Assembly: GCA_036498205.1 (NCBI GenBank)
Contig: DASXIC010000015.1
Span: 152-64,151, forward strand
Length of the DNA stretch: 64,000 nucleotides
Origin: Chthoniobacterales bacterium
GTDB taxonomy: Bacteria; Verrucomicrobiota; Verrucomicrobiia; Chthoniobacterales; UBA10450
Direction: 5' to 3'
In this document: piece after piece, positions 1-64,000 of the stretch
Layout: every line of letters begins with the position of its first letter
Numbering within the stretch: the stretch's first letter is position 1
Notes under the pieces: generated by a model
The model's input: the letters and a program-made list of their open reading frames with translations, nothing else
Databases searched by the model: none
What the model was told of the DNA's origin: nothing
Position numbers and translations under genes: made by a program

Positions 1-263
1 AAGTACTGGAGAGCAATGTTGCCGAGGTGTCGGAAAAGGCCCCGGAGCAAATTTCCCGGCTCGATCCCGAGCAGCTGGCCATTTGGATTTCAGCCGCGCC
101 CGATCCGCAGCGCAGCGCCATGGCGCTGTTTTATCTGGATGAATTCAGCTATCGGGAAATAATGTCGATGCTCGGTTTGAAATTAAGCGAACTCGCACAC
201 GCCATTGCGATTGGCCGCTGCGAATTCCAAGCCTGGCTCAACATCTCTGTGCCCGCTCAATGA
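1..263 (+). CDS. ECF-type RNA polymerase sigma factor, C-terminal part (5' end lies outside the window)
   Basis: The frame is open from nt 3 with no stop before the listed GTG at 27. The tail MALFYLDEFSYREIMSMLGLKLSELAHAIAIGR looks like a sigma-70 region 4 HTH. The stop overlaps the next start (ATGA at 260-263). Confidence 0.6.
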   Translation, partial: VLESNVAEVSEKAPEQISRLDPEQLAIWISAAPDPQRSAMALFYLDEFSYREIMSMLGLKLSELAHAIAIGRCEFQAWLNISVPAQ

Positions 264-1024
264 AACGTTTGCCTCGGGGACTGCGCGCCCTGGCCAATTG
301 CGCACCAATCGCTGATGATGCCGCCCCTGATCGGCGGATGCGCGCGGCGATTTCGAGGGCCAAAAAGCGAAGGAAGAATTTCGCACAACAGCAGGCCTTC
401 GACCGGGCGATGGCGGACTTGGTAAAATCGACGGCTGTACCACCGGAAATCGCAGAATGGTTTGCCAACGAAAAACTGGCAGAGGGAAGTAAACCCAGTT
501 GGAGGAATACCGCCAGACATCCCGCCATCCTGGCAATCGGGATTGCGCTGGCCGTTATCGCGGTCATCGCCTGGATCACCTTCGACGAGCAGATGCATGC
601 GTTTCCTGGGGCGTCTACGGCGAAAAAACTTCTGACGGTCGCAAGTTCGACCCGAGTATCCCAGTTCGACTCCGTAAAAACGGACGCTGGCACGCTCAGC
701 GATCTTTTTGTCATGAAATATCGCCTCGAACATTACGACGTGCCCCCGGAGTTTTCGCAACTGCGCACCATCGGCGTCCGCGTCTTTGATGATGAAGAAG
801 CGGGGCGCGTCGCTCAGATCGGTGTTGCCGAAAAAAGGATGCAATTCTTCTTGTTCCCGGCTCGCCGCGATTCCAAGACAGGCCAGCCAGAGGAGTTTCA
901 GGGGTGGCGCTTCTTGGAACAAGAGGGATGGACCGGTGCGGTTCGGGCCCGCAAAGGAGTTCTCTTCATGGCGACGCTGCGTGGCCCGAAGAAAGAACTC
1001 GCATCCTATTTGCCCAAGGAATGA
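260..1024 (+). CDS. Putative anti-sigma factor / single-pass membrane protein coupled to the sigma factor
   Basis: ATGA overlap with the upstream sigma gene. There is one clear hydrophobic helix (HPAILAIGIALAVIAVIAWITF) between a basic N-terminal region and a C-terminal domain. No recognisable family motif. Confidence 0.45.
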   Translation: MKRLPRGLRALANCAPIADDAAPDRRMRAAISRAKKRRKNFAQQQAFDRAMADLVKSTAVPPEIAEWFANEKLAEGSKPSWRNTARHPAILAIGIALAVIAVIAWITFDEQMHAFPGASTAKKLLTVASSTRVSQFDSVKTDAGTLSDLFVMKYRLEHYDVPPEFSQLRTIGVRVFDDEEAGRVAQIGVAEKRMQFFLFPARRDSKTGQPEEFQGWRFLEQEGWTGAVRARKGVLFMATLRGPKKELASYLPKE

Positions 1025-1158
1025 CCCATTGACAGTGGGCCGCCGCCACGAAAATTTGGCACCCCACAGCAGGTTAGTTCATCCGTGGAGGACCCCCGAA
1101 AGCATTCGGGGTTGGTCGAAGTTGGAAGCGACCCGAAAACGCGGTAAAAGAACTTAAC

Positions 1159-1230
1159 GCCAGGGTAGCTCAGCGGTAGAGCAGGGGACTCATAAGCCCT
1201 TGGTCGGGAGTTCGATTCTCCCCCCTGGCA
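1159..1230 (+). tRNA. tRNA-Met (anticodon CAU), elongator-type
   Basis: Hand-folded cloverleaf: acceptor GCCAGGG/CCCTGGC, D-arm GCTC-AGCGGTA-GAGC, anticodon loop CTCATAA, T-arm GGGAG-TTCGATT-CTCCC, discriminator A, no encoded CCA. Positions 1-72 are paired, so it is not initiator-like. A lysidine-type tRNA-Ile2 cannot be excluded. The innermost anticodon-stem pair is an A/G mismatch in my fold. Confidence 0.85.
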
Positions 1231-1248
1231 CTTTGTTACCGTTGCTAA

Positions 1249-2766
1249 ATGAGCGAGAACGGAAATCGTCTGCGAAAGTTTTTCTCCGGCGGAAATGAAT
1301 ACCGACTCACACGCTTTTTCATTCTGCGACTACTCGGATTCGTTTACGCAATTGCCTTTCTCGTCGCCGCAAATCAACTGGTGCCGCTCATCGGTCACCA
1401 CGGTTTAACACCGGCGGTTCGTTTCCTGGAAGTAGTTCAGTCGGAGCTCGGATCGCGAAGCGCGGGCATGATGCGAATACCGTCATTGTTTTGGCTTGGG
1501 ATTTCGGATCGTGGATTGTTAGTCGTAGCTTGGAGCGGTTTTGCACTATCGCTCATTGTTCTGGCCGGTTACGCCAACGCGATCATCCTGGCGATTTTAT
1601 GGACGATGTACATGTCCATCGTCCACATCGGTCAGATTTGGTACGGTTATGGGTGGGAAACGCAGCTGCTCGAGACCGGTTTCCTCTCGATTTTCCTTTG
1701 CCCGCTGATCGATCTGCGCCCATTTCCGCGGCGTCCTCCGCCGATTCTTGTGATCTGGCTTTTTCGCTGGCTCGGTTTCAGGATCATGATCGGAGCCGGG
1801 CTGATTAAATTACGCGGCGATCCCTGCTGGCGGGACCTGACCTGCCTTTATTATCATTACGAAACGCAGCCGATCCCGAATCCGTTCAGCCGATTCCTGC
1901 ATTTCGCGCCGCACTGGTTCCACAAGTTCGGAACCGCTTGGAATCATTTCGTCGAGGTAATTGTGCCGTGGTTTTCATTTGGCCCGCGACCGGTTCGGCA
2001 TGTCGCGGGAGTATTACTCATCACTTTCCAAATCGTCCTTATAGTCAGTGGCAACCTCTCTTTTCTTAATTACGTCACCATCATTCCGTTCCTGGCCTGT
2101 TTCGACGACACATTTTGGCGCAGGGTATTTCCCGCCTTTCTTTTCCGACACACGCGCGAGGGCGAATCCTCTCGCACTCAGGTCGGGGTCTCACTGGCTC
2201 TGGCAATCCTCGTCGCCTATCTGAGCATTGCGCCGGTCGCCAATTTGATTTCAAACCGGCAACTCATGAATTTCTCGTTCGATCCTCTCAACCTCGTCAA
2301 TACCTATGGCGCATTTGGAAGCGTCGGCAACGAGCGCGACGAAATCATTTTCGAGGGAACTGATGACGCCATCATCGCGGGCGACACGAAATGGAAAGAA
2401 TATGAATTCAAAGCCAAGCCGGGCGATCCGAATCGCCGGCCGCAATTTGTCGCGCCCTATCAGCCGCGACTCGATTGGCAAATCTGGTTTGCTGCCATGG
2501 CGTCGCCGGCGGATTATCCATGGACATTGCATTTCGTCTGGAGACTTCTGCATAACGATTCCGGAACGCTTTCTCTCCTGGCGAATAATCCATTCCCAAG
2601 CGCGCCACCGCGTTACATTCGTGCACGACTTTATCGTTATCAGTTCGCGCCACTTGGCGACACTGCATGGTGGCGTCGGGAACCAATCGGTGAGTGGCTG
2701 CCGGCGCTCTCAGTTGAGGACGAGGAATTTCGACGAATCCTCCTGGCGATGGACTGGCTCGACTAG
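1249..2766 (+). CDS. Lipase maturation factor (LMF1-like) family polytopic membrane protein
   Basis: 505 aa and multi-TM. The N-terminus YRLTRFFILRLLGFVYAIAFLVAANQLVPLIGHHGLTP and the C-terminal PYQPRLDWQIWFAAM...PPRYIRARLYRYQF resemble the LMF1 family as I recall it. Confidence 0.65.
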   Translation: MSENGNRLRKFFSGGNEYRLTRFFILRLLGFVYAIAFLVAANQLVPLIGHHGLTPAVRFLEVVQSELGSRSAGMMRIPSLFWLGISDRGLLVVAWSGFALSLIVLAGYANAIILAILWTMYMSIVHIGQIWYGYGWETQLLETGFLSIFLCPLIDLRPFPRRPPPILVIWLFRWLGFRIMIGAGLIKLRGDPCWRDLTCLYYHYETQPIPNPFSRFLHFAPHWFHKFGTAWNHFVEVIVPWFSFGPRPVRHVAGVLLITFQIVLIVSGNLSFLNYVTIIPFLACFDDTFWRRVFPAFLFRHTREGESSRTQVGVSLALAILVAYLSIAPVANLISNRQLMNFSFDPLNLVNTYGAFGSVGNERDEIIFEGTDDAIIAGDTKWKEYEFKAKPGDPNRRPQFVAPYQPRLDWQIWFAAMASPADYPWTLHFVWRLLHNDSGTLSLLANNPFPSAPPRYIRARLYRYQFAPLGDTAWWRREPIGEWLPALSVEDEEFRRILLAMDWLD

Positions 2767-4964
2767 CCAGCCTGCTCCCTGGCGAGGAGCTGGCATCGGC
2801 CGAGGTCCAGTTTTCCGGAGGCGAGTACTGGAATTTTATCCACGACGATTGCGCGCTTCGGTATCCAAAGATTCGGCACGCCTGCTTCGTTGAGCGAGCT
2901 GCGGAGGGCGTTCATATCAATCGGGTCGACGGTCAGGAGTAATAGCGCCTCACCTTTTGCTTCATCCGGCACGCCACAAATAGCTATTCGACGTTCGCTT
3001 CCGTCCAATCCTAAAGCTGCGATAGTTTTCTGCTCGACGAGCTCGTGCGGGACCATTTCGCCGCCAATTTTGGAAAAACGCGACAATCGCCCTTCAATGT
3101 AGAGGAACCCATCTTCATCCAAACGTCCGATATCGCCAGTCTTTAGCCATCCGTTTTGCAAAACCTCGCTTGTTCGCTTCGGGTCCTTTAAATAGCCTTC
3201 GAAGATGTTTGGTCCGCGAAGCCAAAGCATGCCGGTATCGTAGATCGTCAGCTTTTTGTCGGTTTCCGGGTCTCGAATCTCTGCTGCGATGCCGCTAGCC
3301 ATTTTTCCAACCGAGCCAAGCCGATAAAGCGGCTGAACAGTGACATCCGGTCGCTCCGGAATGGGATCTGGCAAATTGACCGAAACAACCGGCGTCGTCT
3401 CGGTCAATCCGTAGCCTTCGAAGACCCGTTTACCGAATCGGGCAAAGAATTTCTCGGAAAGATCCAGCGGCATTTTCTCGGCACCGACGATTACTAATCG
3501 AGCGGATTGTAACTGCTGGGGCTCGGCCTTACGCAGGTACGCGCGCAAGAAGGTCGATGTCGCCAGCATTACAGTGATTTTGTACTTCTCGACCAGGGCT
3601 GCATTCTTCGAGGTTTCGAGAGGGCTAGGGTAGGTAACGATCGGCGTGCCCTCAATCAGCGGATACCAGAGCGTGACGGTGCATCCGAAACTGTGAAAGA
3701 ACGGCAGCGACGCCAGGATGATATCGTCCGGTCCGGCATCGAGCATGACGGTGAATTGCGTCACATTGCTGACAATGTTGTGATGCGAAAGAATCACCCC
3801 TTTCGGCTCACCGGAACTGCCGCTCGTGAACAGCAATACCGCCTCTTCGTGTCCACCTTTGTCTGGTAAACCGAGCCAGTGGGACAAAAGCCTGTGCGGC
3901 AAGAGAAGGCTCGCGACCCACCAAAACAAAACTCTTGTCTTCAACTTCGGTAGCAATTCATCGAGTAAAACGATGTTCTGCGGCCACGGAAAATCTGGAA
4001 AGCGCGCACGGAATTGTGTTCCAGTGAGGGCGGTCTCAATTTCGGCCACTCCAATCGCGCTGGAAATCGCTTCCGTTGACGCGGTGAAATTCAGGCCGAC
4101 GGGAACCTTATTCGCAAGCACAACTCCCAGGTTCGCGACAACGGCTCCTTTTCCTGCCGGCAACACGATAGCGAGGCGCTTTTCCGGAAAATGTTTCCGA
4201 AGGTATCGACCGAGCGCGATCGACAAGGCAAGCAGTTTTCCGCGACTGAGCTTACTTCCATCCATTCCGTCGATGACAAGGATGGAAAAAGGAGAGCGTT
4301 TAAGCCCGCGAACCGCCCGGCGAGCGAGGTGCTCCCTCAATTCACGACGTTGCTCGAAGCAATCGGCTCCGATTTTCAGCAACTCCTCGTGAACGCGTGG
4401 GCTCGTCGCCTCTGGCGCGGTAAGTGCAGGACCGAACCCCACTGTCGCGCGATAGGGAAATTTGCGCGGCCATTTTCGAAAGAATCGGCCGCCGCGAAAT
4501 GAGAAGATCGAGCCCCAGAGTTGGTCGAGAAAAACAGGGACGACCGGCGCGCCGGCATGGCGCGCAATCATCTCGTATCCTCGTTGCAGTTTCTGCAAAG
4601 TACCGGTGCGTGATAATTGACCCTCGGGGAAAATGCAGACGATTTGACCAGCTTGAACTTGCGCCGCTGCGCGCCGGATCGCTTCACGCGGACGGGAGCG
4701 ACTGATCGGAATTGCTCGCGCCATCCGCAGGATCGGATTGAGAATCGGATTTCGGTAAAACTCCTCGTCGATAATGAAACGGATCGGCCGGGGGCAGCCG
4801 AGTTGAAGCACGATCGCGTCGACCCACGTGATATGGTTCGGCACGAGTAAACAACCGCCGGGCGGTAAGTTTTCCACGCTGATCGCCTTCACGCGATAGA
4901 CCAGCCGTACGAGTAGCAGGCTGAAGAAATAGAAGACCTGTTCGGCGGTGGAATCTCCCGGCAT
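2763..4964 (-). CDS. aas: Bifunctional lysophospholipid acyltransferase / acyl-ACP (AMP-forming) synthetase, Aas-like
   Basis: 733 aa. The N-terminal PlsC-type HX4D motif is present (PNHITWVDA). The C-terminal adenylate-forming domain carries LLFTSGSSGEPKGV, EGYGLTET and TGDIGRLDEDGFLYIEGR. The architecture matches E. coli Aas. Confidence 0.8.
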   Translation of the reverse strand: MPGDSTAEQVFYFFSLLLVRLVYRVKAISVENLPPGGCLLVPNHITWVDAIVLQLGCPRPIRFIIDEEFYRNPILNPILRMARAIPISRSRPREAIRRAAAQVQAGQIVCIFPEGQLSRTGTLQKLQRGYEMIARHAGAPVVPVFLDQLWGSIFSFRGGRFFRKWPRKFPYRATVGFGPALTAPEATSPRVHEELLKIGADCFEQRRELREHLARRAVRGLKRSPFSILVIDGMDGSKLSRGKLLALSIALGRYLRKHFPEKRLAIVLPAGKGAVVANLGVVLANKVPVGLNFTASTEAISSAIGVAEIETALTGTQFRARFPDFPWPQNIVLLDELLPKLKTRVLFWWVASLLLPHRLLSHWLGLPDKGGHEEAVLLFTSGSSGEPKGVILSHHNIVSNVTQFTVMLDAGPDDIILASLPFFHSFGCTVTLWYPLIEGTPIVTYPSPLETSKNAALVEKYKITVMLATSTFLRAYLRKAEPQQLQSARLVIVGAEKMPLDLSEKFFARFGKRVFEGYGLTETTPVVSVNLPDPIPERPDVTVQPLYRLGSVGKMASGIAAEIRDPETDKKLTIYDTGMLWLRGPNIFEGYLKDPKRTSEVLQNGWLKTGDIGRLDEDGFLYIEGRLSRFSKIGGEMVPHELVEQKTIAALGLDGSERRIAICGVPDEAKGEALLLLTVDPIDMNALRSSLNEAGVPNLWIPKRAIVVDKIPVLASGKLDLGRCQLLAREQAG

Positions 4965-5011
4965 TGTTTAACGTTTACATTCGCCGCTTCTCCCTCTGCA
5001 ATCGCCTTTCC

Positions 5012-6274
5012 ATGGCGAGCGAACGAAAACCGGGCGCGAGAACTGCCCTCATGCTGCTTATTGGCATCAATCTTTTTAACTACATCGATCGACAGGTCCT
5101 TTCTGCTGTCGAACCCGAAATCCGGGCGACATTCTTTCGCCCGGGCGACCCCAATGCGATGGCGATGACAGGCGCACTCGCCACGGCCTTCCTCGTCACC
5201 TACATGCTGGCAGCGCCTGCCCTGGGCTGGCTGGCCGACCGGTTTTCGCGCTGGTTCATTATCGGATGCGCGGTGGTCCTTTGGAGTCTGGCCAGCGGTG
5301 CATCTGGTTTGGCGATGACATTCACGATGCTTCTTCTTACGCGAGTTTTTGTCGGGATCGGTGAAGGCGGTTACGGACCAGCAGCTCCTACGATTCTGGC
5401 GGACCTCTTTCCTCTAACGGTTCGCGGCCGCGTTATGGCGGCATTTGCGGCGGCAATTCCCGTTGGCAGCGCGCTTGGCTATGTCCTTGGCGGAACGATC
5501 GCCGTTCACCTGGGATGGCGCTGGGCATTTTATCTGGTAACGCCGCCCGGTTTGCTGCTTGGCCTCTTTTGTTTTTTTCAACGAGATCCCCGGGCACGCC
5601 TTGGTGGGCGATCCCTCCGGAAACGCGCGAGTCTGGAAGATTATCTCGCACTGGTGAAGACTCGTTCGTTTGTCCTTAATACGTTCGCGCAAACGACAAT
5701 GACTTTTGCCCTCGGGGGAATCGCATTCTGGATGCCGGCATATCTGCAATTTCGACAGCAACCACCGTCCTCCCGAATTTTACTGGGCGCGATTACGGTC
5801 GTTGCCGGATTAATTTCGACAATCGTTGGGGGTTTTCTTGGCGATCGGTTGCGCGCGCGTGTTGCCGGTTCCTACTTTCTGGTTTCGGGAATTGGAATGC
5901 TGATCGCATTTCCGCTTTTCCTTGGAATGTTGTACGCTCCATTTCCAGCTGCCTGGGCACTGTTTACCGGCGCCGTTTTCTTCGTCTTCCTCAACACAGG
6001 CCCGTCGAATACCGCGCTGGCAAACGTATCAATGCCGTCAGTCCGAGCGACGGCATTCGCGCTGAACATTCTCATTATCCATGCTCTCGGCGACGCAACT
6101 TCTCCGCCAGTAATTGGCCTGATTGCCGGTCGCATAAACATGAACGCCGGTTTTCTTCTCGTTTCGGCAATGATGTTAGTTTCCGGTTTGTTCTGGCTCG
6201 CCGGAATGAAGTTCCTCTCCGCCGATACTGAAACGGTCGAGCTCGCTTCGGTGCAAGATGCCGCAACCCTGTAA
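5012..6274 (+). CDS. MFS transporter (possibly a lysophospholipid/Spinster-type transporter)
   Basis: About 12 predicted TM helices and an MFS signature-like GWLADRFSRW. The start is moved to the ATG at 5012 (MASERKPG...), because the longer ORF start at 4964 would abut the divergent aas start. Confidence 0.75.
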   Translation: MASERKPGARTALMLLIGINLFNYIDRQVLSAVEPEIRATFFRPGDPNAMAMTGALATAFLVTYMLAAPALGWLADRFSRWFIIGCAVVLWSLASGASGLAMTFTMLLLTRVFVGIGEGGYGPAAPTILADLFPLTVRGRVMAAFAAAIPVGSALGYVLGGTIAVHLGWRWAFYLVTPPGLLLGLFCFFQRDPRARLGGRSLRKRASLEDYLALVKTRSFVLNTFAQTTMTFALGGIAFWMPAYLQFRQQPPSSRILLGAITVVAGLISTIVGGFLGDRLRARVAGSYFLVSGIGMLIAFPLFLGMLYAPFPAAWALFTGAVFFVFLNTGPSNTALANVSMPSVRATAFALNILIIHALGDATSPPVIGLIAGRINMNAGFLLVSAMMLVSGLFWLAGMKFLSADTETVELASVQDAATL

Positions 6275-6280
6275 AACAAA

Positions 6281-6306
6281 CCGCGGGAGCGTTTCCACTC
6301 CCGCGG
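6281..6306 (-). terminator. GC-rich hairpin between convergent genes, likely an intrinsic terminator for the minus-strand gene
   Basis: A 9-bp perfect stem CCGCGGGAG/CTCCCGCGG with an 8-nt loop. On the minus strand it is followed by TTTGTTTTA. On the plus strand there is no U-tract. Confidence 0.4.
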
Positions 6307-6334
6307 CCATGAGTTTAGGGCTATCCGTTCCTTG

Positions 6335-7309
6335 TTAAGGCGTTGGACTTGGTTCCGCTGAGGAAGAGCCCCCAGATGGGCTCGATTCGGCCCCTGAAGA
6401 ACTCCCTTTTCCGTGCTTGTGGCGCCCAGTCTTGCCTTCGCTGGCGGTAGTCTCTCCGGGAGTACCAGTAGTTCCGCTGGATGATTCTGCCGCACTCCCG
6501 CTCGGCGAAGCAGTGGAGGCCGCACCGTGTCGGTGCCCCTTGCCCGTCCCGTGCTGTGTCGTTTCTGCGGCACTCGAAGATGACACCGCAGCAGAAGGCG
6601 TTGCGCTGGCGCTCCCGCGTTTAGACGCGGCCGCGGAAGAAGTGGGCGAAGCTTTCGCGCTCGGCGAGGCCGAAGCACCTGGCGTCATTGAAGCGCCTGG
6701 ACTAACTGCTGGCGAAGCCATGGCTCCGGGTGAGGCCGAGACGGAAGCGCCCGGCGAGGCGTAAGCGTTGGTTTGTCCAGCAACCCCGGTTTGCCCTGCA
6801 ACGCCAGTTTGCTGTGTGCTGTAGCCGCCCGTAGTCGAGGTTCCGCCGATGCCGATGTTCACGCCGACGCCTGGCTGAACCCCATAGTAAGAGTAAACGT
6901 TATTGACCCAACCACTGGTCGAGTACTCGTCGATGCGCGCATAATCAAAAGCTGGCGCATTGTAGATCCGCTCACGATCGACCCGAACGGTAACGACACT
7001 TGGATCCTGACTCACGCTGTAGACCGACCAGGGAACTGCGACCGTTTTGGTCGAGCTAGTCACGCGACTACCAGTGCCGCCAGTAGATAAGACCGTATAG
7101 GCCATGCAACCCGTGTTGCGATCAAGTACGACATCCTTGACGACGCCAACTTCCTCGCCACGCGAGTCTTTGACTTTTACTCCGACCAGTTTGCTGGCTG
7201 GCACGTAACTGGTCGTCGTGGTGGTAGTACTCTGGGTTTGAGAGTTAACGGGTGCGGCGGCCAGACCCAGCGCTGCCAACAGTACCCCAATCATAAGAGA
7301 TGTTTTCAT
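6335..7309 (-). CDS. Secreted PRC-barrel domain protein with a long Ser/Thr/Ala/Gly/Pro-rich tail
   Basis: Signal peptide MKTSLMIGVLLAALGLAAAPVNS. A PRC-barrel-like core follows (LVGVKVKDSRGEEVGVVKDVVLDRNTGCMAYTVL...VAVPWSV). The C-terminal ~170 aa are low complexity (QTGVAGQTGVAGQT, SPGASVSASPGAMASPAVSPGASMTPGASASPS). Confidence 0.65.
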   Translation of the reverse strand: MKTSLMIGVLLAALGLAAAPVNSQTQSTTTTTTSYVPASKLVGVKVKDSRGEEVGVVKDVVLDRNTGCMAYTVLSTGGTGSRVTSSTKTVAVPWSVYSVSQDPSVVTVRVDRERIYNAPAFDYARIDEYSTSGWVNNVYSYYGVQPGVGVNIGIGGTSTTGGYSTQQTGVAGQTGVAGQTNAYASPGASVSASPGAMASPAVSPGASMTPGASASPSAKASPTSSAAASKRGSASATPSAAVSSSSAAETTQHGTGKGHRHGAASTASPSGSAAESSSGTTGTPGETTASEGKTGRHKHGKGSSSGAESSPSGGSSSAEPSPTP

Positions 7310-7429
7310 ATAGTTTTATGCAGAGACGATGCGCGCACCTGTGTTATTCAGTGGCGCTGCAAAAGTATCGTGACGAGTGCTCGTGGCGGATGTAGCCGAC
7401 GCGGTTTAGCGCGAGCCTGTTAGGGTGCG

Positions 7430-9271
7430 TTAACGCAGACCAAGATGGACGTCGTAATTACGCGCCACCAGCAGCGCCTTGGCCGCCTCGAAGTCGCGAC
7501 CCTGCTTCTTCAAATATTCCTGCAGTAGCTGCCACGATTCCGCCCGATACCATTCCGTTTTCAGCAGCTCGCGTAATTCCGCGATCGCAATTTCCGTTCG
7601 GCCGCATTCATCCAATGCCCGAAGATAGCGGTGTTCAACCGACCATGCAGGCGGCGCGATGCGCGATGCCAATCGCAAACGCATGAGGTCAATCTCGCCT
7701 CTTTGCTTGTTTTCCAATACCACCATCATTTCCTGGGCTTTCGCTTCACTGATCGGATTCTTTAATGCTTGCTCGATAAAGTCGCGCGCCCCGGGCAGGT
7801 CATTCTTTTTCAATGCCACGGCCGCCAGGTTTAAGAGGGCAAACGGTTGGTGGGGTTGTTTCGCCAGCGCTCGGCGCAGCAATGCCTCGGCCCGATCGAG
7901 ATTTCCATCGGTCATTTCAAGCCCCCCAAGATTGATTAACATCCGCGCGGAATCTCCACCGGCGGCAATCGTTCGCTCAAGAAACGTGCGTTGGTCCTTC
8001 CAATCGCAGGCGCGTGAAAATGTGCGCAGGCCGAGAAATGCGATCCACACGGCTACTATCGCGCCAGTACCGAAACGCATGGTGTGATTGCGTGTGACTC
8101 GCGCGATCTCAATCGAAATAGCCGCCAAAACGAAGGCGGACGGAACGTAGATCCAATGCTCGGCGATGGTGGCGTTGAGAATGAATAAGCCACACACAGG
8201 GAGATAAGAGACGAGGGCAAAAATCAATAAGGCGAAGAGCAACGGCTCTCGTCGCCGGGCCCGAACCATCCAGATGACCAGCAGGCCAATTAGAGCGACG
8301 CCAACCAGAGTTTGCAGTTCGCGCCAGGCATTCGCTGTAAGACCGGCGTTGCTTAATTCCGCAAGATGACTTTCGACATCACGTTCCACGTGCAAATTAA
8401 ATGGGAACAAGAATGTGCCGGTATACTCAGCGAGAGCGCGCGCGGCGATGAGTGGCCGGACGAGAAGTGGGGCCGGTTGGTTCAGTTGCGGTACCAATGT
8501 TTGCTCTGATTGGATGCGGAGCGTCGCGTAAATCGTAAGAACGAAAGCGATGGTTACTCCGGCCGGAATCAACGCATGCCACTGCCGGCGCAGAAGAAGT
8601 AGTGCCAGCCACAGCAAAGTAAAAATCAACCCACTTTCTTTGCTCAGTGCTGCGAACAAAAATGCGACTCCGGCCATAGGAATGAATTTCAACGCCCCGC
8701 GCGAAGACGCCGCTAATGCTCGAATGGCAAAATATAAGCCAGTAAATCCGAACAATGCTGCCAGCGCATCCGCCCGGCCGGAAACGTAGTCGATCACCGC
8801 CGAGTGGAGTGGGTGCAGAGTCCACGCCAGTGTCGAGAACGAGGCAAGGATCCACCGCGATTTTTCGCTGACGCCATAAAGCTCCAGTAACGCGAGTGCG
8901 AAACTAAATAACGCTATGGCCGCGCAAACCTGCAAAAGAATGCTGGTCGCGTGGTAGGGAAGGGGTCGAAACCCGAACGCCCAGTATTCAAGCGTATATG
9001 TGAGCCGTTGGAGTGGCCGGAAAAAATTCGAAGGCGTCGCGTCGACGAACAGAAAATGCTGGAACCCTTCCGGAATAAGTCGCCAGCTGCGAATAAGGGG
9101 ATCACGCAGAACGAGGGCCGTGTCGTCCCAAACAAACTCCGCGCGCAATGCGGGCAGGTGCGCGGCCACAGTGAGGGCAACGAGCGTGCTTAGGACAGCC
9201 AATCGTTGTCTTATTGAGGGAAAGGCGGTTGCAGTGTCCGCCGAATCAAGGTTTAGATAAGTGTGCCTCAC
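7430..9271 (-). CDS. TMTC/PMT-like GT-C membrane glycosyltransferase with C-terminal TPR repeats
   Basis: 613 aa. The N-terminal part is polytopic with an acidic first-loop motif (AEFVWDDTALV). The C-terminal ~200 aa are TPR-like (GNLDRAEALLRRALAKQPHQPFALLNLAAVALKKNDLPGARDFIEQAL). The start is GTG and uncertain. Confidence 0.6.
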   Translation of the reverse strand: MRHTYLNLDSADTATAFPSIRQRLAVLSTLVALTVAAHLPALRAEFVWDDTALVLRDPLIRSWRLIPEGFQHFLFVDATPSNFFRPLQRLTYTLEYWAFGFRPLPYHATSILLQVCAAIALFSFALALLELYGVSEKSRWILASFSTLAWTLHPLHSAVIDYVSGRADALAALFGFTGLYFAIRALAASSRGALKFIPMAGVAFLFAALSKESGLIFTLLWLALLLLRRQWHALIPAGVTIAFVLTIYATLRIQSEQTLVPQLNQPAPLLVRPLIAARALAEYTGTFLFPFNLHVERDVESHLAELSNAGLTANAWRELQTLVGVALIGLLVIWMVRARRREPLLFALLIFALVSYLPVCGLFILNATIAEHWIYVPSAFVLAAISIEIARVTRNHTMRFGTGAIVAVWIAFLGLRTFSRACDWKDQRTFLERTIAAGGDSARMLINLGGLEMTDGNLDRAEALLRRALAKQPHQPFALLNLAAVALKKNDLPGARDFIEQALKNPISEAKAQEMMVVLENKQRGEIDLMRLRLASRIAPPAWSVEHRYLRALDECGRTEIAIAELRELLKTEWYRAESWQLLQEYLKKQGRDFEAAKALLVARNYDVHLGLR

Positions 9272-9277
9272 TTTAGA

Positions 9278-10015
9278 ATGCTCATGCCATTGCTGGCGCT
9301 GCTAGTTGCCAGCAGCGCTCATGCCGCCGGTTTACCCCCGGATTGCAGTCAGCTCGTCGTCGGGGTCGCGCCCGGCTGGAATTCGATGCGAGGGCAATTA
9401 TTTTTGCTCGAGAAATCGGGTGCAGAGTGGCACCGACAAGCTGGCCCGGTTCCGGTATTGTTTGGGAAAAACGGGTTGGCCTGGGGAAGCGGCGTTGCCG
9501 GACAAAACGAGCAGGGTTTGCGCAAACATGAGCGCGACGGCCGGGCGCCCGCGGGAATATTTCGAATCGGCAAAATATATACCTACGACTCGTCACTTCC
9601 GGCCGGCGCAGATTACCCGTTCCATCAGGTTAGCGAGGCCGATATTTGGAGTGATGATCCGCGGTCACCGAACTATAACCGGCACGTCGTCATCGATCCG
9701 CGAAATCCGCCGGACAATTATAGCCACGAAAAGATGCGGCCGGGCGATTTCGCTTATCACTGGTTGATAGAGATCCGACATAATTCCGACCCGCCGGTGC
9801 CCGGCGACGGGAGCGCGATTTTTTTTCATATTCGGCGTGGAATTGATCGCCCGACTACGGGATGCACCACGATGGCGGAGGAGGATTTGATACAGATGAT
9901 CAAGTGGCTGCGCGCATCGAAGAATCCATGTTACGCTTTGCTAACAGCGCACGATTATTCCGCTAAACGGCAGGCTTGGAATCTGCCGCCACCGGATTTG
10001 GTAGGGCTGCCTTGA
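9278..10015 (+). CDS. L,D-transpeptidase (YkuD) family protein, secreted
   Basis: Signal peptide MLMPLLALLVASSAHA from the ATG at 9278. A catalytic-type motif GSAIFFHIRRGIDRPTTGCTTM (His ... Gly-Cys) is present. Confidence 0.65.
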   Translation: MLMPLLALLVASSAHAAGLPPDCSQLVVGVAPGWNSMRGQLFLLEKSGAEWHRQAGPVPVLFGKNGLAWGSGVAGQNEQGLRKHERDGRAPAGIFRIGKIYTYDSSLPAGADYPFHQVSEADIWSDDPRSPNYNRHVVIDPRNPPDNYSHEKMRPGDFAYHWLIEIRHNSDPPVPGDGSAIFFHIRRGIDRPTTGCTTMAEEDLIQMIKWLRASKNPCYALLTAHDYSAKRQAWNLPPPDLVGLP

Positions 10016-11348
10016 AGCTCTTCTTCCGCCACAGCTCCCAACATTCGCGAAATCCGGGCGCCAAATCTTCCGGCTTCTGCGTCACCCACTTGTTAACGAT
10101 GCCAGCGGGAAAGAATTCCAACGCCGTAATCTCCCTGGGCGGGAACGCAAATGGTCCTTCATGTTCCCCAAGATAAACCCAGATGAATTCTTGTCCTGTT
10201 CTCTCCGAAGCCGGAATTTTGCCTATACGCTGTAGGTTCGTTTGAACCCCAAGCTCCTCATCCAATTCCCGCCTGGCCGCTTCGTCATATCCCTCCTTAG
10301 CCTCGACGTGGCCCGCCGCGCTTGAATCCCAGAGCAAAGGATGCCGGTCTTTCCAAGCAGAACGTTTTTGCAGTAGAACCTCCCCTTTTTTGTTGAAAAT
10401 CAGGATGTGAACGGCCCGATGCCGAAAGTTATTCTCATGAACCTCGGCGCGCGTCGCCTCACCGATTTTCGTGTCATTTTCATCGACTACGGGAAAACGT
10501 TCCGCTGGCGTCGCCGCTTCGCTTTTTTCGCTGTCCGCATGGATGGAATTCGCCAGCGCGATCCATTGTTCGCGCGAGAGTTCTTCCGCGCGCGCAGCGA
10601 AAGGAGTCCCGATTCTTTGGGCGGCTTCTTCCCAATTCTGAATTCGTCCTCCCAGTAATTTGCGCAGCTGCTTTCGCCGCTGTGAAAAGCCGTCTCGGAC
10701 GATCTCATCGAAGGTCGAAAAGTCGAAAAGTGCAATCTCATTTTCCGGCCGCGGTACAATCCGGATCAAAGCTGAGGCGACGTCCGGCTGAGGAAAAAAA
10801 ACCGTTTTCGGAATTTTCCGAAGATACTCGACTTGATAGTGTAATTGAATGCGCAGAGAGAGCGCACCATAGTCCCGATTGGAAGGATCAGCGGCGATTC
10901 GTCGCGCCATCTCATCCTGTAACATGAACAATGCCAGGCTAATGCAGCTTGGCCAGTTCAGGAAATGAATCAAGAGTTGACTTGCTATATAATAGGGAAG
11001 GTTCCCTAATACCTTCACGCTGCGTTCGGCAAAAAGAGCGCGTCCATCGTACTTTAACGCGTCCTCCCGCCTGACCTCGAAACGCGGGTTTGGAAATCTT
11101 TGGCGTAAGAATTCAACCAGTCTCGCATCTTTTTCGAGCGCGAGGAGACGGGCGCCTCGAGCAAGGATCTGCGCCGTCAACGCCCCGAGGCCGGGGCCTA
11201 TTTCCACAACAAAATCATCTGCCGCCACCCGGGCCTGCTCAACGATCCATCGAGCAAGATTTTGATCGTGGAGGAAATTTTGACCCAACGTTTTGACCGG
11301 CCGGACGCGCGTTTCCTGCAGAGCAGCACGGATTTCAGAAAGATTCAT
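9963..11348 (-). CDS. rsmA: 16S rRNA (adenine1518/1519-N6)-dimethyltransferase RsmA/KsgA fused to a C-terminal Nudix hydrolase domain
   Basis: KsgA motifs are present: KTLGQNFLHD, VVEIGPGLGALT, VLGNLPYYI. The C-terminal ~180 aa carry an intact Nudix box GHVEAKEGYDEAARRELDEELGV (10245-10313). The start is set at MNLSEIR (11348). The ORF is continuous with no internal stop. Confidence 0.8.
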   Translation of the reverse strand: MNLSEIRAALQETRVRPVKTLGQNFLHDQNLARWIVEQARVAADDFVVEIGPGLGALTAQILARGARLLALEKDARLVEFLRQRFPNPRFEVRREDALKYDGRALFAERSVKVLGNLPYYIASQLLIHFLNWPSCISLALFMLQDEMARRIAADPSNRDYGALSLRIQLHYQVEYLRKIPKTVFFPQPDVASALIRIVPRPENEIALFDFSTFDEIVRDGFSQRRKQLRKLLGGRIQNWEEAAQRIGTPFAARAEELSREQWIALANSIHADSEKSEAATPAERFPVVDENDTKIGEATRAEVHENNFRHRAVHILIFNKKGEVLLQKRSAWKDRHPLLWDSSAAGHVEAKEGYDEAARRELDEELGVQTNLQRIGKIPASERTGQEFIWVYLGEHEGPFAFPPREITALEFFPAGIVNKWVTQKPEDLAPGFRECWELWRKKSFKAALPNPVAADSKPAV

Positions 11349-11474
11349 TCTGACGTTACCGAGCCGGGGTAAAAACCGCGCAGTCTGTTCACAAAAGGTT
11401 GTGAACAAATTGCGAGGCAGAGAAGACGATTGTACACAAGTTATTCACCTCACCCAAACGGGGGCGCTGACTAA

Positions 11475-12614
11475 TCAACGCAACTGCAACATCGGCGGTT
11501 TTTTGCGTTTCCGGCCCTTCAGATAGGTTCTCCGGGCTTCATGCAGTGTCACGCCTTCCAGAAAATAGGCGGAGGCCGCATGCCCGATGGCGTAGGTACC
11601 GGCGCCGGCCACCATGCCGCAGACGACATTGCCCCAACCCGGGATGAACTTCAAAAGGGCGCGTGCCCCCTCCCTGAGGAGCATTCCTGCGCCGACGTTG
11701 GCCCCCATGGCACCTACGAACTCTGTGGCCGCCCTCAAACTGCGCGGGCGACCGCTCAGATACATAATACCGGAAACCATAACCAGCTGCAGAGTTGTCA
11801 GGATCGGGAGATCGGCGAGTGGAATAGGCTGCGCTCCGATCGCGGTACAGATTGCGGTGGTGGATTTGATGAGGACCGACGCAATTTCACGTTGCGCTTC
11901 GCGATCATTAGAGATCCGGACGATTTCCACCCGACAATCGTTCGGGAGCCTTCTTGCCAGCAATGAGACGAATTGTTGCGAAGCGTTGTAGTCCGCGACT
12001 GTTGGATTGTTTTCACTCGAAAATTCGAAGCCGCCCCAAAATCGGCCGTGCAGCTCGGGTTTAATTTTTTCAAACCAGTCGATGCGGGGGAGGCGTCCGT
12101 TGCGATTTGTCGAACTGGTCGGGTTGAAATGAATTGCAACGATCCCGGCATTAGAATGCACGCGGTCATTCCAATGCACACATTGATTTCCGTTTTCGGC
12201 GCTCCGCTTGACCTTGGTACGGCCTTCGGCGGCGTCGCTGATTACCAGAATCGCGTCGGCGGATTGCCGGCCCAGTTCTTCCCGGATAGTGTCCTCGGCC
12301 TCGTCGTCAGCGCCGCGCGCATCGAGCAGAGCAATCGCGCCTCGATTCTTGATCTCGAGCGTTTGCCAGCGAAAAACTTCGGATAAGATTTTCGGCGGCT
12401 CAGCTGGAGTCTCGCCGTTAAATAGCAGATTCACGATCTGTGGCATGGGCAGACGCCCCGCGCCTGCCACTAGAAAACGGGGCAGTCGCTGTTGTAAAAA
12501 AAGTTCTTTGAGGGGCGTGAGCTCGTGCAAAACGGGTTTCTGGATTGCGCCGGGCAATTTCCCCAGCAAACCCTCCAGTCGCTCGACGATGTGTAGCAGT
12601 GCCGTTCGATTCAC
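11475..12614 (-). CDS. DUF697-type membrane-associated protein with a degenerate GTPase-like N-terminal domain
   Basis: The C-terminal Gly-rich amphipathic/hydrophobic block PIPLADLPILTTLQLVMVSGIMYL...GANVGAGMLLREG...GWGNVVCGMVAGAGTYAIGHAA is typical of DUF697 as I recall it. The N-terminal FLVAGAGRLPMPQIVNLL sits where a P-loop would be but lacks GK[ST]. GTG start. Confidence 0.5.
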   Translation of the reverse strand: MNRTALLHIVERLEGLLGKLPGAIQKPVLHELTPLKELFLQQRLPRFLVAGAGRLPMPQIVNLLFNGETPAEPPKILSEVFRWQTLEIKNRGAIALLDARGADDEAEDTIREELGRQSADAILVISDAAEGRTKVKRSAENGNQCVHWNDRVHSNAGIVAIHFNPTSSTNRNGRLPRIDWFEKIKPELHGRFWGGFEFSSENNPTVADYNASQQFVSLLARRLPNDCRVEIVRISNDREAQREIASVLIKSTTAICTAIGAQPIPLADLPILTTLQLVMVSGIMYLSGRPRSLRAATEFVGAMGANVGAGMLLREGARALLKFIPGWGNVVCGMVAGAGTYAIGHAASAYFLEGVTLHEARRTYLKGRKRKKPPMLQLR

Positions 12615-12699
12615 GCCTCCTCAATCAGTCGCGAAATCGCCTGGAATGCAAGAAAGCGAAAACGTTTTGTGCGCTAGCCGGTAGCGATTATAAAGCGGA

Positions 12700-14709
12700 A
12701 TGGCCTTAAATATTGAAGCTCTCTCCCGGGCTGCGAACGAGGCGCGCGGTCTGGCGATGGACGCGGTGCAGGCATCGCAGTCGGGTCACCTGGGACTTCC
12801 GCTGGGATGTGCGGAGATGGGTGCCGTTCTTTATGGGTATCTTCTCAAGCAAAATCCCGAGCAACCGCGCTGGATCGGGCGTGATTATTTCATTCTCTCG
12901 GCCGGTCACGGCAGCATGTTTCTTTACGCCTGGCTGCACATGAGCGGATACGATCTTTCGATCGAGGAGATCAAACGTTTCCGTCAATTACACAGCAAGA
13001 CGCCCGGTCATCCGGAATATTTTGAAACGCCGGGAGTTGAATGCACGACAGGCCCGCTAGGGCAGGGGGTGGGAAATGCGGTGGGAGTGGCAATGGCCGC
13101 AAAAATGGCGGCCGCTCATTTTAACACCTCTGAACACCGCATTTTCGATCAACACATTTTCTGTCTGGCGGGGGACGGCTGTCTGCAGGAAGGCGTCTCA
13201 TCGGAAGCAAGTGCCTTCGCCGGGCATTTCGGGCTCGATAACCTGATACTCATCTACGACTCGAACGCGATCACGCTGGATGCAATGGCAAAGCAAACGC
13301 AGAGCGAGAATACGCGGAAGCGCTATGAAGCCTACGGTTTCGACGTCCAGGAAATTCAAGGCGATGACATGCAGGAATTCCTCGACGCGCTGAACGTCGC
13401 CAAGGAGCGCGATAACGGAAAACCGCAATTCATCATCGCGCATACTCTCGTTGGCAAAGGGATTCCGGAGATAGAAGGTACCTCCAAGGCGCATGGAGAA
13501 GCCGGCGCAAAATACGTCGATGCCGCCCGCAAAAATCTCGGGTTACCGGAGCAGCATTATTTCGTTTCGAAGGAGACCTACGAATATTTCGCGGCGCACA
13601 AAAAAAAGCTGCTGGCGGACTTCGCCCGTTGGGAAAGTACCTGGGAGGAATGGCGCAAAGCTAATCCAGATAAGGCTCGCACGCTCGACAATGCCATCGA
13701 CAAAAAAATCCCCAACGATTTGCTGGAAAAAATCCCGCCGTTTCCCAAAGATGCGAAGCTCGCGACCCGCAAAGCCGGAAGCGAAGCTTTGCAGCCCATC
13801 GCGCAGGCCCTGCCCAATTTGATCGGCGGAAGTGCCGATCTTTACGGCTCCACTTTAAACTACATCAACGGCGGCGGCGATTTCACTCGCGATACGCCCG
13901 GCGGCCGAAATATTCGCTTTGGGATACGCGAACACGGCATGTGCGCAATCATGAACGGAGTTGCTTATCATGGCGTTTTTCGCGCGTCTGGCGCTACCTT
14001 CCTCGTCTTTTCCGATTACGCGCGCCCGGCCATTCGCCTGGCCGCACTCGCCAAGCTGCCGAACATTTATATTTTCACGCATGACTCGATTGGCGTCGGC
14101 GAAGATGGGCCGACGCACGAGCCAGTCGAGACGGTCAGCGCTCTTCGATTGATCCCGCAACTGGATGTTATTCGACCGGCGGATGCAGAGGAAACGGCTG
14201 GAGCATTTGTCGCCGCCTGCGAGCGAATTGATGGCCCCACTTTGCTTGCGCTCACGCGTCAAACGGTGCCGATCCTCAATGAAATTGATTTTCAGTTGCG
14301 TCGGGATGGGGTGCGCCGCGGTGGCTACGTTGCGAAGCGAGAGACCGCCGCCCTGGATCTGATTATTCTCTCGTGTGGGAGCGAGCTACAGCACGCTCTG
14401 GCCGCAGCAAAGGAGCTCGGAGCAGGGACCCGGGTAGTTTCCATGCCCTGTATGGAACGCTTCAATCGCGAACCAGACGAATATCGTGAAGAAGTCTTGC
14501 CAAAATCTTGCCGAAGACGCGTGGCGATAGAAGCCGGTGTGCCGCAGACCTGGTATCAATTTGTTGGCCTGGATGGGAAAGTGATTGGACTGCACCGTTT
14601 CGGCCTGAGTGCCCCTGGGGCCGAAGTGATGAAGGAATTCGGAATTGATGCCCAGCACGTGATCGAGGCGGCACGGTCGCTCACGCAATCACACCGGGTG
14701 TCATCCTGA
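12700..14709 (+). CDS. tkt: Transketolase
   Basis: 669 aa with SGHLGLPLGCAEM, the ThDP motif GDGCLQEGVSSEA, and GIREHGM...THDSIGVGEDGPTHEP. Confidence 0.95.
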   Translation: MALNIEALSRAANEARGLAMDAVQASQSGHLGLPLGCAEMGAVLYGYLLKQNPEQPRWIGRDYFILSAGHGSMFLYAWLHMSGYDLSIEEIKRFRQLHSKTPGHPEYFETPGVECTTGPLGQGVGNAVGVAMAAKMAAAHFNTSEHRIFDQHIFCLAGDGCLQEGVSSEASAFAGHFGLDNLILIYDSNAITLDAMAKQTQSENTRKRYEAYGFDVQEIQGDDMQEFLDALNVAKERDNGKPQFIIAHTLVGKGIPEIEGTSKAHGEAGAKYVDAARKNLGLPEQHYFVSKETYEYFAAHKKKLLADFARWESTWEEWRKANPDKARTLDNAIDKKIPNDLLEKIPPFPKDAKLATRKAGSEALQPIAQALPNLIGGSADLYGSTLNYINGGGDFTRDTPGGRNIRFGIREHGMCAIMNGVAYHGVFRASGATFLVFSDYARPAIRLAALAKLPNIYIFTHDSIGVGEDGPTHEPVETVSALRLIPQLDVIRPADAEETAGAFVAACERIDGPTLLALTRQTVPILNEIDFQLRRDGVRRGGYVAKRETAALDLIILSCGSELQHALAAAKELGAGTRVVSMPCMERFNREPDEYREEVLPKSCRRRVAIEAGVPQTWYQFVGLDGKVIGLHRFGLSAPGAEVMKEFGIDAQHVIEAARSLTQSHRVSS

Positions 14710-14805
14710 GCGGAGCGAAGGATCTCACACAACTAAATGACTGACCCGACTCAACTAGGGTGACGAACGACCTTAGGTGAGGTCCCTGGCGCTGCTCGGG
14801 ATGAC
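14700..14805. repeat. REPIN/MITE-like inverted-repeat element, copy A
   Basis: Left arm GTCATCCTGAGCGGAGCGAAGGATCTC (14700-14726). The right arm GAGGTCCCTGGCGCTGCTCGGGATGAC (14779-14805) is its imperfect reverse complement. The same arm motif recurs at 21870-21976 and 52249-52374. Confidence 0.7.
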
Positions 14806-14826
14806 GCCTTGGAGATTTGCGACCGT

Positions 14827-16308
14827 CTAGTGCGGTTCGACTGTTTCCCGCGCCCGATCTTCGAAACGGGTGAATTCTTTGAGGAAGGTCAGCGGAATTT
14901 CGCCGACCGGACCGTTTCGCTGCTTGGCGATGATCAGTTCTGCCTCCCCTTCTTTTTCCGCACGCGCTTCTTCGTCTTCCTCGTATATCTCGGGGCGCAC
15001 AAGCAGACCGACGAGATCCGCATCCTGCTCGATTGAACCGGACTCTCGTAGATCGCTCAGGCGCGGTTTGCCGCCGGAACGCGCTTCCGGTTGTCGATTG
15101 AGTTGAGCAATAACGATCACCGGAATTTTCAGTTCCTTGGCCAGCCCTTTCAAACCCGCGGAGATTTCGGAAATTTCCAGCTGCCGATTGTCCTGCGCGC
15201 GCCGAGTGGTGGAGCGTAACAGTTGAAGGTAATCGACCACGATCAATTGCACGTCCTGCTGCGCTCTTAATCGACGCGCTTTGGCGCGTAATTCGAGAAT
15301 GCTCAGCGCGGCCGTGTCATCGATAAAAATGCGCGACTCGGCAAGTTTGGAAGCAGCCGCCGTCAAACTCGGGAAGTCGCGCTCGGCCAGAAACCCGTCG
15401 CGCACACGCTGGAGATTGACGCGCGCGCGCGAGCAAAGCATGCGTTGCACGAGTTGCTGACTGCTCATCTCCAAGCTGAAAACTCCGACAGGCAACTTCT
15501 GATTAATCGCGACGTGCTCGGCAATATTCATCGCCAGCGCCGTTTTTCCCATGCTCGGCCGCGCTGCGATCACGACCATTTCCGATGGATGTAATCCGTT
15601 CGTCATGCGATCGAGTTCGTTGAAGCCGGTAGATATTCCCGTAATTCCCCCGCGCCGCTCGTAGAGCTTCTCAATCGACTCCAGCGCACCCATCACCTGC
15701 TCCTTCATCGTCAGGAGCTGGCCTTTGAAGCGGTCGTCACCAACATTGAAAATCTTTTGCTCGACTTCGTCGAGAAGCGCTCCGACTTCGCCTTGTTCGT
15801 CGTAAGCGCGGCGAACGCCTTCCGTGCATGTGCTGATGATTTGCCGCAGAACGTATTTGTCCCGAACAATCTCCAGGTAGTAGTCGACGTTCGCGGCCGT
15901 CGGCACAAAGGTGAAGAGACTGGTGACGAACGGGGCGCCCCCGATCGTTTCGAGCAAATTCTGGTCGCGCAACGTCTGGGTGAACGTAATCAAGTCGATC
16001 GCCTGACCGGCATTCCATTGCTCGACCAGGACGCGAAAAACCGTCTGGTGTGCCGGAATATAAAAATATTCCTCAGTGATTTTTTCGACGCACTCCGGAA
16101 TTGCGTCCTGTGGCGAAATCAACATCGAACCGAGAACGCCCTGCTCGGCTTCCACGCCATGGGGCGGCGCCCGGTGAATATCCTGTGCCGAACCTGTTAG
16201 TGACCCCTGAAAAACCCTTCCGCCACTCTGCCCAGCCGAGCCTCTGTCAGCGCCATTTGGCGCTGTCTTGCGAGGCTTCTCAGGACCGTTTCCCTGAGAG
16301 CTCGGCAT
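14827..16308 (-). CDS. dnaB: Replicative DNA helicase DnaB
   Basis: PPHGVEAEQGVLGSMLI, Walker A ARPSMGKTA, and IVVDYLQL...LKGLAKELKIPVIVIAQLNR. Confidence 0.95.
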   Translation of the reverse strand: MPSSQGNGPEKPRKTAPNGADRGSAGQSGGRVFQGSLTGSAQDIHRAPPHGVEAEQGVLGSMLISPQDAIPECVEKITEEYFYIPAHQTVFRVLVEQWNAGQAIDLITFTQTLRDQNLLETIGGAPFVTSLFTFVPTAANVDYYLEIVRDKYVLRQIISTCTEGVRRAYDEQGEVGALLDEVEQKIFNVGDDRFKGQLLTMKEQVMGALESIEKLYERRGGITGISTGFNELDRMTNGLHPSEMVVIAARPSMGKTALAMNIAEHVAINQKLPVGVFSLEMSSQQLVQRMLCSRARVNLQRVRDGFLAERDFPSLTAAASKLAESRIFIDDTAALSILELRAKARRLRAQQDVQLIVVDYLQLLRSTTRRAQDNRQLEISEISAGLKGLAKELKIPVIVIAQLNRQPEARSGGKPRLSDLRESGSIEQDADLVGLLVRPEIYEEDEEARAEKEGEAELIIAKQRNGPVGEIPLTFLKEFTRFEDRARETVEPH

Positions 16309-16830
16309 TTATTTTCGTTTCTTGTCGCTGCGTGTTTTTGTCGACTCAGCCGGAGCGCTTTCCGCTTTTGACTCGTCGCTTGATTTTACATCGAATCTGA
16401 GACTTACCGCTACATCATGATGCAACTTGATCTGCACTTCATGTTCGCCAGTGGTCTTGATCGGATGTTCCAGGTGAATCTTATGCCGGTCGATTTCGTG
16501 ACCGATCTCGTTCTTCAAGCGCGTCACAATGTCGTGGGCGGTGATGGAGCCAAAGGCTTTGCCGGTTTCGCCGGTCTCGAGCTTAAACGTCAGGCGCAGC
16601 TTATTAATTCGCCGGGCAAGCTCTTCCGCTTCGTTCAACTCACGCGCCTCGCGTTCCGCGCGTTTTTTCTTCAAATTACCCAGCTGACGCAAAGTAGCCG
16701 GAGTCACCTCGTAGGCTTTGCCCCGGGGCAGGAGATGATTACGCGCATAACCGCGACGGACCTTGACCACGTCCGCCTCGGCACCCAGACCCGGGACATT
16801 CTCTGTTAAAATAATTTCAGTCGACGGCAT
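16309..16830 (-). CDS. rplI: 50S ribosomal protein L9
   Basis: IILTENVPGLGAEADVVKVRRGYARNHLLPRGKA. The stop abuts the dnaB ATG (TAAATG). Confidence 0.9.
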   Translation of the reverse strand: MPSTEIILTENVPGLGAEADVVKVRRGYARNHLLPRGKAYEVTPATLRQLGNLKKKRAEREARELNEAEELARRINKLRLTFKLETGETGKAFGSITAHDIVTRLKNEIGHEIDRHKIHLEHPIKTTGEHEVQIKLHHDVAVSLRFDVKSSDESKAESAPAESTKTRSDKKRK

Positions 16831-16923
16831 GATAAAACCCGTGCGCGAGAGTTTCGCGCGGCAGCGGGAGCAGGATTATAGGACCAGTGATTTGGCTGTC
16901 AATCCGCTCAAAAAAATCTTTTC

Positions 16924-17472
16924 TCAAATCATCCCCAGCTTCATTCGTCCCGCTTCGCTGATCATGTTTTGATTCCAGGGCGGGTCCCAGACGAGCTGCA
17001 CATCCGCTTCATCTACGCCATCGATGGTGAGAATCTTGCTTTGAGCGTCATGGGCGATCGCCGGACCCATCCCGCAGCCGGGCGCAGTCAGGGTCATCTT
17101 CACATCGACCCGCGTGCCGCCGTCATCCTTTTTTATCAACTTGCAATCGTAAACCAAGCCAAGGTCGACAATGTTCACCGGGATTTCCGGGTCATAGCAT
17201 TGCTTCAATTGATTCCAGACATCCTCCTCCGAAACTTCTCCGTTTGAACCGGACTTGGTTTCCGGTGAGGCTTCCCTCGTCTGCAGCCCGATCGCATCCG
17301 CGTCCTTTTCCGATACGCGCAGCAAACCGTGGTAGGTCGCGATGGTATAGCTTCCACCGAGGGACTGGGTAATCACGCCCGGCGTGCCAGTCGGAACCGT
17401 GATGGTGTTCCCCATCGGAATCTGGATCGCTTCAATGTCGCGGCTGGTCGTGAATTCCGTGTTTTCGTGCAT
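16924..17472 (-). CDS. sufT: Fe-S cluster assembly protein SufT (DUF59/MIP18 family)
   Basis: 182 aa. A SufT-type N-domain is followed by the DUF59 core VWNQLKQCYDPEIPVNIVDLGLVYD...MTLTAPGCGMG. Confidence 0.75.
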   Translation of the reverse strand: MHENTEFTTSRDIEAIQIPMGNTITVPTGTPGVITQSLGGSYTIATYHGLLRVSEKDADAIGLQTREASPETKSGSNGEVSEEDVWNQLKQCYDPEIPVNIVDLGLVYDCKLIKKDDGGTRVDVKMTLTAPGCGMGPAIAHDAQSKILTIDGVDEADVQLVWDPPWNQNMISEAGRMKLGMI

Positions 17473-17475
17473 AGC

Positions 17476-17949
17476 CTAACCTTTCCGGTCTAAAACAACT
17501 TTCACTTTTTTTCCATCATCGGAAATTTGCTGCAGCAACGTGGGAAAATTTTTCACGTCGCTGCCGGCTGCTTGCCCTTGAACATCCAATGCATTGCGCA
17601 GCGCCCCTTCCACCAATTGCGCGCAATGGATCTTTACTGGAGGCAACGCGCCGAGAGGTGCAGCCAATTCCTGCCCACTCATCGTCTTGGCTTCGTCGGG
17701 CGTTTTTCCTTTGAGCAACTCGGTGGCAACGCTCGCCACTGCAATCGCTGTCTGACAACCAAAAGATTGGAAGGTGGCGCGGTCTATGACCTTGCGGCCA
17801 TCCTCCTCCTTGAACTTGATCCACATTCGCAACATGTCGCCGCAATCGGCACTACCAACTGTTCCGACCGCGTCCGCGTCGCTCATTTCACCAAGATTTT
17901 TTGGGTCCCGGATGGCGTCTGCTATTTTGGTTTCCAAATCTTCGTTCAT
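17476..17949 (-). CDS. iscU: IscU/NifU-type Fe-S cluster scaffold protein
   Basis: Three scaffold cysteines are present (SADCGD, SFGCQTA, IHCAQL), along with the LPPVK motif. Confidence 0.85.
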   Translation of the reverse strand: MNEDLETKIADAIRDPKNLGEMSDADAVGTVGSADCGDMLRMWIKFKEEDGRKVIDRATFQSFGCQTAIAVASVATELLKGKTPDEAKTMSGQELAAPLGALPPVKIHCAQLVEGALRNALDVQGQAAGSDVKNFPTLLQQISDDGKKVKVVLDRKG

Positions 17950-18542
17950 GTCTTTTCCAGGTGATAACGGGGCAGATTAGAATCGACTTCTTTACTCCAT
18001 GCATCAATCCCGCCACGGAGAACCTTCACATTTTCGAAATAATGCCCCTGAAAATACGCAGCGGCATCCAAAGCACGGTCACCGGTGTGATCATAAATGA
18101 CCAGCGGATCCTCGCGTGCCCACTTACTCAAAATTTCCTGCATCAGCTCCTGGGTGAAGAAATGTGCCCGGTCAATTTTTACGGCTTCGAACTCTTCACG
18201 TGTCCGAACGTCGAGCAAGTTTAAACGCTCACCCTGTCTGATCTTTTCTGCCAGGGCACGCGGCTCGATTTGCATCGCCCGTTCCGCCGAATCACTGGCA
18301 ATGATATGGCCGGTTACTTCCTCAACCGCAAGATTCCCGTTACGCGCGCACACCTCGGCCAGTGTTTCCTGCGTCCCAAACCCGCAGCTGCTGCAACCGC
18401 CGATGTGATATCGACGAAACAAGGCGCGCTGGGCGCCAGGGAATTGTTTCAACAATTCCCCCATCGTTAAGGTCGGATCGATCAAAGCCACATTGGGTCC
18501 CACAACCAAACCTAAGGTGCGGTACTTCAAGCGCAAGCGCAC
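17946..18542 (-). CDS. DUF1858 (ScdA_N-like) domain fused to a rhodanese-homology domain whose active-site Cys is replaced by Asp
   Basis: The N-terminus is IDPTLTMGELLKQFPGAQRALFRRYHIGGCSSCGF. The C-terminal rhodanese fold reads LLDVRTREEF...LVIYDHTGDRALDAAAYF...LRGGIDAW, with D where CX5R normally has Cys. ATGA overlap with iscU. The start (GTG at 18542) is uncertain. Confidence 0.6.
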   Translation of the reverse strand: MRLRLKYRTLGLVVGPNVALIDPTLTMGELLKQFPGAQRALFRRYHIGGCSSCGFGTQETLAEVCARNGNLAVEEVTGHIIASDSAERAMQIEPRALAEKIRQGERLNLLDVRTREEFEAVKIDRAHFFTQELMQEILSKWAREDPLVIYDHTGDRALDAAAYFQGHYFENVKVLRGGIDAWSKEVDSNLPRYHLEKT

Positions 18543-18590
18543 CGGCGCCGCCTGGCAACTTTTGCGATTCCGGAACGGGGGGACCGCCTT

Positions 18591-19811
18591 CTACAGAGTC
18601 TCGGGATGCTCGAGCAGGTCGATGACGCGCTTTAATAGTCTGCCACCACCACCGCCATCCAGGCTACGATGATCAAAGGTCAGTGTGATTTGCGCCTCCG
18701 TTGCAGGCACGAATTCGGATTTCGATTCATCCCACCGCGGCGTTTTCTTTCCCACACCGAGACCGAGAATCATTGTTTGATCTGGTAAAGGAATTGGCGT
18801 GCCCCATTCCACTCCAAAGGTCCCGAAGTTCGACACCGCGGCAATTCCTCCGCTTTGCATTTCCGGAGAAATACGCCGCTGCCGGCCGAGCGTTACCAGC
18901 TCCTCGTAACGTTTCGTTAGATCCGCGAGCGAGGTTTTATCCGCATTGCGGATAATCGGAACAATGATTCCGTCCTGGGCTTCGATGGCAAGGCCAACGT
19001 CGATCGCGGACGATTGCACGACGCGCGATCCGACTAGCTTCGAAGCTGCCGCAGGATTTTCAGCGAGGGCTAATGCGAGCGCGCGCAAAGCGTAAAGCGC
19101 AGGCCCGGGTTTGGGCTCGTGCTTTTTGCGATCGTTGAGAACCGGATCGAGATCCAGGGAAGAACCAATGGTGGCGAGCGGCCGTGACCAGCTGCGGCGC
19201 ATGGCGTCGGCCACGCCCACTCGAATGGCAGAGGCGTCGCTTTCCGTCTGCGATTCCATTTGCTTGAGATAGTTCTCCAGATCCTTAATCGTCACCCGAT
19301 TGCCCGCGCCAGTGCCTGCAATGCCGGCAAGATCCGAAGCCGTTAGCTGCAACTCGATCATCCGTGCCCGCAGTCGCGGTGACAAAAATCCTGCCCCTTT
19401 GGCCGCCACCGGCACAGGCAATCCGTCGCGCGTAACTCTTTCTTCGGCGCCGTTCCCGGCGCTCTTCTTAGCCGCCACTCTCTCCTCCCCAGCGCGGCCG
19501 GGAATTTCCTGTGGAACTTCCTGACTGATTTCCGGGGCCGATTGTTTGGTGAATCGCGCGGCGTCCTTCTCGCTGGCCTCGATATAACCCAGGACAGCGC
19601 CAATCGGGTAAGTCTCCTTCACTTGTGCTTCTATTTTCCCGATCTCGCCCGCACATGGCGTCGTGACACCCATGACGGCTTTGTTCGTCTCGACCTCCAT
19701 AATTTCCTGATCGGCTGAGACCTTTTCGCCTGGCTGCACTTTGATCGTCACGATGGTCGCCTCAGCAATGGATTCGCCGAGCTGTGGCATGAGAATGGGA
19801 ACCTGTGGCAT
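18591..19811 (-). CDS. 2-oxoacid dehydrogenase E2 (dihydrolipoamide acyltransferase)
   Basis: Lipoyl domain ILMPQLGESIAEATI...EVETNKAVM and catalytic DHRSLDGG. The start is set at MPQVPIL (19811), 4 nt after the E1beta stop. Confidence 0.85.
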   Translation of the reverse strand: MPQVPILMPQLGESIAEATIVTIKVQPGEKVSADQEIMEVETNKAVMGVTTPCAGEIGKIEAQVKETYPIGAVLGYIEASEKDAARFTKQSAPEISQEVPQEIPGRAGEERVAAKKSAGNGAEERVTRDGLPVPVAAKGAGFLSPRLRARMIELQLTASDLAGIAGTGAGNRVTIKDLENYLKQMESQTESDASAIRVGVADAMRRSWSRPLATIGSSLDLDPVLNDRKKHEPKPGPALYALRALALALAENPAAASKLVGSRVVQSSAIDVGLAIEAQDGIIVPIIRNADKTSLADLTKRYEELVTLGRQRRISPEMQSGGIAAVSNFGTFGVEWGTPIPLPDQTMILGLGVGKKTPRWDESKSEFVPATEAQITLTFDHRSLDGGGGGRLLKRVIDLLEHPETL

Positions 19812-19815
19812 CTTA

Positions 19816-20784
19816 TTATTCTCGAAGAAGTTTTGTTGCTCTGGCAGCGATCGCCTTGCGGCTGGGTCGATGTGCGGACCAGAGATTCGGATGATACGGA
19901 ATAGGCGTGTCCTTCGCGTTGACGCGCGCCGGCGCCGCATCGAGCAAATGAAACCCCTCGGCTGCGACACGCGCAATTATCTCCGCCGTCACGCCGCCCC
20001 ACGGAAACGATTCACCCACTGCGAGCAGCCGACCTGTCCTGGCAACCGACGCGAGCACGGTCGCGGTATCGAGGGGCTTAACCGAACGCAAATCCACCAC
20101 TTCGGCTTCGAATCCCTGTCGCGCCAAATCCTCCGCGGCCGCAAGGGATTCGTGTAACATCGCGCTGTAACTGACAATCGTGAGATCGCGACCCACGCGG
20201 GCAATCCGCGCTCTGCCTGCCGGTAATCCTTTGGTGGGAAGGCTGTCCGCCTTCAAATGATAATAGAGATATTTGTGCTCGCAGTAGACAACAGGATCAT
20301 CGATAGCGACCGCTTCAATCAGCATCGTGTAAGCGTCTTCCACCGTCGCCGGAGTCATTACGATCAATCCCGGATAATGCGAATACAGCGCCTCCATTGA
20401 CTGGCTGTGGAAAGGACCGCTTCCCTGCGTTCCGCCGGAAGGCAACCGCACCGTGATGGGGCACGAAATATTTGTCCGCCAGAAAACTGTGCCGGCGTTG
20501 TTCAGAATTTGGTTCAGTGCAATGCTCGAGAAATCGGCGAATTGCATTTCCACGATTGGGCGCATGCCTTCAAGGGCCGCGCCAATGGCGGTGCCGACCA
20601 TCGCGTCCTCGCTAATCGGAGTATTTAAGACCCGGCCTGGAAATTCCTTGGCCAGCCCCTTGGTAGCTTTAAATGCGCCGCCAAAAGTTCCGCCGACATC
20701 CTGTCCGTAAATGAAGACGCGTTTGTCATCGCGCAGCAACTTCGCCTGCGCCTCGCGGATTGCCTCCAGATAGGTGATGCTCAT
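19816..20784 (-). CDS. 2-oxoacid dehydrogenase E1 component, beta subunit
   Basis: ITYLEAIREAQ...VFIYGQDVG..GGAFKATKGL. The start at MSITY makes an ATGA overlap with the E1alpha stop. Confidence 0.9.
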   Translation of the reverse strand: MSITYLEAIREAQAKLLRDDKRVFIYGQDVGGTFGGAFKATKGLAKEFPGRVLNTPISEDAMVGTAIGAALEGMRPIVEMQFADFSSIALNQILNNAGTVFWRTNISCPITVRLPSGGTQGSGPFHSQSMEALYSHYPGLIVMTPATVEDAYTMLIEAVAIDDPVVYCEHKYLYYHLKADSLPTKGLPAGRARIARVGRDLTIVSYSAMLHESLAAAEDLARQGFEAEVVDLRSVKPLDTATVLASVARTGRLLAVGESFPWGGVTAEIIARVAAEGFHLLDAAPARVNAKDTPIPYHPNLWSAHRPSRKAIAARATKLLRE

Positions 20785-21809
20785 TCGCCTTCGTCGCAAA
20801 GTGCCCGAGTCGAAATCGCGCACCAATCTTCTTCATTTGCGTCAGGCACAGGCTCTTTTTGCGCGGTACTTACGGCGTCTTCGACTTGTCGCGCTGCTTC
20901 CTCTCGCCATTTGTGCAACGTTTCCGGGTCGGCCAGTCCGTTCTGAACGATGAACTGCTCCGATCGCAGCAGACAATCCTGAGCGAATGGTTCCTTGCGG
21001 ATATCATCGGTGACATAACCGAAATCATCGTGTTCACCATGCCCGGCAAGGCGCAAAATCGAGGCAACTACCAGCTGCGGAGGGCGGCCCGCACGCGCGC
21101 GTTGGACCGCGCCGCCAATCACTTCAAGGCATTCGGCCAGATCCGTGCCATCTACCTCGTAACCTTCAAATCCGTAGCCCAGCGCCCGGTCGGCCAGCGT
21201 CTGGCAGGCAAACTCGCGATCGTTCGGGGTGGAATAGGCGAAATGATTATTGGTCGCGACGACGACCAGTGGAACCTGTTCGACTGCGGCGATGTTCAAG
21301 CCTTCATGCGTCGCCCCGGTCTGCATTCCGCCTTCACCAATCGTGGTCAAACCGATGAAACCTTTCTCACCGCGCCAACGCTTGGCCATTAATGAACCTA
21401 CGACGACCGAAATCATCGCTCCGAGATGACTAATCATGGCGAGCTGGCCCTCTCGCGGCCGACCACGGTGAATGTTCCCGTCGCGTCCGCGCATTGGTCC
21501 CTGCCGGGAACCGAGATAAGTCCGAGCTACGTCGACCAGCGGTTCACCAAACGCCGATCGCCCCGCCTGATCTCGAATAAGAGGCGCAAAGATATCGCCT
21601 TTTCGCAAAAAAATGCCGCACGCCACGCTGACAGCTTCCTGGCCTTTGCCAACGTAAACGCCACCGGTGATTCGTCCGCCCCGATATAAGCTCGCGAGTT
21701 TTTCCTCGAATACGCGGGCCAGGAGCATCCAACGAAACGCTTCGACGTAGCGCTCGTGAGGCGGCGCCTTTTTTCCTGTCTCTTCCTGCCGTCGCGCCGT
21801 CTGCAACAT
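20781..21809 (-). CDS. 2-oxoacid dehydrogenase E1 component, alpha subunit (ThDP-dependent)
   Basis: ThDP motif region GEGGMQTGATHEGLNIAAVEQVPLVVVATNNHFAYS. The start is moved to the ATG at 21809, because the longer ORF N-terminus (SFEFAQNDEK) is a read-through of repeat copy B. Confidence 0.8.
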   Translation of the reverse strand: MLQTARRQEETGKKAPPHERYVEAFRWMLLARVFEEKLASLYRGGRITGGVYVGKGQEAVSVACGIFLRKGDIFAPLIRDQAGRSAFGEPLVDVARTYLGSRQGPMRGRDGNIHRGRPREGQLAMISHLGAMISVVVGSLMAKRWRGEKGFIGLTTIGEGGMQTGATHEGLNIAAVEQVPLVVVATNNHFAYSTPNDREFACQTLADRALGYGFEGYEVDGTDLAECLEVIGGAVQRARAGRPPQLVVASILRLAGHGEHDDFGYVTDDIRKEPFAQDCLLRSEQFIVQNGLADPETLHKWREEAARQVEDAVSTAQKEPVPDANEEDWCAISTRALCDEGE

Positions 21810-21869
21810 CGAACGATTGTAGCCAACATCAGCGCCGCTGCCCAAAAATTTTTCAGTGCACAGTTTTTC

Positions 21870-21976
21870 GTCATTCTGAGCGAATTCGAAGGACGCGACC
21901 TGTTCCGGAGCGTAATGCAAAATTTCCGGCTCCAGATCAAATGAGATCCTTCACCGTCGGCGCGGTTCAGGATGAC
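21870..21976. repeat. REPIN/MITE-like inverted-repeat element, copy B
   Basis: Left arm GTCATTCTGAGCGAATTCGAAGGA. The right arm is GAGATCCTTCACCGTCGGCGCGGTTCAGGATGAC. Its reverse complement matches the left arm of copy C at 30 of 34 positions by hand alignment. Confidence 0.7.
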
Positions 21977-21988
21977 ACAGCGAAGCAA

Positions 21989-24900
21989 CTATCCCCGGCC
22001 GGCCAGACGCGGTTCGCGTTCCGGCTCACTCATCGGAAATTGTCGCTGTTCACTTACCGGAGCGATGGGATTGTTGGCCCCCGCCGGGCGCGGTGCAGTC
22101 ATTTTCATTCCTACCAATTTGCTCACGCCGCGCTCTTCCATCGTTACTCCATAGAGCACGTCAGCCTTCGCGATCGTGCGTTTGTTATGCGTAATGATGA
22201 TGAACTGGCTTTGCCTGACAAAGCGTTCCAGAACACGAATAAACCGATTGATGTTCGATTCGTCGAGCGGCGCATCCATTTCGTCGAGAACACAAAACGG
22301 ACTGGGGCGCACCATATAAATTGCAAAGAGAAGCGCTACCGCCGTCATCGTGCGCTCACCGCCGCTCAGGAGTGAAATACTCTGTAGCTGTTTGCCCGGG
22401 GGCTTCGCGATAATCTCGATTCCGCAATTCAAGGCATCGTTCTCGTCCATCAACTGCAAGTCGGCGCGACCACCGCCGAAAAGCTCCCCAAACATTTCTC
22501 GAAAATTCATCCGCACCTGCGCGAATGTTTCGGCGAAGAGTTTCTGTGTCGTCACATTGATGCGCGCGATCACATCGAGCAATTCACGCCGCGAGTTGGT
22601 CAAATCGTTGTTTTGCGATTCGAGAAAACGAAAACGTTCCTCGAGTTCATCATATTCCTGGACCGCCTCCAAATTGACCGGTCCCATGCTATCCAGTTGT
22701 CGGGCGAGCTCGGTAATTAACTTCTGGATATCCTCGTCGTTAAGTGAGTCGGTCTCAGTTCGTTTTAATTGCGCGCGTAATACCTTTTCGTGGGCGTATG
22801 AGTCAGGCGCAAATTGCCGCAGATCGATCTGGTAACGTTGCGAGACATGCTCCGCCAGATGCTCGCTTTGGAGCTGGAGCTGGGTCTGCCGAACTGAGAA
22901 GGTGCCGCGCTTCTCCTGCAGTTCGCTTAAGCGATGCCGCGCACCGCGCAATTGGACTTCCTGGGCGTTGATCGTTTCCGATTGCGTCTCCCTTTCGGTA
23001 ATGAACTGAGCGATTTCGGTCTCCCGGCGGGTTAATTCTGCCGTCTGCAATGCGATAGCATTCTGGGCAGATTCACTTTCCGCCGCTTGTGCTAGTAATC
23101 GTGCCTCATAATTTCTAATCTCGCTTCCTCGGGTTGCGATTAATTCAGCCAGTTCCTTTTGGCGAGCGAGCATCGGTGCGCGCTGAGCCAGCAGCGCTTG
23201 ATGCTTCTGTTCCTGGGTAGCCACGCCGATCCGAAGCTCGGCCAGACGCGCGGCTCCTTCTTCTTCGCGCCGCCGAGCAACCCCGCATTCGTGTTCCAGC
23301 CGTTCCAGTTCAGCGCGTTGCGTGGCAATGTTCTCTTCCAGAATTCTCCGCTGTTCTTCTAATTCCTGGATGCGTCCGTCAGCCACCGCGATTTGCCGTT
23401 CCAGCGTGGCATGTTCCGACCGCAAAATTTCAAGGTCGCGGCCGGCCGAATAGTGCTCGCGCTCGACTTCGGAAATTTTCGCAGCCGACGCCGTCTGGGC
23501 CAGATGCGATTCCCGATGCATTGAACGCGATTGCTCGAGGGCCGTTGCCAGCGAAGCAATGTGCGCTTCCATCCTTTGCCGCGTTTGCTCGATCGCGGCG
23601 CGTTCACGCCGCCGGTTTTCCAGTTCGGTCGCAATAGAATCGATCGTCGCCTTGCGTCTAAGCAGCGAATCGGTTCCTGCTTTTCCTTTCCCGCCGAAAA
23701 GAACACCATCACCGGAAAAAAATTCGCCGCTTAACGTCGAGAAAGTGAGTCGCGGGTTTGTCGCTACTAACGCCAACGCGCTCTCAAGGTTGCTAAAGAT
23801 TGCAACGTTGTGCAAAAGTCTCGCGATCAGCGGCGCCAGAGAGGCGGGTGCGGTTACCTTGTCAACCGCCCATCCAATCGCACCATCCGGCAATGGTCTT
23901 GTCGCCTCCTTTTCGCCCGCCCCCTCTCTTTCCCAAACCAGGGCGGCCTGGCCGAGCTGTTGCCCATTCAAGAAAGAAATAACTTCGGCGGCGCGCTTAC
24001 GATCTCGCAAAACGATCGCATGCAAATTTCGTCCGAGAGCCGCTTCAACAGCGGCAACGAACTCATCTGGCACGCTGAGCTGAGCAGCGAGCGCCCCAGC
24101 CAAAGCAAAGGTTTCCGTTTTCAAGAGCGCCTGGGAACCCTTCGCCAATCCTTCTCCCTCCTCATTTAACTGCCGGAGAACTTCAAGGCGCGATTCGATC
24201 TCAGCGATGGCCCGATGAACGGCGATGACCTGTTTCTCCATGTCGGCCAAGGCGGTTTGTTGCACCCGGAGATCATCCTCCGAGGCGCGCACCCGCGTGA
24301 AAAGTTGCTCGACCGTCTCCTGCTCCTGTTCCGCGGCCAACCGCGCGCTCTGCAGCGTTGCTTGTAGTTGCTGGTACACGGAATCGGCGGACCCGATTTT
24401 AGCGACCAGAGTATCCGCGTCATGTCCCGTTGCGTCGCGGCGTGCGCGAAGTTCCTGTAAATCGTCCGTAGTCGTACTCAGGCGCAGCTCATCTTTCGAT
24501 AGATTCATTTGCACTTCGTGCAGTTGCTCGTCGCTCTTTTGCCGAGCATCACGGTATGAGCCCGTCAGCCGCGTGATCTCCTCCAGCTGCTCTTTTTGTT
24601 CCTGGAGATTGCGTCCAGTTTCCTCCACCGCTGCGTTGGCCGAGTCGATCTCAGTCTCATGCTCGCGTAGTTTTGTCTCGGCCGTTGCAATTTCGCGCTT
24701 ACTGCGCGTTATCAACTCGTTTAGCTCAATTCCGCGCTGCTCGTTAAATTCGATCCGACTTTGGTGGGCCGCGATCCCGCTCTCGATTCGCTGCAAATTC
24801 GCACGTTCTGAAGCAATATGGTCGTCCGCGGCATCGAGTTTATTACGGAGCTCGGTCAGTTTCGCTTCGCCAGCCTCAATTTCCCCGCGCATTTCCCGCT

Positions 24901-25663
24901 CCGTTTCTGTCAGCCGCTCGATCTCGGTCGTACAATGCGCCAATTCCTCTTGCAGGGTGCGTAATTTGCGATGCGAGAAATGTGTGTCGAGCACTTTCAG
25001 GTCAGCGTGGAGGGCTTGATATCGACGCGCCTTTCCCGCCTGCCGCTGCAGCGATCCAATCTGGCGTTTAACCTCTTTAATGATGTCGCCGATGCGCAGC
25101 AGGTTCGCCTCCGTCGCCTCCAACTTGTGCAGCGCTTCCTTTTTCTGTGTCTTATATTTGGTAATTCCGGCTGCTTCTTCGAATACGCTACGACGATCCT
25201 CCGGTCGGGAACTCAAGATCAGGTCGATTTTGCCCTGCTCCATGATCGAATAGGCGGTTCGCCCCACCCCCGTGTCTGCGAATAAGCTGTGAATATCTTT
25301 GAGCCGGCACCCGGTTCTATTCAGGAAATACTCGGATATTCCGTCCCGGTGAACTCGCCTTGTGACTCGAACGTCGTGCCAGTCAACCCCGAGCTCGGCT
25401 GCGCAGTCGGTAAAAGTAAGCGAAACTTCGGCAAAGCCCAGCGGCTTGCGCGAATCAGTCCCATTGAAGATGACATCCGCCATTTCGCCTCCACGGAGCG
25501 ATTTGGCTGATTGCTCTCCGAGCACCCATCGGACGGCGTCGAGAATATTGGATTTTCCACAACCATTGGGCCCGACGACGGCGGTGACGCCTTCATGAAA
25601 GCTAAAGATGGTCTTGTCAGCGAAGGACTTGAAGCCGAACAGCTCGAGAGATTGAAGATGCAT
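21989..25663 (-). CDS. smc: Chromosome partition protein Smc
   Basis: 1224 aa. N-terminal Walker A GPNGCGKSN, long coiled coils with a central hinge, and C-terminal LSGGERTMTAVALLFA...FCVLDEMDAPLD. Confidence 0.95.
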   Translation of the reverse strand: MHLQSLELFGFKSFADKTIFSFHEGVTAVVGPNGCGKSNILDAVRWVLGEQSAKSLRGGEMADVIFNGTDSRKPLGFAEVSLTFTDCAAELGVDWHDVRVTRRVHRDGISEYFLNRTGCRLKDIHSLFADTGVGRTAYSIMEQGKIDLILSSRPEDRRSVFEEAAGITKYKTQKKEALHKLEATEANLLRIGDIIKEVKRQIGSLQRQAGKARRYQALHADLKVLDTHFSHRKLRTLQEELAHCTTEIERLTETEREMRGEIEAGEAKLTELRNKLDAADDHIASERANLQRIESGIAAHQSRIEFNEQRGIELNELITRSKREIATAETKLREHETEIDSANAAVEETGRNLQEQKEQLEEITRLTGSYRDARQKSDEQLHEVQMNLSKDELRLSTTTDDLQELRARRDATGHDADTLVAKIGSADSVYQQLQATLQSARLAAEQEQETVEQLFTRVRASEDDLRVQQTALADMEKQVIAVHRAIAEIESRLEVLRQLNEEGEGLAKGSQALLKTETFALAGALAAQLSVPDEFVAAVEAALGRNLHAIVLRDRKRAAEVISFLNGQQLGQAALVWEREGAGEKEATRPLPDGAIGWAVDKVTAPASLAPLIARLLHNVAIFSNLESALALVATNPRLTFSTLSGEFFSGDGVLFGGKGKAGTDSLLRRKATIDSIATELENRRRERAAIEQTRQRMEAHIASLATALEQSRSMHRESHLAQTASAAKISEVEREHYSAGRDLEILRSEHATLERQIAVADGRIQELEEQRRILEENIATQRAELERLEHECGVARRREEEGAARLAELRIGVATQEQKHQALLAQRAPMLARQKELAELIATRGSEIRNYEARLLAQAAESESAQNAIALQTAELTRRETEIAQFITERETQSETINAQEVQLRGARHRLSELQEKRGTFSVRQTQLQLQSEHLAEHVSQRYQIDLRQFAPDSYAHEKVLRAQLKRTETDSLNDEDIQKLITELARQLDSMGPVNLEAVQEYDELEERFRFLESQNNDLTNSRRELLDVIARINVTTQKLFAETFAQVRMNFREMFGELFGGGRADLQLMDENDALNCGIEIIAKPPGKQLQSISLLSGGERTMTAVALLFAIYMVRPSPFCVLDEMDAPLDESNINRFIRVLERFVRQSQFIIITHNKRTIAKADVLYGVTMEERGVSKLVGMKMTAPRPAGANNPIAPVSEQRQFPMSEPEREPRLAGRG

Positions 25664-25824
25664 TGGGTGGCGTGGATTCGCCTGTTCTCGGAAATATAGT
25701 CGACGAAACCGGCGAGCAAGGCAAATCTACACAATTTGGCGTAGGGGGAGGGAGGCTGGCCACCATATTTTGTGGTGGGCGCTCAGTAGGCGGTTGCGCT
25801 GCGCTCCCGCAATCATCGGGCCGC

Positions 25825-27159
25825 CTAAGATGCGCGTTGGCGGCGTCGGCGAAACTTTTTGCGCAAGAGATAAAGGATCGAGCCAATCGCCAACACGATT
25901 CCATTTACCTCGAACTCCCACAGTGTCGCATGCGCGAGAATCCAGATAATGGTAAGGATGGCGAGGGCGGGAATGATTTTCATGCCGGGAAAATTGAACG
26001 GTTGGCCGTCAGCGCGGACGTCGCGTCGCACTAAAAACCAGCAAGCGGCGCAGCAGAGTAGGTACATCAGGAGAACGGCGACGTTGGAAAGGACGGCAAG
26101 TTGTTCGAAGGTGCCGCTGACCGACAGGGCAAAGGCGAGCACGGCGTAAGTGATTATGGCGAAATCGGGCGTGTGATAGCGCGGATGTACATGGGCAAAC
26201 CATGTTGGCAAGGCGCCGTCACGGCCGAAGGCAAAAATCATACGCGGCGAACTAAGAATGTCGCTAGTGACGAAACCAAAGGCCGAGATGGTGGCACCCG
26301 TGAGCAGGATCGTCCGGCCGATGTTGCCAAGAAATTGGCTGGCCGCTTCGGCGAGCGGGGCGTCTTTGAAATTCGCCAGTTCGCTGCCGAGTGTTCCCTG
26401 CGCTACGAGCTGGATCATGATATAAATGACGGTGGTAATAACTAGTGCGAGGTAAGCGGCACGCGGGACTGTTCGCGCGGGATTCTTCACTTCGCCGCTT
26501 GGGATCAACGCCACTTCGATTCCGACGAAAGCAAAGATCAAGAGGATAACACTGTCGCCTAATGCCTTGCTGCCTGGCCACGCCGTCCAGGTGAGATTCG
26601 CCGGATGAATAAAAAAGATTCCCGCGCAGATGAACAAAAGAAGCGGCAGAAGTTTTGCAAACGTAATGGCCGTTACAGCGCCAGCACCTTCGCGCACGCC
26701 GCGGATATTGATCAATACCAGTGCTCCATAAACGAAAAGCATGACGAAGATGCGCATTATTGGACTGCCTAAGAATGGCACGACCAAGGCGATAGAGTTC
26801 GCTAGGACATTCACCACTCCAGCTACGGCGCCGAGCGCCGTCAGAAAATAGAGCATGCCGGCGAGAAATCCGACGTAACGACCAAAGGCGACTTCGACAT
26901 AGGCGTAAAGTCCGCCTGTAAGCGAGACGCGACTGCCGGCGATAGCAAAACAGGTGACGAATAACACCATCGCGATCGCGCAAACGACGAACGCCAGTGG
27001 CGCGGCCGGCCCGAGTCCCCTCGCCACGGTTGCGGGTATGACAAAAATGCCTGCGCCGATGGTCGAGCTGACAATGTTCGCGGTTAGCGCGGGAATTCCG
27101 ATGCCCCGGACGAGCTGATGGTCGACGCGCTCGGCGTGTTGGAGTGTGTCGTCAGCCAT
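25825..27159 (-). CDS. APC-superfamily amino acid permease
   Basis: 444 aa, ~12 TM helices. The N-terminal IGIPALTANIVSSTIGAGIF is typical of APC permeases. Confidence 0.8.
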   Translation of the reverse strand: MADDTLQHAERVDHQLVRGIGIPALTANIVSSTIGAGIFVIPATVARGLGPAAPLAFVVCAIAMVLFVTCFAIAGSRVSLTGGLYAYVEVAFGRYVGFLAGMLYFLTALGAVAGVVNVLANSIALVVPFLGSPIMRIFVMLFVYGALVLINIRGVREGAGAVTAITFAKLLPLLLFICAGIFFIHPANLTWTAWPGSKALGDSVILLIFAFVGIEVALIPSGEVKNPARTVPRAAYLALVITTVIYIMIQLVAQGTLGSELANFKDAPLAEAASQFLGNIGRTILLTGATISAFGFVTSDILSSPRMIFAFGRDGALPTWFAHVHPRYHTPDFAIITYAVLAFALSVSGTFEQLAVLSNVAVLLMYLLCCAACWFLVRRDVRADGQPFNFPGMKIIPALAILTIIWILAHATLWEFEVNGIVLAIGSILYLLRKKFRRRRQRAS

Positions 27160-27183
27160 CCCGCGATCTCATCCGAGTTGCGA

Positions 27184-27209
27184 CAGGATTAACAGGATTT
27201 TTCAGGATT
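27184..27209. promoter_or_regulatory. Three phased direct repeats CAGGATT upstream of the permease start
   Basis: CAGGATT occurs at 27184-27190, 27193-27199 and 27203-27209 (9- and 10-nt spacing). The nearest copy begins 25 nt upstream of the ATG at 27159, and the array ends about 50 nt upstream. A degenerate CAGGTT lies at 27274-27279. Confidence 0.25.
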
Positions 27210-27287
27210 AAAAGACGCGCTTGGCTTTAATCATTTCGATTGGGCGGTGGTGCGGTTTCTAAATCTCGTTAATCAGGTTTCGCCAAT

Positions 27288-29021
27288 TCAATAACCCGCC
27301 GCCTGCCCGTCCTTGCGCGATTCGCTCGCGCCGACGTAGACACGCTGGCCATCGTGCATCTCCACTTTGATTGCCTGATATCCGCCGTAACCGCCGACGT
27401 CGAAGCGCACGTCATGCCCGCGTTTTTTTAGCTCGCGTACGGTTTCATACGGAATACCGCTTTCTACTTCGACATAGCCTCCGTTTGTCATTTTCTCGTC
27501 CGTCGGTTCGTTATCGCCTTCGTGTTGCCAGCGGGAGGCATCGCCTGCTTCCTGCACGCCCAGCCCGAAATCGATCTGATTCGTGAGCACCTGAACGTGG
27601 CCCTGCGGCTGCATTCCGCCGCCCATGACGCCAAATGCCTCCCACGGTTTTCCCTCTTTCATCACGAAACCCGGAATGATCGTGTGAAAGGGCCGTTTCC
27701 CCGGCGCGTAGACGTTGGCATGGCCAGGCTGCATCGAGAACAGCTCTCCGCGGTCCTGAAACATGAAGCCTAGACCGGGCACGACGATACCGCTGCCCAT
27801 GCCTCGATAGTTGCTTTGAATTAGTGAGACCATGTTGCCTTCATCATCGGCGGTGCACATGTAGATTGTGTCGCCTTGATCCAGAGTGGGATTACCAGCG
27901 GCCAGAGTCTTAGCTGCTCGGTGGGGATCAATTAACTTTCGCCGCTCCGCTGCGTAAGTTTTTGAAAGTAAACCAGCGACGGGAATTTTTCCGAATGCGG
28001 GGTCGGCATAGAACTTGGCCCGATCGGCCCACGCGATCTTCTTCGCCTCGATCATCGTGTGTAACGTGTCCGGCGAGTTGCGACCCATTGCGCGCAGATC
28101 GAAACCTTCCAGGATGTTTAAAATCTGTAGCGTTGCGATGCCCTGACCGTTCGGCGGAAGTTCGAAAACATCGTAACCCCGATAGTTGGTCGAGACGGGA
28201 TCGACCCAGGTGCTGCTATGTTTCTCGAAGTCCGCTTTGCGCAAGTAGCCACCATTTGCCTGCATGAAAGCATCGATCTTATCTGCGACCTCTCCTCTGT
28301 AAAAAACATCGCGCCCTTTCTCGCCAATCAACCGGAGCGTGTTTACCAGCCCTGGATTTTTGAAAATGTCGCCTTTCGCCGGTGTCCGGCCTTTCCCATC
28401 CAGTGTGTAGGTCTCAAGAAACGCACCTGGGAATCCCTTGTAAATTTCCGGGCCGAAATGCCAGTAAAAAGCAATTAACTCAGTTACCGGAAAACCTTCC
28501 TCTGCATAACGGATCACAGGAGCGAGATCGTCACTAAATTTCAACTTCCCGAATTTTTTGTGCAGCTCGGCCCACGCATCAACGCAGCCGGGAACACTAA
28601 TCGGCAACATTCCCTGGGGCGGGATTGTTTTGCGATTCAGCTTGTCGAGCTCCGCTTTCATCTGGTCGTAACTGAGCCCAAATGGGGAGCGTCCGCTTCC
28701 GTTTAGCCCATACAGCTTGTTTTCTTTGGCGCTGTAAACGATCGCGAACAAATCGCCACCGATCCCATTCGAAACCGGCTCCATCAGACCAAGCGTTGCA
28801 TTCGCGGCGATGGCAGCGTCGACCGCGCTTCCACCCTTCTTCAAGATATCAAGACCGACCTGTGTCGCGGCCGGTACACTCGTGCAAACCATTCCGTGTT
28901 TACCTAGTACTTCCGATCGCGTCGCGAACGGCTTGCCCGTAATCCGATCGACTTGGGCTACAGCAGAGATGCAGAAACACGCCATCAGGACAACGAACAA
29001 ATTTCGAGATGCTTGCGACAT
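27288..29021 (-). CDS. ggt: Gamma-glutamyltransferase
   Basis: 577 aa with a signal peptide. The autoprocessing site context is GDTIYMCTAD, and GGMQPQGHVQV lies near the C-terminus. Confidence 0.9.
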   Translation of the reverse strand: MSQASRNLFVVLMACFCISAVAQVDRITGKPFATRSEVLGKHGMVCTSVPAATQVGLDILKKGGSAVDAAIAANATLGLMEPVSNGIGGDLFAIVYSAKENKLYGLNGSGRSPFGLSYDQMKAELDKLNRKTIPPQGMLPISVPGCVDAWAELHKKFGKLKFSDDLAPVIRYAEEGFPVTELIAFYWHFGPEIYKGFPGAFLETYTLDGKGRTPAKGDIFKNPGLVNTLRLIGEKGRDVFYRGEVADKIDAFMQANGGYLRKADFEKHSSTWVDPVSTNYRGYDVFELPPNGQGIATLQILNILEGFDLRAMGRNSPDTLHTMIEAKKIAWADRAKFYADPAFGKIPVAGLLSKTYAAERRKLIDPHRAAKTLAAGNPTLDQGDTIYMCTADDEGNMVSLIQSNYRGMGSGIVVPGLGFMFQDRGELFSMQPGHANVYAPGKRPFHTIIPGFVMKEGKPWEAFGVMGGGMQPQGHVQVLTNQIDFGLGVQEAGDASRWQHEGDNEPTDEKMTNGGYVEVESGIPYETVRELKKRGHDVRFDVGGYGGYQAIKVEMHDGQRVYVGASESRKDGQAAGY

Positions 29022-29108
29022 GCCGGGAGCGTAGCACCGCTATGGTCTGGAGCGAACGCGAGGAATCTCGCCACGGAGAGATTTCAGTCGTCAGCTACGC
29101 GGCTTGGG

Positions 29109-30479
29109 ATGACAACCGCAACTACGCGCACTAACATCACGCTCATGCGTGCATCTCACCTCGAAGATTTTTATCAATTTCTCCGTTTCCCGAGTGTTTC
29201 GACCGACGAGGATTACTCGGAAAAAGTGACCGAATGTGCGCATTGGCTGGTCGAAAAACTCACGGCCATCGGTTTAACGGCGAAACTCCATCCGACTCCG
29301 GGACACCCTGTGGTCTGGGCGCGAAACAAACATTTGCCCGGGCGGCACACGGTGCTGATCTATGGCCATTATGATGTGCAGCCCCCCGATCCGCTTGAGT
29401 TGTGGGAGTCGCCACCTTTTGAACCGGTTCTAAAAAACGGTTTCGTTTTCGCGCGCGGGGCCACTGATAACAAGGGGCAGATTCTTTCACACATCCTGGG
29501 CCTACAGGAACAATTGGAAGGTGCCGGTGATTTGCCGGTGAACTTGAACTTGATCATCGAAGGGGAGGAAGAAATCGGCAGCGGCAATCTCGGAAATTTT
29601 CTCTCCCAGAATCGGGCCGATTTGAAATGCGACGTGGCGGTTGTTTCCGATACCGGAATGGTCGCGCGCGGCGTGCCAACTCTGAGTTACGGCTTACGAG
29701 GAGTTGCCGGGCTCGAGCTAAAGATTACGGGCCCCAAAATGGACCTGCATTCGGGCATCTATGGTGGCGCGGTGGCAAACCCGCTCACTGCCATGGCTCG
29801 ATTGCTGGCCACCTTGCACGATGCCGACGGACACGTCGCGATCCCGGGCTTTTATAACGACGTTCTACCAATGGAAAACTGGGAGCGTGAGACATGGCGA
29901 AAAGTGCCGATAAATGTCGACGAAGAGATCGTGAAAGAAACCGGTGTGCCCGTGCTCTTTGGTGAGAAAGGATTTTCTACACTGGAACGGCTCTGGGCGA
30001 GACCGACAGCAGAGATCAACGGTTTTGGCGGCGGTTATCAGGGCCGGGGGACGAAGACAGTGATCGGACGAGAATCGTTCGCGAAACTCACTTTCCGGCT
30101 CGTCCCGAATCAGAATGGAGAAAAAATCATCGCCTTGGCGCAGGAGCATCTGCGAAAAAATTGCCCGCCAGGCGTCCGACTCGACATGACACCGGGGCAC
30201 TCTGGCCCCTGGTATCTGACAGATCCCAACTCCAAGTACGGCAAAGCAGCCCAAATTGCCCTCAAAGAGGCATTCGATCGGGATGCGGTATTGATTCGTG
30301 AAGGGGGTAGCATCCCTATCGTGTCCGATTTCCGAAATATCCTCGGCGTCGAGACGCTTTTGCTAGGACTCGCGCTGCCCGATTGTCGTGCGCACTCACC
30401 TAACGAAAATTTTCCACTCGAAAATCTCGACGCCGGAATTCGCATCAATAAGGCCGTCCTTCAAGAAATTGCGAACTGA
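29109..30479 (+). CDS. M20-family metallodipeptidase (CNDP/Dug1-like, possible Cys-Gly dipeptidase)
   Basis: IYGHYDVQPPDPLELWESPPFEP, ARGATDNKGQ, IIEGEEEIGS. The start is moved to the ATG at 29109 to avoid overlapping the divergent ggt start. Confidence 0.8.
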   Translation: MTTATTRTNITLMRASHLEDFYQFLRFPSVSTDEDYSEKVTECAHWLVEKLTAIGLTAKLHPTPGHPVVWARNKHLPGRHTVLIYGHYDVQPPDPLELWESPPFEPVLKNGFVFARGATDNKGQILSHILGLQEQLEGAGDLPVNLNLIIEGEEEIGSGNLGNFLSQNRADLKCDVAVVSDTGMVARGVPTLSYGLRGVAGLELKITGPKMDLHSGIYGGAVANPLTAMARLLATLHDADGHVAIPGFYNDVLPMENWERETWRKVPINVDEEIVKETGVPVLFGEKGFSTLERLWARPTAEINGFGGGYQGRGTKTVIGRESFAKLTFRLVPNQNGEKIIALAQEHLRKNCPPGVRLDMTPGHSGPWYLTDPNSKYGKAAQIALKEAFDRDAVLIREGGSIPIVSDFRNILGVETLLLGLALPDCRAHSPNENFPLENLDAGIRINKAVLQEIAN

Positions 30480-30495
30480 TCGCATCACAACAGGT

Positions 30496-31491
30496 GTGAC
30501 GTTTGCACGGATAATTGTCTCGGCGTTCCTGATCGTCTCGTTTTCGGCACCGGTCCAGGCTGAGCAGACGATTGGTAACGCGATCAAAAAGGTTTTTTCG
30601 ACGCCTACCCCAACGCCCGCGCGGAAAAAGAAAAAAACCTCAACCTCGAAAAAAGAAGCATCGTCCCCGTCGCCAAGCGCGTCGCCGCGCCCAAAAGGGA
30701 AACATTCGCCCTCGCCGGCAGCGAAACCGGAAGAAACGCCGGGCGCCGCTGAAAAAGGTTCGTCGAAGTCCAAAAAAAGAAAATCTAAGACGTCGCCGGA
30801 AGCAACGGAGACACCGGCATCCACAACAACACCAGAGTCCTCGCCAACCGAGACTCCAACCGTTGCCCCGGAGAATTCGCCCTCTGTCTCGCCTCAACCG
30901 AAACAGAGGAAGAATGGCGGCGCACCGAACGCGACGCTATCTCCTGCCGAGATAAAAGGGTTCGAGGACAACCCGCCGCGCGTTCGTAAACTGCTTGAGT
31001 CTGCGCTTGAACTCACTGCACGCAATCTTGGCTACCAGTACGGCTCGGCCGACCCCGCTAACGGCGGCATGGACTGCTCCGGTTTCGTTTATTACGTCTT
31101 GAAGCAGAATGGATTGGGCGACGTTCCGAGGGATTCGAGCCAACAATATGTCTGGCTCCGTCGCGCTGGAAAATTTGAACCGGTTGCGAGCCATAAAGAT
31201 GATTCATTCGAGCTGGAAAATTTGAAGCCCGGTGATCTGCTATTTTGGACCGGGACATACTCCATCGAACGCGACCCGCCAATTACGCACGCAATGATCT
31301 ACCTGGGCCGCGAGAAGAAAACCGGTGCGCGAGTAATGGTGGGTTCAAGCGATGGGCGCGTTTATCAGGGACAATCGCGTAACGGAGTCAGCGTTTTCGA
31401 TTTCAAAGTTGAACGCCGGGACACTGCGGACAACGGTAAACTTCGGCCGACATTTATTGGCTATGGTCACATCCCCGGCTTGCGCGAATAG
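30496..31491 (+). CDS. NlpC/P60 (C40) cell-wall peptidase with a Lys/Ser/Pro/Thr-rich linker
   Basis: Catalytic GGMDCSGFVYYVL and THAMIYLG. A signal-like segment VTFARIIVSAFLIVSFSAPVQA starts from the GTG at 30496. The listed ATG at 30388 would overlap the M20 gene by 92 nt, so the start is uncertain. Confidence 0.7.
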   Translation: MTFARIIVSAFLIVSFSAPVQAEQTIGNAIKKVFSTPTPTPARKKKKTSTSKKEASSPSPSASPRPKGKHSPSPAAKPEETPGAAEKGSSKSKKRKSKTSPEATETPASTTTPESSPTETPTVAPENSPSVSPQPKQRKNGGAPNATLSPAEIKGFEDNPPRVRKLLESALELTARNLGYQYGSADPANGGMDCSGFVYYVLKQNGLGDVPRDSSQQYVWLRRAGKFEPVASHKDDSFELENLKPGDLLFWTGTYSIERDPPITHAMIYLGREKKTGARVMVGSSDGRVYQGQSRNGVSVFDFKVERRDTADNGKLRPTFIGYGHIPGLRE

Positions 31492-31553
31492 TCCTAAGAG
31501 ATTTTTTATTTCAGGGCGATGTCGCTCGGACGTTGCGAGGTCGGTCGCCTCGC

Positions 31554-32243
31554 TCAAGAGGAGCGCAAACAACCCCTTGGATCTGATAATCCCGCCTCGC
31601 GAAATCCTTTTGCCCGTAATCGGCACGAGTCACATTCGCCACAGGCAGCTCCGTCGGGGGCGGGATCGTAGCAGCTGTGCGTCAGGGAGAAATCGACGCC
31701 CAACTCTGTCCCTTTTCGGATAATTTCGGCCTTTGTCATGGCGATTAGAGGAGAGCGAATGCGAAACCGCTCGCCTGAAACCCCCGCTTTGGTCGCCAAA
31801 TTGGCCAGCCGCTCAAATTGCTCGATGAACTCTGGCCGGCAATCCGGATAGCCGCTGTAATCGAGCGCATTGACGCCGATAAAAATGTCATCGGCGCCGA
31901 CGACCTCCGCCCAGGCCAGTGCATATCCGAGAAAAATCGTATTTCGTGCCGGAACATATGTGAGTGGAATCTTGCTTTCCATCTCGTCCTCCGACCGATT
32001 CTTCGGAACATCGATCGAGTCCGTTAACGCGGAACCGCCGAACGCTCGGAGATCTATTTTTACGATTCGGTGCTCCCGCACCTGCAAATCCTGCGCGACA
32101 CTTTTGGCGGCAGCGATCTCGATTGCGTGACGCTGTCCATACTCAAACGAAAGGGCAAAAACGTCGTAGCCTTCCTGCTTTGCCAGAGCAAGAGTGGTGG
32201 CCGAATCCAGTCCTCCGCTCAGCAAAACGATTGCGCGCCTCAT
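31554..32243 (-). CDS. queC: 7-cyano-7-deazaguanine synthase QueC
   Basis: [15 protein letters not shown]-loop and the C-terminal Cys cluster [17 protein letters not shown]. Confidence 0.9.
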
Positions 32244-32680
32244 CCGCCATTCCGGCTAGTGCGCGCAAGATCGGGAAAGCTCGCTCGCACCGTGAGGGCG
32301 ATCCCGCCGCGGGCAGAAAAGCCAGCCGTAACAATCGCTTCGTGCGGAGCGCACGATTTCACGAAATCATCGAGAATCCGATTGGTAATTGCCTCATTAA
32401 AGGCCCGCTCATTGCGAAAAGAAGCGAGATAAAATTTTAGCGACTTGCTCTCAATGCAGAGTCTGGCGGGAACATAATCGATCTGGATTTTTGCGAAGTC
32501 GGCCTGGCCTGTGATGGGGCAAAGGGCAGTAAAATCTGATGTCTCAAAATGGATCCAAAATCTCCGGCGCGCAGTATTCGGAAAAGTTTCGAGTGTTGCC
32601 GCCGTCGGAGAGGGCGGGATACGAGCATCGCTATTCCCCAAGAGTGTGAGGCGTGGCGATTTTTTCCTGGTTTTCATCAT
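32240..32680 (-). CDS. queF: NADPH-dependent 7-cyano-7-deazaguanine reductase QueF (type I)
   Basis: [36 protein letters not shown]. The 4-nt overlap with queC and the start at MMKTRKK parallel the B. subtilis QueF N-terminus as I recall it. Confidence 0.85.
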
Positions 32681-32771
32681 GACCAGCGTAACCGAAGGCG
32701 AGCACAATTACGAGAGGCCTTGTCATAAGGAGCGCTCTCTCCTTCAGCATCGTGGAACCGCCGGAAACGAA

Positions 32772-33650
32772 TTAATCCGGATGCTGAAGCATCGGGTTTT
32801 TCAACGCGCGTTCGCGATCGCCGTCTTTGCTGTAATTCCAGTAATCAGCTTTCAGACCGCGTTTCATTTTTAATGTTGAACCGTCTGCCATTTGCCATTC
32901 GCGAAGCAGATAGGGAAAATTCCGATCGAGAATAAATCGGTCTTTCCCGTTCGGCTCTGTTGCGATTACCTCAATGCTCTTCTCCGCCATCTTCCACGAA
33001 ATCTTCACTGCCCTAAATTCAACCTTATTGTCTTTAAACCGGGTCAATGTGGGCGCGACTTGCACATCGAATTCGCCCTCCGGCTTCGACCAGTCAATCG
33101 TCCGTACTCGCAGCGGAAGTTCGTCATAGAACACTGCGTTCGGCGGGGATGAGATGGGGATGGGGAAAGCGCTTCCCTCGCCATAAGTGTCGCTTGTGTA
33201 AGTCAGCATCGGTCCGTTTAATTCGATTTTTCTGGCTGCATTCCCAAAACTGTCAGTTCCGACAAACATCAGGCGAGCGAGCGATGCTGAGTCAGGCCAC
33301 CAGGAGCCAACGATTGATCCTTGTTCCATGAACATGCCGATGGGTACGGACCAAATTTGGTTCATCCGAATCACCTGTTTTGCGTCGGCTTCTTTAGGGC
33401 TGCCGATGCGCGCCAAAGTTTTCCTATTGACCCATTCCCGAAGAAAAATGTGCAACACCTCGCATTTTCGGGGTTGGCCATCGCGGATCAGCCTCGCATC
33501 ATAGATATTGAATTCGGCCTTGCCGTCGCTCCAGTAACTATCGTTGCCCAAAAGACCGGGCGTAAATTGTGCCTGCGCGTGCCTGACAGGGGTTATTGCG
33601 AGTAAAACCCAGCCGAATAAAGTTCCGACCCGGAAAACCTTGTCTCTCAT
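32772..33650 (-). CDS. Secreted protein of unknown function
   Basis: 292 aa with signal peptide MRDKVFRVGTLFGWVLLAITPVRHAQA. No family recognised. Confidence 0.5.
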   Translation of the reverse strand: MRDKVFRVGTLFGWVLLAITPVRHAQAQFTPGLLGNDSYWSDGKAEFNIYDARLIRDGQPRKCEVLHIFLREWVNRKTLARIGSPKEADAKQVIRMNQIWSVPIGMFMEQGSIVGSWWPDSASLARLMFVGTDSFGNAARKIELNGPMLTYTSDTYGEGSAFPIPISSPPNAVFYDELPLRVRTIDWSKPEGEFDVQVAPTLTRFKDNKVEFRAVKISWKMAEKSIEVIATEPNGKDRFILDRNFPYLLREWQMADGSTLKMKRGLKADYWNYSKDGDRERALKNPMLQHPD

Positions 33651-33759
33651 GTCGAGGAAGCCGAGATATCTCTACCTATTCTGCCACGGAAAAGGCGAGA
33701 GATTCCTGGCCTTCCCGTCGAAATGACAGGGCCCCTTTCGTAGAATATAACGTTCTCTT

Positions 33760-34164
33760 GTGAGTGAGAAAAATCCTGCCGTCCTTAGCGGCGTTGCCAA
33801 TTCGGGCGTGATCGATCTTTTTGGATTCGATTCCGCACGGAGCGAAGTGTTGCTGGTAATGAACGAACCGCGACCTTGGGTCGGTGGAGATGAACAGCTG
33901 CACCAATTGCAGGAAAAATTTAACGCTTACGCTTCGTTTATTCTTGATGGAGAGATGGCTGCCGCACATCCGGAACTCGCCGGAAAACCGGCCCGAATCG
34001 AATTACGATGCGCTCAATTGCCCGCTGACGAGGGCCTGGCGCTGTTAGAGGCGATCCACGATCAGCTCGAGTTGCAGGATATTAAGGTGGAAGTTGTGGT
34101 GGTGGAGAAGGGCGGTTGCGGAGAAGGCTGTACCTGTAAAGCAGCCTCTCACGCGGCGGAATGA
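33760..34164 (+). CDS. Small acidic protein of unknown function with a C-terminal Cys cluster
   Basis: 134 aa, ending ...VVVVEKGGCGEGCTCKAASHAAE. No family recognised. Confidence 0.45.
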   Translation: MSEKNPAVLSGVANSGVIDLFGFDSARSEVLLVMNEPRPWVGGDEQLHQLQEKFNAYASFILDGEMAAAHPELAGKPARIELRCAQLPADEGLALLEAIHDQLELQDIKVEVVVVEKGGCGEGCTCKAASHAAE

Positions 34165-34176
34165 TTCGCTCGGCAA

Positions 34177-34707
34177 TCAGTATTTCAAAAAAGACGTGAC
34201 CGGTGTTGGCTGGAGTTTTGTTCGGCCGTCCAAAAACTCCAGCTCGATCAGGAACATTGCCTCTACCAGATTGCCACCAACCTTTTTGATTAGTGTCGCA
34301 GCAGACGCTGACGTCCCGCCTGTGGCAAGGAGATCGTCTATCAGAACGATCCTTTCGCCTTCCTTTATCGCGTCAATGTGCAGTTCCATCTCCGCCTCCC
34401 CATATTCGAGTGAATACTTGGCGCTCTCCGTCTTGTAAGGCAGCCGGCCCTTTTTGCGCAGCGGTACGAATCCGACGCAAAGTTCATAGGCGACAGCGGA
34501 GCCGAAGAGGAAACCGCGAGCGTCAATACCGACAATCTTGTCAATGGATTTGCCGCGACATTGTTGAAGAAAAACGTCGATTGATTCTCTGAAGAGTCCC
34601 CCGTCACTCAGGATCGGAGTGATATCCTTAAAGAGGATTCCTTTCTTGGGAAAATCGGGCACGTCGCGAACAGCCGCACGCAATTTTGAAATCGTATCAT
34701 CTGCCAT
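34177..34707 (-). CDS. apt: Adenine phosphoribosyltransferase
   Basis: FPKKGILFKDITP and the PRPP motif RIVLIDDLLATGGT. The start at MADDTISK (34707) removes the overlap with the upstream gene. Confidence 0.9.
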   Translation of the reverse strand: MADDTISKLRAAVRDVPDFPKKGILFKDITPILSDGGLFRESIDVFLQQCRGKSIDKIVGIDARGFLFGSAVAYELCVGFVPLRKKGRLPYKTESAKYSLEYGEAEMELHIDAIKEGERIVLIDDLLATGGTSASAATLIKKVGGNLVEAMFLIELEFLDGRTKLQPTPVTSFLKY

Positions 34708-34724
34708 AGCGCGGCCGATGCTAC

Positions 34725-36719
34725 TCACCCACTGCTGCCGGTCAACGTCACTCGTCGCTGGTAAATCCAAATGTTGCTCTGGCTAAGCCTGCGAACGAGA
34801 AAAAATCCGGAGTCATCCGCATCTGGCCACTGTTCCGAGGAAAGGATGTAGCGACAGCCGATCTCGCGAAGCAAAGGCAGGTTGGGCGGAAGGGAGAGTG
34901 AGTAGAGATCTGCGTTAAGGAGCGATGCAACGAAGCTGTTGTTTTGGGGAAATTCACAAGCGATGTAAGCATAACGATTGTAAACCCACTCACCCGCGCG
35001 CGTGGGATCGAGCCGATGCATAAAATCGAGATCGGGAACAATCTTGTAAGCGTTCAACACCGGGGCTCCCGTTGCCAAGACTACCCCGCCAAGAATATAG
35101 TCGTGATAAACCGCCCATTTGGCCAGGGGATCGTCGGCGTGGAGTTTCTCGATTGTTTTGAAGGCTTCCGAGTCGGTGAGTGGGGCAAGCCCACGCATGA
35201 CTGGATTGATCCAGCTGTTGGAGGCGATCATCAGGAGCGCCAATAGCCAGAGTGCAAACTTCGGTTTCAAAAAAAAGACCGCAAAGATCAGCGCACTGAG
35301 GCTCAAGGCGAGAGCAAGCTGCCTGGGATCGGGAAATATTTCGGGCGAGCGCGATTTCGCCCACCACCAGATACTCGCTATTGCCAAGCAAAATAGCGTT
35401 ACCAGTGCGATGGCGCCGATTCGAGCAAGACGGAAATTGCTCCAGCGATCGAAAAAGACACAGCAGAGGATGATGTTGGCCAATCCGATGGCAAGCAAAG
35501 CACGGCTCTCCGTCGCAAAACTTAGCAGCGTTCCGTTGAGGAGCCACCGCGGCATGGGTAAAAGACAATAAAGAAGGAGAAAGCTGAGCAGGATGACGAC
35601 TGCCACCGCGAGAAATGAGACACGAATTTTTTCGCGTCGATAAATTGCCATTCCGATGACCGCCGCCGGCCAGAGCGGAAAGAAATTACTCGCTTCGCAA
35701 ATGTTTGGATAAATGGATGGCGTAGTTTTTTCCGTTTGAAAAAAACCGAATAGTCCGGAGAAAAGCTTGAAGAACGAAAGGTCGCCCCCATTGCTTCGTC
35801 GCGAACCGGGATAGAAGGTTTGACGCACGAGATCGAAGGTGGAGTGCATCTCCCACCAGAACGGAATTAACAGAAGCGCGATAATGAGAATACTGGCTCC
35901 CAGCAAAAGCGCGCCACGTCGATACCGCAAAGCCGTGGAGGTGTGGGCGCATTCTGCCACACTGCCAAATAGCAGTGCGAGGCCGAGAAGAAGGAGCGGG
36001 ATCTCGTAGGGCGGGTAAAGGCAAAGAAGAAAATTGATTCCGCAAAACACAAACCCTGCGACTGCCAACGCGATCTTCCACCAGCGGTCCGCTTGGAGAA
36101 AAACAACCACGCAGCCAATACAGATTGCCCAGGACGCGATCATTTCCGGCAACATCGCGGGCGTGGAGAACCACCACTGCACGTAGGCGGAAAAGAAAAT
36201 CCAAAGCGTGCCCAGGCAGACGACAACGCGGCTTTGAATTCCGATTTTTCGCAGCATCCAGGCGCAGGCTAGGAGCAGAGCGAGTTGTTTCGTGCACCAA
36301 AAAAAAGAGAACCCGCGTTCGAAATCGAAAAGGAAAAATCCCCAGAGCTGGGGTCGAAACACCGTGGTGTAATAGGCCACCGGCAAGCTGAGCAAAAGGG
36401 GAGAGCGACCCGCACCCAAGCTATAGTTTGCGGTCGGAAAAGACGGAGTTTGTCGCGCCTGTGAAAGGGCGGCTGGCGTCCATAAGGTCCATTCGTCTTG
36501 TCGAGCGTGTTGAGGACTGAATAGTAGAAGTCCGTTTGGTTTCGCTGATTCATTTAGTTCCCGGCTCCACTCGCCTATGGACGAACCGTTGAATTTCAGA
36601 GTAACGGCCGCTGCAAAAGCAATCAGGCACAACGCCCACTTCCACCGCATGAGCTGCCTGGCGAGCGCGCCACTCAGAGAATCCCGGCCGGGATCAGGCA
36701 CGATCACTTCGTCTGCCAT
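34725..36719 (-). CDS. Large polytopic membrane protein of unknown function (possibly GT-C-like)
   Basis: 664 aa. More than 12 hydrophobic helices are followed by a ~130-aa soluble C-terminal domain. The first extracytoplasmic loop contains HARQDEW. Confidence 0.5.
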   Translation of the reverse strand: MADEVIVPDPGRDSLSGALARQLMRWKWALCLIAFAAAVTLKFNGSSIGEWSRELNESAKPNGLLLFSPQHARQDEWTLWTPAALSQARQTPSFPTANYSLGAGRSPLLLSLPVAYYTTVFRPQLWGFFLFDFERGFSFFWCTKQLALLLACAWMLRKIGIQSRVVVCLGTLWIFFSAYVQWWFSTPAMLPEMIASWAICIGCVVVFLQADRWWKIALAVAGFVFCGINFLLCLYPPYEIPLLLLGLALLFGSVAECAHTSTALRYRRGALLLGASILIIALLLIPFWWEMHSTFDLVRQTFYPGSRRSNGGDLSFFKLFSGLFGFFQTEKTTPSIYPNICEASNFFPLWPAAVIGMAIYRREKIRVSFLAVAVVILLSFLLLYCLLPMPRWLLNGTLLSFATESRALLAIGLANIILCCVFFDRWSNFRLARIGAIALVTLFCLAIASIWWWAKSRSPEIFPDPRQLALALSLSALIFAVFFLKPKFALWLLALLMIASNSWINPVMRGLAPLTDSEAFKTIEKLHADDPLAKWAVYHDYILGGVVLATGAPVLNAYKIVPDLDFMHRLDPTRAGEWVYNRYAYIACEFPQNNSFVASLLNADLYSLSLPPNLPLLREIGCRYILSSEQWPDADDSGFFLVRRLSQSNIWIYQRRVTLTGSSG

Positions 36720-36800
36720 CGCGCGACGATGCTAGCGCCTTGACGAAACGTCAACGGCCTCGGTTGCGCAGCCAAATCCGCGTTTTAAACTGTCTCATTC

Positions 36801-37586
36801 ATGGACCGCTGGCTGCTGGTTTTATCCACGGTTTTCTTTTTCGCGGCTGTCGTTCGCACAGTCATCGCCTTGCGCGGCCGCATCTTTCGCTGGAGCCGTT
36901 TTAACTTCGCCACGATCGCAATTGGTTTCGGGCTCCAAACTGCATTTTTGTCGATGCGCGGGCACGCAGTTGGCCGTTGTCCGATTACGAATCTATTTGA
37001 AGTTTTCATTTTTCTGGCTTGGTCGGTGGCCCTGATATATCTCCTTGTCGGGCCGGCCTATCGCCTCTCTTTGATGGGTGCTTTCACGGCGCCTGTCGTT
37101 TTTCTGCTTCAACTCTTCGCGCTCCTTGTGCCAAGCGACACACCTCATCCGTCCCGTCTGGCGCCGAATCCATGGCTCGAATTTCACGCTTCAATCTCAA
37201 TCATCGCCTATGGCGCGTTCGCGCTCGCCTGCGTGGCCGGCGTGATGTACCTCGTGCAGGAACGACAACTGAAAACACATGAGCTGCGTTCGATTTTCTA
37301 TCATTTGCCTCCGCTGCCGACCCTGTTTGCGGCCATGACCAGGCTGCTCTGGTTTGGATTTGCACTTTATACCGCGGGATTGGTTAGCGGGTTTCTCACC
37401 GGGGAACCTCTGCCGCGAACGAAAATCGTGCTGGCCGTTGCGATCTGGATTTTGTACGGGGCGATTTTGCAGGGCAGGTATCTGCGTTCAATCACGCCGC
37501 GGCGCATCGCTGCGCTTTGTGTCGTTGCATTTGCGGCCGCGCTTTCGCTTTTGTGGAGTATTGAATTTGTTGCCCATCACGCGTGA
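36801..37586 (+). CDS. Cytochrome c assembly family membrane protein (HemX/YpjD-like)
   Basis: 261 aa, 8 TM-like helices, and no WWD haem-handling motif. It lies immediately upstream of hemA with a GTGA overlap, as hemX does in the B. subtilis hemAXCDBL cluster (order differs). Confidence 0.65.
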   Translation: MDRWLLVLSTVFFFAAVVRTVIALRGRIFRWSRFNFATIAIGFGLQTAFLSMRGHAVGRCPITNLFEVFIFLAWSVALIYLLVGPAYRLSLMGAFTAPVVFLLQLFALLVPSDTPHPSRLAPNPWLEFHASISIIAYGAFALACVAGVMYLVQERQLKTHELRSIFYHLPPLPTLFAAMTRLLWFGFALYTAGLVSGFLTGEPLPRTKIVLAVAIWILYGAILQGRYLRSITPRRIAALCVVAFAAALSLLWSIEFVAHHA

Positions 37587-38659
37587 AGCTTTTCTGTATC
37601 GGTCTTAACCACCGCACGGCGGACATCGAAACGCGTGAGCGCTTTGCCGGTCATGCCCAAACCGTGGCAATGCTGCACGATTTAAATTGTCACGAACGGC
37701 TGCTGCTTGCCACCTGTAACCGGGTCGAGATCTATGCCGCGGCGGAGCACGAAATTGCCAGCAAAAAAATCGTCCACTGCCTGCATAATGGCGAGGTTAC
37801 GTCCGGCCCGGATTTAGCGGCCTTTTACCGCCACGAAAATGCGGAGTGTGCGCGTCATCTCTTTCGCGTTGCGTCGGGAATGGATTCGATGGTGATCGGC
37901 GAAACCGAAATTCTGGGACAAACCAAACGGGCCTATGAAACGGCGCGGTTGAATGGCCAGACAGGTCGATTACTGCACCGATTGTTTCAGCATGCCTTTT
38001 CCACGGCAAAACAAGTACGGACAAAAACCGACATCGGTCGCGGTGCCGTTTCGGTGGGGTCGGTTGCGGTAGATCTCGCGGAAAAAATATTTGCCGATTT
38101 GCGCGGCCGGAAAGTACTGGTTCTTGGAGCGGGTGAGACGAGCGAAAAGACATTGCGTGCGTTGAGCGCGCGGGGGGTCTCGGACTTGCGCGTCACTAAT
38201 CGTTCTTCGCAGCGCGCCGAGGAACTTGCGGCCGAACTGGATGGGATAGCGATTCCCTTCGGCACCTGGCTCGAGCAATGCCGTGAGATCGATATTCTTA
38301 TTTCGTCGACGTCAGCGGAGGGGCAACTTCTGACCCCAGCCTTGCTTGGTCCCATGCTCCAGGAACGTGTCGATCGTCCGCTTTTCATTATCGATATTGC
38401 CGTTCCGCGTGATGTCGCACCCGAGATTAACAAGATGGATGGCGTTTACCTGTACGATATTGATGCGCTCCGATTGATCACGGAGGAAACGTTGCAGTTG
38501 CGTCGCCAGCAGCTTGCTGCGGCTGAGGCCATTATTGACGAGCATGTGGCTGAATTTTGCCGGCAGGTTGGCACTTCAATGGACGGCAATGGAATGAGCG
38601 CAAATCATGTAAACCAAGTCCCAGCCGCCCCGGGTCTTGAAGTCTCGAGCGCTTCTTGA
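37583..38659 (+). CDS. hemA: Glutamyl-tRNA reductase
   Basis: IGLNHRTADIETRE, catalytic LLATCNRVEIY, and the NADPH site VLVLGAGETS. Confidence 0.9.
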   Translation: MKLFCIGLNHRTADIETRERFAGHAQTVAMLHDLNCHERLLLATCNRVEIYAAAEHEIASKKIVHCLHNGEVTSGPDLAAFYRHENAECARHLFRVASGMDSMVIGETEILGQTKRAYETARLNGQTGRLLHRLFQHAFSTAKQVRTKTDIGRGAVSVGSVAVDLAEKIFADLRGRKVLVLGAGETSEKTLRALSARGVSDLRVTNRSSQRAEELAAELDGIAIPFGTWLEQCREIDILISSTSAEGQLLTPALLGPMLQERVDRPLFIIDIAVPRDVAPEINKMDGVYLYDIDALRLITEETLQLRRQQLAAAEAIIDEHVAEFCRQVGTSMDGNGMSANHVNQVPAAPGLEVSSAS

Positions 38660-38744
38660 TCCCAACGACCAGGGGCCGCAGCGGCGATTTGTGAGCGCCG
38701 AGGCAAAAGGGCCGGACGACCGGCTCGAACGCTCTTTAGCCGAA

Positions 38745-39638
38745 ATGGTCATTGGCACTCGTGGCAGCGAGCTCGCCATGACCCAAGCGCGCGCCGTGGC
38801 CGATGCTTTGCGTGAAAAATGTGGACTTCAGGTCAAGGTCGAAGTGATTCGAACCAGTGGAGATGAGGGTGACCAAGTCACCGATCGGCGCGCTGGTCGT
38901 AAGGGATTGTTCACGGCGGAGCTTGAGCGCGCCCTCGTCCAACGGCGAATCGATCTCGCGGTCCACAGCGCTAAAGATCTTCCCAGCCAATTGCATGACG
39001 GCACGAGAGTGGCGGCCACGCTGCCCCGGGGTCCGGTCGAAGATTTGCTGATTGCGAAAATCCCGGCGTCGATCGAATCGCTGCCGTTCAATGCGAGGAT
39101 TGCGACCGGCAGCGTGCGACGTCAAAGGCAGGTCCGGTGGATTCGGCCGGACGTTGGGCTGATCGATTTGCGGGGAAACGTCCCGACTCGTTTGCGGAAA
39201 TTCGCAGCCAATGATTGGGACGCGATCATTCTCGCCCGGGCCGGACTGGAGCGGCTTGAGTTTTCATTTCCGGAGTTCGAGTTGGGCAAGGCGAAATTTT
39301 TCGCGAACATTCTGGCGGCGGAGAAATTTCTTCCGGCGGGCGGGCAGGGGGTGATCGCGGTTCAGACTCGGGCTGCCGATGAAACAATCGCTCGGATGAT
39401 ATCAATGATTGACGATCGTCAGACACATCTGTGTTTCCGTGCCGAACGCGAATTCCTCAAATTGATGCAGGCTGATTGTGATACACCGATCGGTGCGCTC
39501 GCCATTGCGGTGAGCAATAAAATCGAATTACGGGCACAAATTTTCGCAGATGCGATCGAACCAAAAATGGCGTCCGGCCGCGGTAGTTCGCCCGAAGAAA
39601 TTGCGGCCGAAGTTTTTTCCAAAATCAATGGCACCTGA
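38745..39638 (+). CDS. hemC: Hydroxymethylbilane synthase (porphobilinogen deaminase)
   Basis: IGTRGSELAMTQA, AVHSAKDLP, RGNVPTRL, and the cofactor Cys context DCDTPIGA. The start is set at the ATG at 38745. Confidence 0.9.
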   Translation: MVIGTRGSELAMTQARAVADALREKCGLQVKVEVIRTSGDEGDQVTDRRAGRKGLFTAELERALVQRRIDLAVHSAKDLPSQLHDGTRVAATLPRGPVEDLLIAKIPASIESLPFNARIATGSVRRQRQVRWIRPDVGLIDLRGNVPTRLRKFAANDWDAIILARAGLERLEFSFPEFELGKAKFFANILAAEKFLPAGGQGVIAVQTRAADETIARMISMIDDRQTHLCFRAEREFLKLMQADCDTPIGALAIAVSNKIELRAQIFADAIEPKMASGRGSSPEEIAAEVFSKINGT

Positions 39639-41142
39639 AACCGGGAAATGTTTCCTTGTTGGAGCGGGGCCGGGAGATCTCGGTTTAGTCACGTTGCGCG
39701 CAAAAGATTTGGTCGAGCGTGCTGACGTCGTCATTTACGACGCTCTTTGCAATTCCGAGATGCTGGCGTGGGCGCGCCGCGATGCGGAGCTCATTTTCGC
39801 CGGAAAAAGACCCGGCGAGCATTTTCTGTCACAGGAGCAGATCAACACTCTCCTGGTGGAAAAGTCGCGGGAAGGAAAAATTGTCGTCCGTTTGAAAGGA
39901 GGTGATCCATTCGTCTTCGGTCGGGGCGCAGAAGAGGGGGAGGCGCTCGCCAGCGCGGGAATTGAGTTCGAAATCGTTCCCGGGATCACCTCGGCGGTGG
40001 CGGTCCCGGCTTACGCTGGAATTCCATTGACGCACCGCGAGCAGAACTCACACGTCACCATTTTTACCGGGCATGAAGACCCGGGAAAACCAGGAAGCGC
40101 GATCGATTTTGAAGCCTTGGCAAAGCTCGGTGGCACACAGGTGATGTTAATGGGGATTGAGCGGCTTGAAGCGATTACACGGCAAATGCTCGCTTGCGGA
40201 AGGAGCGGCGACTTGCCGGCAGCAGTAGTGCGCTGGGGAACGACCGGTCACCAAAAGACGATCGTCGGAAGATTAAGTAATATTGCAGAGCGCGTCCGCG
40301 AGAGCGGATTGGAAGCTCCGGCGATTGCCATCTTCGGCGATGTTGTGTCGCTGCGAAAAAACCTGAACTGGTTTGAGAAGCGACCTCTCTTTGGAAAAAG
40401 GATCGTCGTCACCCGGACGCGTAAACAGGCCGGGGCACTCAGTTCGCAACTGCGCGACCTTGGCGCGGACGTGATCGAACTGCCCACGATCCGAATCGAG
40501 CCCCCAAGCGACTTACGCGAATTCGCGCAGCTGGTACAGGATGCGCATTCCTATGACTGGATCGTTTTCACCAGCCCAAACGGTGTCGACGCGTTCTTTG
40601 AAATCTTCTTCAAACTTTACGATGACGCCCGCGAAATTGGCGGTGTGAAGATTGCAGCGATTGGGGCGGCTACGGCGCGACGGGTAGAGGATTTTCATCT
40701 GCATGTGGATCTGCAACCGGAGGAATTTGTCGCCGAAGCGGTGTTGCGAGAGTTCGAGAAGCTGGGTGGCATCGAGAACCTGAAGGTGCTGCTTGCCCGG
40801 GCGGAGAAGGCGCGAGACTTGCTCCCGAGGGAACTAGCGCGCATGGGAGCTATCGTGGACGAAGCGTTTGCTTATCGAACCATTCCGGAGACGTCTGATG
40901 TCACCGGCGCGCGTCATCGTTTTCGCGAAGAAGGCGCCGATCTGATCACTTTCACCAGTTCCTCTACGGTCGAGAATTTCCTCGATCTCAAATTACCATG
41001 GCCGGCGGGAATGAAGGTCGCAAGTATCGGCCCGATCACCTCCGCCACAGCCCTCGAACACGGGCTCGCTGTCGATGTAGAAGCGAAGCAACACGATATT
41101 CCCGGACTGATCAGCGCGGTTCGCAAATTTTTCGGAGCTTAG
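39628..41142 (+). CDS. Bifunctional uroporphyrinogen-III C-methyltransferase / uroporphyrinogen-III synthase (CobA/HemD fusion)
   Basis: The N-terminal SUMT half has VGAGPGDLGLVTLRA, VRLKGGDPFVFGRG and VPGITSA. The C-terminal HemD-like half has LFGKRIVVTRTRKQAGALSSQL...WIVFTSPNGV. Confidence 0.85.
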   Translation: MAPETGKCFLVGAGPGDLGLVTLRAKDLVERADVVIYDALCNSEMLAWARRDAELIFAGKRPGEHFLSQEQINTLLVEKSREGKIVVRLKGGDPFVFGRGAEEGEALASAGIEFEIVPGITSAVAVPAYAGIPLTHREQNSHVTIFTGHEDPGKPGSAIDFEALAKLGGTQVMLMGIERLEAITRQMLACGRSGDLPAAVVRWGTTGHQKTIVGRLSNIAERVRESGLEAPAIAIFGDVVSLRKNLNWFEKRPLFGKRIVVTRTRKQAGALSSQLRDLGADVIELPTIRIEPPSDLREFAQLVQDAHSYDWIVFTSPNGVDAFFEIFFKLYDDAREIGGVKIAAIGAATARRVEDFHLHVDLQPEEFVAEAVLREFEKLGGIENLKVLLARAEKARDLLPRELARMGAIVDEAFAYRTIPETSDVTGARHRFREEGADLITFTSSSTVENFLDLKLPWPAGMKVASIGPITSATALEHGLAVDVEAKQHDIPGLISAVRKFFGA

Positions 41143-41143
41143 A

Positions 41144-41827
41144 ATGCCGGAAGATTTTGCGAGCACGATGCGGGAATTAAGCGCCGCTGCCATCGGGCGC
41201 GATCAATCGCGCAGCAGTCAAGAGCTTGCGGCGTTGATGCGGGAATTTCATCTGCTCAATGCTACCATTCAAAGCCTCGAATCGGTCCTGACGCGACGGA
41301 TCGAAAACATAGCGACAGCAGTACTGCCGGCGCGAGCGGCTGAGACGACGGCCCAATTTCAGAAAATCGAAGAGCATCTGCAAGCGATTCGAACGAGCGA
41401 ATCGGTAAATCAGCGGTTGTTTGATTCGCTGCACGATGAGCTCCTGAAATATCGCGATAATTTTTTACATGAATCGCTCCACAAACCCTTTGTACGCGAT
41501 CTGATAATTTTGTTTGATGACCTGAGTGCGCTTTGCGATCAGCTAAAAGGCGCGACCTCGCGTGGAGAGAAAGCCGATCGACTCGCTCATTGGCGTAGTA
41601 ATCTGGAAAACGCCATTCACGCGCTGCTCGAAGTGTTGCATCGGCTTGAAGTGACGGAAATCGAGCCGAAAGAGTTCGTCGATTTGGCAATGCACCGGGT
41701 CGTTAGTTTTGAACCGGCGGAATTTGCCGAGGACGACGGACGAATCGTTATGCGGGTGAAACGCGGTTTCATCTGGCGCGGTAACGTTCTGCGGCCCGAA
41801 GAAGTAATCGCGAAGCGTTACCAATAG
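41144..41827 (+). CDS. GrpE-like nucleotide exchange factor
   Basis: 227 aa. A long helical N-terminal part is followed by a C-terminus EPKEFVDLAMHRVVSFEPAEFAEDDGRIVMRVKRGFIWRGNVLRPEEVIAKR that resembles the GrpE beta-domain. The ATG lies 1 nt after the cobA/hemD stop. Confidence 0.55.
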   Translation: MPEDFASTMRELSAAAIGRDQSRSSQELAALMREFHLLNATIQSLESVLTRRIENIATAVLPARAAETTAQFQKIEEHLQAIRTSESVNQRLFDSLHDELLKYRDNFLHESLHKPFVRDLIILFDDLSALCDQLKGATSRGEKADRLAHWRSNLENAIHALLEVLHRLEVTEIEPKEFVDLAMHRVVSFEPAEFAEDDGRIVMRVKRGFIWRGNVLRPEEVIAKRYQ

Positions 41828-41836
41828 ACGCGCAGC

Positions 41837-41856
41837 TGCCGCTTTCGGCACTTTTT
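41837..41856 (+). terminator. Weak hairpin plus T5 after the GrpE-like gene (possible attenuating terminator)
   Basis: A 5-bp stem TGCCG/CGGCA with loop CTTT, followed by CTTTTT. The stem is short. Confidence 0.25.
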
Positions 41857-41971
41857 CTCGCGAGCGGCCGACAGATTGCAGTGGCGAAGAGCCCTCTGGA
41901 AATCGCTTCGCTATCCGGCATGAAAGTTGCACGCAAAGTGCGGGCGCGTGTGCCCGTAATTTCTCCAAAAA

Positions 41972-43534
41972 ATGAACCAGCGGAAAGCAGTCGGAATCGA
42001 TTTGGGCACCACTTTCTCGGCCGTCGCGCATATTGACGCCTACGGGAAACCTCAAATCATTCCCAACTCCGAGAGCGAGCGCATTACGCCGTCCGTCATT
42101 CTTTTCGACGGAACGAACGTGATTGTCGGGACAACCGCCAAAAATAACGCCGTGGCTGAACCCGAGAAAATTGTCGATTTCGTCAAACGCGAGATGGGCA
42201 AACCGAAAGAGCAATTCCACCGCGAATTTTCCGGAAAGATTTATTCGGCGGAGGAATTGAGCGCGTTGATTCTGAAAAAGCTCAAGCTTGATGCGGAAAA
42301 ATATTTAAAAGAGCCAATTACGGACGCGGTCATCACTGTGCCGGCATATTTCAACGACGCGGAACGCACCGCCACAATCACAGCGGGACAGCTCGCCGGA
42401 TTCAACGTTTTACAGATCATAAACGAGCCGACGGCAGCGGCGCTGGCTTACGGCCTGGATAAACTGGATGAGGACCAGACCGTTTTCGTATTCGACCTCG
42501 GTGGGGGCACCTTCGACGTCACGATCATGCGCATCGAAGGGCACCACATCAACATGATCGCGACCAACGGTGATCATCGCCTGGGAGGCAAAGACTGGGA
42601 CGACACGATCGTCAATTTCGTGGCCGAAGAATTCGATCGCCAGCACGGCGAAAATCCCTTGCTCGATTTACAAAGTTACCAGGAACTGCACACGCGCGCG
42701 TTGTCGGCCAAGATCCAACTATCGAGCCGGCCACAGACAGCCGTGATTCATCATCACGCAGGCAAAAGCGTCAAACTGGAGATCACACGCGAGGAGTTTG
42801 AACGCCGGAGCCAGCACCTGGTGGAAAAATGCAAAACGATTTGCGAAATGGTGATGCAGGAATCCGGGATGACGTGGGAGAAAATTGACAAGGTCCTGCT
42901 TGTCGGCGGCATGACGCGAATGCCGATGGTGCGCGAGCTGGTGGCCCAACTTACCCAGGCCCCGGTCATTGACGACGTCAATCCAGATGAAGCAGTCGCG
43001 ATGGGCGCATCAATTCAGGCAATTCTTTCGCTCCTGGAAGAGGAGCGACTCTCTGGTGAGAGGGTCCTGCCAGAAAATACCAGAGATCAATTCGCTGGCA
43101 GAGACGGCGGCTTAATTCAGGTCACGAACATCACTTCGCACACCCTCGGCGTCGTTTTATGGGATGAAGCGCAACTCGAAGAGTACGTCTTTCCGATGAT
43201 CCGCAAAATGACGGCGATTCCAGCGACGGCGAAAAATTCCTTCGGGACGGCCATGGCAAACATGCAGCGCGCTGTCGTGCGGGTGGTTGAGGGCGAAAGC
43301 ACCCTGCCCGGCGAATGCACGCCCCTTGGAATTTGCGACGTGGAGCTGCCTTCATTCCTGCCGAAAGGCTCTCCGGTTGAGTTGACCTATGAGTACAACG
43401 CCAACCAAGTACTTGAAGTGTCGGTCGAGGCTTGCGGCAATAGCGCAAAGGTCTCGATCGAACGGAACACCGGACTCGCGCCAGGTGAGGTGGCGCAGGC
43501 GATCGCAAATCTCGGTTCTCTTCGGGTGGCGTGA
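41972..43534 (+). CDS. Hsp70-family ATPase lacking the C-terminal helical lid
   Basis: GIDLGTTFSAVA, DLGGGTFDVT, LVGGMTRMP and NPDEAVAMGA are intact. The protein ends at 520 aa, shortly after the beta-sandwich substrate domain. Confidence 0.9.
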   Translation: MNQRKAVGIDLGTTFSAVAHIDAYGKPQIIPNSESERITPSVILFDGTNVIVGTTAKNNAVAEPEKIVDFVKREMGKPKEQFHREFSGKIYSAEELSALILKKLKLDAEKYLKEPITDAVITVPAYFNDAERTATITAGQLAGFNVLQIINEPTAAALAYGLDKLDEDQTVFVFDLGGGTFDVTIMRIEGHHINMIATNGDHRLGGKDWDDTIVNFVAEEFDRQHGENPLLDLQSYQELHTRALSAKIQLSSRPQTAVIHHHAGKSVKLEITREEFERRSQHLVEKCKTICEMVMQESGMTWEKIDKVLLVGGMTRMPMVRELVAQLTQAPVIDDVNPDEAVAMGASIQAILSLLEEERLSGERVLPENTRDQFAGRDGGLIQVTNITSHTLGVVLWDEAQLEEYVFPMIRKMTAIPATAKNSFGTAMANMQRAVVRVVEGESTLPGECTPLGICDVELPSFLPKGSPVELTYEYNANQVLEVSVEACGNSAKVSIERNTGLAPGEVAQAIANLGSLRVA

Positions 43535-45162
43535 TGGATGTGAAATGGGATGTCACTTTTCCGCTTCCTCTTCCCGATGATCCTAAAAAATGGGACGGCT
43601 GGAGCCGATACAAATCGCCCAACCCGTACGAGCGGCTCTGCCTGGATCCACGGCAGAATCCCAGCAACGAGCTGATCGAAGAGCATTGCCGGGAGCTGTT
43701 GCGCTGGTGGCAGAAAAAGCTCCCGCTGAAGAACCAACCAAGTAATCCACTGGCGCAGTTATTGCGCTCCGGTCTGGATGAATCGTCCCGATATCTGACC
43801 GAAGCGCGCGTAGAGCTGCTTGACCCCACGCGACGAAAACGGGTGGACGAGGAACTTGCCGCTCAAGCGCAGCAGGAGACCATTGCCGAATTCCAAAAAT
43901 TTCTCGCATTCTCACTCGCCGACGGGCTCCTCACCAACGACGAAGAGTCAACGCTGTTCAGGTTTGGGGCCGATCACGGGCTAAACGAGGAGCAAATGCA
44001 CCTGTTTATTGAGCAGGAATTAAAGGCAACCGGCGCGAGCCGGGCTGTGGAGCCCGCTTCTCCAGAGATCGCCGCTATCCAGTCCAATGGCGCCGAGGTT
44101 GTCGTCACCGATCCTAAAACGGAGTTCGTGAGAATGTTGCGACTAAGCGGCCTCGACAGCGAGGCAATGACCAACGACCAACGCGATGCCTTCATCAACG
44201 TAGCGGAGAATTCCGGCCTGGACCCCAGTGAAGCAGAGGACATGGTCGACGCCTATTTGGAAGAGGTCGATCAGCAGCAATCCGACCAGATAACGACGGC
44301 GACTCGACAATCTGTTTCGGTGGCGGTCGAGGCAGCAACGAAATCAACCAAGCCGAACGAGGAAGTCGCCAAGATACCTGCCGAGCGAACGCTGTCCCCC
44401 GACGAGGAACGTCGTCGGTTCAACAATTACGTGAATTCCGTTCGCGGCCAGATGTTCTTAATTCCTTCGAGCGAGTTCACCATGGGCAGCGACGCCGCGG
44501 AGGCCGCGCCGAATGAAAAGCCACAATTTCTGGTAACCGTAAGCCGGTTTTACATTTCCCGATTTCCAATTACGAACGAGCAATACGAGGAATTCGATCC
44601 CGGCCATAAGCGCAAGCGCGCTCCTGGCGCTGGTGAGCGGCATCCGGTCGTATACGTCAGCAGCCTTGATGCGATGCGATTCTGCCAGTGGCTCAGCGCG
44701 CGCGAGCGAAAAAAATATCGACTACCGACCGAAGCAGAGTGGGAGTACGCCGCCAAAGGAAATGACGGCCGACAATTTCCCTGGGGAAATTTCGCTCGGC
44801 GCGGCGATCTCGCAAACTTTGCCGACAAGAATACTGTGTTTGCCTGGAGCGACCCGGAAATCGACGATGGTTTCGCGGAGAGCTCACCCGTAGGATCGTT
44901 TCCACGAGGGGCAAGCCCGTTTGGGGTCGAAGACATGGCCGGGAACGTGTGGGAATGGTGTCTTGATTATTTTGAGCACTATAAAGCAACCCCAAAATCT
45001 AACCCACGCGGTCCCAGCACGGGTTCCAAACGCGTTTATCGCGGAGGAAGCTGGAAGTCTCGTTTTGCCACTTTGCGCACGACTGCACGTAGCGCGAACG
45101 CGCCGAATTATTCCTGCAACGATCTGGGCTTCAGGATTGTTTGCGAATGCGAAGCTAAGTGA
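43531..45162 (+). CDS. J-like domain (no HPD) / helical repeat / FGE-sulfatase-like (SUMF1 family, catalytic Cys pair absent) protein
   Basis: ATGA overlap with the Hsp70 stop. The N-terminus reads NPYERLCLDPRQNPSNELIEEHCRELLRWWQKK. The C-terminus has RLPTEAEWEYAAKG, GNVWEWCLD, YRGGSW and LGFRIV, but ...GGSWKSRFATLRTTARS... has no CxxxxC. Confidence 0.7.
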   Translation: MMDVKWDVTFPLPLPDDPKKWDGWSRYKSPNPYERLCLDPRQNPSNELIEEHCRELLRWWQKKLPLKNQPSNPLAQLLRSGLDESSRYLTEARVELLDPTRRKRVDEELAAQAQQETIAEFQKFLAFSLADGLLTNDEESTLFRFGADHGLNEEQMHLFIEQELKATGASRAVEPASPEIAAIQSNGAEVVVTDPKTEFVRMLRLSGLDSEAMTNDQRDAFINVAENSGLDPSEAEDMVDAYLEEVDQQQSDQITTATRQSVSVAVEAATKSTKPNEEVAKIPAERTLSPDEERRRFNNYVNSVRGQMFLIPSSEFTMGSDAAEAAPNEKPQFLVTVSRFYISRFPITNEQYEEFDPGHKRKRAPGAGERHPVVYVSSLDAMRFCQWLSARERKKYRLPTEAEWEYAAKGNDGRQFPWGNFARRGDLANFADKNTVFAWSDPEIDDGFAESSPVGSFPRGASPFGVEDMAGNVWEWCLDYFEHYKATPKSNPRGPSTGSKRVYRGGSWKSRFATLRTTARSANAPNYSCNDLGFRIVCECEAK

Positions 45163-45208
45163 CAATCATTCTCGCTCAGCTTTTCGACATGCGCGATAGC
45201 TTGAGGCG

Positions 45209-45232
45209 AAAAACGCGGCTCTTCGCCGCGTT
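45209..45232 (-). terminator. Intrinsic terminator downstream of rpsU
   Basis: On the minus strand, a stem CGCGGC/GCCGCG (loop GAAGA) is followed by TTTTT. It begins ~29 nt after the rpsU stop and lies between convergent genes. Confidence 0.55.
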
Positions 45233-45258
45233 CCGAAAACGATCTCAGGCGTGGAAAA

Positions 45259-45453
45259 TCAGGGGTTAAATCGGAATTTGGTCCGACCCCGTTTCGCATT
45301 TGCCTTTGCCTTACGCCTGCTCTTTTGCGATGGCGTTTCAAACGCTCGCAGGCGGCGCACTTCGTCGAGAATGCCCTCGGCGTCCAGCTTGCTTTTCAGC
45401 CGCTTAAGCGCGCGATCTACCGGCTCGCCTTTTCGAACTATGACTTCTGGCAT
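45259..45453 (-). CDS. rpsU: 30S ribosomal protein S21
   Basis: MPEVIVRKGEPVDRALKRLKSKL...RAFETPSQKSRRK. GAGGTG lies 7 nt upstream of the ATG. Confidence 0.9.
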   Translation of the reverse strand: MPEVIVRKGEPVDRALKRLKSKLDAEGILDEVRRLRAFETPSQKSRRKAKANAKRGRTKFRFNP

Positions 45454-45576
45454 TAATTCACCTCGATCCTGGGAACGTGGCCCCGACTCTTGGAGCGGAC
45501 GGAGGATACCGCAGACGCCTATCTCCAGTCAAATCGGGAAGGAATTACCGGCGCGAACCCATGGTTTCGAGGCTTT

Positions 45577-47934
45577 TTAGGTCGCCGCAGCCGGTTTTGT
45601 GCCGGCTTGTTTCTCCCTTACTTCACGGCGCAGCGAGCTAGTGCTGCCCCCGCGGGCCCGGGTCCACCAAAGCACGATCGGTGACGCGATGAAAATGGAG
45701 GAATAGGTTCCTACGACCACGCCAATGATAATAGCGAGGGAGAAATCGCGCAGAACCGCGCCTCCGAAAAGAAACAGGCACAGAATGGGTATCAACGTCA
45801 CTGTACTGGTCAGAATCGTCCGGCTGAGTGTCTGATTGATGCTCTCGTTCATGATCTGTTCGATGGAACCCTTGCGGCCACTGGCCAATCCTTCACGGAT
45901 CCGATCGTAAACGACAATGGTGTCGTTGATCGAATATCCGGCGATCGTCAGCACTGCTCCGACCATGGTGAGCGTGAGCTCGCGGTGAAGGAGCGAAAAC
46001 ATCCCGACCGTAATCAACACGTCATGTAATAAGGCAACGATTGCCCCGACGGCGAACGAAAGCTCGAAACGGAAAGTGACGAAAATCAGGATGCCGAGAA
46101 TGCCCAGGCCAAGAGCGATGAGCGAACTGCGGGCCAACTCGCCCCCGACCAGGGCACCCACCCGTTCGGCTCCTTCCACCTTGAATTGTGCTTGCGGCAT
46201 CGCACTCATGATTTGTTTCTCGACCGTATCGCTCGTGTGCAGAGGCGTGCGAACAGTGATGTAATATTTGTCGCCCTGTTTTGATTCCTGGATTGCCGCG
46301 TCTGCCAGATTGATTTGCTTGAGCGCGCCGCGCACCTGGCCGACATCGATTGGCTGAGGCGAGCTTAGGGTGATCAAATCGCCTCCACGAAAATCAACCC
46401 CGAAATTCTTTTCGCCGCGCAGGTAGAACGAAGTCGCGCCAGCGATAATGAGGGCGAGAGAGCACATGCACGCGATAAGGCCTTTGCCTAGGAAATCGAT
46501 GTTCTTGGACGAGATCAGATGCAGCATCCTGATTTTCTTTACCCGACCGGTATCGACAAACCATTCGAAGAGGTTGCGCCCGACGATGAGCGCGGTGAAA
46601 AGCGACGCGAGGATGCCGAGAGTCAAAGAGATGGCAAATCCTTTGATCGGGCCACTCGCTTTCCAAAATAAAATCACGGCCGTGATCAGTGTGGTTACAT
46701 TTGCGTCGAAAATTGAGCTGAAAGCTTTTTCATAGGCTGCTTGCACCGCGACCTTGAGCGATTTTCCGAGCGCAAGCTCTTCACGCAGTCGCTCGTAAAC
46801 GAGAACACTGGCATCGACCGACAAACCAATTGTCAGAATAATGCCGGCAATACCCGGCAGAGTAAGAACGAAACGGAACATGGTCAGCGCCCCGAGAAGG
46901 AGAATGAGGTTGATGATGACGCAGAAGCACGCGATCAGGCCGGCGAACTGATAGTAAATTGAGACGAGCACGAGGGTGATCGCCAGCCCCACCAGACCGG
47001 CCAGAACGCTGGCTCTAATCGAATCCGCTCCCAGCGTCGGCGATACGCTCCGCTCTTCTTCAATCGTAACCGGGGTTTGCAACGGGTTTTCCAATACGCT
47101 GGCCAACTGCCGCGCCTCCTGTTCCGAGAAACGCCCCGTAATGACCGCGTCTCCACCGTAAATCGCATCGCGAATCACCGGTGCCGACTGGATGACGTTA
47201 TCCAGGACAATGGCGAAACGATGACCTTTGTATTGCTCGGTGATTCGGCCAAATGTCTTCGCCCCTTCGCCATCGAATTTCAGCTGTACCGCCCAGCCCT
47301 CGTTGCCGTAATAGGCATGGGATTCCGAAACATGCTCGCCGCCGAGATCGGCCTTCTTTTTGACCAACAAGCGCTCCTGATGCTGTTTTGGCGGGCCCTG
47401 TTCTTCCGTTCCCTCGGCTCGCAGGTTATAGGTTTCGATTCGATACTCAGGCGGGATCACTTCCGTTCCCTTGTCGATCCCCTGTAGCCGCTCTCCGTTG
47501 TCCGGATAGACCAGACGAAACTCCAGTTTGGCTACGCGGGAAAGTTGATCACGCGCTTCCTGGATTTTCGCCGTATCGAGTCCGGGAATTTGCACCAGAA
47601 TCCGGTCGGCACCCACCGGACTGATGATTGGTTCTCCACCACCGAAATAATCAACGCGCTTTCGGATTACTTCGACGGCCTGATCAAGCATTGCCGTGGT
47701 AATCGGTTTGTCGGTCTGCTGAAGCTTAATCAGGAATGAAGTCCCGCCTTTGATATCGAGGCCGAGAGCAATTTTTTTTCCTGGCGGCCAAATGGTGGCA
47801 ATGCTGAAGGCGACCAGCAGCACCATCAGCAAGGTGGCCAGCAACCGTTTGCGCAGTCCGTAATCAGTCGCGAAATACCACCCGAAAAGAACAAGCAACA
47901 AAAGTCCGATGAAAAAAGTCAGCGCCGGAGTCAT
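45577..47934 (-). CDS. secDF: Protein translocase subunit SecDF (fused)
   Basis: 785 aa. The SecD periplasmic domain plus 12 TM helices, with GLDIKGG and duplicated SecD/SecF TM blocks (TLPGIAGIILTIGLSVDA..., VGAVLTIAGYSINDTIVVYDRIRE). Confidence 0.9.
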   Translation of the reverse strand: MTPALTFFIGLLLLVLFGWYFATDYGLRKRLLATLLMVLLVAFSIATIWPPGKKIALGLDIKGGTSFLIKLQQTDKPITTAMLDQAVEVIRKRVDYFGGGEPIISPVGADRILVQIPGLDTAKIQEARDQLSRVAKLEFRLVYPDNGERLQGIDKGTEVIPPEYRIETYNLRAEGTEEQGPPKQHQERLLVKKKADLGGEHVSESHAYYGNEGWAVQLKFDGEGAKTFGRITEQYKGHRFAIVLDNVIQSAPVIRDAIYGGDAVITGRFSEQEARQLASVLENPLQTPVTIEEERSVSPTLGADSIRASVLAGLVGLAITLVLVSIYYQFAGLIACFCVIINLILLLGALTMFRFVLTLPGIAGIILTIGLSVDASVLVYERLREELALGKSLKVAVQAAYEKAFSSIFDANVTTLITAVILFWKASGPIKGFAISLTLGILASLFTALIVGRNLFEWFVDTGRVKKIRMLHLISSKNIDFLGKGLIACMCSLALIIAGATSFYLRGEKNFGVDFRGGDLITLSSPQPIDVGQVRGALKQINLADAAIQESKQGDKYYITVRTPLHTSDTVEKQIMSAMPQAQFKVEGAERVGALVGGELARSSLIALGLGILGILIFVTFRFELSFAVGAIVALLHDVLITVGMFSLLHRELTLTMVGAVLTIAGYSINDTIVVYDRIREGLASGRKGSIEQIMNESINQTLSRTILTSTVTLIPILCLFLFGGAVLRDFSLAIIIGVVVGTYSSIFIASPIVLWWTRARGGSTSSLRREVREKQAGTKPAAAT

Positions 47935-47949
47935 CTGCCTGGGCTTAAA

Positions 47950-48270
47950 TTATTCCGATTTGGCAACGCTGGTGATGGCGGATTTTTCCATCTCAATCTT
48001 TACGTTGTCGGCCACTTTTACCACGACGGTAGAATCTTTCACATTAGCGATTAAACCGTGAATGCCTGAGCTCGTCACCACTTTGTCCCCCGTTTTCAGG
48101 GCCCCGATCAGCTTTTGCTGTTCCTTTTGCCGCCGCATCTGGGGCCGGATCATGATGAAATACATGATCACGAAAATGAAAATGAACGGGACAAAAAATC
48201 CAAAGCCCCCGCTTGCGCCGGACGCGCCGGCAGGCGCCGCCGATGTTTGAGCAAGTAAGAAAGTCAACAT
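47950..48270 (-). CDS. yajC: Preprotein translocase subunit YajC
   Basis: FIFIFVIMYFIMIRPQMRRQKEQQKLIGALKTGDKVVTSSGIHG. The start is set at MLTF (48270). Confidence 0.85.
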   Translation of the reverse strand: MLTFLLAQTSAAPAGASGASGGFGFFVPFIFIFVIMYFIMIRPQMRRQKEQQKLIGALKTGDKVVTSSGIHGLIANVKDSTVVVKVADNVKIEMEKSAITSVAKSE

Positions 48271-48306
48271 GAGATGCGGAGGAAAAGAGGGGCACAATTG
48301 AATCCA

Positions 48307-49953
48307 ATGCGCTCTGCAATGCAACCACGGCCCGAGGCGGCTTCATTGAACGGTCTGAGAAAAGTGCCAGCCCAGATTTTACTTTTCTTTGCAACCGTCG
48401 CGACGCTCACGCCATTTCTGAACAAAGCCTTTCATATCGACGATCCGCTTTTTTTATGGATGGCGGGCCAGATCAGACGGCATCCGTTCGATCCCTATGG
48501 GTTCAATGTGAACTGGATCGGCGCGCCTGAGCCAATGTGGAGCGCCATGCAAAATCCGCCGCTCTGTTCCTATTTTATCGCCGCCTTCACAGGGGTGACA
48601 GGTGAGAACGAGATCGCATTGCATGCACTTTTTCTCATCTGGGCTGCAGTGGCCGTACTCGCCGTCTTCGCGATCGCGCGTCGCTTCTGTCAGCCGCCCA
48701 CAACGGCGGCGCTCCTGGCCCTGTTCACCCCGGTCTTCCTTGTTTCGGCCACCAACGTCATGTGCGATGTAATGTTGCTTGCTCTCTATCTACTGGCGAT
48801 CGAGTGCTGGTTTATCGGTCTCGAGAAGAGAGGGTGGTGGCTCCTGTTCTTATCCAGCCTGTTGGCGTCGGCAGCCGCCCTGACAAAATATTTCGGGATC
48901 AGTGTCGTCGGCCTGCTCGCGGCCTACACCTTACTGCTGCAGTGGCGATCATGGCCGCGTCTATTTTGGCTGCTCTTGCCAGTTGCCATCACGATCGCCT
49001 ACGACGCCTGGACCAAGGCGAAATATGGGCACCCGCTTTTCACCGGGGCAACACATTACGCCCAAATGATTTCCGGCCGCTATGCCAATTCATTTCCGAA
49101 ACAATTTCTGCTCGGCTGTTCTTTCCTCGGTGGCTGTTTGTTCCCTGCAGTTTTTTTCCTGCGCCTGAAACCGAAGATTTTCCTGGGGGCCGCGATTCTC
49201 TCGGCTGTATCTCTCGGTTGCTTCTGGTTCTTTTTCTCACCGGGGAGTGATTTTGGTCGCAACTACTTTTTCGTCATTATCGAGGGTGGAATTTTTGCGG
49301 CCATCGGCTTGTGGCTTCTGGGGCTTGCCGGACTGGATTTCTGGCAGAAGCGCGATGCCGGTTCTTTTCTTCTTTTTCTGTGGATCATCGGAACTTTTGC
49401 CTTCTCCACATTCCTAAATTGGTCCGTAACCGCGCGGACGATATTGCCGATGGTGCCGGCGTGCGCGATCCTGATCGCGCGGCGATTCGTCGCCGGACGA
49501 GGATTTTCCTGGAAAACGGCAACGCAAATTGCGCTGGCCGCCATGGTGTCATTCACGATCGCCTTTGCGGACTACAGGGTTGCAAATACTGCCCGAGAAG
49601 CCGCGCATCAATTTGAGACGCAATTCCGCGCTGAGCCTGGTACAGTTTGGTTTCAAAGCCATTGGGGATTTCAATTTTACATGCAGCAGTGGGGCGCCCG
49701 TGCTCTGAACATGTTCAATTCAGAAATCACCACTGGCGACGTCATGGTAGTTCCGGCAAACAACACCGCCGTTTTAAATATTCCGCCGGAGAAAGTTTAT
49801 CCGCCGGAAGAAGTGAATTTTTCCACGCTGCCTTACTTCTCGACCATCGGCATAAGAACAGGCGCGAGTTTTTACAGCAGCGTTCGCGGTCCACTTCCCT
49901 GGATGTTCGGCCGCGCGCCGGCTGAGATGTACTACGTTGCCCGGTTTCGCTAG
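48307..49953 (+). CDS. GT-C fold glycosyltransferase (family 39 / ArnT-like)
   Basis: Polytopic, with the first-loop motif NKAFHIDDPLFLW and a soluble C-terminal ~110 aa. The start is uncertain (ATG at 48307 chosen). The stop abuts the convergent tgt stop with zero gap. Confidence 0.6.
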   Translation: MRSAMQPRPEAASLNGLRKVPAQILLFFATVATLTPFLNKAFHIDDPLFLWMAGQIRRHPFDPYGFNVNWIGAPEPMWSAMQNPPLCSYFIAAFTGVTGENEIALHALFLIWAAVAVLAVFAIARRFCQPPTTAALLALFTPVFLVSATNVMCDVMLLALYLLAIECWFIGLEKRGWWLLFLSSLLASAAALTKYFGISVVGLLAAYTLLLQWRSWPRLFWLLLPVAITIAYDAWTKAKYGHPLFTGATHYAQMISGRYANSFPKQFLLGCSFLGGCLFPAVFFLRLKPKIFLGAAILSAVSLGCFWFFFSPGSDFGRNYFFVIIEGGIFAAIGLWLLGLAGLDFWQKRDAGSFLLFLWIIGTFAFSTFLNWSVTARTILPMVPACAILIARRFVAGRGFSWKTATQIALAAMVSFTIAFADYRVANTAREAAHQFETQFRAEPGTVWFQSHWGFQFYMQQWGARALNMFNSEITTGDVMVVPANNTAVLNIPPEKVYPPEEVNFSTLPYFSTIGIRTGASFYSSVRGPLPWMFGRAPAEMYYVARFR

Positions 49954-51114
49954 TTAAACCGTTTCTGCGGACCGAGTGCGATAGCCAGAGACAAACTCTG
50001 CCCGGAAGGCGGCGAACTGGCCGCCCTCGATTGCTTCTCGTGCCTGGCGCATCAGCTCGAGGTAAAAATGCAGGTTGTGCAGCGTGATTAATCGAAGACC
50101 GAGAATTTCCTCCGCCTTGACCAAATGGCGGATGTAACCCCGGGCGAACTCGCGACATGCCGGACAGCCGCAGTTCTCTTCGATCGGGCGAGTATCAAAA
50201 GTGAACTCTGCGTTTTTTAAATTGATCGTGCCCGCCGGGGTAAAGGCCGTTCCGTTGCGCGCCAGACGTGTCGGCAAAACGCAATCGAACATATCGATCC
50301 CGCGCGCGATCATTTCCAACAACTGTGGTGGTGTGCCCAAACCCATGGCATACCGCGGCTTGTCTTCCGGCAAGAACGGCACACTCGATTCCACTGCCTT
50401 CATCATTTCATTTTCCGGCTCACCCACGCTGACACCGCCAATGGCATAACCATCAAAATCAAGCTCGACGACTGCCTCCGCCCCTTGCCGTCGCAATTCC
50501 GGAAACGTTGCGCCTTGGATAATTCCAAAAATCAACTGAGTGGCACGGGCATCCTGAGAAGGGTTTTGAGCGCGACTTTCCCTGGAAACCAGCGTCGCGT
50601 TTTTGCATCGTTGTGCCCACTTGGTCGTCAATTCCAAACTGCGTGCGGCGTAATCGTAATCGCATGGATACGGGGCGCATTCGTCAAGGACCATTGCGAT
50701 GTCGCTACCGAGAGTCGCCTGAATTTCCATGGCAATTTCCGGGGAAATGAAGGTCGGCGTTCCGTCCAGGTGATTTTGAAAATGCACACCTTCCGACGTC
50801 AGGTTGCGCAATTTTGCCAGGGAAAAAATCTGGTAACCGCCGCTATCGGTCAGGATCGGGCCGTTCCAATTCATGAACCGATGCAGTCCGCTGAAACGCC
50901 GGATCACTTCGAGCCCCGGCCGCACGTACAAGTGGTAGGTATTTCCCAAAATGACCTGGGCTTGCAGTTCTCGCAGTTCTCGCGGACTCACGGCTTTGAC
51001 GCTTCCCTGGGTGCCGATCGGCATAAATGCCGGAGTATCGATCGCGCCGTGCGCGGTATTCAATCGGCCAAGGCGGGCTTCGGTTCGCGAATCAGTTTTG
51101 AGCAGTTCAAACAT
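49954..51114 (-). CDS. tgt: tRNA-guanine transglycosylase (queuine tRNA-ribosyltransferase)
   Basis: TPAFMPIGTQGSVK, LGNTYHL, DSGGYQ, and the Zn site CGCPACREF...H. The start is set at MFELLK (51114). Confidence 0.9.
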   Translation of the reverse strand: MFELLKTDSRTEARLGRLNTAHGAIDTPAFMPIGTQGSVKAVSPRELRELQAQVILGNTYHLYVRPGLEVIRRFSGLHRFMNWNGPILTDSGGYQIFSLAKLRNLTSEGVHFQNHLDGTPTFISPEIAMEIQATLGSDIAMVLDECAPYPCDYDYAARSLELTTKWAQRCKNATLVSRESRAQNPSQDARATQLIFGIIQGATFPELRRQGAEAVVELDFDGYAIGGVSVGEPENEMMKAVESSVPFLPEDKPRYAMGLGTPPQLLEMIARGIDMFDCVLPTRLARNGTAFTPAGTINLKNAEFTFDTRPIEENCGCPACREFARGYIRHLVKAEEILGLRLITLHNLHFYLELMRQAREAIEGGQFAAFRAEFVSGYRTRSAETV

Positions 51115-51323
51115 GTAAATTATGGCGACGAGCAGGTCGCACTGTCGAACTTTGCACGCAATCGCTTTTCCCAGTGAGATTGCGTGGAAAAAATTCTTTG
51201 CAGGCCCAGCATTTATTCCTATATTGCGCGCTCTCCGCATCAGAGCGTGAGCACGGGTTCACGGCCTGAGCGGATTTTTTGTCGCCGGAACATAATCCTT
51301 CGCGGCGACTTGTTTGACCGGAA

Positions 51324-51734
51324 ATGCCAACCATTAATCAACTTGTGCGGAAAGGACGCCGGAAGGTGTCGGTGAAATCAAAGTCGCCGGCCCTGACCGA
51401 TTGTCCGCAGCGGCGTGGAGTGTGTGTGCAAGTAATGACACGCACCCCGAAGAAGCCGAATTCTGCCTTGCGCAAGGTGGCCAAGGTCAGGCTGACGAAT
51501 GGCCAGGAAGTGATCGCTTACATTCCGGGCGAGGGACACAATTTACAAGAACACTCGATTGTCCTGGTTCGCGGCGGTCGCGTGAAAGATTTGCCCGGTG
51601 TGCGTTATCATATCGTGCGGGGAACGCTCGACTCGCTTGGCGTTGATGGAAGGCGGCGTAGCCGCTCCAAGTACGGTGCAAAGCGGCCCAAAGCCGGCGG
51701 AGCCGAAGCGACCAAGGGAGGCGCCAAGAAATAG
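51324..51734 (+). CDS. rpsL: 30S ribosomal protein S12
   Basis: [12 protein letters not shown]...[11 protein letters not shown]...[13 protein letters not shown], with a ~12-aa basic C-terminal extension. Confidence 0.95.
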
Positions 51735-51736
51735 CC

Positions 51737-52210
51737 ATGTCGCGCCGCCGCAAAGTTTATAAAAAGGAAGAGAGAGTCGATTCCCGCTACGGAAGTCCGG
51801 CCGTGGCGCGTTTGATTTCTACTGTAATGAAGCGCGGTAAGAAATCGCTGGCGGAACGGATCGTCTATACCGCAATCGACAAATCTCGCGAAGGATCGGA
51901 CGCGGTTGATCCGCTCGAAGTTTTAAACAAGGCGCTGGAAAATGTGCGCCCTCGTCTCGAAGTAAAATCGCGCCGTGTTGGCGGTGCCACTTATCAGGTC
52001 CCCATGGAGGTGACGCCGGCGCGTCAGGTCTCGCTCGCGATGCGCTGGATCGTGCAGTACGCGGATAACCGTCGTGGTCAGCCGATGGCTGACGCACTCG
52101 CACAGGAGATCAAGGACGCGGCCGCGGGGCAGGGGAACGCGATTAAGAAGCGCGAAGACACCCACAAAATGGCGCAAGCCAATCGCGCGTTTGCGCATTT
52201 CCGCTGGTAA
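51737..52210 (+). CDS. rpsG: 30S ribosomal protein S7
   Basis: [13 protein letters not shown]...[11 protein letters not shown]...[10 protein letters not shown]. Confidence 0.95.
52179..52210 (+). repeat. Direct repeat copy 1 (3' end of rpsG including the stop codon)
   Basis: CCAATCGCGCGTTTGCGCATTTCCGCTGGTAA. It is repeated at 52382-52413 with 30 of 32 identical positions. Confidence 0.85.
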
Positions 52211-52248
52211 TGATGAATACCTTGCGCACTCACCAATTTTCTAACGTG

Positions 52249-52374
52249 GTCATCCTGAATCGCGTAGACGGCGAAGGATCTCGCGCTCGGAATTCGGTCA
52301 CGCATCCGACGGTTGGGTGTGCTGTCGATCCCGTGAGAGATTCTTCGACTTCGCTCCGCTCCGCTCAGAATGAC
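52249..52374. repeat. REPIN/MITE-like inverted-repeat element, copy C (in the rpsG-fusA spacer)
   Basis: Left arm GTCATCCTGAATCGCGTAGACGGCGAAGGATCTC. Right arm GAGATTCTTCGACTTCGCTCCGCTCCGCTCAGAATGAC, which is the reverse complement of the GTCATTCTGAGCGGAGCG... motif. Confidence 0.7.
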
Positions 52375-52381
52375 AGATGGT

Positions 52382-52413
52382 CCAATCGCGCGTTTGCGCA
52401 CTTTCGCTGGTAA
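52382..52413 (+). repeat. Direct repeat copy 2 (duplicate of the rpsG 3' end, non-coding)
   Basis: CCAATCGCGCGTTTGCGCACTTTCGCTGGTAA, ending 4 nt before the fusA ATG. Confidence 0.85.
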
Positions 52414-52417
52414 TTTT

Positions 52418-54595
52418 ATGGCGACCGCGACCATGGAAAAGAAACCAGCTTCTGCGAACCCGAACTCGCCGAACCGCAAATTCCCGCTGGAGCGGACGCG
52501 GAATATCGGAATTGCTGCGCACATCGACGCCGGCAAAACGACGCTAACCGAGCGTGTTCTCTTTTACACCGGCATGATTCACAAGATTGGCGAAGTGCAC
52601 GAAGGCACGACGGTGACCGACTGGATGGAGCAGGAGCGCGAGCGTGGCATCACGATCACCTCCGCGGCGACGACCTGCTCGTGGACGCAGCGCTCAGAGC
52701 CGGGCGTTTACAAAATGTTCGAAGGAATTAAACAGCGAATCAACATTATCGACACGCCGGGTCACGTTGATTTCACGGCGGAAGTAGAGCGCTCGTTGCG
52801 CGTGCTCGATGGCGCGATCGCGGTCTTCGATGCCGTTGCCGGTGTGCAGCCGCAATCGGAAACGGTCTGGAGGCAGGCAACAAAATACAATGTGCCGTGT
52901 CTTGCCTTCATCAACAAAATGGATCGCGTCGGCGCCGATTTTACGATGTCGATCGACAGCATGCGCAAGAAACTTGGTGCTAACGCGTGGCCGGTTCTGC
53001 TTCCGCTGGGCAAAGAAGATCAGTTCAAAGGCCAGATCGACGTTATTAATAAGAAAGCAATCATCTATTCCGACAGCGATCAGCTCGGATCGACGTATGA
53101 ACTTGCCGAGGTTCCAAAGGAATACGTTGATCTTGTCGAGAAGGCTTATCACGATCTGGTCGAGCAAATTTCAAATCTTGATGACCAAGTTGCGGAGGCT
53201 GTTCTCGAAGAAAAACCGATTACCCCGGAGCTGTTGAAAGCAGGCATTCGTCGTCAAACGATTGCGAACAAGTTTGTGCCGGTCATTGGCGGTTCGGCAC
53301 TCAAGAATAAAGGCGTGCAGTATCTGGTCGACGCAGTGGTCGATTACCTCCCAAGCCCTCTCGATATTCCGCCAGCCAAAGGAATGGATCCCGATACGCG
53401 CGAGCCGATGGAGGCGCCGACGGACGACAATGGAAAATTTTGTTCGCTCGCATTCAAACTTTGGAGCGATCCGTTTGTCGGCAAGCTCGTTTTCTTCCGC
53501 GTTTATTCCGGCACCCTGAGCAAAGGCGACACCGTTTACAATCCGCGGACGAACAAACGCGAGCGCATATCGCGTTTGATTCAAATTCAGGCGGACAAGC
53601 GCGAAGACATCGAGACCTGCTACTCAGGCGACATTGCGGCGATTGTGGGAATCAAAAACATCACTACTGGTGACACCCTTTGCGACGAGGACCATCCGAT
53701 TTTGCTCGAGCCCCCCTCGTTTCCTGATCCCGTTATTTCAATGGCGATTGAGCCGAAAACAAAGCTCGATCAAGAAAAAATGGGCGTCGCCCTGCAGCGC
53801 CTCGCGGAGGAAGATCCGACCTTCCGCGTTTATACGCATGAAGATACTGGTCAGACGATCATCGCCGGTATGGGCGAGCTGCATCTCGAAATCATTCGCG
53901 ACCGCATGTTCCGCGAATTCAAAGTGGACGCGAATGCGGGAAAACCGCAGATTGCCTATCGTGAAACGATCACGACGAACGCACACGGCGTAGGGAAGCT
54001 GATCAAGCAATCCGGCGGTCGCGGTCAGTATGGCCACGTTGAAGTCGATATGCGTCCCGGCGCTCGTAGCACAGGTTTGGTGGTCGAAAACAAAATCGTT
54101 GGCGGCGTTATTCCGCGCGAATACATCCCGGCAGTCAAGAAGGGGATCGAGGAGGCAATTCTCAACGGCGTGCTCGGCGGTTATCCGGTTGTCGATGTTG
54201 AGATCGACATCGTTTACGGGTCGTTTCACGAAGTCGATTCAAACGAGCTTGCGTTCAAACTCGCCGCGATCTTCGCCATGAAAGATGGCTTTAAACAGGG
54301 CAAACCCATTCTGCTCGAACCGATCATGAAGGTTGAAAACATCACGCCGGAGGAATCTCAGGGCGATATCATTGGCGATTTGAATCGGCGCCGCGCCCGG
54401 ATTAACAGCATTGAACCGCGCGGCAATCTTACCATCGTGCATGCCGAAGTGCCACTCGCCGAACTGTTTGGCTACGCCACCGCCATTCGCTCGCTTTCGA
54501 AAGGTCGCTCGAGTTACTCGATGGAACCATCCCATTTCGAGCAGGTGCCGCAGAACCTGGTCGCGGCGATCCTTGATCAGAAGGAGACGAAATGA
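52418..54595 (+). CDS. fusA: Elongation factor G
   Basis: [27 protein letters not shown]. The start is set at MATATMEKK (52418). It has a ~20-aa N-terminal extension relative to typical EF-G. Confidence 0.95.
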
Positions 54596-54903
54596 CGAAC
54601 GGCCAGCGTATTCGCATTCGATTAAAGGCATTCGATCATCGCATGCTCGATCAATCGGCGGTTGAGATTGTCGAGACTGCGAAACGCACCGGCGCACGCG
54701 TTGCCGGCCCGATCCCGTTGCCCACCTTGATCGAGAAGTTCACCGTGAATCGCTCTCCCCACGTCGATAAAAAATCGATGGATCAATTTGAAATTCGCAC
54801 CCACAAGCGATTGCTCGACATCATCGAGCCCACTGCAAAAACGGTCGACGAATTGAAGAAGTTGAACCTGCCGGCCGGCGTTGACATCACCATTAAAATT
54901 TAA
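54592..54903 (+). CDS. rpsJ: 30S ribosomal protein S10
   Basis: [18 protein letters not shown]...GPIPLPT...[13 protein letters not shown] overlap with fusA. Confidence 0.95.
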
Positions 54904-54942
54904 ACTCCGTCACTCTGAACGCAGCCAAGACAAATTTTGGAA

Positions 54943-55587
54943 ATGAGCATCGGTTTACTAGGACAAAAAATCGGCATGACCAGCGTCTACGACGCCAGTG
55001 GCAAGCTGCGTCCGGTAACCGTGATCGCAGCTGGTGACAATGTTTTGGTTCGGCGGTTGACCGCGGAACGAGATGGCTATTCCGCCGTGCAAGTCGGCTT
55101 TGGTACGCAAAAGGAGTCGCGCCTGAACAGCTCCGAAATCGGTTCGTTCAAGAAAGCGAACGTAGAGCCGAAGCGATTCATGCGCGAGTTTCGCCTCCAC
55201 GCCGACGCGCCGGAAGGGGAAGTGAATTTGAATGTCACTCAATTTCAGCCCGGGGACTTTGTCGATGTGATTGGCCGTTCCAAAGGAAAAGGTTTTCAGG
55301 GTGTGATGAAGAAGCACAACATGGCCGGCCAGGGCGCCGCGCACGGGTCGAAAACCCATCGTCGCAACGGCGCCGTCGGCAATCGTTCGACGCCGGGTCG
55401 GATCTGGAAAAATATGGGGATGCCTGGTCACCTCGGCGACGAGCGCGTGACGGTCCAGAATTTGCAAGTCATGCAGGTGCGGGAGACCGAGAAAATAATT
55501 CTGGTCAGCGGCGCCGTGCCGGGGGCGAACGGATCGCTGGTCGTGGTGCGTCCCGCGATCAAAAAGCCGGCGGAGGCAAAGAAGTAA
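54943..55587 (+). CDS. rplC: 50S ribosomal protein L3
   Basis: IGLLGQKIGMT...GKGFQGVMKKHN. Confidence 0.95.
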   Translation: MSIGLLGQKIGMTSVYDASGKLRPVTVIAAGDNVLVRRLTAERDGYSAVQVGFGTQKESRLNSSEIGSFKKANVEPKRFMREFRLHADAPEGEVNLNVTQFQPGDFVDVIGRSKGKGFQGVMKKHNMAGQGAAHGSKTHRRNGAVGNRSTPGRIWKNMGMPGHLGDERVTVQNLQVMQVRETEKIILVSGAVPGANGSLVVVRPAIKKPAEAKK

Positions 55588-56202
55588 GTGAGTGCGAAAG
55601 CTTTGAGCAAAGCAGCGGCGAAAGAAGCAAAAATTGCGCTTCTCGATGGCGGACGCGGCACCCAGGCCTTGCACGACGTGGTTGTAGCGATGCGCGCCGC
55701 GCGGCGTTCCGGCTCTGCCAACACCAAATCGAAAGCGGACGTGAACCTTTCCGGGGCAAAACCATGGCGGCAGAAAGGAACAGGCCGGGCCCGCGCGGGC
55801 TATAAATCGTCTCCCATCTGGCGTGGCGGCGGCGTCGTTTTTGGACCCAAGCCGCGCGATTACTCAAAGAAAGTTTCCAAATCAATGCGCCGCCTCGCCT
55901 TCCAAAAGGCATTGAGCGAGCGCATCAATGCTGGCGACGTCCTGACCATTGACACGTTCGCGGTCAAGGAACCGAAGACCAAATCGTTCGTTCAGTTAGT
56001 AAAAAAGCAAACCGACGCTCGCAAGGTGTTGATCATCTCGGATGCGTTCGATGACAATACCCACAAATCGGCCCGCAACGTGAAGCCGGTGCGGCTGGCG
56101 ACGGCGAACGATGTCAACGCCGAGCAAATTCTGGCATTTGAGAAAATTTTAGTGACGGAAAAAGCCCTTGAGACGCTGGCGCAGAGGACTAACGGGAAAT
56201 GA
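55588..56202 (+). CDS. rplD: 50S ribosomal protein L4
   Basis: KPWRQKGTGRARAG...SPIWRGGGVVFGP. GTG start. Confidence 0.9.
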   Translation: MSAKALSKAAAKEAKIALLDGGRGTQALHDVVVAMRAARRSGSANTKSKADVNLSGAKPWRQKGTGRARAGYKSSPIWRGGGVVFGPKPRDYSKKVSKSMRRLAFQKALSERINAGDVLTIDTFAVKEPKTKSFVQLVKKQTDARKVLIISDAFDDNTHKSARNVKPVRLATANDVNAEQILAFEKILVTEKALETLAQRTNGK

Positions 56203-56483
56203 ACGAACCTTTCGACATTATCCAGACAGCGTCGCTGACCGAGAAATCATCCTTGCTCGGAGAGAAGCAAAACAAATACGTCTTCCGAGTGAGGCCGCAT
56301 GCGAACAAAATTCAAATCAAGCAGGCGGTGGAGCGATTGTTTCAGAAGAAAGTGATCGACGTAAACACTTGCAATTATGCGGGCAAGAAAAAGCGGGAAC
56401 GCCGCGCGGATTTCGGCCGCAAGGCGCATTGGAAAAAAGCGATCGTGACGCTGAAGGAAGGCGACAAGATCGATCTGGTCTAA
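56199..56483 (+). CDS. rplW: 50S ribosomal protein L23
   Basis: [24 protein letters not shown]...KKAIVTL. Confidence 0.9.
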
Positions 56484-56487
56484 TTGT

Positions 56488-57327
56488 ATGGCGCTTAAAT
56501 CTTTTCGACCTCTGACACCGACTTTGCGTTTCAAGTCGCTTCCGGCTTTCGAGGAAGTGACCAGGGCGCGGCCGGCGAAAAGTCTGCTCGAGCCGAAGAA
56601 GAAGACCGGCGGCCGGAATCATTTCGGCCGGCTCACTTCGCGTCATATCGGCGGCGGACACAAACAACATTACCGCAAAATCGATTTCAAGCGGCGCAAG
56701 CGCGGTGTCGAAGCGGAAGTGCTCGGGATTGAGTACGACCCAAACCGCTCCGCCCGCATCGCCCTAATCAAGTACGTCGATGGTGAACTCAGTTATATCC
56801 TGGCGCCGGATGGGCTGCGGGTGGGCGCGCGTGTTGTCGCGGGCGACGAAGTCGCGCCGGACCTGGGCAATGCGCTTCCGCTGCGAGCGATCCCTCTCGG
56901 CACGAACATTCACAATATTGAACTGGCACCGGGTCGGGGCGGCCAGGTGGCGCGGAGCGCCGGCCAACAAGCCACTCTGAATAACCGCGAAGGTGGTTAT
57001 GGCTTAGTCAAAATGCCATCCGGGGAAATTCGGCGCATTCACGAGAGTTGTTACGCGACGGTCGGACAGGTTGGGAACGTGGATCATATGAATATTTCCA
57101 GCGGCAAGGCCGGCCGGACGCGCTGGCGAGGACGTCGTCCGCATGTGCGCGGCATGGTGATGAATCCGATCGATCATCCAATGGGCGGCGGGCAAGGCAA
57201 ATCCAAAGGCGGTGGTGGGCGTCACCATCCTGTCAGCCCGTGGGGGCAACTGGCGAAAGGATTCAAAACGCGTAGCAAACACAAACCGAGCGACCGTTTT
57301 ATCCTGGAGCGACGACCGAAGAAATAA
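56488..57327 (+). CDS. rplB: 50S ribosomal protein L2
   Basis: [23 protein letters not shown]; [15 protein letters not shown]. Confidence 0.95.
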
Positions 57328-57345
57328 CGCGACAATTTGACTTTT

Positions 57346-57624
57346 ATGGCCAGATCATTGAAAAAAGGACCCTTCGTCGAATCGCATCTTCTGGAGAAGA
57401 TCGACAAGATGAACAATTCGGGCGGGAAAAAACCAATTAAGACCTGGTCGCGCCGCTCGATGGTCACACCGGATTTTGTCGGTCATACTTTTCTCGTTCA
57501 CAACGGCAGGACGTTTAATTCCGTCTTCGTGACGGAAAATATGGTCGGCCATAAGCTCGGTGAATTTTCACCGACGCGGGTGTTTAAGAAGCACGGGTCG
57601 CACACGGCGAAGGTGACGAAATAG
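57346..57624 (+). CDS. rpsS: 30S ribosomal protein S19
   Basis: [11 protein letters not shown]...[22 protein letters not shown]...GHKLGEF. Confidence 0.95.
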
Positions 57625-58404
57625 TTGAGAAAATTTTTTGTAGTGTTGGGCTGCGTAACGCTGGCTCGAGGGCTGGCGGCAGAGGGAAATAGTTCTTTGT
57701 CAGATTCCAAAAATGAAGATGCGCCGGTCACGACGGCGGCGTTGCTCGCGCAAAACGAAGAGCTGCGCCGTGAGTTGTCGCTTAGCCGTGAGACGGTAGA
57801 GACGCTTACCAATAGTCTGGCTGAGTCCAATGCCGACGCGGAGGTATTCCGAAGGAAATTCACCGATTTGTCTTTGCGCATGGAAGCGCTTGGATTGGCC
57901 TCAGCCAGTAATGATCGCGCCAAGTTGGAGCAGCGGCTGCTCACGGCGGTGAGCGATCTGCAGCTGGCGCAGAAAGAACGCGACCAATATCGCGATCAAA
58001 TGATGCGTTTATCGGAAACGATGATGCGTTATTTGAAAACAACGGAGCCAGGTGACGCGGAGGCGAGAATGGAAGTGGAGGCGCAATTGCGTGGAACGAA
58101 CGCGCTGGCCCAGAACGCTTCGAATGCGCCGGCGCCGAGTCCTTCACTGCTCGATGGAAGCGTTATTAGCGTGAAAGAGGAGTGGTCATTTGTGGTGGGC
58201 AACTTCGGGGCACAACAGGGAGTAAAAATCGGAATGCCTTTGCGAGTGAAACGCGGTGATTCTGTCATCGCTAATTTGCGCGTAGTGGATGTGCGAGAGC
58301 GAATTTGCGGCGCTGTCGTCCAAGAAATGGGATCTGGAAAAGAGAAAATTAAGATCGGGGATCGGCTCGAAGTCGATGCCCGCCGGGATGTGAGTTTAAA
58401 ATAA
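57625..58404 (+). CDS. Signal-peptide / coiled-coil protein of unknown function embedded between rpsS and rplV
   Basis: A 259-aa ORF with a TTG start directly after the rpsS TAG and AAGGTG 9 nt upstream. Its TAA is directly followed by the rplV ATG. The N-terminus is MRKFFVVLGCVTLARGLAAEG. The central part is heptad-like and helical. The C-terminal ~80 aa look beta-rich (SVISVKEEWSFVVGNFGAQQGVKIGMPLRVKRGDSVIANLRVVDV...IKIGDRLEV). Confidence 0.6.
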   Translation: MRKFFVVLGCVTLARGLAAEGNSSLSDSKNEDAPVTTAALLAQNEELRRELSLSRETVETLTNSLAESNADAEVFRRKFTDLSLRMEALGLASASNDRAKLEQRLLTAVSDLQLAQKERDQYRDQMMRLSETMMRYLKTTEPGDAEARMEVEAQLRGTNALAQNASNAPAPSPSLLDGSVISVKEEWSFVVGNFGAQQGVKIGMPLRVKRGDSVIANLRVVDVRERICGAVVQEMGSGKEKIKIGDRLEVDARRDVSLK

Positions 58405-58875
58405 ATGGAAGTTCGATCGACATATCGTTACGCGAAGATTTCGCCGTTTAAGGTGCGCGAAGTCACACGCGAAATTCAAGGGCTGCCGGTCTCGGCAGCG
58501 CTCGATATCGTCGCGTTCAGTCCGAAAAAGGCAGCCACGCTTGTCGGCAAAACGCTCAAGAGCGCCGTTGCCAACGCGGAGAACAACGCCAACCTCAAAG
58601 TAGATGGACTGGTGGTAAGAGAGGCCGTTGTCGGCGAAGGACCGACGATGAAGCGAATGATGGCGCGCGCACGTGGGAGCGGCAGCCGCATTCTCAAACG
58701 GACAAGTCACATCAGAATCATTTTAACGGACGAGATAAAAATCGAGACGCGGGAGCAACGCAAAGCGGCAGAAAAAGCAGCGAAGAAAAAATTAAGCGAG
58801 CCTCGGGGAGAAAGCGGCGCAGCGGAAGGTGGAAGTAAGAAGCCGAGACGCGCGCTGAAGAAAGCGAAGAAGTAA
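58405..58875 (+). CDS. rplV: 50S ribosomal protein L22 with a Lys-rich C-terminal extension
   Basis: [18 protein letters not shown]...[10 protein letters not shown]...RILKRTSHI, followed by a ~45-aa basic tail. Confidence 0.95.
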
Positions 58876-58876
58876 A

Positions 58877-59563
58877 ATGGGACAGAAAGTTAATCCAATT
58901 GGGTTTCGGCTAAGCGTGAACCGCGACTGGCGGTCGCGCTGGTATGCTTCTCCGCAAGAGATGCCGGATTTTTTGCATAGCGACATCGAGATTCGGAACT
59001 ACGTGAAGAAAAAACTTCAGTTCGCGGCCGTCTCAAAGATCGTGATCGAGCGGGCTTGGAATTCCATTCGCGTCACAATTTTTACAGCCCGGCCCGGCAT
59101 CGTCATCGGACGCAAAGGGGCCGAGATCGAGAAGATGACTGAGGAAATTTCGAAGATGGCGCAGGGAAAACAGATCAAGATCGATATTCAGGAGATTAAA
59201 ACGCCGGAGCTCGATGCCCAGCTGGTGGCGGAAAACGTAGCGCTGCAAATCGAGCGCCGGATCGCCTATCGGCGCGCCATGAAAAAGGCGGTGCAAACGG
59301 CGATGGATTTCGGTGCGCTCGGGATTCGGTTGCGAAGCTCGGGGCGATTGAACGGGGCCGAAATTTCCCGTTCGGAATGGTATCGGGAAGGTAAAGTTCC
59401 GCTGCATACACTGCGAACCGGAATCGATTATGGATTCGCCGAAGCGAACACCGTCTACGGAAAGATCGGTGTGAAATGCTGGATTTGTAAAAAGGAGGAA
59501 GCCCCGCCTGAACCAACGACGCCGCTTGCTCCGCCACCGGCGCCGGCCGCTACTGGAATTTGA
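58877..59563 (+). CDS. rpsC: 30S ribosomal protein S3
   Basis: [12 protein letters not shown]...[21 protein letters not shown]. Confidence 0.95.
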
Positions 59564-59580
59564 TTTAGGGAGAGAACGTT

Positions 59581-60003
59581 ATGCCGTTGATGCCAAAAAG
59601 AGTGAAGTATCGCAAGTCGCAGCGGGGGAGCCGCAAGGGCACCGCTTCGCGCAATTTGCGGATCGATTTCGGCGAGTTTGGGCTGCAGACCCTGGAACGG
59701 GCCTGGATCACAAACACGCAAATCGAAGCGGCGCGGGTCGCATTGACACGTAGCATGAAGCGTAAAGGCAAACTCTGGATTCGCATCTTTCCGGACAAAT
59801 CGGTCACCGCTCGTCCGCCCGAAACGCGAATGGGTAAGGGAAAAGGGCAACCGGAATTTTGGGTTGCGACAGTGAAGCCGGGTAACATTTTGTTCGAACT
59901 GGACGGTGTGCCGGAGTCAGTCGCGCGCGAATCCCTTCGCCTGGCCGCGGACAAATTGCCGGTTCGAACCAAGTTCCTAACTCGCCATCACGTGGCTGCG
60001 TAA
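59581..60003 (+). CDS. rplP: 50S ribosomal protein L16
   Basis: [15 protein letters not shown]...RMGKGKG.PE.WVA.VKPG. Confidence 0.95.
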
Positions 60004-60007
60004 TGAG

Positions 60008-60214
60008 ATGAAAATCAAAGAAATTATTGAAATGAGCACAGACGAGCTTTTGACGAAAAAGCGCGATCTGCGCCAGGAGAGTTTGCATTTGCGGTTGCAG
60101 CAACAAAGTGGACAGCTTGAGCAGCCAAGCCGCCTGCGGTTGTTGCGTCGGGATGTGGCACGGATCGAGACGGTGCTTTCGTCACGAATGAATAAAGTGA
60201 ACGGGACGAAGTAG
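60008..60214 (+). CDS. rpmC: 50S ribosomal protein L29
   Basis: 68 aa. MKIKEIIEMSTDELLTKKRDLRQESLHLRLQQQSGQLEQPSRLRLLRRDVARIETV. Confidence 0.9.
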   Translation: MKIKEIIEMSTDELLTKKRDLRQESLHLRLQQQSGQLEQPSRLRLLRRDVARIETVLSSRMNKVNGTK

Positions 60215-60217
60215 TTT

Positions 60218-60496
60218 ATGGCGGAAACAACCGAAACACCTACCCTTGATCGCCGGGCTTCGCGAAAAACCCGTGTTGGCCAGGTGATAGCCAGCGGGAT
60301 GAATAAGACCATCGTGGTCCGAACCGTTACCCGTGTGCCGCACGCAAAGTTCGGCAAAATCGTAAAACAGCAAAAGAAATTCTACGCCCACGACGAGGAA
60401 AACAAAGCCAAGGAAGGCGATACCGTGCGCATTATGGAAACACGGCCCCTCAGCAAATTGAAACGGTGGCGACTGGTCGAGGTGATGGCGAAGTAA
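60218..60496 (+). CDS. rpsQ: 30S ribosomal protein S17
   Basis: GQVIASGMNKTIVVRTVTRVPHAKFGKIVKQQKKFYAHDEEN...GDTVRIMETRPLSK.KRW. Confidence 0.95.
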   Translation: MAETTETPTLDRRASRKTRVGQVIASGMNKTIVVRTVTRVPHAKFGKIVKQQKKFYAHDEENKAKEGDTVRIMETRPLSKLKRWRLVEVMAK

Positions 60497-60499
60497 TTT

Positions 60500-60865
60500 A
60501 TGGTGCAGATCCGATCCAGACTGGATGTCGCCGACAATACCGGCGCGCGCATGGCGACAATGATCGGCGTGATCGGGAAAGCTACGCTCTATGCTCGGAT
60601 CGGCGACGTAATTACCGCCAATGTAAAAGAGGCGAGCGCGACTGGGACGGTGAAAAAAGGCGAGGTGGTCCGCGCGGTTCTCGTCCGGACGAAACAACCG
60701 GTCAAACGGGATGACGGCTCGATTTTGCGATTCGACAACAATGCGATTGTCATCATCGATAAGGATCTGAATCCGCGAGGCACACGGATTTTCGGCCCCG
60801 TCGCACGTGAGCTGCGCGAGAAAAATTTCATGAAGATCGTGTCGCTTGCTCCCGAAGTGCTATGA
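60500..60865 (+). CDS. rplN: 50S ribosomal protein L14
   Basis: [10 protein letters not shown]...[11 protein letters not shown]...[10 protein letters not shown]...IRFD.NA. Confidence 0.95.
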
Positions 60866-61155
60866 ACCGGATTAAGTTTCACGTCAAAAAGGGCGACAAC
60901 GTTCAGGTTATCGCCGGCAACTACAAAGGTTCGAGCGGCAAGATTCTTCAGGTGCTGCCGAAGAAGGAGCGAGTGCTGATTGAAGGTGTGCGCATTATCA
61001 AGCGGCATCTGCGAAAATCGCAGGATAATCCCCAGGGAAAAATCGCGGAGAGAGAGGGTCCGATTCATATCTCGAATGTGCGAGTGATGGAACGAGAAGA
61101 GAAGAAGGCGAAGGCGCCGAAAAAGAAAGCCGCGGCCAAGGCCAAAGCAGCGTAG
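60862..61155 (+). CDS. rplX: 50S ribosomal protein L24
   Basis: [25 protein letters not shown] with KOW motif. It has a basic C-terminal tail. Confidence 0.9.
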
Positions 61156-61158
61156 CAG

Positions 61159-61731
61159 ATGGAGAACGAATTTTACAAAGAATACAAGGAACGTGTGATG
61201 CCGGCGCTGCAGAAACAGCATGGCTACAAAAACATGCACCAGGTTCCGAAGGTGGAGAAAGTTGTGATTAACTCCTCGGTCGGTTCGCAAGCGGACGTAA
61301 AGCAGGCCTTGGAGGACGCCAAGACCGAATTGGCTCTGATTACAGGCCAACGCGCTGCGGAAACGCGCGCAAAGAAAAGCATTTCCAATTTTAAATTGCG
61401 CAAAGACCAGGCCATTGGGGCGAAGGTGACGTTGCGGGGCGAGCGGATGTATGAATTCCTCGAGCGCCTCGTCAAAGCCGCGCTGCCGCGCATTCGCGAT
61501 TTCCGGGGAGTATCTCCGCGCGGGTTTGACGGCCACGGGAACTATACCCTGGGCGTTTCCGATCAATCCATTTTTCCCGAGGTCGAACTGGATAAAATCA
61601 AGCGCAACATCGGATTTGATGTTACTATTGTGACCACCGCTCGCACGAACGAAGAGGCCAAATCGCTCCTCAGCGAAATGGGAATGCCGTTCAGCGACCG
61701 CGCGAAAAAGCCGGCCGCGCAAGCTACCTAA
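61159..61731 (+). CDS. rplE: 50S ribosomal protein L5
   Basis: NMHQVPKVEKVVIN...ITGQRA...FRGVSPRGFDGHGNYTLG...FPE. Confidence 0.95.
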   Translation: MENEFYKEYKERVMPALQKQHGYKNMHQVPKVEKVVINSSVGSQADVKQALEDAKTELALITGQRAAETRAKKSISNFKLRKDQAIGAKVTLRGERMYEFLERLVKAALPRIRDFRGVSPRGFDGHGNYTLGVSDQSIFPEVELDKIKRNIGFDVTIVTTARTNEEAKSLLSEMGMPFSDRAKKPAAQAT

Positions 61732-61735
61732 TAGA

Positions 61736-62134
61736 ATGAGTACTGTAACTGATCCGATTGCCGATTTGCTTGCGCGGGTGCGTAACGGTGCGCGTGCGCA
61801 GAAGCCGGAAATGTTTGTGCCCTACTCGAAAATCAAAGCAGAAGTCGCGCGGATACTGAAGGACGAAGGTTACATTACCGACTACACGGTAGATACAGCG
61901 GCAACGCACCCACGGATCAAAATTACTAACAAACTAGTGAATCGCTCCAGCGCGATCACCGGGCTGAAGCGGGTAAGCCGGCCAGGGCTGCGGCGTTATG
62001 TCGGTGCGGAGGAGATTCCGCGGGTGCTCGGAGGAATGGGAATCGCCATTCTCTCGACTTCGCGTGGTGTGCTATCGGGCCGGGAAGCGAAAAAACAAAA
62101 CCTGGGCGGTGAGCTGCTCGCTTACGTTTGGTAG
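61736..62134 (+). CDS. rpsH: 30S ribosomal protein S8
   Basis: TDPIADLLARVRNG...ILKDEGYI...GIAILSTS.GV......GGE.L.YVW. Confidence 0.95.
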   Translation: MSTVTDPIADLLARVRNGARAQKPEMFVPYSKIKAEVARILKDEGYITDYTVDTAATHPRIKITNKLVNRSSAITGLKRVSRPGLRRYVGAEEIPRVLGGMGIAILSTSRGVLSGREAKKQNLGGELLAYVW

Positions 62135-62139
62135 GAGTT

Positions 62140-62679
62140 ATGTCTCGAATTGGAAATAAGACAATCGTGTTGCCGGAAAAGGTGAAGGTAAACGTCACAA
62201 ATGACGGAACCGTCGCGGTCGAAGGTCCGAAGGGGAAATTGAATTGGAAGCTTCCGCGCGATATTTCAGCAAAGATCGAGAACAATCATGTCTCGCTTGC
62301 ACGAGCTGCTGAAACCCGAAGCGTCAAGGCATTACACGGGCTATCGCGAGCGTTGCTCAATAATATGGTGCAGGGGGTGAGCCAGGGTTTCACCAAAAAC
62401 CTGGAAATTGAAGGGGTCGGCTTCAAGGCCGCAGTGCAGGGCCAGACCCTGAATCTGTCCCTCGGGTTTTCCCATCCAGTGCTTTTTCCGATTCCCAAGG
62501 AAATCAAAATAACGGTGGCGGAAAACACAAAGATCACCATCCAAGGAATCGACAAGAAATTGGTTGGCCAGGTCGCGGCCGACATTCGGCGGTATTACCC
62601 GCCGGAGCCTTACAAGGGAAAAGGCGTCCGTTATGCGGGCGAGCAGATTCGGCGCAAGGAAGGGAAGACAGTTCAATAG
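62140..62679 (+). CDS. rplF: 50S ribosomal protein L6
   Basis: [17 protein letters not shown]...[16 protein letters not shown] lies 3 nt upstream of the ATG at 62140. Confidence 0.95.
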
Positions 62680-62680
62680 T

Positions 62681-63037
62681 ATGCCGATCAATCGCAAAGC
62701 AACACGCCGGCGCATTCATCAGCGTATTCGGAAAAAAGTGAGCGGCACTGCCGAGCGTCCTCGACTGACGGTGCATTTTTCCGGACGCCACGTTTATGCC
62801 CAAGTAATCGACGATGACAGTGGGAAAACGCTCGCGGCAGCGTCGACTATGGAGGAACGGGCCGGCAAGAAAGCCGTGGCTAATCGCGAGACTGCGCAGC
62901 AAGTCGGCCAGGCGATTGCCGAGAAAATGCTCGCGCTAAAAGTAGAAAAAGTAGTGTTTGATCGCGGCGGCTTCATTTTTCACGGCAAAGTGAAAGCGTT
63001 GGCCGACGCCGCGCGGCAGGGCGGGCTAAAATTTTAA
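62681..63037 (+). CDS. rplR: 50S ribosomal protein L18
   Basis: [31 protein letters not shown]...[26 protein letters not shown]. The start is set at the ATG at 62681. Confidence 0.95.
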
Positions 63038-63038
63038 A

Positions 63039-63608
63039 ATGGCACCACCAAATACCAGACGACCCGAGCGCAACACCGACAAAACTGCCGCGGCGCGAGG
63101 CGACACGACTGAAAAAGTCGTGTTTATTAACCGGTGCGCCAAGGTGGTGAAGGGTGGCCGTCGTTTTAGCTTCAGCGCTCTCATTGTTGCGGGCGACCAC
63201 GACGGCAAGGTGGGCGTCGGTTTTGGCAAAGCTAACGAAGTCGCGGAAGCAATCCGCAAAGCTTCGGACGCGGCGCGCAAATCGATGGAGAAAGTTTCGC
63301 TGCATGAGAACACGATCCCGCACGAGACAATCGGCGAGTTCGGAGGGGGACGCGTCTTGTTGCGTCCGGCGTCACCTGGCACCGGCGTGATCGCGGGTGG
63401 CGGAGTGCGAGCGGTAGTGGAAGCGGCGGGAATTCGGGATGTGCTGGCCAAGTCGCTCGGATCGAGCAACCACGCGAACGTGGTTAAAGCGACGATTGAG
63501 GCCCTGCGAAATTTGCGACGGCGCGACGAAATTTTAAAAATGCGCGGAATCCGTTCGCACGTAAATGCGCCAGCGGATGGAAAGGTAAACGATGTTGCGG
63601 CTTCATAA
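63039..63608 (+). CDS. rpsE: 30S ribosomal protein S5
   Basis: [44 protein letters not shown]. Confidence 0.95.
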
Positions 63609-64000
63609 CCTGCGGCCGCGGCCGGGATCACGGCATCGAACAAAGCGACTGGGAATCGGGGAAAGCTCGGGGCATGGCAAAACGAGCGGCAAAGGTCACA
63701 AGGGACAGAAAGCACGCTCGGGTGGAAGCATTCGGCTGGGTTTCGAAGGCGGACAAATGCCGCTCATTCGACGCCTGCCCAAGCGTGGATTTAACAACGC
63801 CGCGTTTCACAAACGGTATGCCATCGTCAATCTCTCCGACCTCAACAGTTTTAAAAGCGGCAGCATAGTTGACGAAGAGTCGTTGCGAACGGCGAAGCTG
63901 ATTCGTGGAGATTTTTATGGGATCAAAATTCTCGGCGATGGGGAGTTGAGGCACGAGTTGACTGTGCGTGTGGAGAAGGTGAGCGCATCCGCTCGTCAGA
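63592..64000 (+). CDS. rplO: 50S ribosomal protein L15 (3' end outside the window)
   Basis: Not in the ORF track because there is no stop inside the window. My translation from the ATG at 63592 is [69 protein letters not shown]... It overlaps the rpsE end by 17 nt. Confidence 0.9.

Follow-up and report, generated by a model that had tools for sequence, protein, structure and literature searches.

Three adjacent genes in a soil Verrucomicrobium (Chthoniobacterales; GCA_036498205.1, contig DASXIC010000015.1) encode a GrpE-like protein, a short Hsp70 paralog that ends without a helical lid, and an adaptor joining a J-like domain without the HPD motif to an FGE-like domain without catalytic cysteines. 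We propose that this trio is a dedicated, lineage-conserved Hsp70 paralog system tethered by its adaptor, in which the J-like domain would serve for docking, the FGE-like domain for client selection, and the ATPase would be uncoupled from the J partner; we put the chances of this account at about even. The features concerned lie in a window of 64,000 nt, the whole stretch of DNA that was analyzed:

36801–41142, + strand, haem cluster upstream, given as context (ORFs, Pfam, order kept in ortholog loci)
36801–37586, + strand, ccsA/HemX-like membrane protein (Pfam Cytochrom_C_asm)
37583–38659, + strand, hemA (Pfam GlutR_N on the orthologous gene in L001)
38637–39638, + strand, hemC (Pfam Porphobil_deam on the orthologous gene in L001)
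39550–41142, + strand, cobA/hemD fusion (Pfam TP_methylase and HEM4 on the orthologous gene in L001)
41144–41827, + strand, GrpE-like protein, 227 aa (Pfam GrpE, hemD junction distances)
41837–41860, + strand, weak terminator-like hairpin and T-run right after the GrpE-like stop (consensus scan only)
41917–41931, + strand, sigma54-type −24/−12 promoter element GGCATGAAAGTTGCA (GG-N10-GC), 40 nt 5' of the Hsp70 ATG (spacer conservation, motif scan)
41972–43534, + strand, short Hsp70 paralog, 520 aa, with intact nucleotide-binding domain (NBD), divergent SBD-beta and no helical lid (profiles, residue alignment)
43534–45162, + strand, adaptor, 542 aa from ATG 43534 (543 aa from the alternative GTG 43531), cytoplasmic, no TM segment (ORF, homolog N-termini, hydropathy)
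43585–43869, + strand, J-like domain, adaptor aa 18–112 (hhalign, AF2, Foldseek, family HMM)
43879–44277, + strand, two helical units, aa 116–172 and 190–248, with a disordered linker between them (AF2 helices)
44449–45141, + strand, FGE-sulfatase-fold domain without catalytic cysteines, aa 306–536 (Pfam, PDB FGE/SUMF1 alignment)

An ORF check of the window found the three ORFs, their spacing and all the peptide motifs quoted in the original prediction as described there. The overlap of the Hsp70 stop with the adaptor start had been read as ATGA; the junction is GTGATGG, that is, GTGA with the GTG start or TGATG with ATG 43534, and homolog N-termini favor the ATG.

The short Hsp70 matches Pfam HSP70 (7e-124) over model positions 1–510 of 599 and stops 14 residues into lid helix A. 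The absence of the lid noted originally extends throughout the short-Hsp70 clade (510–547 aa), and the uniform length of 513–524 aa in all 67 orthologs rules out a sequencing truncation. Identity to E. coli DnaK is 36% and neither the NCBIfam DnaK nor the HscA cut-off is reached, in agreement with the initial view of a non-canonical Hsp70/GrpE/J-like set distinct from the housekeeping DnaK. D8, T11, K70, E171, D194, T199, D201, P143 and R151 are all kept. The J-responsive triad is lost in the window protein (R167 to Q, D393 to N, D481 to N); R167Q occurs in 66 of the 67 orthologs and D481N in every one, position 393 being N or D. The same ortholog alignment shows the linker VLLLD replaced by IQVTN and the D211 loop deleted, and R167 is missing (Q, G or A) from every short Hsp70 examined, distant loci included. 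The Asp of HPD acts on R167, D393 and D481, and mutating these residues uncouples stimulation by J-domain proteins (PMC7289447). Without a lid, client binding by the short Hsp70 would probably be fast on/off.

The adaptor N-terminus, which had been aligned by eye to J-domains, is a true J-domain homolog. It aligns with canonical J-domains by hhalign (94.1%, E 1.3e-7), AF2 models it with pLDDT above 90, Foldseek matches it to the J-domains 2dn9 (prob 0.96, TMt 0.66) and 5nro_B (TMt 0.64), and the adaptor-family HMM also picks up Pfam-DnaJ-positive second units of distant relatives. HPD is missing, as predicted, but its place is taken by L63-P64-L65 (nt 43720–43728; KYHPDRN aligns with KKLPLKN in hhalign) and not by the QKK first proposed. 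This LPL is invariant among 121 orthologs, and an invariant extension, PLPDDPxKWDGW, precedes the domain. Conservation is 0.88 over the domain and 0.96 over helix II and the loop, the most conserved stretch of the adaptor; the J-like loop is under strong purifying selection. G/F region, zinc-finger and C-terminal DnaJ domains are absent from the adaptor, and hydropathy gave no TM segment (Kyte-Doolittle maximum 0.87 in a 19-residue window). The two helical units align in register without significance (E 0.049), and unit 2 resembles the N-terminal unit of Poribacteria-type proteins (78%, E 1.8e-5). The suggested TerB/DjlA likeness of these units was not borne out, with no TerB hit from Pfam at E ≤ 1 for any of 29 members and none in the list of fold matches.

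Since the Hsp70 has also lost R167, D393 and D481, the case for triggering in other than the normal way is now stronger than the missing HPD alone had made it. With both halves of the trigger gone and the catalytic residues intact, ATP hydrolysis is probably J-uncoupled or differently coupled. We infer that the partners pair physically, the HPD-less J-like domain acting as a fixed docking handle for the adaptor's own lidless Hsp70, so that specificity would come from tethering and not from J-stimulated trapping. The pair thus apparently couples by a route that has not yet been studied.

The C-terminal domain of the adaptor matches Pfam FGE-sulfatase (2.2e-50) and the PDB FGE/SUMF1 entries (1e-30) and lies under every NCBIfam equivalog cut-off. 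In the alignment to human FGE, GGSWKSRF---ATLRTTARS stands opposite GGSYM[C336]HRSY[C341]YRYRCAARS; C336 is replaced by the invariant S509 and C341 is deleted. The catalytic pair is therefore absent, as was first noted, and is absent also from all FGE-like relatives seen. N428, G446, G470, E474, S506, S509 and R519 are invariant, and the Ca-site residues appear to be retained. Between the two aligned blocks the adaptor lacks about 50 residues of the human FGE subdomain, a stretch that includes residues binding the arginine of CxPxR. This cytoplasmic fold of the FGE/C-type-lectin kind may pick a specific ligand or client, although it could have another catalytic activity, which counts against our preferred account.

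The GrpE-like protein matches Pfam GrpE over residues 124–222 (3.5e-11; 43.5 bits against a cut-off of 25.8) and keeps the C-terminal beta-domain motif GFIWRGNVLRPEEV, but scores only 32 bits against the 176 required by the NCBIfam GrpE equivalogs. In the short Hsp70 the DnaK-type nucleotide latch is absent (R56, E264, E267 and L257 are all replaced) and the GrpE-signature loop is shortened. Published criteria (PMC8215388) indicate that such an Hsp70 should not need GrpE; this counts against the tethered-adaptor account and leaves the role of the GrpE-like protein unaccounted for.

The GrpE-like gene begins 1 nt past the stop codon of cobA/hemD, and a 144-nt spacer separates it from the Hsp70 gene. 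The hemD stop and the GrpE-like start are −11 to +8 nt apart in most of 64 loci; translation of the GrpE-like gene is coupled to that of hemD, and the GrpE-like partner would be made together with HemD. The spacer is unconserved except for the sigma54-type element, whose core motif is found in 37 of 41 ortholog loci, 36–62 nt 5' of the Hsp70 ATG, with one-base variants in 3 more and only 29 further matches in 2.47 Mb. This motif suggests that the Hsp70 and the adaptor are co-produced from a sigma54-dependent promoter, which would imply signal-dependent expression via an enhancer-binding protein. The description of the module as appended to the haem operon hence holds for the GrpE-like gene and not for the Hsp70 and J/FGE genes, which have a conserved sigma54-type promoter of their own.

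Related genes were found in 406 species genomes. Synteny is fixed in every Chthoniobacterales locus with enough flank (about 64), and Hsp70 identity is 77–98%; other neighbors in the window, besides the hem genes, are secDF, rpsU, EF-G and DnaB. The trio is part of the core chromosome and not a defence island. The order GrpE-like, short Hsp70, J-like is also found at 8 of 9 distant loci (L082–L086 and L088–L090); in the ninth, L091, an ankyrin-repeat gene occupies the GrpE position. Across the wider PVC/Poribacteria family this order is kept and the output domains are swapped (FGE-like, PDZ, LamG, DUF4440, PEGA, TPR), a variety typical of an adaptor. The trio forms one branch within a larger family of short Hsp70s that is apparently undescribed. 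The J-like partners at L089–L091 keep RPD or HPD although R167 of their Hsp70 is lost; in these sequences the two losses are not tightly co-varying, which counts against our account.

L089–L091, whose Hsp70s are nearest to the window protein (52–57% identity), lie directly downstream of a gene for a sulfatase that has a CSPSR motif but lacks a signal peptide. The original prediction had set sulfatase neighbors together with retained cysteines against an inactive FGE-like domain; the adjacency is real at these three loci, and their FGE-like domains are Cys-less too. PVC bacteria and Poribacteria are rich in sulfatases, FGE acts on unfolded sulfatases, and the inactive paralog pFGE/SUMF2 reportedly binds their CxPxR segment. 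The trio might accordingly be a sulfatase-maturation helper, its FGE-like domain binding CxPxR of nascent Cys-type sulfatases while the Hsp70 holds them unfolded for a genuine FGE or an anSME. We regard this as unlikely: no sulfatase turned up in the window genes examined or next to Chthoniobacterales trios, L089–L091 are one lineage and so count as roughly a single evolutionary event, PDZ, LamG or DUF4440 replaces the FGE-like domain in other members of the family, and the missing stretch of about 50 residues includes CxPxR-arginine binders.

A similarly low probability is given to a tetrapyrrole link, in which the trio chaperones or regulates a haem or sirohaem enzyme (HemD, CobA, GluTR) or a haem protein. 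This would explain the fixed site after hemD, the coupled junction in most of the 64 loci, which the adaptor-tethered model leaves unaccounted for, and the full ccsA-hemA-hemC-cobA/hemD-trio order kept across Chthoniobacterales ortholog loci; at L035 the junction even outlives ccsA, hemA, hemC and cobA, with hemD standing alone. However, the Hsp70 and adaptor have their own sigma54-type promoter, none of the 9 distant loci adjoins hem genes, and adjacency within one order can be inherited without a functional link.

Two further readings are improbable. Kaur et al. 2020 tied HSP70, GrpE and DnaJ to GAP1-N2 GTPase systems with inactive FGS domains as binding effectors (PMC7159879), and the trio could by analogy serve conflict, defence or signalling, FGS/FGE being the invader sensor or effector and Hsp70/GrpE/J a thresholding chaperone. 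Helical unit 1 has a weak match to the PADLOC candidate PDC-S48 (adaptor aa 96–172, E 5e-5), with no significant PADLOC match to the Hsp70 or GrpE-like protein, and some distant loci have AAA_15/AAA_21 ATPases, HigB or a dynamin-like GTPase in their vicinity. Genes for a GTPase, tubulin, vWA, MoxR, FNIII or an effector are all absent from the window locus, and the fixed position and Hsp70 conservation are not the sporadic, fast-evolving defence pattern; the NTP-dependent conflict link first suggested was thus not upheld. Equally improbable is an Hsp110-like short Hsp70 that has no direct clients and instead serves the housekeeping DnaK as a nucleotide-exchange or booster factor, a role that a 2026 review (PMC13580251) proposes for truncated paralogs of DnaK. 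As in Hsp110, the linker and the allosteric residues have changed, but SBD-beta and all catalytic residues are kept and the short Hsp70 is accompanied at nearly every locus by GrpE-like and J-like partners of its own. The exchange activity of Hsp110 relies on the helical lid, a part that the short Hsp70 does not have. An ordinary DnaK/GrpE/DnaJ set misread through divergence or truncation, for which canonical triad families in a core-genome setting might speak, is very improbable given the 36% identity, scores far under the NCBIfam DnaK/HscA/GrpE cut-offs, the uniform ortholog length and the absence of HPD and the other DnaJ regions, and, according to the 2026 review, derived paralogs have always been found alongside a genuine DnaK (PMC13580251).

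The adaptor-tethered system we favor can be set beside several known ones. GAP1-N2 systems also bring together Hsp70, GrpE and a J-type protein and use FGS/FGE domains as non-enzymatic modules; they are mainly from actinobacteria and firmicutes and sporadic, whereas the trio is core, syntenic and without the defining GTPase and FNIII (PMC7159879). DnaK-DnaJ-GrpE likewise has three families in one locus, the ATP-binding and catalytic NBD residues, SBD-beta and the GrpE C-terminal motif, but the trio has no lid and no nucleotide latch, R167/D393/D481 and VLLLD are replaced, its J partner has an FGE-like domain in place of HPD, G/F and client-binding domains, and its predicted promoter is sigma54-type and not heat-shock. 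HscC-DjlB/DjlC and HscA-HscB likewise consist of a specialized Hsp70 paralog and a J partner dedicated to it, HscC too has lost the D211 loop and latch residues are absent from both, yet they keep a (shortened) lid, use J-domains with HPD or HPE and lack GrpE, whereas the trio lacks the lid, has LPL for HPD, almost always includes a GrpE-like gene and falls below the NCBIfam HscA cut-off. pFGE/SUMF2, PvdO and GldK/PorK show the FGE-sulfatase fold without the Cys pair in known or proposed binding or structural roles, although none is known to carry a J-like domain or to be associated with an Hsp70, and our domain is far below the GldK and PvdO equivalog cut-offs. In the eukaryotic Pam16 (Tim16)/Pam18-mtHsp70-Mge1 and Ssz1-Zuotin (RAC) systems, the work is done by a canonical Hsp70 and a further J-domain that does have HPD, neither of which has a counterpart at the window locus; nevertheless, Pam16 is a precedent for an HPD-less J-like structural or regulatory partner, and Ssz1/HspA14 for a lidless atypical Hsp70 stably bound to a J protein.

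The three genes are co-oriented and lie where the original prediction placed them:

41144-41827 (+), GrpE-like protein, 227 aa
41972-43534 (+), short Hsp70, 520 aa
43531/43534-45162 (+), adaptor (protein 3) with a J-like domain, two helical units and an FGE-like domain, 542 aa from the ATG at 43534

As predicted, the GrpE-like gene starts 1 nt past the cobA/hemD stop, a 144-nt spacer precedes the Hsp70 gene, and all of the quoted peptide motifs are found in the reading frames. The Hsp70 and adaptor genes do overlap, but not in an ATGA; the junction reads GTGATGG, that is GTGA or TGATG, and the N-termini of homologs (MDVKWD...) favor the ATG at 43534 as the adaptor start. Pfam assigned the proteins to GrpE (3.5e-11), HSP70 (7e-124) and FGE-sulfatase (2.2e-50), and none of the three reached an NCBIfam equivalog cut-off. 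All are predicted to be cytoplasmic because they contain no hydrophobic segments. There was no Rfam match at E<=0.1 within window positions 36000-46000, and the PHROGs matches of the trio were to generic Hsp70 and FGE-kinase families only, with no link to phages.

Full-length relatives of the adaptor, at 64-90% identity, come from Verrucomicrobiota or Chthoniobacterales where the source names them. A relative is present in 406 species-representative genomes, the best 80 of which are all Chthoniobacterales/Spartobacteria MAGs. The three genes are syntenic in related genomes, and wherever the contig allows the order is ccsA-hemA-hemC-cobA/hemD-GrpE-like-Hsp70-adaptor, followed by rpsU, secDF and yajC. 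Identity across the ortholog loci is 77-98% for the Hsp70, about 65% for the adaptor and about 55% for the GrpE-like protein. By its gene content (DnaB, SMC, transketolase, EF-G, ribosomal proteins, tgt, queC, ksgA) the window belongs to the core chromosome, and its genes examined included no sulfatase, GTPase, vWA, MoxR or enhancer-binding protein. The rpsU gene (ribosomal protein S21, 64 aa; 45259-45453, minus strand) separates the adaptor gene from secDF and is present in the ortholog locus L001 too. The hemA-hemC-cobA/hemD cluster is headed by the gene of a 261-aa CcsA-family (Cytochrom_C_asm) membrane protein (36801-37586, plus strand), which we take to resemble HemX of the Bacillus hemAXCDBL operon. 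Large polytopic membrane proteins flank the whole hem/chaperone/secDF block, DUF7657+DUF7654 at 34725-36719 (minus strand) and a PMT_2 glycosyltransferase-like protein at 48274-49953 (plus strand).

The short Hsp70 shares 36% identity with E. coli DnaK and scores below the NCBIfam equivalog cut-offs of both DnaK (425 versus 648) and HscA (335 versus 709). Its match to the HSP70 Pfam model covers positions 1-510 of 599. The chain stops about 14 residues into lid helix A, and the SBD-alpha lid is missing throughout the clade. Loss of the lid by a truncated sequence is ruled out, the length of 513-524 aa being shared by 67 orthologs. In all 67 the ATP-binding and catalytic residues D8, T11, T12, K70, E171, D194, G197-T199 and D201 are kept, and P143 and R151 are invariant. 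The HPD aspartate of a J-domain acts on R167, D393 and D481, and DnaK mutated at R167 or its partners has increased basal activity and is no longer stimulated by J proteins (PMC7289447).

DnaK positions (E. coli numbering) and their counterparts in the short Hsp70
R167: Q in 66 of 67 orthologs
D393: N or D in orthologs, N in the window Hsp70
D481: N in 67 of 67 orthologs
Linker VLLLD: IQVTN
D211 loop: deleted
E206: R

In the distant branch the R167/D393/D481 triad reads G/K/N(D), and all examined Hsp70s of the wider short-Hsp70 clade have Q, G or A in place of R167.

The adaptor carries the other half of this change. Absence of HPD from its J-like domain was confirmed, but the equivalent residues are L63-P64-L65 and not the QKK originally proposed, since the profile alignment pairs KKLPLKN with KYHPDRN; LPL at aa 63-65 is invariant in orthologs and the loop reads WWQKKLPLKNQPSNP. 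Pfam DnaJ gave no match at E<=10 with the isolated N-terminus or at E<=1 with the full protein. Homology to the J fold was found by hhalign of 144 distinct family sequences against seven canonical J-domains (94.1%, E 1.3e-7, 66 columns). AF2 modelled aa 1-279 with confidence (pLDDT 86), and J-domains are the only compact structural neighbors of this model in the PDB (Foldseek TMt 0.52-0.66), the best being Tid1 (2dn9; probability 0.96, TMt 0.66) and E. coli DnaJ bound to DnaK (5nro_B; TMt 0.64). In the full-length model pLDDT is about 35 over aa 410-530. Across 121 orthologs, conservation is 0.96 in helix II and the loop (aa 45-76; 24 of 32 columns invariant), 0.77 in the FGE-like domain and 0.13-0.25 in the linkers. 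Selection within the protein is thus strongest on the HPD-less domain, which is no decaying relic. An N-terminal extension, PLPDDPxKWDGW (aa 10-23; window 43561-43602), precedes J helix I. It is invariant, AF2 models it as ordered, and its W23 is unchanged even in relatives of 20% identity.

With HPD lost from the adaptor and the triad lost from the Hsp70, the canonical trigger is gone from both partners. HPD is also absent from both J-like units of the distant relatives obtained in the representative search. The distant loci L089-L091 have RPD at this position, or HPD in one paralog, next to Hsp70s with Q167. A tight co-variation of the HPD aspartate with R167 was accordingly rejected, and the loss of the trigger is clade-wide without being tightly co-varying.

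The two helical units that follow align with each other in register, but not significantly (E 0.049), and were not accepted as true repeats. Unit 2 matches the N-terminal unit of the Poribacteria-type proteins (78%, E 1.8e-5). The suggested likeness to TerB or DjlA was not recovered, either by Pfam (29 members, E<=1) or among 30 Foldseek hits. In PADLOC, the long helix and unit 1 (aa 96-172; window 43819-44049) gave matches to the candidate-defence models PDC-S48 at E 5e-5 to 1.6e-4; PADLOC gave no other meaningful match on the trio, and no mention of PDC-S48 was found in the literature searched.

The FGE-like domain has the FGE-sulfatase fold, with PDB matches to FGE at 1e-30, lacks about 50 residues of the N-terminal subdomain of human FGE, and scores 105 against the cut-off of 350 for the GldK equivalog. 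GGSWKSRF---ATLRTTARS aligns with human GGSYM[C336]HRSY[C341]YRYRCAARS; C336 becomes S509, invariant in the family, and C341 falls within a 3-residue deletion. The module thus has an FGE fold but neither of the copper-binding cysteines. The expected loss of the cysteine pair held, but that of the calcium site did not: in the same alignment its positions are retained (N259/D273 as N428/D445) or conservatively replaced (N293/E300 as D467/E474). A role of such a domain as a helper in sulfatase maturation is considered unlikely. The one observation in favor is a sulfatase adjoining the related module in L089-L091. The FGE-like domains of the distant loci all lack the cysteines as well. Neither the window genes examined nor the immediate surroundings of the trio in close ortholog loci yielded a sulfatase. 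The sulfatase directly upstream of the module in L089 (3944-5230) and L091 (3508-4785) is of the Cys type (CSPSR) and has no signal peptide; a cytoplasmic sulfatase is unusual.

The GrpE-like protein exceeds the Pfam gathering score (43.5 versus 25.8 bits) over residues 124-222 (model positions 64-162), and its C-terminal beta-domain motif GFxWxxxVLRPEEV is kept in distant loci. Against the housekeeping GrpE equivalogs of NCBIfam it reaches 32 bits at best, where the cut-off is 176, and it has no match to a PDB GrpE at E<=1. Published criteria for the dependence of Hsp70s on GrpE are a nucleotide latch and the GrpE-signature loop (PMC8215388). In the short Hsp70 the latch is absent (R56N, E264S/T, E267L, L257Q) and the loop is shorter by 6 residues, so that by these criteria the protein is predicted to be GrpE-independent, despite the constant presence of a GrpE-like gene.

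The start of this gene lies -11 to +8 nt from the hemD stop in most of 64 loci, and the junction persists in the ortholog locus L035, where only a stand-alone hemD is left. The module was proposed to be an appendage of the haem operon, and this stands for the GrpE-like gene but not for the other two, which have their own promoter-like element:

41917-41931 (+), sigma54-type -24/-12 element GGCATGAAAGTTGCA, GG-N10-GC with TGGCAC/TTGC-like halves, 40 nt upstream of the Hsp70 ATG

This element, unmentioned in the original prediction, alters the operon picture. GGCAyGrAAnnTGCA is the only conserved block in the spacer between the GrpE-like and Hsp70 genes. Of 41 loci, 37 have the core motif at 36-62 nt before the Hsp70 ATG and 3 more have one-base variants; its background elsewhere is about 1 per 85 kb. 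The only other GGCAYG-N5-TGCW match in the window, at 9311-9325 (minus strand), was rejected as a promoter; it falls where the plus-strand ORF 9263-10015 encodes its signal peptide (MLMPLLALLVASSAHAA) and is probably due to chance. No enhancer-binding protein with GAFTGA is encoded in the 64-kb window. Judged from its conservation, the element makes the Hsp70 and adaptor genes an apparent sigma54-dependent unit, and the GrpE-like gene appears to ride on the hem transcript. A role of the trio linked to tetrapyrroles has the order-wide coupling to hemD as its sole support, and in view of the separate element for Hsp70 and adaptor it seems improbable.

An exhaustive search with the N-terminal 260 aa of the adaptor against 1.84 billion representatives returned only 163 proteins. 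Distant full-length members keep a J-like unit and a helical unit; many add a second J unit (Pfam-DnaJ-positive, HPD-less), an Ig/BACON-like domain and TM helices, and their C-terminal domains are FGE-like, LamG, DUF4440, PEGA or TPR. A profile of the distant J-like module found 2 proteins in a 5.8-billion-protein index (a word-index limited search), one of which led to L082, and a metagenome scan with a 4-sequence alignment gave 5 loci, among them the weak and unrelated L087. All five distant metagenomic loci L082-L086 have the order GrpE-like, Hsp70 (532-534 aa), J-like protein. Two of them share, 1.5-3 kb ahead of the trio, a conserved pair of genes (L083 878-3158, L085 690-2986) for zinc-ribbon proteins of 253 aa and about 500 aa that have CxxC-rich N-termini; these may be additional components. 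Searching with one of the L082-L086 Hsp70s gave a clade of proteins 510-547 aa long, with members from Ca. Scalindua, Brocadiaceae and Poribacteria. Further neighborhoods are:

L088 (Brocadiaceae), GrpE-Hsp70-[J-like x2, TM, PDZ]
L089 and L090 (Poribacteria-type), sulfatase-GrpE-Hsp70-[helical unit, J-like, Ig, TM, FGE-like]-TPR
L091, sulfatase-ankyrin-Hsp70-3x[helical unit, J-like, FGE-like]

Near the Poribacteria-type modules (L089 1-2069; L090 51-1202 and 9201-9527) there are paired ATPases of the AAA_15/AAA_21 (DUF2813) kind and a HigB toxin, and near the Brocadiaceae module (L088 1-2823) a dynamin-like GTPase with an AAA_16 ATPase. Such defence-island-like neighbors of L088-L090 are absent from the window.

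The constant part of the module is thus the GrpE-like protein, a lidless, R167-less Hsp70 and the J-like adaptor, and the variable part is the output domain of the adaptor. A constant core with a variable output domain is the signature of a dedicated chaperone module targeted by its adaptor. In such a module the J-like domain would dock the Hsp70, the FGE-like domain would pick a ligand or client, and the ATPase, given the behavior of DnaK mutated in the triad, would run uncoupled or be coupled through a new interface. That the short Hsp70 is instead an Hsp110-like co-chaperone of DnaK, a role proposed for truncated DnaK paralogs (PMC13580251), is very unlikely, given its dedicated partners and missing lid.

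Three prokaryotic Hsp70 types are recognized in the literature searched, and the specialized HscA and HscC both function without GrpE (PMC8215388). We tentatively propose, as a possibility rather than the expected outcome, that the lidless Hsp70s (510-547 aa) of Verrucomicrobiota, Planctomycetota, Poribacteria and relatives are a fourth type beside DnaK, HscA and HscC. They would lack the HPD-Arg167 switch and be coupled by a rewired J-like domain to modular adaptors, many of them membrane-spanning and with PDZ, LamG or FGE-like domains, so that binding by the adaptor is turned into Hsp70 action. If true, a new J-Hsp70 interface would here serve sensing by a chaperone or the remodelling of specific clients. 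J-domains are held to drive Hsp70s universally through HPD and its target, Arg167. Here is a widespread natural system with both halves of the switch replaced, in which no stretch of the adaptor is more conserved than the J-like loop and the ATPase site is intact. It raises the questions whether an Hsp70 can be linked to a J-fold protein in some other way, and how, and what lidless Hsp70s do; the conserved sigma54-type promoter and defined three-gene cassette make the system experimentally tractable. Even an ordinary client-specific chaperone would extend the known bacterial Hsp70 systems by a class and would give a function to cysteine-less FGE-fold domains.

No earlier description of the cassette was found in an incomplete literature set, including a search for Hsp70, FGE and sigma54 together. 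Truncated bacterial DnaK paralogs are acknowledged as uncharacterized (PMC13580251), and the largest census of J-proteins dropped all non-HPD sequences (PMC10410713). Hsp70, GrpE and DnaJ were described by Kaur et al. 2020 only inside GTPase-centric systems (PMC7159879). The link to conflict systems suggested in the original prediction did not hold up and is highly improbable as an explanation of the trio, with neither a GAP1-type GTPase nor an FNIII-repeat component found in the window or the 17-kb ortholog loci. Whereas the GAP1-N2 conflict systems of Kaur et al. 2020 combine a GTPase with FNIII at sporadic and variable loci, the trio has neither and keeps a fixed synteny in the core chromosome.

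Follow-up and report, generated by a model that had tools for sequence, protein, structure and literature searches.

What is a gene for a probably exported, non-ribosomal protein doing between rpsS and rplV, one of the most conserved and stable gene junctions in bacteria? The gene, here called gene X, lies in a 64,000-nt window (the whole stretch of DNA that was analysed) from a Chthoniobacterales MAG, where a sequence-only reading had described a 780-nt ORF set flush between the two ribosomal genes, with a TTG start and AAGGTG shortly upstream. Every sequence statement in that description proved correct: the TTG at 57625 directly abuts the S19 stop codon (TAG, 57622-57624), and the TAA at 58402-58404 directly abuts the L22 ATG at 58405. 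The surrounding genes form an uninterrupted string in the order rpsL-rpsG-fusA-rpsJ-rplC-rplD-rplW-rplB-rpsS-X-rplV-rpsC-rplP-rpmC-rpsQ-rplN-rplX-rplE-rpsH-rplF-rplR-rpsE. A pattern scan of 57300-58900 found neither promoter-like sites nor a terminator-like site on the + strand, and the only + strand promoter-like sites of the ribosomal string lie at 51197-51225 and 51582-51611. An Rfam scan of the window returned no RNA family except one tRNA at 1159-1230.

The AAGGTG sits within conserved C-terminal codons of S19 (AKVTK, then stop), and relatives with an X start 15-100 nt more distant have the same S19 end, so it is weak, non-specific evidence for a dedicated ribosome-binding site. The deposited annotation (VGH08_01240) gives a product of 235 aa from a TTG at 57697. 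This start is probably too far downstream, since the family-wide signal peptide would be lost, and 57625 suits the family better. A second locus (L016) has the same flush TAG and TTG, followed by MRKIFTVLGC... with conservative codon changes.

Table 1. Features of the gene X locus, with positions in the window.
Feature	Position	Strand	Evidence
Uninterrupted gene string, presumed transcription unit	51324..63608	+	ORF lists
rpsS (ribosomal protein S19), upstream neighbour	57346..57624	+	Pfam PF00203, E 2e-37; sequence
AAGGTG, Shine-Dalgarno-like, 9 nt before the gene X TTG	57610..57615	+	sequence
Gene X, 259 codons, TTG start, TAA stop	57625..58404	+	ORF, homologues, dN/dS, codon adaptation
Predicted signal peptide, residues 1-19 (MRKFFVVLGCVTLARGLAA)	57625..57681	+	hydrophobic segment and small-x-small site in nearly all representatives
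Conserved motif NSSLSDSK at predicted mature N-terminus	57688..57711	+	alignment, N-terminal listing
TTG, start in deposited annotation (235-aa product)	57697..57699	+	P0001 begins MSDSKNED...
Predicted helix 1, residues 33-88, heptad-patterned	57721..57888	+	AlphaFold2 pLDDT 93-97
Turn between helices 1 and 2 with flanks (RMEALGL...KLEQRLLTAV), residues 86-107	57880..57945	+	alignment
Predicted helices 2 and 3, residues 98-139 and 145-166	57916..58122	+	AlphaFold2
Predicted six-stranded beta-barrel, residues 178-250, FlgT-C / MreC / F1-ATPase N-terminal (crown) type	58156..58374	+	AlphaFold2, Foldseek, Pfam
rplV (ribosomal protein L22), Lys/Ala/Glu-rich C-terminal tail, downstream neighbour	58405..58875	+	Pfam PF00237, E 6e-36; sequence

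Gene X is real, conserved and under purifying selection. The proposal that it is a genuine, non-ribosomal gene was borne out by its homologues, its substitution pattern and the acidity of its mature product (pI 5.3). It has 4215 homologues at E<=1e-3, and an exhaustive search, counted as clusters at 50% identity, gave 797, 366 and 88 clusters at E<=1e-3, 1e-10 and 1e-30, respectively; the clustered homologues are nearly all full-length (250-290 aa). The dN/dS ratio is 0.06-0.16 (about 0.1), compared with 0.01-0.10 for the flanking ribosomal genes, at synonymous divergence near saturation, and it rules out a non-coding ORF. Codon adaptation is 0.658 in frame versus 0.56-0.58 out of frame, the in-frame value resembling that of average genes and exceeding the off-frame controls. 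Length, domain order and specific residues are kept down to 25% identity. A single-protein scan of species genomes, which covered relatives of at least 61% identity, found the frame intact in 61 of 62 species-representative genomes. In the exception, one MAG (L062) with a frameshift and a small deletion in X, the frameshift is likely an assembly error, since the two halves of the copy retain 77-89% identity. With the whole protein sequence as query, Pfam, NCBIfam and PDB returned coiled-coil noise only, and the full-length protein is covered by no curated family in Pfam or NCBIfam. We found no description of the gene in the literature on PVC signature proteins, the Verrucomicrobia S10 operon, rpsS/rplV insertions, FlgT_C or Amuc_0299; it is apparently an undescribed passenger of the rpsS-rplV junction.

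Its position is conserved along with its sequence. Among related loci, S19 is the upstream neighbour in 68 of the 69 whose flank was long enough, and in 72 of 72 L22 is the downstream one, a placement that extends to homologues of only 27-35% identity. All 73 loci examined have X within a ribosomal operon, between rpsS and rplV or upstream of rplV; at one of them (L069) the operon is broken just upstream, and X is still 8 nt from rplV. Identity of X tracks ribosomal protein identity (Spearman 0.78), which fits vertical descent, and the clusters are labelled as Chthoniobacterales, a 'Verrucomicrobiales' MAG and other Verrucomicrobiota. The idea of a lineage-specific insertion held up as well: the gene is absent from the rpsS-rplV junction of Methylacidiphilum fumariolicum (9-nt gap), Opitutus terrae (120 nt) and Xiphinematobacter (148 nt). 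The insertion would be old, vertically inherited in part of the Verrucomicrobiota and lost in some lineages, and these losses show that some backgrounds can dispense with the protein.

The claim that the ORF fills the junction exactly, leaving no room for a promoter or terminator, holds in just two cases, this genome and locus L016. Among close relatives, a spacer of 60-130 nt precedes the gene in most, and one of 86-117 nt follows it in about half; in distant lineages the spacers measure 14-56 nt before and 3-38 nt after. Flush junctions are unusual, and the spacers at the junctions of most close relatives can form hairpins, whose single-sequence folds are significant. No consensus structure emerged when the relatives' X-rplV spacers were folded with RNAalifold, since repeat units leave the alignment register ambiguous, and Rfam had no match at six related loci.

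The predicted architecture agrees with what had been read from the sequence, a heptad-patterned helical region followed by a beta-rich C-terminal domain. The full-length AlphaFold2 model has a pLDDT of 82.5 and a pTM of only 0.42, which makes helix packing and domain arrangement uncertain, and it places three helices and a set of strands at the residues given in Table 1. Helix 1 is hydrophobic at 75% of a/d positions, compared with 41% overall. Helices 2 and 3 combined are about as long as helix 1, and it is these lengths, not coordinates, that suggest an antiparallel hairpin; we infer this packing, as we do the oligomeric state. The turn between helices 1 and 2 (EALG...LEQRLL) is the most conserved part of the helical region, with E87, G90 and L105 near-invariant among 50 sequences of 25-67% identity.

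The model shows the C-terminal domain to be a small beta-barrel of the MreC/FlgT type, in line with the SH3/MreC-like barrel suggested beforehand. Its pLDDT is about 96 in the full-length model, and the barrel modelled by itself has a pLDDT of 85.5 and a pTM of 0.75; G195, G203 and D246 are invariant in 50 sequences. The six-stranded barrel superposes on the C-terminal domain of FlgT (PF16538), with Foldseek TM scores of 0.65 against 3w1e (rmsd 3.1 A, 87 columns) and 0.63 against 8z5n_0. By number, the best structural matches are the N-terminal (crown) barrels of F1/V1-ATPase alpha/beta subunits and of T3SS ATPases such as EscN (TM 0.58-0.65 for the F1 alpha/beta N-domains, rmsd about 3 A). 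The crown domain has a purely structural role, holding the ring together; unlike X it is cytoplasmic and part of large ATPase subunits, and no sequence relationship between X and these barrels was detected. By sequence the matches to FlgT and TsaP are weak: of 50 family members, 24 match Pfam FlgT_C at E<=0.1 (best 7.5e-5), the window protein does not match at E<=1, one homologue (P0388) has a precomputed PF16538 match, there is a weak TsaP match, and these domains have a motif similar to that of X, of the form ...VVxNxGxxxGVxxGMP.... Both proteins are periplasmic, as proposed for X. FlgT, a component of the H ring of the Vibrio flagellar basal body, has two further domains (N and M) and no coiled coil, and TsaP, which surrounds the type IV pilus secretin, has a LysM domain that X lacks. 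X instead combines a predicted signal peptide, a coiled coil and one barrel, and was found in no flagellar or pilus locus, all 73 loci being ribosomal. A FlgT-C-like barrel in itself says little about the partner of X.

X resembles MreC in overall outline, with an N-terminal hydrophobic segment, a coiled coil, a barrel of the same general type and periplasmic action. X might then be a divergent MreC-like morphogenetic scaffold, anchored in the membrane and organising peptidoglycan synthases, that has moved into the ribosomal operon. Foldseek matched Listeria MreC (2j5u), and sub-threshold matches were obtained to the Pfam barrel core (PF04085; 4 of 50 members, best E 0.021) and to NCBIfam models (PRK13922; 7 of 50, best E 6.2e-5). 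These matches all lie far below family thresholds, however, and the window protein itself has none. MreC has two tandem barrels, whereas X has one of about 75 aa and ends at residue 259, just beyond it. The N-termini of X look cleavable rather than like signal anchors, and X never accompanies mreB or mreD in the loci examined, in contrast to the mreBCD context of MreC. We regard an MreC-like scaffold as unlikely.

The N-terminus of the window protein (MRK / FFVVLGCVTLA / RGLAA, then EG) had been read either as a signal peptide cleaved after LAA or as a lipoprotein signal with a VLGC lipobox-like site. Family-wide comparison favours the first. In a heuristic scan of 104 full-length representatives, 95 had a hydrophobic N-terminal 10-mer (mean Kyte-Doolittle >=1.6) and 98 had a small-x-small site after the hydrophobic segment; by this measure the family fits the type I signal peptide, with its positively charged n-region, hydrophobic h-region and small residues at -3 and -1. 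Export of the product is therefore very likely, and signal-peptidase I probably cleaves after LAA; a short h-region containing Arg14 counts against export in the window protein. In Chthoniobacterales-type members the conserved motif that follows the site takes the form G/R/S-S-L-T/S-D/E. On the second reading X would be a tether like Braun's lipoprotein, lipidated at Cys10, very abundant, and linking or spacing outer membrane and peptidoglycan. The lipobox likeness (VLGC in the window, L/I/F-V/L/I-G-C in close relatives), the long coiled coil, the very highly expressed operon and the flush junctions would all suit such a protein, and Lpp itself gave a faint coiled-coil match (1kfm, E 0.013). 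The match is ordinary coiled-coil noise, however, and the VLGC Cys is confined to a Udaeobacter-like subclade, with a lipobox pattern like [LVI][ASTVI][GAS]C in only 8 of the 104 representatives. In the window protein the hydrophobic run ahead of the Cys is only five residues long, shorter than a lipoprotein signal peptide requires, and beyond the Cys come another hydrophobic stretch and a site of AxA type. The lipoprotein alternative thus fell with the non-conserved Cys, and a Braun-type tether has little probability.

The near-invariant position between two ribosomal protein genes, the persistence of X beside rplV even where the operon is split, and the many genes of such operons that act in translation or secretion could instead point to a factor in the cytoplasm, or anchored in the inner membrane, whose target is the ribosome or operon expression, such as a lineage-specific ribosome-associated protein or an autoregulator. 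Against this, the acidic charge of mature X is unlike that of ribosomal proteins, the family-wide N-termini resemble signal peptides with cleavage-type sites, no nucleic-acid-binding domain was found in Pfam or NCBIfam, and the proteins related by fold either build rings or scaffolds in the periplasm or form the structural crown of ATPases. We consider such a factor very improbable; a ribosomal protein proper is ruled out by charge and signal peptide, and no ribosomal family matched. A non-functional spacer or hitch-hiking remnant, hard to delete from an essential operon, would accord with the losses in Opitutus terrae, Methylacidiphilum and Xiphinematobacter and with the frameshift and small deletion in one MAG, but is effectively refuted by the conservation of substitution pattern, architecture and frame described above.

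The reading we favour, and hold to be moderately probable, is that X is an exported periplasmic scaffold protein, built of a coiled coil and a barrel and co-transcribed with ribosomal proteins. It would cross the inner membrane via a cleavable Sec signal peptide, and in the periplasm its helices would form an extended coiled coil, probably folded back on itself as an antiparallel hairpin of about 8 nm. At the tip (EALG...LEQRLL) would lie the best-conserved helical surface, and the FlgT-C/MreC-type barrel would adjoin the mature N-terminus. Elsewhere, barrels of this type serve in ring or lateral assembly in the envelope, so the role of X is most likely structural or scaffolding in the envelope, rather than that of an enzyme or a ribosomal protein.

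The flush junctions, the lack of promoter or terminator patterns and the spacers of 14-56 and 3-38 nt in distant lineages suggest that X, without transcription signals of its own here, is transcribed within a fused str-S10-spc ribosomal operon, so its mRNA would rise and fall with ribosome synthesis. Translation in this genome is probably coupled to that of S19 and L22: ribosomes ending S19 at the TAG may restart at the adjacent weak TTG of X, and those ending X at the TAA may restart at the L22 ATG. The sequence-only reading envisaged that X may be expressed in proportion to ribosome synthesis, and the data that bear on this come from Akkermansia muciniphila. That species has a 'hypothetical protein', Amuc_0299, with S19 (Amuc_0300) and L22 (Amuc_0298) on either side, which is a counterpart of X by position only. 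Its counts in one RNA-seq study (10823 and 3342) are within its neighbours' range, as is its log2 fold change (2.07 versus 2.05-2.59). In a second study it changed 2-fold and its neighbours 7- to 41-fold, suggesting some independent control or differential mRNA stability. Amuc_0299 does not appear in the part examined of the Akkermansia outer-membrane proteome table, which includes neighbouring ribosomal proteins, and the supplementary proteome tables examined contain no record of it.

Ribosomal protein operons of E. coli and B. subtilis carry other non-ribosomal passengers: secY, adk, map and infA in spc, and rpoA in alpha. X likewise sits in a ribosomal operon without its own signals and would share their growth-rate-dependent transcription, and like secY it concerns envelope and secretion. 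What is new is where it sits, at the rpsS-rplV junction within the S10 part. The known passengers are universal housekeeping factors; X, by contrast, is a predicted exported protein of soluble or scaffold type from an uncharacterised family, and its insertion is confined to part of one phylum. More speculatively, stop-start chaining could let X be made at levels comparable to ribosomal proteins, which would rank it among the periplasmic proteins most abundant in these bacteria, with the role of a structural spacer or tether, while its co-translational export held the giant str-S10-spc mRNA at the inner membrane. We think this extension rather improbable; if true, ribosomal protein synthesis would take place beside the envelope, and the supply of spacer or tether would be tied to ribosome output.

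A conserved gene for an exported protein, wedged between rpsS and rplV and kept very long by several lineages of Verrucomicrobiota, amounts to a rare genomic change that could mark phylogenetic groups. It also offers a natural experiment in dosing a non-ribosomal product from inside a ribosomal operon, with a weak start and flush coupling in this genome set against hairpin spacers in close relatives. More generally, the gene is a lead to an envelope protein family, uncharacterised and probably abundant, of soil bacteria that are dominant worldwide (Udaeobacter and other Chthoniobacterales). Should Amuc_0299 belong to this family, it would also be present in Akkermansia muciniphila, which is cultivable and genetically tractable, and these hypotheses would be directly testable there.

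The TTG of X, the gene between rpsS and rplV, directly follows the S19 TAG and its TAA directly precedes the L22 ATG, with every boundary exactly where the sequence-only reading had placed it. X belongs to an unbroken gene string, and a pattern scan of 57300-58900 found no promoter-like site and no terminator-like site on the + strand. The AAGGTG that stands 9 nt upstream of the TTG says little for a dedicated ribosome-binding site, because it is part of the conserved final S19 codons and is equally found in relatives whose X starts much further downstream. The window is identical to a 64-kb contig from a metagenome-assembled Chthoniobacterales genome, whose deposited annotation (VGH08_01240, our P0001; 235 aa) starts X 24 codons later, at 57697. 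We take 57625 as the probable start and 57697 as too late, because the later start would remove a signal peptide found family-wide, leaving the 235-aa protein with none, and because the relative locus L016 has in common with the window both the flush TAG/TTG and the N-terminus (MRKIFTVLGC..., with conservative codon changes).

Coordinates of X, its flanking genes and the hairpin spacers of relatives (L numbers denote loci of relatives that carry X)
Feature	Position	Strand	Evidence
rpsS (S19), stop TAG	57622-57624	+	Pfam PF00203, E 2e-37
X ORF, 259 codons, TTG start 57625, TAA stop 58402-58404	57625-58404	+	sequence
rplV (L22), ATG	58405	+	Pfam PF00237, E 6e-36
Unbroken gene string rpsL-rpsG-fusA-rpsJ-...-rpsE including X	51324-63608	+	ORF lists
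Hairpin spacers flanking X in relatives	L001:3985-4075, 4844-4946; L005:2911-3010; L006:3766-3876; also L019, L023, L026, L049, L066		

Elsewhere in this string, the str, S10 and spc units are joined as one, tuf is absent between fusA and rpsJ (which overlap by 4 nt, 54592-54595), and rpsN (S14), present between rplE and rpsH in Opitutus terrae, is absent from that position (61731-61736). L22 of the window totals 156 aa and has a Lys/Ala/Glu-rich C-terminal tail (58741-58875); its C-terminal extensions vary by lineage (L004:4831-5562; L068:4799-5572; L069:4798-5310), with L22 of relatives reaching 170, 243 and 257 aa, and the extension in L004 includes a helix-hairpin-helix-like stretch ISGVGPALEEKLHSFGIYQF.

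X is a real gene under selection. A word-indexed search returned 4215 homologues, and scanning 1.84 billion cluster representatives exhaustively gave matches to 797 clusters at E<=1e-3, 366 at 1e-10 and 88 at 1e-30; the best 150 clusters are nearly all full-length, at 250-290 aa. Measured against 16 relatives, where synonymous sites are close to saturated, its dN/dS comes to 0.06-0.16, compared with 0.01-0.10 for the flanking L2, S19, L22 and S3. Its codon usage is that of an ordinary gene, since it scores 0.658 in frame for adaptation to the ribosomal-gene set, against 0.56-0.58 in the other two frames and 0.64-0.74 for most other long genes of the window (ribosomal genes, 0.66-0.80). On conservation, dN/dS and codon usage alike, the ORF proposed from sequence holds up. 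We found no paralogue within the window. In one metagenome-assembled genome (MAG; L062:3001-3727, QHNU01000206.1) a frameshift divides X in two, with about 10 codons lost around residue 120-130, and both halves are still 77-89% identical to the window protein; either the assembly is wrong here or X has very recently become a pseudogene.

The position of X is fixed. We recovered 62 species-representative genomes, all Chthoniobacterales or Udaeobacter, with X 61-89% identical, and the order L2-S19-X-L22-S3 holds in all of them as far as their contigs extend. Nine distant homologues (27-35% identity), whose ribosomal proteins are 42-77% identical to those of the window, were examined singly: eight lie between S19 and L22, with 14-56 nt before X and 3-38 nt after (in L070, 99 nt before a called start that is probably truncated). 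At the ninth, L069, the operon is broken directly upstream of X, which follows an NlpC/P60 gene and 280 nt of non-coding leader and is still 8 nt from rplV in the unit X-rplV-rpsC-rplP-rpmC-rpsQ. This unit is isolated, with unrelated genes after it, and a possible promoter (TTGCGT-N16-TATATT, near 3762-3795 in L069:3720-4800) lies ahead of X. Overall, 68 of the 69 loci with sufficient flanking sequence have S19 upstream of X, and L22 follows X in 72 of 72, so comparison of the junction in relatives upholds the placement down to 27% identity. Because the identity of X tracks that of the neighbouring ribosomal proteins (Spearman 0.78), the pattern fits vertical inheritance at a rate roughly three-fold faster than theirs.

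The suggestion of a lineage-specific insertion is also borne out. All informative source labels are verrucomicrobial (Chthoniobacterales, Ca. Udaeobacter, Chthoniobacter sp., "Verrucomicrobiales bacterium", "Verrucomicrobiota bacterium"), and the junction holds no gene in Methylacidiphilum fumariolicum SolV (gap 9 nt; PMC3404531 gene table), Opitutus terrae (120 nt) or Xiphinematobacter (148 nt; both PMC4607532 gene table). The latter two spacers (249338-249457 and 529153-529300; coordinates from PMC4607532 Table S3) are unusually long beside the 9 nt of Methylacidiphilum and may be what was left when X was deleted. Akkermansia muciniphila MucT has a gene for a "hypothetical protein", Amuc_0299 (UniProt B2UMT5), between S19 (Amuc_0300) and L22 (Amuc_0298) (PMC11480725, PMC6538878), a positional counterpart of X. 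The simplest history would be one ancient insertion with later losses, a reading that needs a species tree. Separately, contigs (L034, L039, L048; also protein P0308) from MAGs labelled Alphaproteobacteria, Nitrospirota, Limnocylindria and Pyrinomonadaceae have Udaeobacter-type operons, with S19 95-96% identical to that of the window; these contigs probably entered the public MAGs by mis-binning.

The flush junctions are real in the window but exceptional among close relatives. In most of these, 60-130 nt separate S19 from the conserved part of X, and in about half 86-117 nt separate X from L22. Each of these spacers forms a long imperfect hairpin, in which tandem 7-8-nt units are matched by complementary ones on the opposite arm (upstream, for example, GCAGATT, GTTGAGA and CCAATTG; downstream, GTTGAAG, GTTAAAA and GTTACAA), with RNAfold z-scores of -1.6 to -6.9 in nine examples. 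The arms vary in sequence across species while the hairpin itself is kept. No Rfam match was found for the hairpins of relatives, and none of this type occurs in the window. In several relatives the sole plausible X start codon lies within the upstream hairpin, and X gene calls range from 250 to 282 aa as callers run into the spacer. These hairpins could throttle X translation or stabilise mRNA segments; they could equally be palindromic repeat DNA. They may be general intergenic elements, because L001 has more inverted repeats in other operon spacers. In L001 a 45-nt inverted repeat (78% complementary; L001:7639-7739) at the rplN-rplX junction overlaps the called start of L24, a protein called as 127 aa there against 97 aa in the window.

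We infer that the X family consists of Sec substrates with a type I signal peptide, since a strongly hydrophobic N-terminal 10-mer without preceding acidic residues (95 of 104 full-length representatives) and a following small-x-small site (98/104) are family-wide. The proposed signal-like N-terminus therefore stands, whereas its lipoprotein variant is rejected: a lipobox-like pattern occurs in 8/104, and the Cys of VLGC is limited in the alignment to a Udaeobacter-like subclade. In the window protein, cleavage would fall after LAA19, giving a predicted mature N-terminus with a conserved S-S-L-S/T-D/E motif. At 26 kDa and pI 5.3, the mature protein is not ribosomal-like, as first noted. The predicted heptad-like helix appears in an AlphaFold2 model (50-sequence alignment, mean pLDDT 82.5) as helices 33-88, 98-139 and 145-166, with hydrophobic residues in 67-75% of a/d positions. 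Helix 1 roughly equals helices 2 and 3 combined in length, and the most conserved helical segment is the turn between them (RMEALGL...KLEQRLLxAVxDL). This points to a possible antiparallel hairpin whose tip would be functional, although the full-length pTM is 0.42.

The C-terminal domain, guessed from sequence to be a beta-rich, MreC-like barrel, is modelled as a six-stranded barrel (residues 178-250, pLDDT about 96; alone, pLDDT 85.5 and pTM 0.75). Foldseek against the PDB matched it to FlgT (3w1e, TM 0.65; 8z5n), to MreC (2j5u) and to the crown barrels at the N-termini of F1/V1 ATPases and EscN (TM 0.58-0.65), which places it in a class that serves periplasmic machines in assembling rings or lateral contacts. 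Among 50 X members, Pfam FlgT_C matches 24 (best E 7.5e-5), the Pfam MreC core 4 and, weakly, NCBIfam MreC models 7; TsaP gives a faint sequence match, and no Pfam or NCBIfam model matches the window protein above threshold. Judged by the features that define them, X does not belong to the FlgT, MreC or lipoprotein families; it is an uncharacterised family built from familiar modules.

In the proposed working, X mRNA would be part of the ribosomal operon transcript, and in the window X translation would be chained to S19 (TAG/TTG) and to L22 (TAA/ATG); the X-L22 junction is TAAATG or overlapping TAATG in about half of close relatives. Should L22 synthesis rely on ribosomes arriving straight from the end of X, X would be translated not much less than L22, which raises the possibility that it is very abundant. 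The protein would be exported and cleaved and may form an elongated coiled-coil scaffold in the periplasm. By Akkermansia RNA-seq, Amuc_0299 is expressed at neighbour-like levels and co-varies with its neighbours in one study; in a second it changed only 2-fold, whereas they rose 7- to 41-fold (PMC11480725, PMC6538878). Because of this difference, co-regulation of X with its ribosomal neighbours may not be strict.

A literature search found no description of X. Ribosomal operons are well known to carry passengers (secY, adk, map, infA, rpoA). X is a new one, and the junction that it occupies is both new for a passenger and exceptionally conserved. The finding gains in value because X may be present in an organism that can be cultivated and genetically manipulated.
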